A stretch of DNA of 64,000 nucleotides, from NCBI GenBank assembly GCA_963771175.1, contig CAVYSY010000046.1, positions 192,001 through 256,000 on the forward strand, in the 5' to 3' direction. Source of the stretch: an uncultured delta proteobacterium (lineage in GTDB: Bacteria > Myxococcota > Myxococcia > Myxococcales > Myxococcaceae). Position 1 is the stretch's first letter; every line of letters begins with the position of its first letter. The translations under genes were made by a program, and so were the position numbers. The notes beneath the pieces are model-generated. The model searched no databases and was not told where the DNA came from. It saw only the letters and a program-made list of their open reading frames with translations. This document shows, piece after piece, positions 1 through 64,000 of the stretch.

Positions 1-1433
1 GCTCGATGCGGAAGCCGCGAATCTTCACCTGATGGTCGCGCCGGCCCTGGAACTCAATGGCGCCGTCGGGAAGCAGGCGGACGATGTCACCCGTCTTGTA
101 GAGGCGGGCATCAGGGTTGGGGCTGAAGGGGTGGGGGATGAAGCGCTCGGAGGTGAGCGCGGACTGGTTGAGGTAGCCACGGCCCAGGCCCTCGCCACCG
201 AGGTAGAGCTCACCAGGGACACCGACGGGGACGGGCTGGAGGTTCTCGTCGAGGACGAAGGCGGTGGTGTTGGAGAGGGGGCGGCCGATGGGAACGGTTT
301 GGCCTTCAGCGGGAGGATGGGAGACGAGGTGCCAGGTGCTGAAGGTGGTGTTCTCGGTGGGGCCGTAGACGTGGAGGAGGCGAGCGGGAGGGCCGTGCTG
401 GAGGACGGAGCGAACGGCGCCGGGGTCGACGAACTCGCCACCGAAGAGGACGGAGGAGAGGGAGGAGAAGCCGGAGGGGGACTGCTGCGCCACCTGGTTG
501 AAGAGGGCGGTGGTGAGGAAGAGGGCGGAGATGGACTCCTGGCGCAGCAGTGAGGCGAAGAGAGCGGGCGAGAGGGAGACGTCGCGGGGGAAGCCGACGA
601 GCAGGGCGCCATTGAGCAGCGCGCCCCAGATTTCGAAGGTGGCCGCGTCGAAGGAGGCGTTGGACACCTGGGCCACTCTGTCGGCGGGAGTCAGGTGGAT
701 GTACTTGGTGTCACGCACCAGGCGGACGACGCCCCGGTGGGGAATGGCGATGCCCTTGGGCTGGCCAGTGGAGCCCGAGGTGTAGATGGCGTAGGCCAGG
801 TGGGAGGGCGTGGTGCTGGTGGCCGGAGCGTGGGTGGGGTGCTGGGCGATGGCTCCAGAGTCGGAGTCGGAGTCCAGGCACAGCACGCGAACGCCGTCGG
901 GCAGCTGGAGCCCGTCGGAGAGCGCCCGGGTCGTCAACAGCAGGGGCGCGCTGGCGTCCCGGAGCATGAAGGAGAGGCGCTCGCGGGGGTAGGAGGTGTC
1001 GAGGGGGAGGTAGGCGCCGCCCGCCTTGAGGCAGGCGAGCATGGAGAGGATGAGGGAGGGGGAGCGCTCGAGGTAGAGGCCGACGAGGGTGTCGGGGCCG
1101 ACGCCGAGCGACTGCAGGTGCCAGGCGAGCTGGTTGGCGCGCGACTCGAGCTGGGCATAGGTGAGGGACTCCTCACCGAAGCGCAGGGCGAGGGCCTCGG
1201 GGGTGGCGCGGGCCTGAGCGGAGAAGAGCTCGTGGATGCAGCGCTCTCGCGGGTAGTCGGTGGCCGTCTGGTTCCAGTCCACCAACAACTGCTGCCGCTC
1301 CGCCTCCGTCAGCAGGGGCAGCGCGGTGATGGCCGTGTCGGGCTGGCGCGCGGCCTCGACGAGCAGCGTCTGGAAGTGGCCCAGCATCCGCTCGATGGTG
1401 CTCGCGTCGAACAGGTCCGTGTCGTACTCCAGC
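1..1433 (-). repeat. Copy 3 (truncated by the window edge) of a ~1.7 kb C-end/A-domain repeat
   Basis: Nearly identical by eye to the matching parts of 3138-4855 and 6328-8045; the same antisense ORFs recur in all three copies. Confidence 0.9.
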
Positions 1434-2728
1434 TCGCCGACGAGGCCCGCGGGCGTCTCCTCCATCGACATCAGCAGGTCGAACTTCGAGGTGCCGGTCT
1501 CGACAGGCAACGCCGTGATGGAGAGCCCTTCGAGCACGGCCGACGAGGTCGCTGACTCCTGAAGGGAGAACATCACCTGGAAGAGCGGGTTGTGGCTGAG
1601 GTTGCGCTCGGGATGAAGCGCCTCGACGACCAGCTCGAAGGGGACATCCTGGTGGGCATAAGCCCCCAGTGCCACCTCACGCACCCGCTCGACGAGCTGC
1701 CGGAAGGTCGGCGCGCCGGAGAGGTCCGTGCGCATGACGAGCGTGTTGACGAAGAAGCCGATGAGTCCTTCGAGCTCGGCGCGGTTGCGGTTGGCGATGG
1801 GCGTGCCGACGCTGATGTCCTTCTGCCCGCTGTAGCGGCCAAGGAAGGCCTTGAAGGCAGTCAGCACCGTCATGAAGAGCGTGGTGCCCTCCTCACGGCT
1901 CAGTTGCCGCAGCGCGCTGACCGTCTCGGATGGGATGGTGAAGCGCTTCGACGTCCCCACGTGCCGCTGCACCGCGGGGCGCGGTCGATCCGTGGGCAGC
2001 TCCAGAACCGGAGGCGCCCCGGAGAGCTGCTTCTTCCAGTAATCGAGCTGCTCGCGCAACACGTCGCCCCTCATCCACTCGTTCTGCCAGAGCGCGAAGT
2101 CGGCGTACTGGAGCTTGAGCGGCCGTAGGTTGGGCTCGATGCCCAGCCGCATGGCGCTGTAGTAGGCCCCCAGCTCGAGGAAGAAGACGGACATGGACCA
2201 GCCGTCGGAGACGATGTGGTGCATCGTCAGCAGCAGGACGTGATCCTCCTCCGCGGCTCGCAGCAGGGTGGCGCGCACCAGCGGGGCCCGGCCCAGGTCG
2301 AACGGCCGTCGAGACTCCTCGCCCGACAGCTCGCGGATTCGCTGCTCCCGCTCATTGGCGGGAAGTTGGCTCAGATCGACGAGGTTCAGCTCCAGCGGCA
2401 GCTCCGGCGCGATCACCTGGACGGACTCGTCCTTGAGCGTGGCGAAACTGGTGCGCAGGGACTCGTGCCGCTGCATGAGCTTCCGCAGGGAGATTCTCAG
2501 CGCCTGCTCATCCAGAGGACCCTGGAGGCGGACGAAGACGGGCACGTTGTACAGGGCCAGTCCTGGCTCCAACCGATCGAGGAACCACAGCCTTCGCTGC
2601 GCGAAGGACAGAGGAACCTGGTTGCCTCGGTCGGTGCGCGGCAGGAGCGCCTGTTGGGAGGGCGTCTCCTTCTTGGCTGCGGAGGCACGGCCTTTGGCCT
2701 TCAGGATGCGATCCGAAAACTTGCTCAT
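1..2728 (-). CDS. NRPS-2, N-terminal part: C domain and A domain (Ile-type code); runs off the left edge
   Basis: ATG at 2728 (MSKFSDRILKAKG...LSFAQRRLWFL). C motif HHIVSDGWS; A motifs YTSGSTGQPKG, YGPTENT, GRRDHQVKIRGFRIE. The start codon is in frame with the last codons at the window edge; absent from the ORF track because there is no stop. Confidence 0.93.
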   Translation of the reverse strand, partial: MSKFSDRILKAKGRASAAKKETPSQQALLPRTDRGNQVPLSFAQRRLWFLDRLEPGLALYNVPVFVRLQGPLDEQALRISLRKLMQRHESLRTSFATLKDESVQVIAPELPLELNLVDLSQLPANEREQRIRELSGEESRRPFDLGRAPLVRATLLRAAEEDHVLLLTMHHIVSDGWSMSVFFLELGAYYSAMRLGIEPNLRPLKLQYADFALWQNEWMRGDVLREQLDYWKKQLSGAPPVLELPTDRPRPAVQRHVGTSKRFTIPSETVSALRQLSREEGTTLFMTVLTAFKAFLGRYSGQKDISVGTPIANRNRAELEGLIGFFVNTLVMRTDLSGAPTFRQLVERVREVALGAYAHQDVPFELVVEALHPERNLSHNPLFQVMFSLQESATSSAVLEGLSITALPVETGTSKFDLLMSMEETPAGLVGELEYDTDLFDASTIERMLGHFQTLLVEAARQPDTAITALPLLTEAERQQLLVDWNQTATDYPRERCIHELFSAQARATPEALALRFGEESLTYAQLESRANQLAWHLQSLGVGPDTLVGLYLERSPSLILSMLACLKAGGAYLPLDTSYPRERLSFMLRDASAPLLLTTRALSDGLQLPDGVRVLCLDSDSDSGAIAQHPTHAPATSTTPSHLAYAIYTSGSTGQPKGIAIPHRGVVRLVRDTKYIHLTPADRVAQVSNASFDAATFEIWGALLNGALLVGFPRDVSLSPALFASLLRQESISALFLTTALFNQVAQQSPSGFSSLSSVLFGGEFVDPGAVRSVLQHGPPARLLHVYGPTENTTFSTWHLVSHPPAEGQTVPIGRPLSNTTAFVLDENLQPVPVGVPGELYLGGEGLGRGYLNQSALTSERFIPHPFSPNPDARLYKTGDIVRLLPDGAIEFQGRRDHQVKIRGFRIE

Positions 2729-2822
2729 GGATGAAAATCTCGTTGTTCAAGCAGGAGGCCCGCAGGTGCCTGGGGCCTCCGAATCCTGTGTTCTTGGGGC
2801 GAGCTCTCGCGAAACAGGAGGC

Positions 2823-13837
<11,015 letters not shown>

Positions 13838-13910
13838 ATAGACTTAACTCTTTTAATGAGGACAAGCAGGAAGTCAACAAGCTCCGAGGATCTCTCTTGG
13901 GAATCGGAGC

Positions 13911-15188
13911 GTGCCTCGGACTGCCCAGGGAGCTCCCATCCTCGCGGTATTGAAACATCGTGACTTCGCGCTCATCTGGTCGGGCCAGCTCGTCTCCGGC
14001 CTGGGGGACTGGCTGCGGAACATGGCGCTGCTGTACTGGGTGTTCTCCGTCACCGGGGGTGAGTCGCCCCTGGCCACGGCGGCCATCACGGTAGCGACCA
14101 CGGCCCCGGCGCTCCTGCTGGGCCTGACGGCGGGCACCCTGGCAGACCGATGGGAGCGGCGTCGAGTCCTCATCTTCTGCGACGCCACGCGCTGCGTGCT
14201 GAGCCTGCTGCAGTTGGTGGCCGTGGCGAAACAGAGCCTGCCCCTGGCGTACACGGTGGCCTTCTGCTCGAGCGCGGTGGAGCAGTTGTACGATCCAGCT
14301 CGCGTCGCGCTGATCCGCACGACGGTGCCTCGCGAGGACCTGGTGGCAGCCAGTTCCCTGCGGCAGACCACGACGAGCGCCATCATGATCCTGGGAATGG
14401 CGCTCGGCACCGGCATCTACTTCGTGCTGGGGCCGTGGGTGAGCTTTGCCCTCGACGCGGCATCTTTCTTCGTGGCGATGCTGATCAACCTGGCGATCCG
14501 CACCCGGTGCGTGAGCACCAGCGCGCGAGCCGTCTCCTCGGTATGGAGGGAGGCACGAGAGGGGCTGGAGTACGTGCGCGGCAGCCTCTTCGTCCGCAGC
14601 ATGCTGGTGCTCGGGGCCATGGCCATGGCGGCCTCTGGCTTGATCGAGGTGGTGCAGATCTACCTGGTCACCCGGGAGCTGGGGCTGCCGGAGGATCGCC
14701 TGGCGTGGCTGGGCACGGCGCTGGGCGTGTCGATGTTCGCCGGTTTCGCGGTCGCCGGCTTCTTCCATCGCCGGCTGCGGTTGGAGTGGCTTCCGGGCCT
14801 GGGGCTGGGAGTCTGTGGCGTGGGCGTGATGCTGATGGCCATGGCCCCATCGCTGCTGGTGGCCATCGTGGGCATGGTGCTGGTGGGCCTGGGCAACGTG
14901 CTGCTCAACGTGGGGCTGGGACCGCTCATGCAGACGCATGTCGAGATGGGGCTGCTGGGGCGGGTGATGGGGGTCTTCCGCTCCGTGAGCACGGCCAGCA
15001 TGTTGTTGGGGGCCAGCAGTGCGGGCTACCTGATTGCCTATGCGAACACGCGGCAGGTCACTGCCGCCGCCGGTGTGCTGCTGGTGCTGGCGGCACTCCT
15101 CGCTGGACGCCGGCTGGCTCGCGCGGTCGTCACGCTGCGGGCCGAGCACCCCGAGGAGCACGTGCTACCCACCGCCACTGTGAAGTGA
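13911..15188 (+). CDS. MFS transporter (DHA3/macrolide-efflux-like), likely the cluster exporter
   Basis: About 12 hydrophobic segments; RDFALIWSGQLVSGLGDW and motif A GTLADRWERRRVL; divergent from the NRPS. Confidence 0.88.
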   Translation: MPRTAQGAPILAVLKHRDFALIWSGQLVSGLGDWLRNMALLYWVFSVTGGESPLATAAITVATTAPALLLGLTAGTLADRWERRRVLIFCDATRCVLSLLQLVAVAKQSLPLAYTVAFCSSAVEQLYDPARVALIRTTVPREDLVAASSLRQTTTSAIMILGMALGTGIYFVLGPWVSFALDAASFFVAMLINLAIRTRCVSTSARAVSSVWREAREGLEYVRGSLFVRSMLVLGAMAMAASGLIEVVQIYLVTRELGLPEDRLAWLGTALGVSMFAGFAVAGFFHRRLRLEWLPGLGLGVCGVGVMLMAMAPSLLVAIVGMVLVGLGNVLLNVGLGPLMQTHVEMGLLGRVMGVFRSVSTASMLLGASSAGYLIAYANTRQVTAAAGVLLVLAALLAGRRLARAVVTLRAEHPEEHVLPTATVK

Positions 15189-15194
15189 GCCGAT

Positions 15195-17894
15195 ATGTCG
15201 AGTCTCGGTGTGTCCGGTGAGCGGGAGCGGGAGCCGGCCCGCGTGCATCCGATACGTGTCGGAGCCCCGGGGGTGGCCGTGCTGGCCCTCTGGCTGGTGG
15301 GACTCTCCGCGCAGGCGCAGGAGACGGCCCCCGTCGAGCAGCGTCAGCTCCAGGCTCTTCAGGTGGAGAAGGGCCCGGTGCTGGACGGCGTGCTCGATGA
15401 CGAGGTCTGGAAGCGCGCCTCCTTTATCCGGGATTTTCTGCAGAAGGAGCCCGAGCAGGGCACGCCCGCTTCGCTGCGTACGGAGGTGGCCTTCGTCTAT
15501 GACGCGGACGCCCTCTACGTGGGCGCGCGCATGTTCAGTGTCTCTTCCGAGGACATCGAGACGGTGATGACCCGGCGTGACGAGAGTGGCTCCGCCGAGC
15601 GGTTCATCATCTCGCTGGACACCTACCGGGACCGACGCACCGCCTACAGCTTCGCCGTCACCGCCGCGGGCGTGCGGGTGGATTGGTACCACCCGGATGA
15701 CCACGAGTACGTCCGCGACCTTTCCTTCAACCCCGTCTGGGAAGCCCGCACCACCCAGGTTTCCGACGGGTGGATCGCCGAGCTGCGCATTCCCTTCTCG
15801 CAGCTGCGCTTCGACGCCGCCAACGAGCAGGTGTGGGGTCTCAACATCAACCGCTTCATCCCCCGCCGCAACGAGGACGACTTCTGGGTGGTGGTACCGC
15901 GCGATGTCACCGGCTGGTCCTCGCACTTCGGCGAGCTCTCCGGCATCCGCGGCGTGGCTCCCTCGCACCGCGTCGAGCTGGTGCCCTATGTGGCGGGAGA
16001 CCTGCAAGTGAGCTCGGGCGCGAACCCGCGTGCCGGGACGCCCTTCGAGAACCAGCGCCCGTACTCAGGCCGCGTGGGTCTGGACGGCAAGGTGGGCCTG
16101 GGGCCCAACCTCAACCTGGACCTCACGGTGAACCCGGACTTCGGGCAGGTCGACGCGGATCCAGCCCAGGTGAATCTCACGGACTTCGAGACCATCGTCG
16201 ACGAGCGCCGTCCCTTCTTCACCGAGGGCAGCCAGCTCTTCAACAACAACAACACCAACAACAATGCGCCGGCGTACTTCTACTCACGGCGTATCGGCGC
16301 CGCGCCACGGCTCAGGGCGAGCGCTGACTTCGTCGAGCCTCCGGGGGCCAGTCCCATCTGGGGCGCGGCGAAGCTCACCGGGCGGTTGTCCTCGGGCCTG
16401 TCCCTGGGTGCACTGGGCGCCTTCACCGGCGAGGGGTCCGCGGACACCTATGACTTCGCGACCCAGGAGCAGGGCCGGGTGAAGTTGGACTCGCGCACCG
16501 GCTACGGCGTGCTGCGTGCGCAGCAGGAACTGGGCAAGGGCTCGACGGTAGGTGCCACCCTCACCACGGTGTATCGGGACATTGGCGAGGGGGAGGGGCG
16601 CACGTTGGAGCTGACCCGTGAGGCCTATACGGGTGGCGCGGACTTCCGGCTGCGACTGCTCGGTGGCGAGTACATCGTCTCCGGTTACGCGGGTGGCAGC
16701 CTGGTGCGCGGGGACCCGGCGGCGATCACTCGCCTGCAGCGCTCCAGCGCCCGCTACTTCCAGCGGCCGGATCAGACGTACGTCCAGCTGGATCCCCAAG
16801 CCACCTCGATGTCCGGTTACGCGCTGGGGGCGAAGGTGGTCCGCCAGAGTGGCGAGCACTGGCTGTGGAACAGCAGCATCGGAGTCGAGTCCCCAGGCTT
16901 CGAGCTCAACGACCTGGGCCGGCTCGGCACCACGGATGACATCGACGTCAACCTGGGCCTCACCTACCGGGAGACGAACCCGGGCCCGCTGCTGCGTGGA
17001 TACAACCTGAGTCTGCTGGGCTACGGCAATTGGAACCACGGCGGGGTGCGGACGGTGAACCAGTTCGTGCTCTCCAATGCGGTCACCTTCCTCAACTTCT
17101 GGGAAGCCAGCCTGGCGCTCACCTATCTGCCGCGTGCATTCTCGGACTCGCTCACCCGCGGCGGGCCGCTGATGCAGACGCCGCAGGGATTGGAGGCCGA
17201 GCTCACCCTGAACAACAACTCCTCGGGCACCCAGCTCTGGAACGTGGACGCCCTGGGGTGGACGTACGAGGACGGCAGCCGTGGCGCCATCTTGACGGGG
17301 GCGCTCACCGTGCAGCCCTTCCGCAACCTGAGATTGTCGCTCGAGCCCGTTGCCTCGCTCTACACGGAAGCGCGCCAATACATGGCCACGCTGGGGGAGG
17401 GGAGCGCGGAGACGTACGGCAAGCGCTACGTCTTCGGCACGGTGCTGCGGCGCGAGTTGGCGCTGCGGCTGCGCGCCAACCTCTTCCTCACCCCGGACCT
17501 GAGTCTCGAGGCCTACGCCGAGCCCTTCGCCTCCAGCGGTGTCTACAGCGAGCTGGGCGAGCTGGCCCGGGCACGTGGGCGGCTCCTGCGCAACTACGGT
17601 GAGGACGGCACGTCCATCTCGCGGCTCGAGGACGGCAGCTGGGAGGTGATGGACGGCGAGCGCTCGTTCCTGCTGGACGATCAGGACTTCAACGTGCGCT
17701 CGTTCCGCGCCAACGTGGTGTTGCGCTGGGAATGGCGTCCGGGCAGCACCCTCTTCCTGGTGTGGCAACAGGACCGCTCCGCGAACGAGCTCCTGGGCAG
17801 TGCGCTGGCGCCTCGTGCCCTGGGCGATGCACTGCTCAGCCCGGGAGGCCACACCTTCGCCGTCAAGCTGACGTGGTGGTTCCCCGCGGGCTGA
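15195..17894 (+). CDS. Secreted/outer-membrane protein, CBM9-like plus DUF5916 family
   Basis: Signal peptide ending AQA; PVLDGVLDDEVW, GWIAELRIPFSQLRF, LTVNPDFGQVDADP, ERRPFFTEG, FYSRRIG; C-terminal KLTWWF beta-signal. Confidence 0.75.
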   Translation: MSSLGVSGEREREPARVHPIRVGAPGVAVLALWLVGLSAQAQETAPVEQRQLQALQVEKGPVLDGVLDDEVWKRASFIRDFLQKEPEQGTPASLRTEVAFVYDADALYVGARMFSVSSEDIETVMTRRDESGSAERFIISLDTYRDRRTAYSFAVTAAGVRVDWYHPDDHEYVRDLSFNPVWEARTTQVSDGWIAELRIPFSQLRFDAANEQVWGLNINRFIPRRNEDDFWVVVPRDVTGWSSHFGELSGIRGVAPSHRVELVPYVAGDLQVSSGANPRAGTPFENQRPYSGRVGLDGKVGLGPNLNLDLTVNPDFGQVDADPAQVNLTDFETIVDERRPFFTEGSQLFNNNNTNNNAPAYFYSRRIGAAPRLRASADFVEPPGASPIWGAAKLTGRLSSGLSLGALGAFTGEGSADTYDFATQEQGRVKLDSRTGYGVLRAQQELGKGSTVGATLTTVYRDIGEGEGRTLELTREAYTGGADFRLRLLGGEYIVSGYAGGSLVRGDPAAITRLQRSSARYFQRPDQTYVQLDPQATSMSGYALGAKVVRQSGEHWLWNSSIGVESPGFELNDLGRLGTTDDIDVNLGLTYRETNPGPLLRGYNLSLLGYGNWNHGGVRTVNQFVLSNAVTFLNFWEASLALTYLPRAFSDSLTRGGPLMQTPQGLEAELTLNNNSSGTQLWNVDALGWTYEDGSRGAILTGALTVQPFRNLRLSLEPVASLYTEARQYMATLGEGSAETYGKRYVFGTVLRRELALRLRANLFLTPDLSLEAYAEPFASSGVYSELGELARARGRLLRNYGEDGTSISRLEDGSWEVMDGERSFLLDDQDFNVRSFRANVVLRWEWRPGSTLFLVWQQDRSANELLGSALAPRALGDALLSPGGHTFAVKLTWWFPAG

Positions 17895-17899
17895 ATCGC

Positions 17900-18295
17900 T
17901 CAGCCCTCATGAGCCGCACGCCGGGTCTCCCCGCCGCGTGAGCGCTCGGCCACCTTCCGCCGGACCTCTTCCATGTCCAGCGCCTTCGCCTGGCGCACGA
18001 GATCCTCCAGTGCGGCCTCGGGCAGCGCGCCCGCCTGCTGGAACAGCAGCACCCCGTCCCGGTAGAGGCTCAGCGTGGGCATGGCTTGGATGCCGAGCGC
18101 ACCCGCCAGCCGAGGCTGATCGTCCACGTCGACCTTCACGAACGTGGCGTCCGGGTTCTTCGCGGCCACGCGCTCGAAGATGGGGCCGAAGAATCGGCAC
18201 GGTGCGCACCAGCGCGCCCACCAGTCGATGACGAGAATCCCCGGCCGGGCGACCGCCTCCGCGAAACCCTTCTGATCCAAAGTTCCCACCGACAT
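17900..18295 (-). CDS. Thioredoxin
   Basis: DWWARWCAPCR active site and IQAMPTL cis-Pro motif. Confidence 0.9.
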   Translation of the reverse strand: MSVGTLDQKGFAEAVARPGILVIDWWARWCAPCRFFGPIFERVAAKNPDATFVKVDVDDQPRLAGALGIQAMPTLSLYRDGVLLFQQAGALPEAALEDLVRQAKALDMEEVRRKVAERSRGGETRRAAHEG

Positions 18296-18445
18296 GTGCA
18301 TCCTCCTGGGAGCCGGACCGCGCCGGCCCTTCCAAATGTGAGAGCCAGGAGGGGCCCTGGAGGATTCACCGCGCCCGCATCCGAGGGGGATTCACGCGGT
18401 GACAGTCACATCGCGAAGCCGAGCACGTACAGCTAGACTGGTCGG

Positions 18446-19423
18446 ATGCGGGAGATCACCGAAGCCACGGAATTGTGCCTTGCGCACGGTACGCTGAACC
18501 CGGCCGCTGTCGGTTACACCCGCTCACAGCGGCACCGGACCAACCTCCGCGGCTGGGGCCGGACCAAGCGCTGGGAGTACTGGGGCATCATCACTCCCAC
18601 TCATGTCCTGGGGCTGACCCTCTCCAGCCTGGACTATGCCGGAGTGCTGCAGGTGTACCTCCATGACCGGGAAAGCGGCGAGGAGCTCAGCCAGGACGCC
18701 ATCGTTCCGCTGGCCCGCGGGGTGATCCTTCCGGACGGGCTGCCACCCTTCTCGGCGAGCGCGTCAGGGGGCGGTCTGGAGCTTCACTTCACGGACGGCG
18801 CCGACGGCACTGTCCTCGAGGTCAGCTCGCCCCGGGTGGCCGCCCGGCTGATCGCCCCCCCTGGCGGTGAGGCGCTCGGCGTCGTCGTTCCTTGGAGCGA
18901 GAGGCTGTTCCAGTACACGCTCAAGGACGTGGCCCGGCGGGTTGGCGGCACCCTCACGGTGGATGGCCGCACGTTCGAGGTGGACCCGGCGGAGAGCTGG
19001 GCGGTGCTGGATCGCGGGCGAGGCCGCTGGCCCTATTCCATGACGTGGAACTGGGGGGCTGGGATGGGCACCGTGGAGGGAGGGCGGCTGGGTCTGCAGC
19101 TGGGCGGGAAGTGGACGGACGGCACGGGTGCGACGGAGAACGCGCTGATGGTCAACGGCCGGCTCCACCACCTCCCGGAGGAGCTGCGCTGGAGCTATGA
19201 GCTGGCGACTCCCGCGTCCCCGTGGCGCGTGGAGGGCGAGCGGGTCTGTGCCACGCTGACGCCGTTCCACGTCCGGCACGCCAGGACGGATGCGCTCGTC
19301 ATCGCCTCGGACACGTACCAGGCGTTTGGACACTGGAGCGGCTGGGCCGTGGACGACGAGGGCGTGACGCATCGCTTCGAGGGCCTCGTGGGCTGGGCGG
19401 AAGAGGCCCGGAACCGCTGGTGA
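18446..19423 (+). CDS. DUF2804 family protein
   Basis: KRWEYW, LDRGRGRWPY, WNWG, GTGATENAL and C-terminal GWAEEARNRW. Confidence 0.7.
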   Translation: MREITEATELCLAHGTLNPAAVGYTRSQRHRTNLRGWGRTKRWEYWGIITPTHVLGLTLSSLDYAGVLQVYLHDRESGEELSQDAIVPLARGVILPDGLPPFSASASGGGLELHFTDGADGTVLEVSSPRVAARLIAPPGGEALGVVVPWSERLFQYTLKDVARRVGGTLTVDGRTFEVDPAESWAVLDRGRGRWPYSMTWNWGAGMGTVEGGRLGLQLGGKWTDGTGATENALMVNGRLHHLPEELRWSYELATPASPWRVEGERVCATLTPFHVRHARTDALVIASDTYQAFGHWSGWAVDDEGVTHRFEGLVGWAEEARNRW

Positions 19424-19506
19424 CGGGCTCGCCTTTAGACATCCCCCGACACCCAGAAGGGCGTGGTAACCAGCAGCAGAACTAACCCCGCTGCGCGTGT
19501 TGTCCG

Positions 19507-19547
19507 GCTGGAGCCTCGGGTGGCACGGTGCCACCCGGGGCTTCAGC
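19507..19547 (+). repeat. 41-nt palindrome/hairpin with 20-bp arms
   Basis: GCTGGAGCCTCGGGTGGCAC-G-GTGCCACCCGGGGCTTCAGC; both mismatches are G-T(U) pairs on the + strand. Confidence 0.75.
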
Positions 19548-19812
19548 TTTGCGCGGCCAACCTCTCGCGTGGAGGCGGATGGACCAGGGAACGGCGACCT
19601 CGGTCGGGTCGAAGTCGGAGTCGGGGAGGGCGAACAGGACGCGGCGAGCGACGGGCACGCGCGAACCCTACAGAGATTCGCCCGACGCTCGCTACTGAAG
19701 AGCCGCCACGTCTCCACCACGTCATCCGTCGGATAGATGAGGGCGTCTCCATCGACGCGGTCAAGGAGCAGTTCACCCTGCTGCTGGGCCCCATCTCATC
19801 CATACTTCAGAC

Positions 19813-20653
19813 ATGACATCCCAGAGACCGTCGCTACAGACCTGGTGGGCCGAGCGAGCCACCGTCATCCGCCGGTACGACGAGATGGAGTCCCGCCTCA
19901 CTGCGTCCGTCAGCGAGCGGATGCTCGACCTGGCCTGCCTTCGGCCGGGAATGAGGGTGCTCGATGTGGCTTCGGGGATGGGCGAGCCGTCCCTCCGCGC
20001 CGCGCAACGGGTGGGCCCCTCCGGCTTCGTGCTGGGAACGGACCTGGCCGGACGGCATGCTGGAGGCCGCACGGGAGAAGGCACGAGCCCAGGCCCTCTC
20101 GAACATCGAGTTTCGTGCCGAGGATGCGGAGACGCTCGAGGTGCCGGAGCAGTCCTTCGATGCGGCGACCGTGCGCTGGGGGTTGATGTACATGCCCCGG
20201 CCCGAGCGGGCGCTCGAGCGGCTCTGGCGGGCGCTCCGTCCCTCCGGACGACTGGTGTGCGCATGCTGGGCGGGGCCCGAGCAGGTCGAGTACTGGTCGC
20301 TGCCACGCAGGACCCTGGCCCGCTTCCGTCAGCTTCCCCCCGTCGCGCCCGATGCCCCGGGCGTGTTCCGCTTCTCCGACCCCGAGCACCTGCGCCCACT
20401 GTTGACGCGCAGCGGGTTCGCGATGGAGCACGTCGAGTCCATGCATGTCCCCGTGATGGAAGCAGAGGAGGGTGAGGGAGTCGTGCGCTGGATTCGCGAG
20501 CTCGGGGGCCCCGTGGCGAAGGCCGTGGAGGAGTTGCCGCCGGAGGCGCAGCGGGCGTGGGAGGAGGATGTCGCCCGCGAATGCGAGCACCATCGGACTG
20601 GCGGGAAGGTCCTGCTCGGCGGAGTGACGTGGCTCGTCGTGGCGAGGAGGTGA
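19813..20653 (+). CDS. Class I SAM-dependent methyltransferase (UbiE-like), frameshift ~20050
   Basis: VLDVASGMGEP in ORF 19813, continuing as FDAATVRWGLMY..LRPSGRL in ORF 19964-20653. Confidence 0.8.
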
Positions 20654-20869
20654 GCGCGAAGGCGCCGGTGGGCTTCAAGTAGTCTCAACACCCTTTTACG
20701 CACGCTTCTTGAGCGTCCGGGCCTGGATTTCGTGCTGCGGGCTTCGAACCCGTTGGGGAGGAGAGGGATCAGCTCGCCTTGGCAACCGGGTGCTCGACCA
20801 CGATGTTCGAGCGGGAGCTGCCGTCCGGAGTGTCAGACGACTTGACGGAGCTGCCCGGCGAGCTCCCCC

Positions 20870-21346
20870 TCACGCCGCGCTCTTCATCCGGTCGCGCGCC
20901 TGGTTCATGTGGCCCACGGCCGGCACCAACTCGCCCACCTTGCCCAGGCCGAAGCGCGGCATGCCGTAGTAGATGGACTCGAAGCTCCCGGGGCGCACCG
21001 CGTACGTCTCGTGCCAGATGCCCACGGCGGACGAGCCCTTCACCCGCTGGTTGAATTCGCGCCACGCCGGCAGGTGCTCGCCATTGCGGTCCCGCGCGTA
21101 GTCCATGAGCTGCTCCAACGAACGCCAGTACTGCACGGTGAGCAGGGTGCGGCCGAAGAAGAACTCGTGGCCCACCAGCCCCAGCTCCGGCTTGGAGTAC
21201 AGCTCCTTCATCATCCGCCCCATGGCGAGGGCCACCGGCAGCCACAGGTGCGGCTTCCACCACTGGTTGATGCGCATGCCGATGAGCAACACCACGAATT
21301 CCCCCTCCATGCGCGCCGACATCCGCTCCGCGATCACCTGGCTCAT
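20870..21346 (-). CDS. DUF4188 family protein (monooxygenase-like dimeric alpha/beta barrel)
   Basis: FVVLLIGMRIN, VQYWRSLEQL, HLPAWREFN, VGIWHETY, ESIYYGMPRFGL. Confidence 0.8.
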   Translation of the reverse strand: MSQVIAERMSARMEGEFVVLLIGMRINQWWKPHLWLPVALAMGRMMKELYSKPELGLVGHEFFFGRTLLTVQYWRSLEQLMDYARDRNGEHLPAWREFNQRVKGSSAVGIWHETYAVRPGSFESIYYGMPRFGLGKVGELVPAVGHMNQARDRMKSAA

Positions 21347-21358
21347 GTGCTCCCCTCT

Positions 21359-21373
21359 GTAAACAGCGTTAAC
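21359..21373. promoter_or_regulatory. Putative TetR operator upstream of the DUF4188 gene
   Basis: Imperfect palindrome GTAAACAGCGTTAAC, 13/15 identical to the copy at 22050-22064. Confidence 0.7.
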
Positions 21374-21383
21374 TTCCAGGACG

Positions 21384-21408
21384 AAAAAAAACCCGCCACG
21401 GCGGCGGG
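21384..21408 (-). terminator. Intrinsic terminator after tetR
   Basis: Minus strand CCCGCC-GCCGT-GGCGGG followed by 8 T. Confidence 0.8.
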
Positions 21409-21419
21409 CACCGCGCCAC

Positions 21420-22046
21420 TCAGCCCCCGTGCCGGTGAGAGCCGCCGTGCTCCGCCGGGCGCAGGCCCGCAAGCAGCCGCCGCACCGAGCGGAGGTACAG
21501 CTCCACGAACTGGGCTTCCTCCAGCCGACCCAGGTGCCCCATCAACCGCAGCGAGACCAGTCCGTGTACGTGGGCCCAGATGGTGACGGCCACCTCCACG
21601 GGATCGCCCTCGGCCACCGCGCCCGCCACCATGCACTCCTTCACCCTGTCCACCAGGAACTGGAAGGTGGAGCCCAGCCGGTCGCAGTTGTGCTGGGACA
21701 TTCGCTCCAGGCCCAGCTCGTCCGCGTGCGAGATGAAGATGACCTGGTAGTACCGCGACTGCTCGAGCGCGAAGCGCAGGTAGCGCTCGCAGGTGCGCTG
21801 CAGCCGGGCCTCGGGGGTGGACTCGCCCAGCGCCTCCCACAGATAGGCGCCGAAGAGCCGGAAGCCCTCCTCGGCCAGCGCCTGGAGCAGCGCCTCCTTG
21901 TCCTCGAAATGCCGGTAGATGGCCGCCGCCGTCAGCCCCACCTTCTCCGCCACCCGCCGCATCGACAACCCCACCAACCCCTCGCGCGCGTACACCTCGC
22001 TCGCGGCGGACAGGATTCGGCTCCGGGTGTCACTCGGCTCGACCAT
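21420..22046 (-). CDS. TetR/AcrR family regulator
   Basis: TRSRILSAA..GLSMRRVAEKVGLTAAAIYRHFEDKEALL HTH; C-terminal WAHVHG (WHG-like). Confidence 0.9.
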   Translation of the reverse strand: MVEPSDTRSRILSAASEVYAREGLVGLSMRRVAEKVGLTAAAIYRHFEDKEALLQALAEEGFRLFGAYLWEALGESTPEARLQRTCERYLRFALEQSRYYQVIFISHADELGLERMSQHNCDRLGSTFQFLVDRVKECMVAGAVAEGDPVEVAVTIWAHVHGLVSLRLMGHLGRLEEAQFVELYLRSVRRLLAGLRPAEHGGSHRHGG

Positions 22047-22049
22047 GAT

Positions 22050-22064
22050 GTGAACAGTGTTAAC
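22050..22064. promoter_or_regulatory. Putative TetR autoregulatory operator
   Basis: GTGAACAGTGTTAAC, 3 nt upstream of the tetR ATG. Confidence 0.7.
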
Positions 22065-22162
22065 GATGCCGGGGACGTAGCACAAGGTATCCGGGGCGAG
22101 GAGGCGCTCGGGGGCGCGGCGGCCAGGTTCAGCGTCCGCCACTCACAGCGTGACGTACACGC

Positions 22163-24495
22163 TCACGCCGTGTCGTTGGCGGTGGAGGCCGCGGCCTTCT
22201 CCTGGCGCTCGAGCTTGCGCAGGTGCCGCTGCTCGCGCCGGCGCTGGCGGGCGCGCTGCAGGGCGTCCATCCCTCGGATGAGCGGGTCCCTCCAGGCCCC
22301 ATGCTTCTTGCGGGGGAGCTCGCGGTCGTTGCGGCCCCACTTCTCGCGCGCCACCAGCTTCGCGTCGTAGCCGAAGAGGGCCTCGTAGAAGGACTCCCAG
22401 TGCTCGCCGCTGTACTTGCACACGAACTGCCGCAGCGCGCCCTCCTCGAGCCCGCGCAGTCGCATGGAGCGCAGCATCTGCTCGAGGTCATCGACGAAGG
22501 GCTTGCGCTCGGCGGCCACCCGGCGGTCCACCAGCACGTAGAAGGCACTGGCGACGACGAGCGAGCCCCCCAGCACGGCCAGCGCCAGATCGTGCAGCCC
22601 GAAGTGGACGAGCGCCCAGCCCGCGCCGCCCAGCAGCAGCAGCCATACCCCCCAGGTGAGCAGCGGGGCCTGGAAGACGAGCTGCCGGAAGCGCAGGAAG
22701 AGCGCCCCCTTCTGGAAGAGCCCCCGCACGAGGAAGGAAGCCATCCACGTGACCACCCCCGCCGCCCCCGACACCACCGCCGGCAGCCGGCCCACCCACC
22801 AGCCCAGCCCAGCCGTGGTCAGCACCGCCAGCAGGAAGAAACCCAGCACCAGCCAGCGCCGCCGCTTCGCCCAGCGCGCGCCGGTGTAGCCCTGCGCGCA
22901 GCCCTCGAGGAAGTTGGCGTGCTCCTCCCGCGGGGTGAAGGCCGCCGTCCCGTCGATGCCCAGGTAGCTCTGCAGCTCGTGGATGACCTCGGACATGTCC
23001 TGGTAGCGCTCCTCGGGGCGCTTCTCCATCATCCGCATCACCGACGGCCGACAGCTGGCGGGGCACGCGCTTGACGCACTCGTCCGGCGGCACCGGCCGC
23101 TGCGTCATGTGCAGGGCGAGCATCGCCACCGAGGTCTCCGCCTCGAAAGGGGGGCGTCCGGTGAGCAGGTGGTAGAAGGTGCAGCCCAGCGAGTAGAGGT
23201 CCGCGCGCGCGTCCACCTCCGAGGAGTTCTCCACCTGCTCCGGCGCCATGTAGGCCGGCGTCCCGAGGACGGCCTCCTCCGCGATGGAGGAGTCGCCGGG
23301 GCGAGCCTCGCGGCTATCGGGGGATGTCACCTGGGCGCGCAACACGCGCCGGGTGTAGCTCGCGGCGTGCTTCACCAGGCCCAGGTCCGCCACCTTCACC
23401 ACGCCGTTGCGGTTGAGCAGCAGGTTGTCCGGCTTGATGTCCCGGTGCACCATGCCCCGTGCGTGGGCGAACTTCAGCCCGCGCGCCGCCTGGAGGATGT
23501 AGCCGGCGGCCACCTCCGGATCCACGCCGGCCCTGCCGCTGCACCAGCGAGGCGAGGCTCCCGTCATCCACGTACTCCATGCTGAAGAAGTGGACCTGCC
23601 CCTCCGAGCCGCAGTCGTGGATTTGCGCGATGTTGTGGTGGATGAGCTGTGCCGCGGCGAGCGCCTCCTGGGTGAAGCGGAAGACGAACTGTGGGTCCCC
23701 CGCGAGGCTGGGCCGCAGCACCTTCACCGCCACGTTGCGGTCCAGCGACAGCTGGCGGGCCAGCCACACCGTGCCCATGGCGCCGCCTCCAATCTTCTTG
23801 ATCAGCTGGTAGCCCCCCAGCGTCGTGCCCTCGGCGAGGGACACCGCGTCCTGGCGCCAGGATTCGGCGGGGAGGTCCCAGACGGGGCGGGCCGCCTCGG
23901 CCGTGGGCTCCTTCGGCGGTTCCTCCTTGGGAGGCGGCTCCTTCTTGAGGGGCGGGGCCGCTTTGGGGCGGGGGGGACTGGGGACGGGGCTCACCTCGGG
24001 GTCCGCGGCCGCTGCGCTCACGGACGAGCGCGTGCGGGCCCGAGGGGGTTGCCCGGGACGAGCCACCACCCGGGTGGACTCGGAGGACGAGTCCGGCAGT
24101 GGCACGAGGACGGTGCGCTCCTCCTTCGGCTCCTGGGAGTTGGCCCTGGGCTGCGAGCGGGGGGTGGGGGCAAAGGGCTTCGCCAGCTCGCTGGCGGTCC
24201 GCGTCTTCGGAGTGCCGGGGCTGGCCGCGCGGGCGGGGACGCCCTCCGGGGTGGGCGTGGGGCTCGGGCGGGAGGGCGCGACGGTGGGGACCCTGTCCGT
24301 GGGGCGCTCTGGTGGGTGGGGCAGGCTGCGCGCGGTACGCCCCGGCGGAGGCTGGGGCTGCGGGGTGACGAGGGTCCGCGCCTCCTCGGCGGAGGCTGGC
24401 GCGACATCGCCAGGGGACTGCTGACACTTGGAACAGGGCTCTCCTGACGCGTCGAGCAGGTGCCCTTTCAGGCAACGGGTAGACTCCAGGGCCAT
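22163..24495 (-). CDS. Membrane Ser/Thr protein kinase with Cys-rich N-terminus, Pro-rich linker and C-terminal TM helices; frameshifts ~23535, ~23045
   Basis: IGGGAMGTVW, VAVKVL, HRDIKPDN, DLGLVK, GTPAYMAPE, DLYSLG spread over ORFs 23314-24717, 22488-23567 and 22163-23041. Confidence 0.85.
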
Positions 24496-24781
24496 CTCCA
24501 CGCCTCGGCACCACCATCCTGGCGGAGGTGGACAAAAGTTCGGGGATACTCCTTCGCGGCGCCCTGCATCTACCGTACCCGGGCCCGGTGTGAGCAACCC
24601 AGGTGTGCGATGGCCATTCTCGCCTGAAGTGGAGTGGATGTTTCGTGCCGTTGGCGCGAGTCCGAGGGCGGCCGCGGTGGGCCTGGAGAACGCGCAAGAA
24701 GTAACGCTTCGCGGCATTCACGCGCAGTCTCTGCGCGATTCTCCTGGCGTTCTGGTTTCCGTGATTGTAGAAAAATACAGA

Positions 24782-25744
24782 ATGCAGAAAGTCGTTCAAT
24801 CGGGCCCTCGCACCCCAAGGGGGTGGAGCCACTGGAGCAGGGAGGCGTTGGCGACCCAGCCCAACGGCCTGCCCACGCTGATGGTCGGGGCGTCGCCCGA
24901 GGGGCGCTCGGTGGAACGGGGCCTGTTCGCCGAACGTTACCTGCTGCACCGGATGGTGGCGCGAGGGGGCATGGGGACGGTGTACCTGGCGTGGGACCAG
25001 GTGCAGGAGAAGGACGTGGCGTTGAAGGTGCTGGAGGCGGCGGGCCCACGGAGCGCCGTGGCCCTGGAGCGCTTCCGCCGCGAGGCGACGCTGGCGCAGC
25101 GCATCACCCACCCCCATGTGGCGCGGGTGTACGAACTGGGCAGCTACCAGGGGCGCGCCTTCCTGACGATGGAGTACGTGGAGGGAGAGGATCTGCGGAT
25201 CCGCCTGGCGCGGGAGGGTGCGCTGGCGGTGAGGGAGGCGGCGCGGCTGGCGAGGGCGGTGTGCGCCGGGCTGGAGGCGGCACACGCGGCGGCGGTGGTG
25301 CACCGGGACTTGAAGCCAGCCAATGTGCTGCTGGAGCGCGGGGGCCGGGTGGTGCTGACGGACTTCGGCATCGCGCGAGCCATGGAGGATCAGTCGGAGG
25401 GAGGACTGACCCAGGTCCACGGAATGGTGGGCACGCCGCAGTACATGGCGCCAGAGCAGCTCACCGAGGGGAGGGTGGACGCGCGCACGGACGTGTACGC
25501 GGTGGGGCTGCTGCTCTACGAGATGCTGGTGGGAGAGCCGGCCTTCCGCCAGAGCACGTCCCTCAAGGCCGCATTCGAGCGGCTGCGCCAGCCCCCTCCG
25601 GAGCCGCGCGAGCGCCGGGATGTGCCCCACGCACTGGCGGAGTTGGTCCGGAGGTGTCTGGCCCTGTCCCCCGAGGAGCGGCCCGCGGGGGCGGGTGAGG
25701 TGGCCCGGGTGCTGGAACCGTGGCTGCCTGGACCGAGCGCGTAG
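24782..25744 (+). CDS. Cytoplasmic Ser/Thr protein kinase
   Basis: RGGMGTVY, VALKVL, HRDLKPAN, DFGIAR, GTPQYMAPE; start uncertain. Confidence 0.9.
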   Translation: MQKVVQSGPRTPRGWSHWSREALATQPNGLPTLMVGASPEGRSVERGLFAERYLLHRMVARGGMGTVYLAWDQVQEKDVALKVLEAAGPRSAVALERFRREATLAQRITHPHVARVYELGSYQGRAFLTMEYVEGEDLRIRLAREGALAVREAARLARAVCAGLEAAHAAAVVHRDLKPANVLLERGGRVVLTDFGIARAMEDQSEGGLTQVHGMVGTPQYMAPEQLTEGRVDARTDVYAVGLLLYEMLVGEPAFRQSTSLKAAFERLRQPPPEPRERRDVPHALAELVRRCLALSPEERPAGAGEVARVLEPWLPGPSA

Positions 25745-25877
25745 CTCCACAGGCCCGAGCTGCGGCTGCCGTGTGTCGCTCCCCCGCGTGCTCGTCCCTC
25801 GCTGTCGGGGCGTGCTGGCATACTCCCCAACAAGCCCGACTTGAGCCTGCCCCCTCGCTTGATGAAAGGACGTGACG

Positions 25878-26487
25878 ATGCGCTTGCGGACCTGGAGCGC
25901 GCTCTTGGTGCTGCTCACCGCCTGCGCGAGCGCGCCCGCCCCGGCAGATCGATGCCACGGTCCCACGCCTTCGCGTCGACTCCCACTTCGGGCCCGCGCA
26001 TCCTATTCGTTTCCGCGCCGATGGAGCCGGCGCCGGAACGGTCGTGGATTGGAAAGGCGGACCTGGACAAGGTCAGGGCACTGATGTCTCGGGCGCGCAA
26101 AGACATCGAGCCGCGTCAGTGGGAACAGTTGGACCGCAAGCTCACCGCGGCGGAACGGGCCTTCGAGAGCTTCTCCCGCGCCGCGAGGACGAGCGGGCAA
26201 GCCGCTGAGGTGGCGAGGGGAGGCGAGGGCCTCGCCCAGGCTGGACGCGCAAGCGAAACCCCTTTAGCGCTCTCCAGGGTGGGCCCGGTGCTCGTGGCCC
26301 TCGTCCTGCTCTGGCCCGCTCACAAGCGTTCTTCGCCAAAGTGAAGTTGCCGGAAATACGACGCGAAGCCAGACTCGCCAAGGAGTGTGGCTATAGCTTC
26401 GCTGTTGGCGTCAAAAGCACCGCACACAAAGAAGCTCTTGAGAAATTGGATAAAACCCTCGCCATTGTCGTGATGGAGTGGTGTTGA
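25878..26487 (+). pseudogene. Internally deleted lipoprotein toxin-like gene (DUF6310-like C-terminus)
   Basis: Lipobox MRLRTWSALLVLLTAC. After ..LVLLWP (~26317) the frame switches to an AT-richer tail FFAKVKLPEIRREARLAKECGYSFAVGVKSTAHKEALEKLDKTLAIVVMEWC*. Confidence 0.6.
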
Positions 26488-26488
26488 T

Positions 26489-27247
26489 ATGGAGTTTGCT
26501 CTAAATGACATTACCGTCAGCGTGTACGCGCCCGCGCTCGTAGGCGATGATGGGCGCCCGCTTGCTATAGTTCATGGAGTGGAGCGTGCGTTTCCTGGAT
26601 TGCGCTTGCGGTGGACAACCTCGAAGAAGGACGACCTCATCGCAGTACCCCACCGCGATGCGTGGGTCGCGTCCGACAGGACAGACGGAGGGTTTCCGTT
26701 CCTTTGCAACGATGACGACGCCCACCCTGTGACGATTTTTGGGCTCGAAAACCCGAACGGTCTTTCCGCAGAAGGCCCGCCGCATTTTGAAGTGCATGCG
26801 TCGCTGCCAGCGCATGCAGCCGGCCTTGCGGCGGCAGCGGATGTGCTGGCGGCCGTAGGGGAAGGCGCACGTGCGTACTGGGGGCACGCCACGCCCTCCA
26901 ACGCGACCGTGGAGATTTCGCGGCAGACGACCGATCCGGTGCGTAAGCCAGGAGTTCCGCCACGAGGGCTGCCAGCGCTCAGGTTCCCAGACTACATCCT
27001 CGCGCCCGAGATTCCGCATAACCTCGGCTGGCTGAACTACTGGTCGGATGCTGCCGCACGGGCCATCGGCTTTCCGGACCCCGCCCGCGACGTGGAACTG
27101 CTCGCGCGCTCACGGCGTACCGCGACGGGCGGGTGGGTTGTTCAGCTCACCGATGCGCCGCTCGACCTGGACAACCCCGCCCACCTGGACGCGCTTAAAC
27201 GGGCCTACGAGCGCTTCCCGGAGATCGGCGGGCGAGCCACCCCTTGA
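26489..27247 (+). CDS. DUF5953 family protein (putative immunity partner)
   Basis: VYAPALVGDDGRPLA, WGHATP, PEIPHNLGWLNYWS, VQLTDAPLDLDNPAHLDALKRAYERFPEIGGR. Confidence 0.75.
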   Translation: MEFALNDITVSVYAPALVGDDGRPLAIVHGVERAFPGLRLRWTTSKKDDLIAVPHRDAWVASDRTDGGFPFLCNDDDAHPVTIFGLENPNGLSAEGPPHFEVHASLPAHAAGLAAAADVLAAVGEGARAYWGHATPSNATVEISRQTTDPVRKPGVPPRGLPALRFPDYILAPEIPHNLGWLNYWSDAAARAIGFPDPARDVELLARSRRTATGGWVVQLTDAPLDLDNPAHLDALKRAYERFPEIGGRATP

Positions 27248-27353
27248 GGCTCGGCGCGGCTCGCAGTGGCCATGCTCGAGGTTCCGCCTTCGGGCTCACC
27301 GGGAAGGTGACGTTCCCGAGGGTGGCGATGGAGCGAGAAAACCAGCTCGCGGC

Positions 27354-28247
27354 TCAGTAACGCGCCGTGAGGGTGAGCGCGCTGTAGCTGCTCCAGCCGT
27401 GCAGCATCACGTACCAGGTGCCAGGAGCCGGGGAGCTGAAGGTGCACACCTCGTAATTGCCCCCCACGTAGGGCCGGCAGTTGAACGAGGAGAAGGTCGG
27501 AGAGGAGCCGGACTTGACGTAGAGGTCCACATCCCCCGTCCCGCCACTCGTCTCGAAAGTCAGGCTGCTCACCCCCGCCGGGAGGGTGAGGGAGTAGTAC
27601 TTGCGCCCGTTCATGGTGTCGGCCAGGCCGCTGACCGGGGTGTTGTTCGCGAGGGGAGTGATGGGGAGCGCGTCGCAGAAGCCATTCACGTAGAAGGTGG
27701 TGGCCTGGGTGGTCGCGTAGCGGTCCGTGTAGAGATTGCAGCCGGCCAGCGTGGGGTGCGGGTAGAGCTGCGTGCTGACGACCACGTCGTATTGATTGCC
27801 ATAGACGGGGTAGCGGGGGCGCGGCCTCTTGCGGCCAGGTGCATTGGTCCACTTCAGGTAGAGATCCGGGTCCGGCAGCTGATCGCTCACGCCACTCATG
27901 TACAGCATGGTGAGGTAGGTCTGATTGACCTGGAAGCCTTCCGCGGAGCCGACATAGGCATTCATGCCGAAGAAGTCGGAGGGCTCTGTGTAGTCATACA
28001 TGGGGTTGCCATCGATCCCCATCATGCCGGTATCGGCCGCCTGGCTGGGATTGCCCACATGCATCACCAGCGCGCACCGGCGCATCCAGTTCAGCCGCTC
28101 CTCGGCCAGGTCCGCCGGCAGGCTGTCCGAATCACAGCGCTGCGCCAGGGCCTGCAGCTGCGCTCGAGCCATCGTGGGGAGCAATACCAGCCCCCCCACC
28201 AGCGCCACCGTGACTGTCATTTGTCGTCTCATGACCGCGCTCTCCAT
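27354..28247 (-). CDS. Secreted protein with C-terminal PPC (pre-peptidase) domain
   Basis: Signal peptide; SLTFETSGGTGDVDLYVK..CRPYVGGNYEVCTF..PGTWYVMLHG. Confidence 0.8.
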   Translation of the reverse strand: MESAVMRRQMTVTVALVGGLVLLPTMARAQLQALAQRCDSDSLPADLAEERLNWMRRCALVMHVGNPSQAADTGMMGIDGNPMYDYTEPSDFFGMNAYVGSAEGFQVNQTYLTMLYMSGVSDQLPDPDLYLKWTNAPGRKRPRPRYPVYGNQYDVVVSTQLYPHPTLAGCNLYTDRYATTQATTFYVNGFCDALPITPLANNTPVSGLADTMNGRKYYSLTLPAGVSSLTFETSGGTGDVDLYVKSGSSPTFSSFNCRPYVGGNYEVCTFSSPAPGTWYVMLHGWSSYSALTLTARY

Positions 28248-28276
28248 TCCGGGTGCCGTGACAAGCGAAGCGAGGC

Positions 28277-28846
28277 TCAGGGCAGCAACGGCTCCCCCGG
28301 GTCATCCGGGACCACCTGGCCCAGATTGAGGGCCACCACGAGCCGCTTGCGGAGGGCCTCCGCCTCGGGGGTGCCCTCGATGGGAGCCAGCTCGCGCCGC
28401 AGGCGCAGGACGTCCTCCTGCGACAGCCGGCCCCGGGCCAGCACCTCCTCCAGCAGCGCCTGGGATTGCTGGAGGGCCGCCTGGTGCTCGGAGGCGAGCA
28501 TCAGGCGCGGCTTGGAGGCCGGGTCGGCCCCAGCCTCGGATTGTCGCGCCACCAGCAGGGAGGCCACCCGCGAGGACAGGGCCTCCAACTGCTGCTCGGA
28601 CGGCCGGGCGTCTCCGCCTCGTCCCGCGCCGGTGCATCCGCGCTGGCCAAGGGCGGCATCCCCTCCCGCGGTGCGCCCACGGGCGGCCGGGAAGCCCGGC
28701 AGCTCGGAGACGGCCCGCTCCAGGCCCTCGAGCCGCGCTTCCTGCGCAAGCAGCCGGCTGCGTTGCGCCCCCAGCAGCCCCGTGCCCACCACGGCCCAGG
28801 CGGCCGCGGCCCCCCATCCCATGCGTGACAGAGTGAGCCAGCGCAT
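28277..28846 (-). CDS. Hypothetical membrane-anchored helical protein
   Basis: ATG overlaps the upstream TGA; N-terminal hydrophobic stretch; helical C-terminus (EHQAALQQSQALLEEVL..LRKRLVVALN). Confidence 0.6.
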   Translation of the reverse strand: MRWLTLSRMGWGAAAAWAVVGTGLLGAQRSRLLAQEARLEGLERAVSELPGFPAARGRTAGGDAALGQRGCTGAGRGGDARPSEQQLEALSSRVASLLVARQSEAGADPASKPRLMLASEHQAALQQSQALLEEVLARGRLSQEDVLRLRRELAPIEGTPEAEALRKRLVVALNLGQVVPDDPGEPLLP

Positions 28847-29229
28847 CAGAAGGACGAGTGCTGGGAGCCGTTGTTGAGGATGAGCGTGGTACAGGTCCCG
28901 GTGGTGTCCCACGTGAGGTAGAAGTAGCCCTCGTGAAGCATGACGCGGGGCCACACGTTGGCCACCGTGGCACTGGGCACACGAGACGACCCCGGTCGTC
29001 GGCCACCAAGCCTGGAAATATCTCGACCCGGACGCGTACTCGATGAAGCTCACGTACGTGGCGGCATCCGAGTGGTTCCGGAAGGACTGGAAGTTGCCAA
29101 AGCACGAGCCCGAACCATCGGCCGCCTTGTTACAGCCGGCCGACGTCAAGCCTGCCCGGCCTCCGCGTTCATCGAAACCAGCAGGCCCACCACGGCCAGC
29201 GCTCCTCCGCACTTCAGCACGCGCGACAT
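28846..29229 (-). CDS. Small secreted Cys-containing hypothetical protein; frameshifts ~29148, ~28978
   Basis: Signal MSRVLKCGGALAVVGLLVSMNAEA, then GCNKAADGSGSCFGNFQSFRN..., then WPRVMLHEGYFYLTWDTTGTCTTLILNNGSQHSSF*; GAGGAG RBS. Confidence 0.6.
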
Positions 29230-29409
29230 CTCGCTCCTCCTCACCGTGGGCCCCTCATCCCGCACCTCACGCCGGACGCGTGGCTCCATCAATTCCGAGG
29301 AATATACCATAAGTGATGAATATTCTACTAGCAGTAAAAACGGGAAATTCGCTCCCCCAAGTGGGAGCGGAGCCGTCACGTACTCCCACCAGCTGCGCAG
29401 GCCGCGGGA

Positions 29410-30496
29410 TTAGGGACAGAGCCGCTCGACCGACTTGATCCGCACCGCTCCGTCGACGTTCGCGTCGTTCGTCTGGTCGCCGATGGCGATGGTGCCGTTC
29501 GTCGTGAAGTTGTTCCGCGTGAGCTTCGCGACGCCGTCGACGCTCACCGTCGCCACCTTCGCTGCATCCACCGCGAGCTCGTAGACATGATACGCGCCGT
29601 CGGTCACCGAGAACGCCGCGGACTGCGTGTCGTCCGCCCAGCCGATCGCCGCGCTGTCGAGGTAGATCATCTGCGAACGATCCGTGCTGTTGCCGAACGA
29701 CGGCGTGAAGCTCCCCAGGATGGCCGCGCCGCTGTCGAGCGAGTTGTGGGTGTTCACCGACTCGACCTGCATCGTCACGTCGGAGCTTGAACGGCTTCGT
29801 TCCGTCGAACGCGTTCGCCCGCGTGATGAGCAACTGCCCGCTCGTCGACGCGCCGCCGTTCGTCGACGTCGCGAGGCGAACGTAGTCCGCGCCGTACGTG
29901 AGCGTGTTCGGCGTCTGCGCGACCGTCGTCCAGCCTTGCGCCGTGATGTCGTCGCCGCCGACCAGCAGCGGAACGCTCGCGCGCGCCGTCCACTTCGTCG
30001 TCGACGTCGCCGGCACGCACGTCTCGCAGGCGTTCGCCGGGTTCGGCGCACCCGCGGCGTAGACCACGCCGTCGATGAAGCACTTCGGGCTGCACACGCC
30101 GGCCGAGCAGACCTGTCCCGGGTTGCACGACGTCCCGTCAGCGCGTTGCGTCCACGTGGTCGCGGACGTCGTCGGCGTGCACTGTTCGCACGAATTCGCC
30201 GCGTTCACCGCCCCGGCGGCGACCTGCTTGCCGTCGATCTGACAGAGCGCGACGCAGACGCCGCCCTCACAGGCCTCGCCGGTCGCGCAGGCCTTGTCGC
30301 AACCACCGCAGTGCGCCGGGTCGCTCTCGGTGCTCACGCAGGAGCCGCCGCACAGCGCGACGCCGACGCTGTTGCACGTCACCGGCACAGACGCGTCGGG
30401 TGTGTCGACGGGGCAGGAGGTGGAATCTTCGCCGCAAGCAGCTACGAAGCCGAGCACGACGATGCAGGAGAGAGCGGTAGAGCGAATGGAGACCAT
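29410..30496 (-). CDS. Cys-rich lipoprotein with C-terminal beta-rich domain; frameshift ~29780
   Basis: Lipobox FVAAC; DPAHCGGC; two CxIDG..NxANxCExC repeats. Confidence 0.65.
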
Positions 30497-30557
30497 AGAG
30501 CCTGCCACCTTACGCGACCACACGCCCGCGCGACGTGTGATCATGAAGACGTGAAAC

Positions 30558-32751
<2,194 letters not shown>

Positions 32752-32820
32752 CACACCCTCCAGGGCAGGGCGTACCCTATCGTTTGGAATCCACGCCGGG
32801 GGCCGCGTATTTTGCCCCAC

Positions 32821-33618
32821 ATGACCACCGCGCTGCCCGAGTCCCGACTGACGACGCCCGTGCTGGAGGTGGAGGGGCTGGAGAAGGCCTACGGCGAGGT
32901 GCGGGCTGTTCAGGGGCTGACGTTCCAGGTGGCCCCGGGCGAGGTGCTCGGGCTGGTCGGGCCCAACGGGGCGGGGAAGACGTCCACGCTGCGCTGCCTG
33001 GCGGGCATCCTGCCGCCCTCGACCGGGCGCGTGGTGGTGGCCGGGAATGACTTGTCGCTCGCTCCGGTGGAGGCCAAGCGGGCCCTCGCGTTCCTGCCCG
33101 ATGAGCCGCGCCTCTTCGAGTACCTCACCGTCTGGGAGCACCTGAACTTCGTGGCGCGGCTGTACGGGGTGGCGGACTGGGAGGAGCGGGGGAGGGCGCT
33201 GCTGGACGAGATGGAGCTCTCCGGCAAGCAGAAGGCCCTGCCCGGGGAGCTGTCGCGCGGGATGAAGCAGAAGCTGTCCATCGCGTGCGGCTTCCTGCAC
33301 TCCCCGAGGCTCATCCTCCTGGACGAGCCGCTCACCGGGTTGGACCCCCTCGGCATCCGGAGGATGAAGGCCTCGCTGCGCCAGCGCGCGGAAGCGGGGA
33401 CGGCGCTGGTGCTCTCCTCGCACCTGCTGCCGCTGGTGGAGGAGCTGTGCCACCGCATCCTCGTCATCGCCGGGGGGCGGGTGGTGGCACTGGGGACGCT
33501 CGCGGACATTCGCGCGCAGCTCAGTGGACCCGAGGGCGCGGCCGCGTCCCTGGAGGAGCTCTTCATCCGCATCACCAGCGCGGCGCCCGAGGCCGCACCC
33601 GAGCGGGTGGCCCCGTGA
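32821..33618 (+). CDS. ABC transporter ATP-binding protein
   Basis: GPNGAGKT, LSRGMKQK, LDEPLTGLD, SSH. Confidence 0.92.
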   Translation: MTTALPESRLTTPVLEVEGLEKAYGEVRAVQGLTFQVAPGEVLGLVGPNGAGKTSTLRCLAGILPPSTGRVVVAGNDLSLAPVEAKRALAFLPDEPRLFEYLTVWEHLNFVARLYGVADWEERGRALLDEMELSGKQKALPGELSRGMKQKLSIACGFLHSPRLILLDEPLTGLDPLGIRRMKASLRQRAEAGTALVLSSHLLPLVEELCHRILVIAGGRVVALGTLADIRAQLSGPEGAAASLEELFIRITSAAPEAAPERVAP

Positions 33619-35340
33619 GCTTCCCTCGCGCGGTGGCGTTCCTCTGGGTGGCGACGGCGCGCAACCGGGTACGCCGCCAGCTCCAGCGCCTGCGCCAACC
33701 GAAGTACCTCGTGGGCGCGGTGGTGGGCGCGGTGTACCTGTACACCGTCTTCCTGCGGCGGCTCAGCTACGGGGGCGAGGTGGGGACGGCTCCGCCGATG
33801 GCGCAGCTCGTCAGCCAGTTCATGCTGGCGGCCGCGATGCTGGGCACGATCCTCTCCGCCTGGGTGCTGGGGCCGGATCGGCCGGCACTGGCCTTCACCG
33901 AGACGGAGGTGCAGCAGCTCTTCCCCGCGCCCGTGTCCCGGCGGGAGTTGCTGCACTACAAGCTCGCGCGCGGCGTCTTCGGCGCGGGGGTGGGGGCCTT
34001 CTTCGCCACCCTCTTCATGAGCCGCGTGGTGAGTCCCCAACCCATCCTCTTCTTCCTCGGCGCCACCGTGACGCTCGCCACGGTGAACCTGCACGTGATG
34101 GGGGCCTCCTTCGTGCGCACGCGGCTCGCCCGGCGCGGCGGGTGGCTGCGTTGGGGAACGCTCATCGCCGTGCTCGCCCTGGTGATCGGCACGGGGCTGT
34201 TCGTCCTCCGCGAGCACCCCTTCCTCCCGGAGCAGATGAGGGGCGCACGGCAGTTCCAGGAGTGGGTGATCGCACTGATGGACACCCCGGTGCTGTGGCC
34301 GGGACGGATGCTGGTGGCCCTGCCGCTCGCCCAGGACGGATGGGCCTTCCTGAAGGCCCTGCCGCTCGGACTGGGCCTGCTCGCCGTCCACTATGTGTGG
34401 GTGATGAAGGCGGCGGTGCCCTTCGAGGAGGTCGCGGTCATCCGGGCCGAGGAGCGTGCCCGCCTCCGTGAGCAGCTCTCCCAGCAGGGCGGTCGACCGG
34501 GCCGCCTCCGCGCGCAGTCAGGTGTTCTTCCGGCTGGCGCCCACGGGGCGTCCGGAGGTGGCTCTCGTCTGGAAGAACGTCATCGCCGGGCAACGGGTGG
34601 GCGGGGCGGGCCGGCTCATCATCGCGGGCCTGCTGGGTGGGCTCGTGGCCGCCGTGGCCTCGGGACAGGGCGCGCCGGATCCCCTCGCCAACGTGCGCAC
34701 CCTCATGGCGCCGCTGTGCGGGGGGCTCGCGGTGCTCCTCTGCTTCATCGGGCCGTCCGCCGTGCGGATGGACCTGCGGATGGACCTGCCCCGGTTGGAG
34801 CAACTCCGGGCGATGCCACTCACCGGGCGGCAGGTGGTGGCGGCGGAGCTCGCCGCGCCGGCACTGCTGCTGGGGGCCGCGCAGGTGGGGCTCGTCCTGG
34901 TGGCGATGGTGCTGGCGGCGTGGCAGGGAGGGCCGAGCGCTCCGCTGTGGGTGGCCGGGGGCCTGGGCGCGCTCTGCGTGCTGCCGGCGGTGACCCTGGG
35001 CAGGCTCTTCGTCCAGAACGCGGCGGTGGTGCTCTTCCCGGCGTGGCTGCCACCGGAGGGGGAGCGGGTGCGTGGCATCGAGGCCCTCGGTCAGCGGCTG
35101 CTGACGCTGGCGGGCACGCTGGTGGTGGTGCTGTTGGGGCTGGTGCCCGCGGCGCTCACGGGCGCCGTGGTGGGCTTCGGCCTGGAGCACTTGCTGGGCC
35201 TCGACGTGTGGGCGCTGCCCTTCGCGGGACTCTTCGCGGCGGCGGTGCTCGTGGCGGAGGTGGCCCTGGGGGTGGTGGGCCTGGGCCGCGCCTTCGATCG
35301 GCTCGACGTGTCGAGCGAGGGACCCGAGACGACCTCCTGA
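33615..35340 (+). CDS. ABC exporter permease; frameshift ~34515
   Basis: GTG overlaps the ATPase stop; many TM segments; LFPAPVSRRELL and LRAMPLTGRQVV motifs. Confidence 0.75.
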
Positions 35341-35356
35341 CCCCGTGGTCCTCGGC

Positions 35357-35599
35357 TCAGTGGGGACCGGCTGGATCCGACGGTGGGGCGAGCGCACGCA
35401 TGATGACCGTGCGGCAGGCCGCGCACACCACACCGGCTCGCTCCCAGTGCACCTGCTCCTCCAGCGCCTGGGACGACTCCGGACTCGCCTCGAGCTGCTT
35501 CAGGAGCGCGGACAGCTCGTCACTCCCCGTGCCTCCTCCCCGAGGGGTGTCGAGCACGTCCTGCTCGCCCTCGAGGACGAGGGTGAAACGGTAATACAC
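35357..35599 (-). CDS. Small hypothetical protein with CxxC
   Basis: 80-aa ORF containing VCAACR; no family recognised. Confidence 0.4.
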   Translation of the reverse strand: MYYRFTLVLEGEQDVLDTPRGGGTGSDELSALLKQLEASPESSQALEEQVHWERAGVVCAACRTVIMRALAPPSDPAGPH

Positions 35600-35667
35600 C
35601 GCGCTCGCGGCGATGCCGCGCCCGGCATGTGGTGCACGTCTTCGCTCGAGGGCCGGTCATGGCTCTC

Positions 35668-36831
35668 CTACGACTCCAGGGTTCGCATCGAGGTCCGTCC
35701 GACCATGATGTCCACGAGCTTCTTCACTCGGCGGAAGAGGCCCTCCTGCACGTAGGGCACCCCGTGCTTCTCGCAGATCGCCTTCACGCGGGGCTGCACC
35801 TCCCGGTACTTGCTCATGGGCAGGCTCGGCCAGAGGTGGTGCTCTATCTGGTAGTTGAGCCAGCCGTGGAGGAAGTCGACGACGTCGTTTCCGGTGGCGT
35901 AGTTCGCCGAGCCGATCACCTGGCGCACGGAGAACTCCGCGTGGCCGGCCGCGCGACCGTCGAAGCGGTAGAGATCATCTCCCGCGTGGTTGGGCGCGAT
36001 CAGGATGAAGCTCTGGATGTTGGTGAGCAGCTCGGCGAGGACGCTGTTGGCGAACACGCTGAAGACGGCCCACAGGCCGAGCGGCGCGAAGAGGGCCGGG
36101 AGCAGCACGAAGCGCAGGGCCGCATAGGGGAGGACACACGTCCACCAGAAGGCCCGACCATCGGCGTGGCGCGGGTTGAAGGCCGTCACGAGCTCGAGGT
36201 TCGCGCCGGTGTCGAGCACGCCCGCGCGCCGCCGCTCGGCCCGCCGCCACTCCAGGAAGGTGTTGGGCGCGTAGTACGTCAGCTTCCAGGTGCAGGCGAA
36301 GAAGGCGACGATCGCGTACTTCACCAGCAGGGGCTTGCTCGAGCGGCGCAGCCACTCGGTGTTGTACTCGACCAGATCCGGATCCGCCGTCTCGCCGGTG
36401 CGGCCGTGGTGGAGCGCGTTGTGCTCGTGGCGCCACGCGTCCGGGTGGATCCAATCCGGCCAGTCGATGAAGCGGCGCCACCCGGTGGCGAAGCGGCTTC
36501 CGGTGTAGCGCTCGGGCACGCCGGGCACGCGGTCGTAGCCGCGGTGCGTGGCGTGGTGCGCCATCATCGTCCAGCGCGCCGTGCTGCCCTGGGCGATGAG
36601 CAGCGCCGAGAGGGGATTGGGCGCGAGCCACGCCGTCGCATAGCCGAGCACCGAGCACACCCGTCCCCAGCGCTCCATCTTCCGGAAGTGGGCGAAGTCC
36701 TCGGGCCCCAGGGAGGCTTCCGCCTCGGTGCGAACGGCTTGAAGCTCTCGGGCGAAGGCCTCCGCGTCGAGGGACGGAAAGGTTGCCCGCGAAGATTCCT
36801 CCGCGCGCAAGGCGACTGCCGTACTACTCAT
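35668..36831 (-). CDS. Membrane fatty acid desaturase
   Basis: His boxes HHATH, HNALHH, QIEHH. Confidence 0.9.
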   Translation of the reverse strand: MSSTAVALRAEESSRATFPSLDAEAFARELQAVRTEAEASLGPEDFAHFRKMERWGRVCSVLGYATAWLAPNPLSALLIAQGSTARWTMMAHHATHRGYDRVPGVPERYTGSRFATGWRRFIDWPDWIHPDAWRHEHNALHHGRTGETADPDLVEYNTEWLRRSSKPLLVKYAIVAFFACTWKLTYYAPNTFLEWRRAERRRAGVLDTGANLELVTAFNPRHADGRAFWWTCVLPYAALRFVLLPALFAPLGLWAVFSVFANSVLAELLTNIQSFILIAPNHAGDDLYRFDGRAAGHAEFSVRQVIGSANYATGNDVVDFLHGWLNYQIEHHLWPSLPMSKYREVQPRVKAICEKHGVPYVQEGLFRRVKKLVDIMVGRTSMRTLES

Positions 36832-36846
36832 GGGTGTACTCGCTCC

Positions 36847-37443
36847 TCAGGGGGTGACGATCGTCGTCTCGACGGCCGGGCACTTCACCGCCATCGGCTG
36901 GAAGCGATCCAGGGGGTGCGGCACCTCCGACTGATTCGGGGTGACGTCCATCAGCTCGTTCCGGAACGCGATCCGGTAGTGCCCCGGCTGCTTGAAGTCA
37001 TAGGCCAGCGACACCTCGACCGAGGCCTCCACGGACTTGCCGGCCGGGATGGCGGTGTACTCCTCCGCGCTCGGATTGCCGCGCTTCAACATCGGCCCCT
37101 GGTAGGGGATCTCGGTGCCGTCGCGCGTCACCTGCAGGAAGTTGTTGAGCAGGCCCTCGAGCGGCGTGTGCCACGAGAGCACGAACAGGGGCCGCGCCGT
37201 GGGATTGGTGAGCCGGAATCGCAGCTCCACCGGTTCGCCCGCCTTCAGGCTCGGGGGCACGCTCATCGTGCAGTCCAGTGTCATCGCCATGGCGGGTGCC
37301 TCCTTCGAGGGTGAAGCCTGCTGCGCTGGGGCCTCCTGCTGGGGAGGGACCCGCGGCTCCGCGGTCTCCTTCTTCGAAGCACAGCCCCCACCGCTGACAG
37401 CCAGGCACACCAGCGCGATCCTACCGACGGTTCCTCGTGTCAC
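36847..37443 (-). CDS. Lipoprotein resembling the M35 protease prodomain, with no catalytic domain
   Basis: GTG 37443, lipobox GGGC; QVTRDGTEIPYQGPMLKRGNPSAEEY aligns with EVARNGEPVEYIGPQIKRAAPGAEDY of the adjacent M35. Confidence 0.7.
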   Translation of the reverse strand: MTRGTVGRIALVCLAVSGGGCASKKETAEPRVPPQQEAPAQQASPSKEAPAMAMTLDCTMSVPPSLKAGEPVELRFRLTNPTARPLFVLSWHTPLEGLLNNFLQVTRDGTEIPYQGPMLKRGNPSAEEYTAIPAGKSVEASVEVSLAYDFKQPGHYRIAFRNELMDVTPNQSEVPHPLDRFQPMAVKCPAVETTIVTP

Positions 37444-37486
37444 GGATGCTCTCGCCTCCAGGCGGCGCCCGGAGCGGGCACACGCC

Positions 37487-37518
37487 AAAAAGAAAAACGG
37501 GAGCGTCGCCGCTCCCGT
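37487..37518 (-). terminator. Intrinsic terminator after the M35 gene
   Basis: Minus strand ACGGGAGCG-GCGA-CGCTCCCGT followed by TTTTCTTTTT. Confidence 0.85.
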
Positions 37519-37547
37519 CTCTTACCGCCGAACCCTACCCGACCTGC

Positions 37548-38646
37548 TTACGGCAGGGAGGGGGTGTTCTCGGCGAAGTACTCGTGGTTGTCCGCGTTGT
37601 CCAGGGCGTTGGTGGGGTTGGAGCTGGCGAGGCTCTTGGCCGCGCTCTGGCCGTAGGCCCAGTCATCCGTGCCCGCCACCACGTTGAAGTGGCTCATCTC
37701 GTGGACCAGCGTGCCGGCCTTGGAGTCCGTGCCCGTCGCGGGGGCGCTCCAGAAAGCGTTGCACACGTAGATCTTGTACGGCGAGGCCGGGTACACGTAG
37801 GCGTAGTAGCTCTGGTTGCAGCTGCAGTCGACCACGACCGCCGCGTTGGCGAAGGCGTTCTTGATGTTGGTGAAGTGGCTGCGCGCCGTGGTCAGCCGGG
37901 CGCTCGTGTAGGAGCCGAACCAGGTGGTGTAGCGCGTGGTGCCCGAGGGAGATGCCGTTGAGGTAGGTCGACGCGTTGTTCGAGTACGTCTTGGCGTTGC
38001 TCACCGCCGTGGTGATCGACGACTGCTCGGAGCTGGTGCAGGCGCCGGAGAACGACAGACCCTGGGCCGACACGGTGCCCTGAGCCTGGAGCTCGGGCTG
38101 GCCGCTCTCACGGCCCTCGATCCACAGGTTCACGAGGTTGGAGTCGAGCTGCGCGGCCTTGGAGAGCAGCGCGGAGTGCTGATCCAGCGAGCGCGCGGCG
38201 TAGCTGATGGAGTAGGTGCCGGACTCGGACAGGTCATAGAAGCCCGAGACAGGCGCCACGCCCGAGATGCTCTCGCCGGGGGCCAGGGTGACGTAGTCCT
38301 CGGCGCCCGGGGCCGCGCGCTTGATCTGGGGGCCGATGTACTCCACCGGCTCGCCATTGCGCGCCACCTCGAACAGACCCTCCTTGAGGGTGCCGTCCGG
38401 GATGTAGAACGAGAGCAGCCGCACGGGCTCGGACGAGATGTTGGTGAAGGTGACCTTCACCGCCACGTCCTCGCGGGCGCTCAGGGCGGACTTCTCCACG
38501 GACAGGCTCACCGCCACCTCACCGGTGGTGGCCTGCTGCTCCGCGGCAATCTCCTCGGCCGAATCGGCCGGCGCACCGCAGGCGCCAAGAAGGGACACGC
38601 CGACAACTCCGCCGACCAGCCACTTGAAACCGAGGGTCTTGCTCAC
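37548..38646 (-). CDS. M35 family metalloendopeptidase (peptidyl-Lys/deuterolysin type) lipoprotein; frameshift ~37945
   Basis: Lipobox LGAC; GTLVHEMSHF..GTDD aspzincin motif; NADNHEYFAE. Confidence 0.88.
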
Positions 38647-39058
38647 GTGGAAATTCCTTTCGGGGTACTGCGCTACAGGGGAGGACTCGTTTCCGAGTAA
38701 TTCTTGTTATACACCCATAAGCAGATAAAACCAACTGATAAGATTGTTTCAGGTTATTTCGTTTGACCTGAAATGTTCCTATCGGGACCCAGGCCCCCAG
38801 CAGACCCGCGACGACCTGCTCGTGGAAGAGGGGCGCTCCGGTGACACCATGGCAGGCCCGAGCGCTCCACCGCGGCCTCGAGCCGTGGGAACACGTCAAA
38901 GGACTGAGCCACCGAGAGCTCGAAAGGGTGTGCCGCGTCGAGGATGGAACGCACCGCGCGCAAGGCGATGCGGTTCGCATCGGGACGGTAGGGCATGGGG
39001 GTGTTCTCCCCTCAGCGGGCCCGTGGCGTCCCGAGCTTGGAATGCCCACCGGGGCCTA

Positions 39059-39400
39059 CTACTCGCCCTCGTCCTCGCGGCTGCTGGCGACGCCGAACGT
39101 GTTGGCGTCGGCGATATCCTTGGTGGTGCTCTTGTACGCGCGGTACGCGAAGGGCGACACGGCAGCGAACACGATGCCGGCGAGGCCCAGGGCCATCCAG
39201 GGGAAGGGCTCTTCCTTGACCTTGATGTCCCGATCGTAGCCGTTGATGTTGTACTTCGGCTTGGAGCGAGCGGCATCGCGCTGTTCCTGGGTCATCTCCT
39301 CACCCTGGAACTCCTGGATTTGCCGCCGCTGGGCCAGGGCGGCACCGCCAGAGACGAGCACGAGGACGACCATCAATCGCGAGAGGGGGAGCAGGCGCAT
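39059..39400 (-). CDS. Small hypothetical membrane protein
   Basis: Signal peptide plus one TM segment (FPWMALGLAGIVFAAVSPFAY). Confidence 0.6.
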   Translation of the reverse strand: MRLLPLSRLMVVLVLVSGGAALAQRRQIQEFQGEEMTQEQRDAARSKPKYNINGYDRDIKVKEEPFPWMALGLAGIVFAAVSPFAYRAYKSTTKDIADANTFGVASSREDEGE

Positions 39401-39480
39401 GGGCGCGCAGCCTACCACGACCGTACAGGTGCGCAGAAGAAGGCTTGCGTCGCCCCCGGCGGTCCATTAGGCGCGGACCC

Positions 39481-41198
39481 GTGCGCCTCCTCCTGATCCC
39501 CCTGGTCAACCTGCTGTTGCTGTTGCGCGCCCTGCTGGGCCTGCCATTCCGACTGCTGGGGGCGCGCGGCCGTCCCTCCTACATCCGCTTCAGGCTGGCG
39601 GGAGATCCCCCCTACCGGGAGCGGAGCCGCCGGCCCCGCTTGAGCCTGCTGGGAGGCCCTGGGCGTCCCGAGCCGGCCACGGTGACCTCGCTGGAGCGCT
39701 TCCGGGAGTCGCTCGCGCTGCTGGCGAAGGACCCGAAGGTGAAGGGCATCCTCGTGGAGCTGGAGGGGCTGGAGGTGCCGCCAGCGAAGCGGGAGGTGCT
39801 GGTGAAGCTGCTGGAGGACTTCCGGGCGGCGGGCAAGCGGGTGGTGGCGTGGGCGGTGAGCGCGGACAACCTGGGGTACCAGGTGATGTGCGCGGCGGAC
39901 GAGGTGCTGCTGGCTCCGGCGGGGCGGCTGGAGCTGGTGGGCTACGCCGCGGAGGCCACCGCGCTCGGCGAGGGCCTGGGCCGGCTGGGGATCCAGGCGC
40001 ACTTCATCCGGCGGGGACCGTACAAGACGGCGCCGGAGCTCTTCACGCACCCGCATGTGTCGGACATCCAGCGGCAGACGCTGGAGGGCTTCCTGGACGA
40101 GCGGTACGACGAGCTGGTGGGCACCGTGGCGAAGGGGCGCAAGCGCACGCCGGAGGAGGTGCGGGCGTGGATCGACGCGGGCCCGTACAGCGCGAAGCGC
40201 GCGGCGGCCGAGGGGCTGATCGACGGGCTGTGCAGCGAGGCGGACCTGCCCGCGCGGCTGGGGATGAAGGACGGCGAGGCGGACGAGGAAGAGGAGGAGG
40301 GGCTGGACCCGATGCCGCTGTACCTGGCGCGGCTGCCGTGGCCGCCGATGAAGTGGCGCCCGCTGCGTCCGAGACCCCGGCTGGCGGTGGTGCCCCTGTC
40401 GGGGATGATCGTCCCCGGGAAGGGCGGGGCGGGGGGACCGGGACCGGAGATGGCGGGCTCGGAGGTGGCGGTGAAGGCGCTGCGTGCGGCGGGGAGGGAT
40501 CGGCGCTCGAAGGCGGTGCTGCTGTACGTGGCGAGCCCGGGAGGCTCGGCGCTGGCCTCGGAACTCATCCTGGAGGCGGTGCAGCGGGTGGCGAAGAAGA
40601 AGCCGGTGATCGCCTTCGTGGACCGGGTGGCGGCGAGCGGTGGCTACATGGCGGCGCTGGGGGCGAAGGAGATCTGGGCCACGCCGCACGCGGTGGTGGG
40701 CTCCATCGGGGTCTTCGCGGGGAAGTTCGACGCCTCGGGACTGCTGGAGAAGCTGGGGATCCACCGCACGATGATCGTGCGGGGGAGAACGCGGGCATCT
40801 TCTCGCCCACGCGGGGCTTCACCGAGCACGAGCGGGCGTCGATGGAGGCGGAGGTGGAGGAGACGTACCAGACGTTCCTCGAGTTCGTGGCGAAGGCGCG
40901 AAGCCGGACGAAGGAGGAGATCCACGCGCTGGCGGAGGGGCGGGTGTACAGCGGCACGCGAGCGCTGGGGGTGGGGCTGGTGGACCGGACGGGGGGCTTC
41001 GAGGAGGCGTGCCGGCACGCGATGGGGCTGGCGAAGGTGCCGGCGGAGCAGCGCTTCGATCTGCACATTCACGGAGGGGTGGATCGGCGCTTCTCCCTGC
41101 TGAAGCTGTTGTTGGGAGGCTCACGCGCGGGGCTGTATGCCTTGTGCCCGACGGCCTGGAGCCTGCTGGGGTTCAGGGGAGGGGAGCGTTTCGAGTAA
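39481..41198 (+). CDS. sppA: Signal peptide peptidase SppA (67K, S49); frameshift ~40785
   Basis: GPYKTAPE, SPGGSALASE, AASGGY, VGSIGV, AEGRVYSG. Confidence 0.88.
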
Positions 41199-41211
41199 TG
41201 TCGGGGCCCGC

Positions 41212-41763
41212 ATGGCGCGCCCCTGTCCCCTCTGCGAGAACGAGTCCCTGCGACCCCTGCGTGTCTCCACCGTGGAGGTGGACACCTGCCCGCGTTGTCA
41301 CGGGCTGTGGTTCGACCCGGGAGAGCTGGAGCGGTTCCCGGATCGGCCCCCGACGCGAGCGTTCCTGGCGGCGGCGAGACAGGCGCCCTCGCGGTGCGGG
41401 AAGCGGGGGCACCTCGTGCCGCGCGAGCAGTCCACGTGCGCCACGTGCCGGAGCGAGCCGGTGTCCTGCCCGAGCTGTGGCTCGCGGCTGGCGCGGGTGG
41501 AGACGAGTGCCTGCGCCCTCGACGTGTGCACGCGCTGCGAGGGTGTCTGGCTGGACGCGGGCGGGTTCGAGTCACTGGAGGGGGTGACGAACCCCCAGGT
41601 AAGGCCAGCCGGAGCGGCGGCCCCGGGCGCACCGGCGCAGCGGTGTTCGGCCTGCAGGAGGGGGCTCCAGGTCCCGAACGCTTTCATCTATGAAGGCGAC
41701 CTCTATTGTGCCCCGTGCCGGCCACCGGGCGCCGTCCCGTGCAAATCCCCCCAGGGGTTCTAA
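41212..41763 (+). CDS. zf-TFIIB-like zinc-ribbon repeat protein
   Basis: CPLC..VDTCPRCHGLWFDPGEL and DVCTRCEGVWLDAG. Confidence 0.75.
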   Translation: MARPCPLCENESLRPLRVSTVEVDTCPRCHGLWFDPGELERFPDRPPTRAFLAAARQAPSRCGKRGHLVPREQSTCATCRSEPVSCPSCGSRLARVETSACALDVCTRCEGVWLDAGGFESLEGVTNPQVRPAGAAAPGAPAQRCSACRRGLQVPNAFIYEGDLYCAPCRPPGAVPCKSPQGF

Positions 41764-41838
41764 GAGGGCTGAAGTAGCTCCGGGCCGGGGCTTGCGTGAT
41801 GCAACTCCCCCGCGTCGAGATACGCGGGCGGGCTCGCA

Positions 41839-42105
41839 TCAAAGCCCCGGCCCAACGGCCAATGCCGGAAAGATCACGTTGCCGAGTGTGACGATCCGGG
41901 GTCCATCTGCTTCCCAGAGCTTCAGGACAAAGGGACCAATCGTCTGCACGTCCTGGGCCTGAACTTCGATGAAGAGGGCGCGAAATTCGCCCGGACGGAC
42001 GGGTTCCGGTTGCCACACGGAACCCTTCAGTTCATCACCCCTGGGGCCTGTGAGCTTGGCCCCTTGAGCCGCCCAGGCCGCCGTGTCGTCCGGATTCTGC
42101 AACTC
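41839..42105 (-). pseudogene. C-terminal remnant of a DUF2381-like gene
   Basis: AWAAQGAKLTG..VWQPEPVRPG..FVLKLWEADGPRIVTLGNVIFP; abuts the HTH stop with no proper start. Confidence 0.55.
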
Positions 42106-42448
42106 AACCGAGCTGTGCAGCGTTCATGCGGCGAAGCGTCCTCACCAGCCGCCGGAGCTCCGGTAGATCATCCACCTCGGGTTCGGGAGCCTCCAGCCAC
42201 AAGGGCGCCTTGTCGACGTCGAGCCCCAGCATGGCGTTGGCGTCCACGCGCAGGATGCGGCACAGCTTCCGCAGGGTTGGAACGCTCGGGAGCATATGAC
42301 CGCGCTCCAGCCGCCCGAAGACCTCGGTTACGACCCCAATTCGTTCCGCGACATCCGCCTGAGTCAGCGCGGTCCTCTTGCGCGCCTCGCGCACAACCGC
42401 GCTCAAGTGGGCCGTCAATCTCTTCTTCTCGTTCTGACTGTCCATCAT
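42104..42448 (-). CDS. XRE family HTH regulator, probably C-terminally truncated
   Basis: LTQADVAERIGVVTEVFGRLERGHMLPSVPTLRKLC. Confidence 0.85.
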   Translation of the reverse strand: MMDSQNEKKRLTAHLSAVVREARKRTALTQADVAERIGVVTEVFGRLERGHMLPSVPTLRKLCRILRVDANAMLGLDVDKAPLWLEAPEPEVDDLPELRRLVRTLRRMNAAQLG

Positions 42449-42475
42449 CGGTCATCGGCGCGCTGGCTCCAGGAG

Positions 42476-43654
42476 CTATCCGAGGCTCGAAGCCTTCGGC
42501 CACGGGAGAAATCCAATCTCAACAGGGTGTGCATCCACTCGCTTGAGCGCGGATGCGCTCTTGACGATGACCGCCAGCTCCGCTGCCGCCTCGGGAGCGC
42601 CGAAGGGCCGCCGGAGGCTGGCGAGATACGCGCGCAGCTCGTCACGCATCTCGGCCGCTGTCTGATAGCGCTTGGTGGGGTCACTCTGAAGGGCTCGGAG
42701 CACGACCTTCCTCAATGGGGCCGGGGCTTGTCGGGCGATGCGCTCCACGTCCTCAGGACCGAAGCGGAGGAGTCGATCAGCGAGTATCTCGATGGAAGCC
42801 CATGCCGACTGCTCGGCCCTCACGCCTGAGACGAGCTGGAGCGTGCGTTTGGACACTTTGGGCGGCAGCACGTCCGGAGGATCGAGCGGATGGTGGCCCG
42901 CGATCATCTCCAGCAGGACGAGCCCGAGCGAGAAGATGTCCGCTCGGCTGTCGATGACCTTGGGCGAGAGGAGTCCAGCTCTGCCCTTTTCGGAGACGGA
43001 GCGAATGAGTTCCGGAGCCGCGTAGGCAAAATTTCCTCGGAGTACACGCGGCGGTGTTGGCACGCGCCCGAGTAGCTCCGAGAAGGCGGCGCCGAAGTTG
43101 GTGAGCTTGACGCGACCGTTGCGCCCGAGGCGGATGGCCGTAGGGCTGACGGCCCGGTGGATGATGTGAAGCTCGCGCCCTCTGTCATCCTCGCACTCAT
43201 GGGCGTAGTCGAGGGCGTTGGCCACTTCGGAGGCGATGAAGGCCGCGAAAGCCGGGGAGAGCTTCCGGTCCAGCAGCAGCGCAGCGCCGATGATCGTGGC
43301 GAGGAACCCCCCGCTTGTGTGCTCCATCACCACGAAGGGGGCTCCCTGGTACTCGGCGAGCCTGAAGACGCGAGCGATGGCCGGATGGTGAAGGTGGGCG
43401 GCGAGTTGGACCTCCTCAACGGCTCGGGTCCTACCAGCACGCCCTTCCGGCACCTCCACGCGCTTCAGGACCACCAATCGACGTGGGCCCACCTGCTCCG
43501 TCGACCTACACCGCGCAATCAAAAGCGTGTCGTAATCCTCGTGTGCGAGGAGAGGACCGCGAACCTCGTAACGGAAAGCGCCTGACTCAAACGAGAAGCG
43601 CCCAGTCTCCGTGGGCGGGGTGTTGGCTCCGACCATGTGGTCTCCTGTGTGCAA
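42476..43654 (-). CDS. Ser/Thr kinase-like protein with degenerate catalytic motifs
   Basis: VVLKR, HRAVSP (for HRD), TNFG (for DFG), YAAPE, DIFSLG. Confidence 0.8.
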   Translation of the reverse strand: MHTGDHMVGANTPPTETGRFSFESGAFRYEVRGPLLAHEDYDTLLIARCRSTEQVGPRRLVVLKRVEVPEGRAGRTRAVEEVQLAAHLHHPAIARVFRLAEYQGAPFVVMEHTSGGFLATIIGAALLLDRKLSPAFAAFIASEVANALDYAHECEDDRGRELHIIHRAVSPTAIRLGRNGRVKLTNFGAAFSELLGRVPTPPRVLRGNFAYAAPELIRSVSEKGRAGLLSPKVIDSRADIFSLGLVLLEMIAGHHPLDPPDVLPPKVSKRTLQLVSGVRAEQSAWASIEILADRLLRFGPEDVERIARQAPAPLRKVVLRALQSDPTKRYQTAAEMRDELRAYLASLRRPFGAPEAAAELAVIVKSASALKRVDAHPVEIGFLPWPKASSLG

Positions 43655-43893
43655 CGGAATAAATGAGAGACGCTTGCACTCTCATTGGTCATCATCATTG
43701 CGCCCAGACACGTAACACGGATGGGCGGAAGAATGGAAGCAGCCCCACCGGGTAGGTCATCACCCCCGGGCAACCGGCCCAAGTAGGAAAGCATCGGGAG
43801 GAACAACCGAGTGCGACACATCTACGGAGAGGAGCCCCGCCTATCGCTCCTTCTGGTTAGGGTGATGGTCGACCCCGATGCCCCGCGTTTCCC

Positions 43894-44518
43894 ATGCTCC
43901 CCAATCTTCTCAGACCTCCTCTCCTGACCCTCTCCCTTGCGGTCTCCCTGGTGGCCACGGGCTGCGCCCACAAACCCGGCCCCAAGGAGGTGGCGTCGGC
44001 CTATGCCCAGGCACTGGAGGAGAAGCGACTGTCGGACGCCTACGCGCTGACGACCACGCCGGAGCAGAATCGAGAAGTCCTTCCTGGAGCACTACTCGGA
44101 CGCCTCGGTCCGTCAGGCCCGGGTCGCGGAGGTGAGCAAGGCCCTCCCGGAGCTCCAGGCCCAGGCCCCGGCCCTCACCGTGCTCCAGACCCCCATGGGT
44201 TGGCGGGTCGTCGAGAAAGAGGCGGAGGACGCGCCCCGGGAGACCCTGAACCGCTTCCTGGACGCGGTGAAGGGGCGCGACTGGCCCACGGCCTGGTCGC
44301 TGCTGAGCGCTCCGCTGCGTGCCCGCTACACGCCCGAGCGCCTGCGCGACGACTTCAAGCGCGAGCCCCTGTCGGCCGAGCGGGTGCACCGGGCGCGGCT
44401 CGCCCTGCAGGGCCCGGTGCGGCTGTCTGCCTCGGGAGCGGAGTTCCCGATCGGAGAGGACCGGGCGGTGCGGCTGGTCCGGGAGGCAGGCGAGTATCGA
44501 GTGGCGACCATCGAATGA
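43894..44518 (+). CDS. Hypothetical lipoprotein; frameshift ~44070
   Basis: Lipobox ATGC in ORF 43894, continuing in ORF 44132-44518. Confidence 0.6.
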
Positions 44519-44556
44519 GATGGCGTGCGGTCGCGGGAGCAGGGGATTAGAGGAGG

Positions 44557-44585
44557 TTGACACGATCGGGGCCGCTGGCTATTCC
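44557..44585 (+). promoter_or_regulatory. Putative sigma70 promoter of the apbC operon
   Basis: TTGACA-17nt-TATTCC. Confidence 0.5.
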
Positions 44586-44647
44586 GCGCCCTCTCCGAGG
44601 GGGAGACCCCCAACCCCCCGGGCTCCAAAAGGATTCAGGTACCCAGA

Positions 44648-45745
44648 TGAGCGTTTCCGAGCGCGACATCCTCGCGGCGATGTCGAAGGTGATGGACCCC
44701 GAGCTGCACGTCGATCTGGTGAAGGCCGGGATGGTGAAGGACGTCCGCGTCGAGGGCGACAAGGCGAAGCTCAAGATCGAGCTGACCACGCCGGCCTGCC
44801 CGATGAAGGGGAAGATCCAGGCGGACGCCGAGGCGGCGCTCAAGCAGGTGCCGGGGCTGAAGACGTTCGACATCGAGTGGGGCGCGCAGGTGCGCTCGGC
44901 GCCGGCGGGCGTGGGCGGGCCGCAGGGGCAGGCGATCCTCCCGCAGGTGAAGAACGTGATCCTGGTCGGCGCCGGCAAGGGCGGCGTGGGCAAGAGCACC
45001 GTGTCGGTGAACCTGGCCGCGGCGCTGGCGCGCGAGGGCGCGAAGGTGGGCCTGCTGGACGCGGACTTCTACGGCCCCTCGATGCCGATGATGACGGGCA
45101 TCACCGAGAAGCCGGTGAGCCCGGACGGCAAGACGCTGCTGCCGCTGGAGAAGCACGGGCTGAAGGTGATGTCGATCGGCTTCCTGGTGGAGGCGGACCA
45201 GGCGCTCATCTGGCGCGGGCCCATGCTCCACGGCGCGCTGATGCAGCTCATGCGCGACGTGCACTGGGGCGAGCTGGACTACCTCGTCCTGGATCTGCCG
45301 CCGGGCACCGGCGACGTGGCCCTGTCGCTGTCGCAGTCGGTGCGGGCGGCGGGCGCGGTGCTGGTGACGACGCCGCAGGACGTGGCGCTGGCGGACGTGG
45401 TGCGCGCCAAGCAGATGTTCGACAAGGTCCACATCCCGGTGCTGGGCATCGTGGAGAACATGAGCCAGTTCGTGCTGCCCGCACTGCTCGAAGGCCACGC
45501 CCATCTTCCACCACGGCGGCGGGCGCAAGGCGGCCGAGATGTTCGGCATCCCCTTCCTGGGGGAGATTCCGCTCGAGCTGAAGATCCGCGAGCGCGGTGA
45601 CGCGGGCGTGCCGGTGGTGCTGAGCCGCGCCGGACAGCCCCGAGGCCCAGGCCTTCATGGGGATGGCGCGCAACATCGCGGGCCGCGTCTCCACGGAGAA
45701 CATGCGGGTGGCGGTGAAGCTGCCGGTGGTAGGCAGCCGTCCCGC
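44648..45745 (+). CDS. apbC: Mrp/ApbC Fe-S cluster carrier ATPase; frameshifts near the 3' end, end approximate
   Basis: LTTPACP, GKGGVGKST, DADFYGPS, WRGPM, DLPPGTGD, GIVENMS. Confidence 0.9.
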
Positions 45746-45764
45746 CACGAACCCCGAGGACCCC

Positions 45765-46224
45765 ATGGCGCCCCCAGACGACGATTTCGATCCGCTGCTC
45801 GGTGACGAGCCGGGGCGGCGAGTCGCCGCGCGGGCTTCGTGCCGGAGTTCGTGCGCAAGGTGGCGGTGGCGGGACTGGGCGCGCTCTTCATGACCGAGGA
45901 GGGCATCCGCTCGCTCGCCGGCCAGCTCAAGCTGCCCAAGGAGGTGCTCGGCTACATCCTCTCGCAGGCGGAGAAGACGAAGGACGAGGTGGGCCGGGTC
46001 GTCTCCGAGGAGCTGCGGCGCTTCCTCCAGTCGGAGAAGCTGCGCGACGAGTTGCTCAAGCTGGTGTCGGGGATGACGATGGAGGTGAAGGCGCAGATCC
46101 GCCTCGTGCCTCACGAGAAAGCGGCCGACGAGGAGTCGGACGAGACGCCTGCTCGGCCAAGGTGGTCGTCACCGAGCTGAACACGCGCCGCGGCGGCAAG
46201 AAGGCCTCCGGGAAGAAGGAGTAA
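45765..46224 (+). CDS. Hypothetical protein (phasin-like N-terminus); frameshifted
   Basis: FVRKVAVAGLGALFMTEEGIRS..KLRDELLKL. Confidence 0.55.
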
Positions 46225-46228
46225 CGGC

Positions 46229-46633
46229 GTGGAGGGCGAGCCGCGGCGGGACTGGCGCAAACACCCCCTGATGAAGCGGCTGCCGCTGCTGCTGCTGGTC
46301 GCGCTGGGCCTGTGGCTTTGGAAGGGCTCGGACGTGCCCGAGCGCGAGCTGGTGTGGCGGCTGGACGGCCCGGGGTGGAGCGACATCCGGGCCCTCGAGT
46401 TCCAGGTGAAGGCCGAGGACGGCGAGCTGCTCAAGCGCGAGGAGCACCGCTTCCAGGGGAGCGCTCCGGGCTCCATCACCCAGAAAATGGCCCTGCCCTC
46501 GGGGAGTTACCGAGGTGTGGGTCTTCGCCCGGGGGGCCGAGGGGCCCTCGCGGCCCCCCCAGTGGAGCGCCTGACACTCGGGGACGAGGACGTGCGCGTC
46601 GAGCGCGAACTGCGGGTGCCGGCGAGTCGTTGA
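46229..46633 (+). CDS. Hypothetical membrane-anchored protein
   Basis: TM segment LPLLLLVALGLWLW; operonic position. Confidence 0.5.
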   Translation: MEGEPRRDWRKHPLMKRLPLLLLVALGLWLWKGSDVPERELVWRLDGPGWSDIRALEFQVKAEDGELLKREEHRFQGSAPGSITQKMALPSGSYRGVGLRPGGRGALAAPPVERLTLGDEDVRVERELRVPASR

Positions 46634-46699
46634 CCGGTGGGGGGGCCAGGGCTATAGCGCGCCCGGTTCCTCGTTTACCGAGCAAGGGGTCTGGAACCC

Positions 46700-47549
46700 A
46701 TGGCAACGGAGCACATCGTCGTCGTCGGGGCAGGGCAGATGGGGCGGGCATCGCGCAGGTGGCGCTGCAGGCTGGCCTGCGCGTCACGCTGGTGGACGTC
46801 TCGAAGGAGGGTCTCGCCAAGGGCGCCGAGCGCATCAAGGGCGGCCTGAAGAAGCTGGTGGAGAAGGGCAAGCTGGACGCGGCCCGGCGCGAGGCGGCGA
46901 ACGCCAACCTCGCCACCTCCACCAGCGCCACCGAGGTGAAGGACGTGGACTTCGCCATCGAGGCGGTGACGGAGAACGAGGAGCTCAAGCGCCGCATCTT
47001 CGTGGAGCTGGACAGCGTGGTGAAGCCCGGGCGGCATCCTGGCCACCAACACCTCGTCCATCCCCATCACCCGCATCGCCGCGGCCACGAAGCGCCCCGA
47101 GAACGTCATCGGCATGCACTTCATGAACCCGGTGCCGGTGATGCAGCTGGTGGAGCTGATCCGCGGCGCGGCGACGTCGGACGCGACCTACGCAGACCAC
47201 GCGCGCGCTCGCCGAGAAGATGGGCAAGACCACGGTGGTGTCGAAGGACTACCCGGGCTTCATCGTCAACCGCATCCTGATCCCGATGCTCAACGAGGCC
47301 TGCTTCGCGCTGATGGAGGGCCTGGGGACCGCCGAGGACATCGACACCGCGATGAAGCTGGGCACCAACCAGCCCATGGGCCCGCTGCAGCTCGCGGACT
47401 TCATCGGCCTGGACACGGTGCTCTACATCGCCGAGGTGCTGCACAAGGGCCTGGGCGACGACAAGTACCGCCCGTGCCCGCTGCTGCGCCAGTACGTGGA
47501 CGCCGGCTGGTACGGCAAGAAGAGCGGCCGCGGCTTCTACAAGTACTAA
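46700..47549 (+). CDS. 3-hydroxybutyryl-CoA dehydrogenase; frameshifted
   Basis: [64 protein letters not shown]. Confidence 0.9.
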
Positions 47550-47574
47550 CCCCGAGCACCCCGAGGAGCCTCAC

Positions 47575-48358
47575 ATGGCCTACGAGAACATCCGGCTGGA
47601 GACCGAGGACGCGATCGCCATCCTCACCATCGATCGCCCCAAGGCGCTCAACGCGCTCAACAGCAAGACGCTGCAGGAGCTGGAGTCGGCGCTGGACTCG
47701 CTGCCCACCACGGCTGCGCGCGCTCATCGTCACCGGCGGCGGCGAGAAGGCCTTCGTCGCCGGCGCGGACATCGCCGAGATGGCGTCGCATCACCTCGGC
47801 GCAGGCGCGCGAGTTCGCCGCCGCTGGGCCACCGCACGCTTCGCCACGCTCGAGCAGCTGCCCATCCCGACCATCGCCGCGGTGAACGGCTTCGCGCTCG
47901 GCGGCGGCTGCGAGCTGGCCCTCGCCTGCGATCTCATCTACGCCTCGGAGAAGGCGAAGCTCGGCCTGCCCGAGGTGAGCCTCGGGCGTCATCCCCGGCT
48001 TCGGCGGCACGCAGCGGCTCACCCGCGCTGGTGGGCAAGATGCGCGCGAAGGAGCTCATCTTCACCGGCGAGCGCCTGGACGCGGCCAAGGCCAAGGAGA
48101 TTGGCCTGGTGCTCGACGTGCTCCCGGCGGACAAGCTGCTGGCCGCACTGCAAGGCGGTGGCGGCGAAGATCCTCAAGAACGGCCCGCTGGCGATCTCCC
48201 AGGCCAAGCGGGTCATCGAGTTCGGCGCGGACCAGGATCTCCGGGCGGCCAACGAGCTGGAGCGCCAGGGCTTCGCGGTGCTCTTCGGCTCCGAGGACCA
48301 GAAGGAGGGCATGAAGGCCTTCCTGGAGAAGCGTCCGGCGGGCTTCACCGGCAAGTAG
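47575..48358 (+). CDS. Enoyl-CoA hydratase (crotonase); frameshifted
   Basis: [41 protein letters not shown]. Confidence 0.9.
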
Positions 48359-48500
48359 GCCGGGGCAGGAGAGGGCCGGCGAGCGCCTGTCCGCTAATGG
48401 GCGCGGCAACCGACGCTTGCCCGCCCCTCCTGCAATCGCTGTTCCCGGGGCCTCCGCCCCGTACTATGTACCTCTGCGCCCTTACCCCACCAGGAGTGCC

Positions 48501-49646
<1,146 letters not shown>

Positions 49647-49659
49647 GGAGTCGACGCAT

Positions 49660-50140
49660 ATGAAGCGTTCCCTGATCGCGGTGGTGGTGCTTCTCGGGTC
49701 GGGCCTGGCGTTCGCGCAGGGCTCGGCCAAGGGGTCGGCGGGCAAGGAGACAGGGTCCGAGGCGACCGTCCCCGCGCAGGAGAAGAAGAAGGCGGAGCCG
49801 GCCCGGCCCCAGCCGCCGAACGTGTCGCAGATGCCCTTCACCCCGGACTCCATCCGCGAGGTGATGACGTACTACTCGCGCGACATCCAGGAGTGCTACG
49901 AGGAGATCCTCGCGACGAAGGGCAGCAAGGTGGAGGAGGGCCGCATCATGACGTCCTTCACCATCACGCCGGACGGCTTCGTGAGGAACGCCAAGGTGGT
50001 CAAGGCGGGCACGACTGCTGAAGAACGCACGGCTGAACGAGTGCGTGGTGAACGTGCTCTCCAGCATCACGTTCCCGCAGCCGCCGGACGGGCGCGAGTA
50101 CCCCATCGAGTATCCGTTCAACCTCAAGGCCATCAAGTAG
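49660..50140 (+). CDS. Secreted protein with TonB-C-like (AgmX/PglI C-terminal) domain; frameshift ~50020
   Basis: Signal peptide; IQECYE..EGRIMTSFTITPDG..CVVNVLSSITFPQP..IEYPFNL. Confidence 0.65.
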
Positions 50141-50151
50141 GACGCCCCCCC

Positions 50152-51303
50152 GTGAACCTCGAGCTCACCGAGACGCAGACGCTCATCCGCGACACCGCGC
50201 GCAAGTTCGCGCGCGAGCGGATGGCGCCCCAGGCGCGCAGATTCGACAAGCGAGGAGATCTTCCCCACGGAGCTCTTCAAGGAGCTGGCCGCCCTGGGGC
50301 TGCATGGGGGTGAACATCCCCGCCCAGTACGGCGGCGCCGAGGCGGGCGCGGTCTCCTACGCCCTGGCGATGATGGAGATGGCGGCCGCGTGCGCCTCCA
50401 CCTCGGTGGCCATGGCGGTCACGAACATGTGCGCCGAGCTCATCCACAAGTTCGGCACCGAGGCCCAGCGCGAGAAGTACGTGACGCGGCTCACCTCGGG
50501 CGAGGCGGTGGTGGGCGCGTTCGCGCTCTCCGAGCCGCACGCGGGCTCGGATCCGCGCGCCATGCGCACCACGGCGGTGCGCCGCGGGGACAAGTGGGTG
50601 CTCAACGGCAGCAAGCAGTGGATCACCTCCGGCGCCTACGCGGGCGTGATGGTGGTGTGGGCGCAGCACGGGCGGGCAGGGCAGCAAGGGCATCTCCGCC
50701 TTCATCGTCGAGGGCGGGACGACGGGCCTCCTCGTCGGCAAGCACGAGGACAAGATGGGCCTGCGCGGCTCCAACACCGTGGCGCTCACCTTCGAGGACT
50801 GCGAGATCCCCGCGGAGAACCTCCTGGGCAAGGAGGGCGACGGCTTCAAGCTGGCGATGATCGCGCTGGACGGCGGCCGCATCGGCATCGCCTCGCAGGC
50901 GTGCGGCGTGGCGCGGGCGGCGCTCGAGGCCTCCGTCCGGTACTCGAAGGACCGCAAGGCCTTCGGTCAGGCCATCGCCGACTTCCAGGGGCTGCGCTTC
51001 ATGCTCGCCAACATGAAGCACCGAGCTCCAGCGCGGCCGAGCTGCTGACGTTCCGGGCCGCGAAGCTCAAGGAGGAGGGCAAGCCGTTCACCCGCGAGGC
51101 CTCGATGGCGAAGCTCTATCGCCAGCGAGATGTCCAACCGCGCGGTGGACAAGGCGGTGCAGATCCACGGCGGCTACGGCTACATCGACGAGTTCCCCGT
51201 GGAGCGCTACTTCCGCGACGCCCGGGTGCAGACCATCTACGAGGGCACCAGCGAGGTGCAGCGGATGGTGATCGCCCGCGAGACGTTCAAGCTGCTGGAC
51301 TGA
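50152..51303 (+). CDS. Acyl-CoA dehydrogenase; frameshifted
   Basis: [46 protein letters not shown]. Confidence 0.9.
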
Positions 51304-51525
51304 GCGCCCGCCCCCTCGGGTGCCTGGGCAGCAGCCACGGGACTCCGCGCGTTTCGTGCGCCGAGGCAATGGCGCGGGGATTCATCGGGCATCACCTTTG
51401 AATCCTCGGAGGGTAGGGGAGTGTGGGTGCTTTCCTGCCTGCCGGACGAGGGCTCTAGAGGACCGGGGGGTGTCCGATCCGCCAGTGAGCATTATCAGGA
51501 CTATGAACAAGTACCGCGTGCTCGC

Positions 51526-51670
51526 TTGACTGCCGGTATAACCGGTGTCTAGGGTGCGCGGCTTCGAACCAACCCCATTGTGGGGAAGGCTCGCGCTCCA
51601 CTCGTAGCTCCCCGCGAGTGGATGCCGTCAACAACCGGGGGCAGAAGTACCAGTTAGGACTCTCAATCTC
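51526..51670 (+). promoter_or_regulatory. Putative rpsA promoter and structured 5' leader
   Basis: TTGACT-18nt-TAGGGT, then hairpins at 51573-51585 and 51597-51622. Confidence 0.45.
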
Positions 51671-53382
<1,712 letters not shown>

Positions 53383-53409
53383 GTCTGCCTCCCTCATAAA
53401 GGGTACGCG

Positions 53410-53449
53410 ACGGCCGGGTTCCCGAGAGGGGGCCCGGCCGTTTGCTTTT
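53410..53449 (+). terminator. Intrinsic terminator after rpsA
   Basis: ACGGCCGGGTTCCC-GAGA-GGGGGCCCGGCCGT followed by TTGCTTTT. Confidence 0.85.
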
Positions 53450-53555
53450 GGGCTTCAGGGCAGGCAAGGAGGCTTGATCCGCTCGGAAGGCTCAGTGATA
53501 AGGGCCCTCGCGATTGTTATTCGAAGTCATCTTCAGCACCCCAAGGAGGCAGTTC

Positions 53556-54734
53556 ATGGCTCGTGAAGTGGTCATCGTCGGCGCGGCGCGTACCCCCATC
53601 GGGGCCTTCCAGGGCGCCCTCTCCAAGCTGACGGCTCCGCAGCTCGGCGCCATCGCCATCAAGGCGGCGCTGGAGCGCTCGGGCGTGTCCCCGGATCAGG
53701 TGAACGAGGTCGTCATGGGCTGCGTGCTCCAGGCTGGCGTGGGTCAGGCCCCCGCGCGTCAGGCCGCCATCTTCGCCGGCCTCCCCGACAGCATCCCCGC
53801 CGTCACCCTCAACAAGGTGTGCGGCTCGGGCCTCAAGGCGGTCATCGCCGGCGCCCAGGCCATTGCCCTCGGTGACGCCGAGGTGGTGGTGGCCGGCGGC
53901 ATGGAGTCCATGAGCAACGCGCCCTACGTCAGCCACGCCATGCGTGGCGGCGCCCGCATGGGCAACGTGGAGTTCAAGGACTCGATGATCCTCGACGGCC
54001 TGTGGGATCCCTACGACAACGTCCACATGGGCAACTGCGCCGAGGAGTGCGCCGTCAACCAGGGCATCAGCCGCGCCAACCAGGACGAGTTCGCCTTGGA
54101 GTCCACCAAGCGCGCCATCGAGGCCCAGAAGGCCGGCCTGTTCACCAAGGAGATCGTCCCGGTCACCGTGCCCGGCGGCAAGGGCGGCGACGTGGTGGTG
54201 AGCGAGGACGAGGGTCCGAAGAACGCCAGGCCGGAGAAGATTCCGACGCTCAAGCCCGTCTTCAAGAAGGACGGCACGGTGACGGCGGCCAATGCCTCGT
54301 CCATCAACGACGGCGCCGCGGCGCTGGTGCTGATGAGCGCCGAGCGCGCCAAGGCCGAGGGTCGCACCATCCTGGGCCGCATCGCCGGCTACGCCGGGGC
54401 CGCCCGCAAGCCGGTGGAGTTCACCATCGCCCCGGCCGACTCCATCAACAACCTGCTCAAGCGCACCGGTCACACGACCGCCGACGTGGACCTCTGGGAG
54501 ATCAACGAGGCCTTCGCGGTGGTGGCCCTCGCGAACAACAAGCTGCTCGGCCTGGACGCCTCGAAGGTGAACGTGCGCGGCGGCGCGGTGGTGCTCGGCC
54601 ACCCGATCGGCGCCTCGGGCGCGCGCATCCTGGTGACGCTGCTGCACACCCTGAAGGACCAGAACAAGAAGCGTGGCGTCGCGTCGCTCTGCATCGGCGG
54701 CGGCGAGGGCATCGCGCTGATGGTGGAGCGCTAG
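53556..54734 (+). CDS. Acetyl-CoA acetyltransferase (thiolase)
   Basis: NKVCGSG, NEAFA, GHPIGASG, LCIGGG. Confidence 0.95.
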   Translation: MAREVVIVGAARTPIGAFQGALSKLTAPQLGAIAIKAALERSGVSPDQVNEVVMGCVLQAGVGQAPARQAAIFAGLPDSIPAVTLNKVCGSGLKAVIAGAQAIALGDAEVVVAGGMESMSNAPYVSHAMRGGARMGNVEFKDSMILDGLWDPYDNVHMGNCAEECAVNQGISRANQDEFALESTKRAIEAQKAGLFTKEIVPVTVPGGKGGDVVVSEDEGPKNARPEKIPTLKPVFKKDGTVTAANASSINDGAAALVLMSAERAKAEGRTILGRIAGYAGAARKPVEFTIAPADSINNLLKRTGHTTADVDLWEINEAFAVVALANNKLLGLDASKVNVRGGAVVLGHPIGASGARILVTLLHTLKDQNKKRGVASLCIGGGEGIALMVER

Positions 54735-54752
54735 TCCAACGCGGGACGAACA

Positions 54753-54787
54753 CCCTCTCCCGCTAGTGGAGAGGGGCGGGGTGGAGG
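54753..54787 (+). repeat. Intergenic REP-like palindromic element
   Basis: CCCTCTCC-CGCTAGT-GGAGAGGG-GCGGGGTGGAGG. Confidence 0.45.
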
Positions 54788-54827
54788 CCTTCGATGGGCC
54801 TTCGCCCCGTTCTCGTAGGAGGGGCTC

Positions 54828-55526
54828 ATGAACAAGATCATCGCGAGCGCGGACGAGGCTGTCCGCGACATCCCGGATGGCGCCACGCTGATGAGCGGCG
54901 GCTTCGGGCTGTGCGGCAACCCCGAGAACCTCATCGCGGCCCTGCACCGCAAGGGGACCCGGGGGCTCACCATCATCTCCAACAACTGCGGCACCACCGA
55001 GCTGGGTCTGGGCATCCTGCTCAAGGCCAACCAGGTGAAGAAGATCGTCGCCAGCTACGTGGGCGAGAACAAGGTCTTCGAGCAGCAGATGCTCTCCGGA
55101 CAGCTCGAGGTCGAGCTCAACCCGCAGGGCACGCTGGCCGAGCGCATCCGCGCCGGTGGCTGCGGCATCGGCGGTTTCTTCACTCCGTCGGGCGCGGGCA
55201 CCGAGCTCTCCAAGGGCAAGGAGACGCGGATGATCGACGGGCGCCTGCACGTGCTGGAGACGCCGCTCAAGGCGGACTTCACCATCGTGCGAGCCTGGAA
55301 GGCGGACACCTGGGGCAACCTGGTGTTCCGCAAGACGGCCCGCAACTTCTCGCCGATGATGTGCATGGCGGGAAAGGTCACCATCGTCGAGGCCGAGCAC
55401 ATCGTGGCCGCCGGCGAGATCGACCCGGATCAGGTGCACCTGCCCGGTATCTTCGTGCACCGCATCGTCCAGTCGAAGGACCTCCAGAAGTGGATCGAGC
55501 GCCGCACCGTGCAGAAGAAGGCCTGA
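54828..55526 (+). CDS. scoA: 3-oxoacid CoA-transferase subunit A
   Basis: GGFGLCGNPENLI, SYVGEN, PQGTLAERIRAGG, RKTARNF. Confidence 0.92.
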   Translation: MNKIIASADEAVRDIPDGATLMSGGFGLCGNPENLIAALHRKGTRGLTIISNNCGTTELGLGILLKANQVKKIVASYVGENKVFEQQMLSGQLEVELNPQGTLAERIRAGGCGIGGFFTPSGAGTELSKGKETRMIDGRLHVLETPLKADFTIVRAWKADTWGNLVFRKTARNFSPMMCMAGKVTIVEAEHIVAAGEIDPDQVHLPGIFVHRIVQSKDLQKWIERRTVQKKA

Positions 55527-55535
55527 GAGGACGCC

Positions 55536-56192
55536 ATGCCCCTGACCCGTGAGCAGATTGCCCAGCGCATCGCCCAGGAGCTGCGCGATGGCTATTACGT
55601 GAACCTCGGAATTGGCATCCCCACGCTGGTGGCCAACTACATTCCGAAGGGCCTCGACATCATGTTCCAGTCCGAGAACGGCATCCTCGGCATGGGCCCC
55701 TGGCCCATGGAAGGCGAGGAGGATCCGGATCTCATCAACGCCGGCAAGGAGACGGTGACGGTGGTGAAGGGCGCCGCCTTCTTCGACTCGGCGCTGTCCT
55801 TCGGGATGATCCGCGGCGGCCATGTCGACCTGGCCGTGCTCGGCGCCATGGAGGTGAGCGAGGAGGGGGATCTCGCCAACTGGATGATCCCCGGCAAGAT
55901 GGTGAAGGGCCCGGGTGGCGCCATGGACCTCGCGGTGGGCGCCAAGCGCGTCTTCGTGACCATGGAGCACGTCAACAAGGAGGGGAAGCCGAAGATCCTC
56001 AAGAAGTGCTCCCTGCCCATCACCGGCCTCAAGTGCGTCAACCACATCGTCACCGAGTACGCCCTCCTGGACGTGACGCCCCAGGGCCTCGTGCTGCGCG
56101 AGCTGGCCCCCGGCGTGACGGTGGAGCAGGTTCAGGCCATCACCGAGCCCAAGCTCACGGTGGCCCCGGACGTGCGTGAGATGAAGATCTGA
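55536..56192 (+). CDS. scoB: 3-oxoacid CoA-transferase subunit B
   Basis: [14 protein letters not shown] (catalytic Glu), [14 protein letters not shown]. Confidence 0.92.
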
Positions 56193-56323
56193 GATCGGTC
56201 TCCCGGTCTTTCGCCGTGCCCGCCGCGGTCCCAGCTCTCGGGGCCGCGGCGGAATACCTGCGCCGGAGCGGAGGTCGAATAAGGATGGCGCCCTGAAGGG
56301 GCCGCCGAGTCCCCGTTTCCCCC

Positions 56324-57613
56324 ATGCTGCCGGATACCCCCATTGAATTGACGATCGAGCGCCTCGGGCAGCTCGGAGAGGGCGTGGCCTCGTACGAGGG
56401 ACGCACCGTCTTCGTGCCCGGCACCTTCCCTGGCGAGCGCGTGCGCGTGCGTCTGGAGCAGGAGGGCAAGGTGATGCGCGGCCACCTGCTGGGTGACGTG
56501 CTGGTGCCGAGTCCGGACCGACGGCGCTCGCCGTGTGCCCTCAACGCCCGGTGTGGCGGGTGCGACTGGCTGGAGCTGTCCGAGTCCGCCCAGCGTGCCG
56601 CGAAACAGGAGATTGTCCTCTCCGCCCTGGAGCACCTGGGCCGGCTGAAGCGGGACAGCTTCGCGGTGCGGCCCCTCCTGGTGGCCCCGACGGACTTCGG
56701 TTACCGGCGGCGCGCGGTGCTGCACTTCCTCAAGGACGAGCTGGCCTACTTCGGGCGGCGCAGCCATGACCGGGTGCCGGTGAGCGAGTGTGGCGCGCTG
56801 GTGCCGGTGCTCGCGGAGCTGCCGGGCAAGCTGGCGCCGCTGCTCAAGCCGGTGTCCCGGGACGCCGAAGAGGTGCACCTGCTGGCCGAGGGTGGCAAGG
56901 CGGCCTTCGCGGTGATGCTGAAGGGTCAGGCGACTCCGAGGCATGTGGAGGCCTGCGAGGCGGCGGTGCGCGCGCTGCGGCTCGAGGGCGCGGTGCTGGT
57001 GCCCAAGGAGGGCTCGCCGCGCGTCATCGGCAAGCCGGTGCTGCGCTCGATTTCGCCCCTGCGTCCGGAAGTGCCGCTGTACCTGCGGCCGGACGCGTTC
57101 TCCCAGGCCCACGCGGAGGCCAATGTGGGGCTGGTGACGTCCGCCCTGTACGAATTGGCCCCGCGCGACACGGACTCGGTACTGGAGCTGTACTCGGGCA
57201 ATGGCAACTTCACGTTCCCGCTCGCGGCGAGTGCGGCCTCGGTACTCGGGGTGGAGTCCTCCCCGGCGTCAGTGGAGCTGGCGCAGCGCAGTGTTCGAGA
57301 GGGTGGGGTGACCAACGTGCGCTTCGTCCAGGGCGACGCCCGGAAGGTGTGCGAGGGCCTCATCCGCGAGGGGAAGCGGTTCGACCTCGCGCTGGCGGAC
57401 CCTCCTCGGACGGGGGCACCGGGGCTCGCTCGGTGGCTCAAGACCCTGGGAGTAAGGCGTGTGGTGTACGTGGCCTGTGATCCGGGCTCGTTGGCGCGGG
57501 ACGCAGCGGGACTGGTAGAGGCGGGTTACAAGCCGCTGGCGCTCCAGGTGGTGGACATGTTCCCCCAGACGCACCACGTGGAATCCGTGATGTCCTTCGA
57601 GCTGCCCCGGTAA
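56324..57613 (+). CDS. RlmD/TrmA family RNA (uracil-5)-methyltransferase with TRAM domain
   Basis: CALNARCGGC Fe-S motif, DPPRTG, YVACDP, DMFPQTHHVE. Confidence 0.88.
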   Translation: MLPDTPIELTIERLGQLGEGVASYEGRTVFVPGTFPGERVRVRLEQEGKVMRGHLLGDVLVPSPDRRRSPCALNARCGGCDWLELSESAQRAAKQEIVLSALEHLGRLKRDSFAVRPLLVAPTDFGYRRRAVLHFLKDELAYFGRRSHDRVPVSECGALVPVLAELPGKLAPLLKPVSRDAEEVHLLAEGGKAAFAVMLKGQATPRHVEACEAAVRALRLEGAVLVPKEGSPRVIGKPVLRSISPLRPEVPLYLRPDAFSQAHAEANVGLVTSALYELAPRDTDSVLELYSGNGNFTFPLAASAASVLGVESSPASVELAQRSVREGGVTNVRFVQGDARKVCEGLIREGKRFDLALADPPRTGAPGLARWLKTLGVRRVVYVACDPGSLARDAAGLVEAGYKPLALQVVDMFPQTHHVESVMSFELPR

Positions 57614-57640
57614 TCACCCCGCGGCACACAGGAGTTTGTT

Positions 57641-58003
57641 TTGGAGATCTTCAAGGAGTTCACCTTCGAGGCCGCCCACCGCCTCCCCAATGTTCCCGCA
57701 GGGCACAAGTGCGCCCGGCTGCACGGTCACTCCTACCGCGTGACCCTCCACGTCCAGGGGCAGGTGGGTGCGGACTCCGGGTGGGTGATGGACTTCGCCG
57801 ACCTCACCGAGGCCTTCAAGCCCATCCAGGCCCAGCTCGATCACTACTACCTCAATGAGATCGAGGGGCTGTCCAACCCCACCAGTGAGAACCTGGCGCG
57901 ATGGATCTGGCAGCGGGTGCGGCCTCGTCTGCCGCAGCTCTCCCAGGTGATGGTGCGCGAGACCTGCACCTCGGGCTGCATCTACCGGGGCGAGAACGAC
58001 TGA
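57641..58003 (+). CDS. queD: 6-carboxytetrahydropterin synthase
   Basis: [35 protein letters not shown] start after a GGAG RBS. Confidence 0.92.
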
Positions 58004-58006
58004 GCG

Positions 58007-58794
58007 TCACTCGCGCAGCAGCAGTCCTCCGTCGATGACCAACTCGCTGCCGGTCGTCCACGGGGACGCCAGCAGGTGCACTACCGCGTCGGCTATCTCC
58101 TCGGGCTTGCCGAGCCGTCCCAGCGGGTGCAACGCCCCCAGCGTGGACAGTTGGGCGGAGATCCTCCGCTCGAGCTCCTCACCCTCGGGAGGTGACTCAC
58201 CGGGACTCAAGCGCGGAGCCCGGACCATCTCCGTGTCCACCACTCCCGGGCAGACGGCATTGGCCCGGACCCGCCGCGAGGCCCCCGCCAGGGCCAGCGA
58301 GCGCATCGCCGCCAGCAACCCGGCCTTGGCCGCGCTGTAGACCGCGCTGGTGGGCAACGGCCTCAGGGCCAGGGTGGAGGCGATGAACACCATGCCCCCG
58401 CCGTCCTCCAGGACCGACAGCGCCTCCTCGCCCAGGCGCAGCGGAGCCACCAGGTTGACCTCGAGTTGGGCCCGCAGGGCCTCCTCGGAGATGTGTCCGG
58501 GGAGTTGGTGCTCCACCACCCCCGCCGAGTGGACCAGTCCGTCCAGCCCGCCCAGCGCCTCACGCGCCCGAGCCAGCAGCCCCGCACGCTCGGAAGGGGA
58601 CGGCGAGATCGCAGGGAAGGGCCACCGCCTGACCGGGCCAGGCTCGCACCACCGCCTCCAGCCGCTCCGCCCGACGCCCGCTCACCGCCACCCTGCCTCC
58701 CGCCCGCAGCAGCGCCTCGGCGACCGCGAGGCCCATGCCGCTGCCCCCTCCCGTCACCAGCACCTTCCGGGTGCCCCACGGGTCGCTCGCTCAC
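58007..58794 (-). CDS. SDR family oxidoreductase; frameshifted
   Basis: VLVTGGGSGMG, YSAAKAG, NAVCPGVVDT, HPLGRLG, IDGG. Confidence 0.85.
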
Positions 58795-59618
58795 CACCGC
58801 TCGCCCTCCGCCTCCGGGGTGCTCGCCGCCGCCGGGTAGTAGGGATGGCCTTCAATCGGGGCCAGTCCGCCTTCCGGCACGGGGACCTCCACCTCGTCAT
58901 CGGGGAGGAAGGCCGGACGGTCCACGCACAGCACCGTCTGCTCGAGGGTCCTCGGGTTGTCGTAGCGGTGCGGGAAGCGCTTCGGCCACCGGAAGCCCGT
59001 GCCCGCCGGCACCGGTCGGCCCTGGAGCAGCAGCCCGTGGCCCAGCACCAGCTCGGCCTCGTTCATCACCCGGTGCTCGTGCGTGGGGATGGTGCGGCCC
59101 GGGGCCACGCGCAGTCGGTAGATGCCAACGTGCTCGTCCTCGAAGAGGACGTCCACCCGCCCGAAGGACTTCTCCTCCGTCTCGAACTGGTACTCGTCCG
59201 CGGTGCGGTGCACCTGCAGCGAGGCGAGGCCCGCTCGGCCCAGGGCCTCCGGCTTGGACAGCCGCAGGGTGACGGCCCGCACCGCGGCTCGGGCCGAGTC
59301 CTCGGTGGGCGGGGCCAGGATGTAGCGGCAGAGGGCCTCGGCGGCTGTCTCCAGCATGCGGAAGTCGGCCGTCTCCAGCAGGAAGCGCAGCTCCCCGGAC
59401 AGCCGCGCGTAGTCCACCGTGTCCCGGAGGCTGCCCTCCGCGGCGGCCTTCCGGGTGTCCAGGTACAGCGCCACGTCGAGATCCAGCGGCTGCGGCGTGC
59501 CTCGCTCGGCGGGGTACACCCCGACGATGCACCGGACGGGGAGCTGGCGCAGTTCGATCACATCCAGCGGGCGGCCCTGCGCGTCACGCGGGGCACCCTC
59601 GGAGAGGGGGCGGTTCAT
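58791..59618 (-). CDS. Dihydroneopterin aldolase (FolB) domain fused to a cupin-like domain
   Basis: CIVGVYPAER..QPLDLD..TVDYA..MLETAAE..LSKPEA, then IPTHEH..EAEL..PHRYDN. Confidence 0.8.
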   Translation of the reverse strand: MNRPLSEGAPRDAQGRPLDVIELRQLPVRCIVGVYPAERGTPQPLDLDVALYLDTRKAAAEGSLRDTVDYARLSGELRFLLETADFRMLETAAEALCRYILAPPTEDSARAAVRAVTLRLSKPEALGRAGLASLQVHRTADEYQFETEEKSFGRVDVLFEDEHVGIYRLRVAPGRTIPTHEHRVMNEAELVLGHGLLLQGRPVPAGTGFRWPKRFPHRYDNPRTLEQTVLCVDRPAFLPDDEVEVPVPEGGLAPIEGHPYYPAAASTPEAEGERW

Positions 59619-60340
59619 AGCTGGGCGCTCCGGGCTCCATCCACGGCGATCACCTGTCCGGAGATATAAGGGGCCTCGCGGGCCAGGAAGACGACGACCC
59701 GGGCCACATCCTCGGCCGTGCCCACCCGCCCGAGGGGGATGCGGGCGAGGATGGCCTTCCGGGTGGCCTCGTCGAAGTCCTCCGGGAAGACGACCGTCCC
59801 CGGGGAGATGGCGTTCACCCGCACCTGGGGAGCCAGCTCCACGGCCAGCGCCCGGGTGAGCATGAGCAGCCCCGCCTTGCTGACGGAGTAGTGGGCATAG
59901 TTGCTCTCCGCTCGCTCCGCGCCAATGTCGGTGAGGTTCACGACGAGCGGGTGGGGGGTGGCTCGCAAGGCCGGGAGCAGCGCCTGGGTGAGGAAGAAGG
60001 GTGCCTCCAGGTTGACCCCCATCATCCGGTGGTACTGCTCCCGGGTGATGTCCTCGAAGGCCGCCCGCTCGTAGATGCCCGCGTTGTTCACGAGGATGTC
60101 GATGGTCGGGTGGGCCTCGCGCAGGGTCGCCGCCAGCGACTCCAGCTCGCGCGGCGCCCCCAGGTCGGCGCGGTACACGGTGGCACTCCGGCCCAGGGCG
60201 CGGGCCTTCCCGGCGACCTCCTCGGCTCCCTCGGTCGAGCGGTGGACGTGCAGGGCCAGGTCGTACCCCACCTCGGCGAGCGCCAGGGCGATGGCCTTTC
60301 CGATCCGGATGCCCGCCCCGGTGACGACTGCTGTTGGCAT
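59615..60340 (-). CDS. Pteridine reductase-like SDR (PTR1/FolM family)
   Basis: VVTGAGIRIG, HVHRS, LVNNA, NLEAPFFL, YSVSKAG, ELAPQVRVNAISPG. Confidence 0.82.
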   Translation of the reverse strand: MPTAVVTGAGIRIGKAIALALAEVGYDLALHVHRSTEGAEEVAGKARALGRSATVYRADLGAPRELESLAATLREAHPTIDILVNNAGIYERAAFEDITREQYHRMMGVNLEAPFFLTQALLPALRATPHPLVVNLTDIGAERAESNYAHYSVSKAGLLMLTRALAVELAPQVRVNAISPGTVVFPEDFDEATRKAILARIPLGRVGTAEDVARVVVFLAREAPYISGQVIAVDGARSAQL

Positions 60341-60474
60341 GAATGTCTCCCTCGGCTTTTCCTCGGGCCTGGGTATACAGGACCCACGGGCCGTCTGAGG
60401 GGAGGACGAGCGCTCACATCGCGGTCCCGAGGCTGTTAGAACGTCTGGCACCGATTCGAGGGGCCCACACCCAC

Positions 60475-61875
60475 ATGGACGCACGCATCGTCGAGTTCGC
60501 CGAGGTCCTCCGCCAGAACGGGGTGCGGGTCAGCACGTCCGAGGTCTCGGACGCGGCCCGGGCGGCCTCCGAGGTGGGGCTCCAGGACAAGGGCGCGTCT
60601 TCCGCTCGGTGCTGCGGACCACCCTGGTCAAGCGCCAGCAGGACGTGGACGTCTTCAACCGGGCCTTCGACTTCTTCTTCTCGGGGGCGGCGAAGACGTT
60701 CGAGGCGATCGACAAGTCGCTGGCGCAGCAGATTCAGGAGCAGGGGCTCATCGAGGGCGACAACCTCACGATGCTCCTGTTCCAGATGAACCAGCTCTTC
60801 CCCGAGCTGTCCCCGCTGGCCCAGGCGGCGCTGATGGGAGACCGGGCGCAGGCTCGCGCAGATCTTCCGGGCGGCCACGCTGCAGTTGGACCTCTCGCAG
60901 ATGCAGAGCTCGATGCAGACGGGCTTCTTCTCCCGGCGCCTGCTGGTGGCGGCGGGAGTGGACCGGGCGCGCTCGGAGCTGAAGGGGATGGAGGACGAGC
61001 TGCGCAAGCGGGGCCTGCCGGCGGAGGGGGTGGAGATCGTCTCGCGCCACGTGGCCGAGGCCATGCGCAAGGTGGAGGAGGCGGCGCGGCGCGAGGTGAA
61101 GCGCCAGGCCGAGGCGCGCATCCGCAAGCCCGCGGGTGGGGTGGTGGACAAGCCGCTGCACCAGCTCAGCCAGGCCGAGGTGAACCAGATGGAGGCGGCG
61201 GTGCAGACGCTGGCGGAGAAGCTGAAGGCCCGGCTCATCCGCAAGGCGCGCTCGAAGCGGAAGGGGACGCTGAACGTCCGCCGCACGCTGCGCCGCAACC
61301 TGCCGTGGGGTGGGGTGCCCATGGTGCCCCTGTTCCGCGCCCGCCGCCCCGAGCGCCCCGAGGTCGTCGTCCTCTGTGACGTCTCGGACTCGGTGCGCAA
61401 CGCGTCGCGGATGATGCTGCTCTTCACCTACACGCTGCAGTCGCTCTTCGTGCGCGTGCGCTCGTTCGTCTTCGTCTCGGACGTGGGCGACGTGACGCAG
61501 TACTTCAAGGAGCAGGACGTGGACCGCGCGATCGACCTGGCCACCATGGGGCAGGCCGTCTCGCTCACCGCCAACTCCAACTACGGCCGGGCGCTGGCCG
61601 CCTTCACGCGAGATCAGCTCGGCAGCATCACCCGCCGGACCACGGTGATGATCATCGGGGACGGCCGCAACAACTACAACGCCAACAACGCCTGGGCGCT
61701 CAAGGACCTGAAGCAGAAGTGCAAGCGGCTCCTGTGGATCTGCCCCGAGGACCGTGGCAACTGGGGCTTCGGGGACAGCGAGATGCTCACCTATTCGAAG
61801 GAATGCCACCAGACCGTGGTGGTCAACTCCGTGGCCGACCTGTCCCGCATCGCGGAGCAGCTCGTCCCCGCCTGA
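60475..61875 (+). CDS. VWA domain protein, CoxE-like; frameshifted
   Basis: LNVRRTLRRN, LCDVSDSV MIDAS, SNYGRAL, IIGDGRNNY. Confidence 0.85.
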
Positions 61876-61886
61876 AAGACACGCCC

Positions 61887-62390
61887 ATGTCCCGTTCCAT
61901 GTTCGATGATCTCGAGTCCGCTCCGGCCGTTGGCATGGAGGCGGCCGATGCGAGGACCCTCCGGCTCTCCGCCCACCCCCTCACCCAGGACGAGCTGCAG
62001 TCCCTCGTCCGCTACCAGGAGGCCTACCTCGCCCATGCCGAGCAGCCCGCGGTGGGGCACGACGGCCTCGGGGCCGCGCACGAGCTCGGCCTGAAGGCCT
62101 CCGGCCTGGAGGTGAAGAAGGTGGAGCTGGGCCTCTCCCTGCTGCGCGCCTACTCCGGCAAGCGCTGGACGGTTCGCAAGCTGCGCACCCGCCTGGCGGA
62201 GCTGGAGCGGCAGTCCGACGCCGTCTCCACCGAGAAGGCTCGCCGGGCCCGCGAGGAGATGGCCCGCGTCGAGGATCTGGACCCCCTGGCCCGGCGTTAT
62301 GGCCAGGAGACGATCGACCTCCTCAACGAGCACGAGGAGCGCCTCGTCGACCTCCACGCCCGGATGCAGAAGGCCCACAGCCGGGTGTAG
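61887..62390 (+). CDS. Hypothetical helical protein
   Basis: ORF between the VWA gene and miaB with typical codon usage. Confidence 0.6.
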   Translation: MSRSMFDDLESAPAVGMEAADARTLRLSAHPLTQDELQSLVRYQEAYLAHAEQPAVGHDGLGAAHELGLKASGLEVKKVELGLSLLRAYSGKRWTVRKLRTRLAELERQSDAVSTEKARRAREEMARVEDLDPLARRYGQETIDLLNEHEERLVDLHARMQKAHSRV

Positions 62391-62473
62391 ATCGCCCGCC
62401 CGCCCGCTCGCCGGGTGGTTGCAATCCGCCGGGGCCCATCGGATAAGGGCCCGTTCTCCGTACGGAAAGACCC

Positions 62474-63861
62474 ATGAAGCGCTACTTCATCCACACCTTC
62501 GGCTGCCAGATGAACGTCAACGACTCGCTCCGCATGAGCGAGGTGCTCGGCGAGCTGGCATACCGGCCCACGCCGGCCCCGGAGGAGGCGGACCTCATCA
62601 TCCTCAACACCTGCTCCATCCGCGAGAAGGCCGAGGACAAGATGCTCTCCGCCCTGGGCCGCTACCGCACGGTGAAGCTCGCCCGCGGCACGCTGATCGG
62701 CGTGGGCGGGTGCGTGGCGCAGCAGGAGAAGGACAAGCTCCTCAAGAAGGTGCCCTACCTGGACTTCGTCTTCGGCCCGGACACCATCGCCAAGCTGCCG
62801 GAGATCATCGGCCGCGTGCAGGGCGAGCGCGAGCGCGTGGTGGAGACCGCCTGGGTGGACTCGCGAGGAGTACGTCTTCCCGCGCGCCGACCCCGAGACG
62901 AGCCGCGGCAAGGTGACCGAGTTCGTCACGGTGATGAAGGGCTGCGACAACGTCTGCGCCTTCTGCGTGGTGCCGCACACCCGCGGCCGCGAGGTGAGCC
63001 GGGCCTTCCCGGAGGTGCTCGCCGAGGTGGCGGACCTGGCCAAGGTGGGCGTGCGCGAGGTGACGCTCATCGGGCAGAACGTGAACTCGTACCGGGGCGG
63101 CATCAGCTTCGCGCAGTTGCTGCTGCGCACCGCCGAGGTGCCGGGCATCGAGCGCGTGCGCTTCACCACCAGCCACCCGCACGACCTGTCGGACGAGCTG
63201 ATCGAGGCCTTCCGCGTCGCAGCCGAAGATCATGCCGCACTTCCACCTGCCGGTGCAGAGCGGCTCGGACCCGGTGCTCAAGCGGATGCGGCGCGACTAC
63301 ACCGTGGCCGAGTACCTGGAGCGCCTGGAGAAGCTGCGCGCGGCGCGTCCGGACATCGCGGTCACCACGGACATCATCGTGGGCTTCCCCGGCGAGACGG
63401 AGGAGGACTTCGCGCTCACGCTGGAGCTCACCGAGAAGGTCCGTTACGAGAACCAGTTCTCGTTCATCTACGCGCCCCGCCCGAAGACGGGCGCGGCGCT
63501 CAAGGAGAAGGAGTGGGGCCTGGTGCCGCACGAGGTGAAGATCGAGCGGCTGGAGCGCCTGCAGAAGATCCAGCGGCGCATCAGCGGCGAGCTCATGGCC
63601 GCGGAGCAGGTGGGCACGGAGGTGGAGGTGCTGGTGGAGGGCCCCTCGCGCTACAACCCGCTCAAGCGCTTCGGCCGCACGCCGGAGAACCGCACGGTGA
63701 ACTTCGACGGCGACGCGCCGGCCGGAGCCTTCGTGAAGGTGAAGGTGGAGAGCGCCACGCCGAACCAGCTCGCCGGCAAGCAGACGGCGGTGCTGAGCCT
63801 CCCGACGGTGATGCCCGCCGCCGAGGCCCCCCAGCCCGAGCTCTCGTGCGTCGTCGCCTGA
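62474..63861 (+). CDS. miaB: tRNA-2-methylthio-N6-dimethylallyladenosine synthase; frameshifts ~62865, ~63220
   Basis: [53 protein letters not shown]-terminal TRAM. Confidence 0.95.
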
Positions 63862-63883
63862 GCCTGTCCTCCCAGGAGCACCC

Positions 63884-64000
63884 ATGGCCCTGAGACGTTT
63901 CAAAGACCACTCCCCGCGCGTCCACCCGAGCTGCTTCGTCGAGGACTCGGCGCAGGTCATCGGGGACGTGGAGCTGGGGGAGGACTCCTCGGTGTGGTTC
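63884..64000 (+). CDS. Gamma carbonic anhydrase family protein, partial
   Basis: [39 protein letters not shown]. Confidence 0.85.

Follow-up and report, generated by a model that had tools for sequence, protein, structure and literature searches.

Two questions are raised by an NRPS locus of an uncultured member of the Myxococcaceae: what peptide does it build, and how does the finished chain leave an assembly line that carries no thioesterase (TE)? The locus lies at the left edge of the window, the whole stretch of 64,000 nucleotides of contig C46 (genome G000) that was analysed. The answer favoured here, tentatively and as a whole at somewhat less than an even chance, is that a two-gene, six-module TE-less NRPS builds the linear peptide N-methyl-Arg-Ile-Ile-Ile-Ile-Asp, which is likely released at an altered E domain and likely exported by an adjacent MFS protein and DUF5916 barrel.

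Layout and integrity of the assembly line

A sequence-only reading of the window had described a four-module NRPS without E domains, its release domain lying beyond the left edge. The four C-A-T modules are indeed found at 1-13747 on the minus strand, and no E domain lies inside the window, but the line extends 8.2 kb farther left, and its six modules are divided between two genes, C*-A-MT-T-(C-A-T)2 and (C-A-T)3-E, with a fourth Ile code, an Asp code and an E-type domain in addition (Table 1). Core motifs of six A, six T and five intact C domains are distributed over both genes; the modules are colinear and the cluster spans about 26 kb. The probable start codon of NRPS1 is a TTG preceded by AGGGAG. 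Left of the window, module 5 is C-A(DAFFLGVTFK)-T and shows a frame change some 2.5 kb from the edge; module 6 is C-A(DLTKVGHIGK, Asp)-T(GGDSV), followed by the E-type domain (HHLATDG ... DNHGRE) and a stop codon. The next gene is convergent and encodes a kinase/AAA/GAF/histidine kinase. Because the E domain is followed by no TE, reductase or terminal C, the line lacks the release domain that was expected.

Table 1. Features of the NRPS locus (window positions unless a contig is given)
Feature	Position	Strand	Basis
NRPS1, three modules, C*-A(Arg-like)-MT-T-C-A(Ile)-T-C-A(Ile)-T	2823..13747	-	Domain annotation and orthologue ORFs
C1, degenerate starter condensation domain	12383..13696	-	HQMICDPG vs HHxxxDG; motif ~13283-13300
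A1, code DIENVGAITK	10916..12313	-	Code extraction and closest solved pocket
SAM methyltransferase within A1	9700..10915 (approximate boundaries)	-	LEIGCGTG and NSVLQHFP motifs
Module 2, C-A(DAFFLGVTFK)-T	6106..9234	-	Annotation and code
Module 3, C-A(DAFFLGVTFK)-T, frame change ~3857	2919..6042	-	Annotation and code
NRPS2 5' part, module 4 C-A(DAFFLGVTFK), ATG at 2728	1..2728	-	Annotation and code
NRPS2 remainder, outside window	G000:C46:192000 down to 183781		T4, modules 5 and 6, E-type domain, stop
T(GGDS)-E end of line	G000:C46:183781-185400		Terminal carrier and E-type domain
MFS exporter (MFS_1/MFS_3), divergent from NRPS1	13911..15188	+	MFS_1 E 4e-33
DUF5916 protein	15195..17894	+	Starts 6 bp after MFS stop

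An MFS orthologue (73-86% identical) adjoins NRPS1 in 6 of the 201 genomes searched. The six modules occupy two unbroken ORFs in G133 (on a single contig), G197 and G223, and are spread over a contig break in G212; G004 has a seven-module variant ending in a TE. A contig scan with the MFS alignment yielded L020 as the one close record, the five others being distant MFS genes of Paenibacillus (27-31%); the metagenome loci among the matches listed, at least 79, are generic C domains at no more than 44% identity. Records of NRPS1 exist for many named Myxococcus genomes; the orthologues bear only generic names.

The cores of A2-A5 are 97-100% identical to one another within G000, a pattern that fits gene conversion among Ile domains. 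In the domain tree, C2-C6 cluster across genomes according to their position in the line, which shows that the Ile modules did not arise by duplication during assembly; with module-specific C domains and the same count in orthologues, the notion that the module count is an assembly artefact was rejected.

Three frame changes fall within 22 kb of this copy: two that split NRPS1 (~9385 and ~3857) and the one in NRPS2. They are most likely assembly errors, to judge by the orthologues and by unrelated genes. NRPS1 is one unbroken ORF in G133, G197, G212, G223 and G004. At each break the reading frame shifts cleanly, and both flanks remain 72-79% identical to the orthologue. Other loci of the same assembly (11 were taken for comparison, and one with repeated matches was dropped) show 4 frame changes in 3 of 10 loci, over 13.4 kb, and the IMPDH and kinase genes of the window are likewise split. 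The cluster in G000 might instead be a decaying pseudogene with real frameshifts and a lost TauD gene, as the density of breaks and the absence of a TauD orthologue from the G000 genome would suggest; this would concern the present copy only and not the family. It is made distinctly improbable by the equal frequency of breaks in unrelated genes, the preserved identity on both sides of each break, and the short branches of the G000 C and E domains in the tree. That the frameshifts are real, which was to have counted against the product prediction, thus looks unlikely.

Predicted residues and product

Specificity codes were taken from alignment columns anchored on motifs rather than on an alignment to GrsA, with the final K assumed; they are identical to those previously read by eye, DIENVGAITK for A1 and DAFFLGVTFK for A2-A4. 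Module 5 repeats the latter code, for a total of four Ile-coded modules (2-5). The proposal of at least three aliphatic residues therefore holds for the Ile codes but was incomplete, since an Asp module follows the four.

The specificity of ApnA A1 is for Arg/Tyr. Its pocket (PDB 4D4G) is the best solved-structure match to that of A1 (E 1.1e-33; next best, 1.9e-25), and A1 agrees with the Arg consensus code (PMC12283262) at 8 of 10 positions, differing at 2. Both comparisons support the basic first residue that had been proposed: Arg is predicted as the most likely substrate, with Lys, Orn or homoArg possible. The code DIENVGAITK itself is absent from the literature searched. Published codes identical to DAFFLGVTFK activate Ile with some Val (PMC2533009 Table 1; PMC13122637), in agreement with its assignment to Ile. 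In G133, G197 and G212 the module 2 code is DAFFLGATFK, and the residue may consequently differ there. For module 6, Asp is predicted, with Asn possible: the near-identical DLTKVGHVGK is used for both (PMC12283262). Unlike the A1 code, DLTKVGH gave literature matches, none of them to a fitting compound. The likeness to ApnA is confined to a single domain, as is the code identity with the Ile domains of cyanopeptolin/suomilide; those pathways lead to cyclic or aeruginosin-type protease inhibitors and have other architectures.

The methyltransferase of module 1 is borne out by a Pfam Methyltransf_12 match (E 5.9e-10), and its LEIGCGTG and NSVLQHFP motifs are both conserved in the 5 orthologues examined; by these motifs it is a putative N-methyltransferase. 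C1 has the motif HQM[IV]CD in 6/6 orthologues, its catalytic His gone. In trees it falls among the internal C domains of its own cluster, apart from DCL and E; its placement outside the DCL type led to rejection of an iterative line in which C1 would be the DCL acceptor, and it probably only scaffolds A1. Interface (I) domains also occur at pathway starts (PMC10212144), and C1 resembles those that work with a beta-hydroxylase in being C-like, inactive and placed first in its NRPS. A TauD-family oxygenase gene is present in 4 of the 6 clusters, the degenerate C1 being retained in the 2 that lack it.

In the proposed pathway, A1 would load the basic residue (most likely Arg), whose amine would be methylated once or twice by the methyltransferase within A1; the domains are seen, the chemistry is conjectural. 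Modules 2-5 would add L-Ile (some Val), with substrates assigned from the identical published codes, and module 6 would add Asp (possibly Asn). The predicted product is a linear zwitterionic hexapeptide ([M+H]+ 756.50) in which four Ile residues form the core between a cationic head and an anionic tail. In the four TauD-bearing genomes one residue, most simply Asp6, would probably be beta-hydroxylated; G000 would yield the unhydroxylated form. The charged ends and Ile core hint at a likely surface action, as surfactant or self-assembling peptide.

These features uphold the earlier idea of an orphan amphiphilic product, whereas nothing speaks for a protease-inhibitor-like peptide: inhibitors of the leupeptin/antipain type are peptide aldehydes that need a terminal reductase and a C-terminal basic residue, and the present line lacks a reductase that could form an aldehyde warhead and has its basic residue at the N-terminus. 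The nearest designed peptides are Ile-rich amphiphiles such as Ac-I3K-NH2 (PMC6269506) and KI4K, which form beta-sheet fibres or tubes; like the predicted product they have charged ends and several consecutive Ile (three or four), but they are synthetic and capped. A natural counterpart to them was not found in the literature searched, nor was a compound matching the predicted product, in a body of literature that misses most subscription journals, the home of many myxobacterial compounds. The available portions of PMC12211065 and PMC10435759 do not single out the cluster. As far as this literature shows, the predicted N-methyl-Arg-Ile4-Asp peptide is undescribed. The cluster is small and colinear and NRPS1 occurs in many Myxococcus genomes, so that masses of 756.50, 772.49 (hydroxylated) and 738.49 (cyclic) can be searched for at once.

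The altered terminal domain and release of the chain

The terminal domain belongs to the E family: it sits inside the E clade with support 1.0, matches the E domains of TycA, GrsA (PDB 2XHG, 5ISW) and PvdL (9LCQ) at E 1e-125 to 6e-71, and retains the HHxxxD His and an intact upstream GGDS carrier motif. It departs from the canonical domains in having Asp at the position of Glu882/892 and Asn for the next Gly, in lacking a docking tail and in having nothing downstream. The resulting DNHGRE is found in 5/5 genomes, its Asp lying 138 residues past the His; the catalytic His-Glu spacing of TycA and GrsA is 139 (H743/E882 and H753/E892; PMC8905534). Of 124 xxHGRE motifs in 120 homologues, 114 have EG and only 2 have DN, both belonging to this NRPS family; DGHGRE accounts for 5 in other E domains. 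The Asp-Asn pair is not a general trait of Asp modules, an explanation rejected because 9/9 other Asp/Asn-coded A-T-E modules keep EG. The tail extends for at least 185 aa in 62 of 69 terminal E domains, with a T/SPSD motif in 50 of those 62, whereas the terminal E-type domain here stops at 169-172 aa, without TPSDF and its helix. The Glu-to-Asp change may leave epimerisation intact: DGHGRE occurs in other E domains, and the E892A substitution in GrsA lowers activity only ~6-fold (PMC8905534).

NRPS1 and NRPS2 contain no terminal TE, R or C release domain; only the G004 variant, the sole member without the Asp-E module, has one, a canonical TE (GWSMGG). This replacement is an association from one genome. 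The 17 TE (PF00975) matches of the G000 genome are all off contig C46. PF00144 proteins number 10-32 per genome (10 in G000); in G000 and G223 the contig that carries the cluster has none, and in G197 and G133 the nearest is ~170 kb and 370 kb distant, respectively. The genes downstream of the cassette differ from genome to genome.

From these comparisons, the product is likely freed by the altered terminal E-type domain itself, which would have drifted from pure epimerisation to off-loading by hydrolysis of the Asp thioester, leaving Asp6 L or D. The Asp side-chain carboxylate could plausibly assist through a cyclic anhydride. A bolder form of this proposal, that the domain is a new off-loading type (Glu-Gly to Asp-Asn, docking tail lost) acting without a thioesterase, and that MeArg-Ile4-Asp is a natural counterpart of the designed self-assembling Ile peptides, exported through the MFS protein and DUF5916 barrel as surface or matrix material, is in our estimate unlikely. 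Release by an E-type domain was not found demonstrated in the literature searched. If the altered E domain does release the peptide, the condensation superfamily gains a new function and the annotation of such clusters changes; the Asp-E ending without a TE and the TE ending in any case form a natural pair for studying release in TE-less bacterial NRPSs.

The main rival, somewhat unlikely, makes the same hexapeptide with a working epimerase (D-Asp) and an unlinked trans enzyme (a SurE-like PBP-type thioesterase, type II TE or alpha/beta hydrolase) that cyclises or hydrolyses it; were it true, the locus would be an ordinary new orphan peptide cluster. Surugamide, Ile-rich with one basic residue, resembles the product predicted here. 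In the surugamide system (PMC11012974), SurA/SurD are TE-less, SurD module 8 ends in E, as does the last module here, and the trans cyclase SurE is encoded in the cluster. The intact His and GGDS motifs fit this design, and the PF00144 and PF00975 proteins elsewhere in G000 are candidates. Against it, surE sits inside its own cluster and neither a PBP-type TE nor any other such gene lies within or close to the cassette of G000, G133, G197 or G223, despite their differing neighbours; the E motif is altered in all five genomes; and an N-methylated terminus is, by general chemistry, a poorer ring-closing nucleophile. The present line further differs in having no internal E or DCL, an N-methylated start, Asp-Asn for Glu-Gly, and a Gram-negative host with an MFS protein and outer-membrane barrel.

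Two other fates of the chain are less probable still. The rhabdopeptide/xenortide NRPSs and myxovalargin give linear, hydrophobic, N-methylated peptides from TE-less lines whose terminal C adds an amine, and by analogy the terminal domain might join the chain to agmatine, putrescine or phenethylamine as a C-terminal amide: HHxxxD His and Asp are kept, the epimerase-specific Glu is changed, and terminal condensation-family domains do release chains (PMC10510592). This is improbable for a domain nested in the E clade, with no decarboxylase or other amine-supply gene among the annotated flanking genes. The present line also differs from those NRPSs in being colinear and in having one methyltransferase only. 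Very improbable is a longer final product, with the hexapeptide passed to another NRPS/PKS or back to C1; terminal E domains usually pass their chain on to a DCL domain downstream, and each genome has many other NRPS genes, but the docking tail is missing, C1 is neither DCL-type nor in possession of its catalytic His, and no NRPS follows NRPS2 in G000, G133, G197 or G223. Siderophore lines of the albachelin/scabichelin type likewise end in E without a TE, release being proposed via the side chain of the last residue; here the last code is Asp-type rather than hydroxy-ornithine, the cassette has neither ornithine oxygenase nor TonB receptor, and there is a single possible chelating group.

Exporter and barrel

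The divergent MFS gene of the sequence-only reading is present (Table 1), and the cassette reaches past it to include the DUF5916 gene; scanning the 163 bp between the divergent MFS and NRPS1 genes for promoters gave no match. The DUF5916 protein has a signal-peptide-like N-terminus (by eye), a CBM9-like domain and a large outer-membrane beta-barrel; its structure model (pLDDT 91, pTM 0.87) finds CBM9 (1i82), MtrB (6r2q) and TonB-dependent barrels in Foldseek. Such a modelled fold led to its rejection as a releasing hydrolase. Orthologues (81-85%) stand behind the MFS gene in G133, G197, G212 and G223. The case for an NRPS-specific protein is weakened by relatives at 72-74% identity in 9 of 17 genus relatives without the cluster's MFS, and by the lack of a DUF5916 gene in the G004 cluster. 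The term DUF5916 is absent from the literature searched, and the family gains a testable candidate cargo. Two JGI proteins (E domain, 88%; DUF5916, 89%) indicate another close relative.

Layout, substrate codes and predicted product

The cluster operates as a colinear NRPS of two genes, NRPS1 (modules 1-3) and NRPS2 (modules 4-6), from which canonical termination is absent. In contig coordinates the window corresponds to G000:C46:192001-256000. The probable start codon of NRPS1 is a TTG with AGGGAG seven bases upstream. Past the left edge of the window, where the sequence-only reading had expected a release domain, none is present: NRPS2 stops a few residues beyond the fold of its terminal epimerase-type (E) domain and is followed by a convergent kinase/AAA/GAF/histidine kinase gene. 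None of the 17 thioesterase (TE) matches in this genome lies on the contig.

Features of the NRPS locus and of other genes noted in this analysis (C*, starter C domain with an altered motif)
Feature	Position	Strand	Content
NRPS line	window 13747 leftwards to contig position 183781, 8.2 kb beyond the left edge	-	from Pfam and translation
NRPS1 (gene 1)	window 13747 to stop at 2823	-	C*-A-MT-T-C-A-T-C-A-T
NRPS2 (gene 2)	window 2728 to contig position 183781	-	C-A-T-C-A-T-C-A-T-E
MFS exporter gene	163 bp from NRPS1		divergent from NRPS1
Kinase/AAA/GAF/histidine-kinase gene past the NRPS	G000:C46:178513-183759	+	split across frames
Ser/Thr kinase gene	window 22491-24717	-	reading-frame split
DUF5953 gene and overlapping 609-aa ORF	window 26489-28877	+	ORF without Pfam match; lower GC (0.64)
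IMPDH gene	window 31196-33453	-	reading-frame split
Peptidase S49 gene (signal peptide peptidase type)	window 39445-41103	+	two S49 stretches
Three large ORFs (502, 670, 842 aa)	window 48348-56045	-	no Pfam match; steady positive AT skew
CBASS-like defence locus of congener G004	L004:3009-10648		past the TE-ended cluster; NF041117 oligonucleotide cyclase above cut-off; SAVED-domain protein, AAA ATPase, helicase

Motif-anchored alignment yields the pocket codes DIENVGAITK (A1), DAFFLGVTFK (A2-A5) and DLTKVGHIGK (A6), the first four exactly as they had been read by eye. The A6 code is that of surfactin for Asp, and the near-identical DLTKVGHVGK is reported for Asp as well as for Asn. Among solved structures, ApnA A1, a domain with Arg/Tyr specificity, is the best match to the pocket region of A1. 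The A1 code agrees at 8 of 10 positions with the Arg consensus in the consulted part of PMC12283262, which also reports the near-identical DLTKVGHVGK for Asp and for Asn, and orthologues carry DIENIGA[IV]TK or DVENIGAITK; Arg is the predicted A1 substrate, with Lys, Orn or homoArg as alternatives. For cyanopeptolins, DAFFLGVTFK is described as a code for Ile that at times gives Val (PMC2533009); in suomilide-type peptides the residue is L-Ile or D-allo-Ile (PMC13122637). C2-C6 belong to neither the DCL nor the E clade, and the motif of T1-T5 is GGHS, so residues 1-5 should be L-configured. The product, as a backbone prediction alone, is probably MeArg-Ile4-Asp ([M+H]+ 756.498), and congeners are expected because module 2 has the code DAFFLGATFK in three genomes. 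The calculated [M+H]+ values of related forms are 772.493 (+O), 770.513 (dimethyl) and 738.487 (cyclic); predicted b ions lie at 171.124, 284.208, 397.292, 510.376 and 623.460, and Val variants would be 14 Da lighter.

Function is the weakest inferential step of this reading. Self-assembly is seen in synthetic peptides that have an Ile3 or Ile4 run between charged ends (PMC6269506), and by analogy the product could plausibly serve as a surfactant or matrix material. Of the protease-inhibitor-like product proposed earlier, the aldehyde type has become unlikely, there being no reductase. No matching compound emerged from a literature search that left most subscription journals outside its scope, nor from the parts consulted of PMC12211065 and PMC10435759, and the cluster is provisionally regarded as orphan and undescribed.

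Distribution and integrity of the cassette

A C1 query matched 6 of 401 genomes of the phylum, the source genome G000 included, at 62% identity or more (next best, 47%). The MFS query recovered the same six among 201 genomes, and the terminal E query recovered five among 208. Three carriers from another genus (G133, on one contig, G197 and G223) encode the full set of six modules in a pair of uninterrupted ORFs, each measuring 3650-3796 codons between stops; in a fourth, G212, a contig end cuts module 5 and the E domain is on a separate contig. The sixth, the congener G004, has seven modules (DVENIGAITK, DAFFLGGTFK, DALHLGCTFK, DAFFLGVTYK, DAFFLGVTFK, DAFFLGVTYK, DIWHFGQIDK) followed by a GWSMGG thioesterase. 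Its module 3 and 7 codes (loci L007/L008) are unassigned, and the stem of the latter is absent from the papers searched. NRPS1 relatives in the protein collection form three clusters of 24, 2 and 1 members with generic product names throughout; the 15 listed members of the largest are named Myxococcus fulvus, M. faecalis, M. guangdongensis and Myxococcus sp., and the remaining relatives are from M. landrumensis and Corallococcus terminator. The NRPS family is real and conserved, and the product predicted for it is unusual.

Cassette flanks vary among genomes, except for one lipoprotein-like gene common to three. The G000 MFS protein is 83-86% identical to those of the other genus as against 73% to that of G004, which suggests that the cassette is mobile. 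A DUF5916 gene lies behind the MFS gene in all five E-ended clusters (81-85%); its best G004 match reaches only 41%. The predicted fold (107-sequence alignment, pLDDT 91) comprises a CBM9-like domain and a large beta-barrel similar to those of MtrB and TonB-dependent receptors. The pairing of an exporter in the inner membrane with a barrel in the outer membrane suggests an export route. Against a dedicated role for DUF5916, 9 of 17 genus relatives have 72-74% homologues, and no NRPS was found in the 16-20 kb read around six of them. In those six loci (L115-L120) the homologue adjoins HPr kinase, RapZ or PTS genes, by eye; L117 has the PTS side alone and L120 the HPr kinase/RapZ side alone. A TauD-family oxygenase gene stands in front of the MFS gene in the four other-genus clusters; none was found in G000, a genome 82% complete and contiguous at the locus.

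Relative to the G223 proteins, the G000 reading frame shifts once at each of three sites: near window 9385, near window 3857 and 2.5 kb beyond the left edge. Identity is 72-79% on either side of each site. These shifts could signify that the G000 copy is dead, which we consider improbable. Eleven G000 loci were compared with proteins of relatives, and one was left out because its hits were repeated; among the other 10, 3 carried 4 frame changes in 13.4 kb, not below the NRPS rate of 3 in 22 kb; the splits of the IMPDH, Ser/Thr kinase and histidine-kinase genes are likewise consistent with an indel-rich assembly. Assembly error is the likely cause. Compared with one another, the A2-A5 domains of G000 show 97-100% identity, but only 73-80% to their counterparts of equal number in G223 and G133, and C2-C6 cluster in the tree by module position across genomes; on these sequence comparisons the four Ile modules are real, their A domains having been homogenised inside the genome.

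The altered terminal and starter domains

The last domain is an E domain by sequence and by tree, is preceded by a GGDS carrier and keeps HHLATDG. In the consulted part of PMC8905534 the catalytic pairs are 139 residues apart (TycA His743/Glu882, GrsA His753/Glu892). In 98 of 119 cases among homologues, xxHGRE begins 138-140 residues past the His; its first residue is therefore the catalytic Glu position. In 5/5 genomes the terminal domain has Asp there, followed by Asn in place of Gly. Among 124 xxHGRE motifs in 120 homologues, 114 are EG, 5 DG, 3 other and 2 DN, both of the last belonging to this NRPS family; all nine other Asp/Asn-coded E modules keep EG. The domain is also without the C-terminal docking tail that 62 of the 69 terminal E domains compared possess. 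The domain has neither a canonical E active site nor the features of a docking E.

The completed chain has to leave T6, and the altered E domain is the only release candidate travelling with the cassette. Hydrolytic release at this domain is our tentative choice, held at a little under an even chance; plausibly, the terminal Asp would use its side chain to attack the thioester that tethers it. That the one member without an Asp-E module has a TE fits release at the E domain, as one natural contrast. The main rival, a doubtful one, is a cyclase or hydrolase acting in trans, as the surugamide line is served (consulted part of PMC11012974); the PF00144 hydrolase that marks a SurE-type cluster was found neither in nor near the cassette in the four E-ended genomes searched. 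It is improbable that the chain is capped with an amine at release, and very improbable that this hexapeptide, ending on a domain devoid of docking tail, is handed to another assembly line.

C1 has HQM[IV]CD in all six genomes. The second His of HHxxxDG is catalytic (consulted parts of PMC10510592 and PMC10212144), so that in C1 the catalytic His is replaced by Gln. In the tree a long stem joins C1 to the internal C domains of the same cluster. C1 probably acts as a scaffold and may be an interface domain, a type that PMC10212144 places at pathway starts. Five terminal E domains elsewhere (proteins P0035, P0041, P0059, P0064 and P0070, two named Microcoleus) combine DGHGRE with a docking tail, and these natural Glu-to-Asp E domains could serve as controls.
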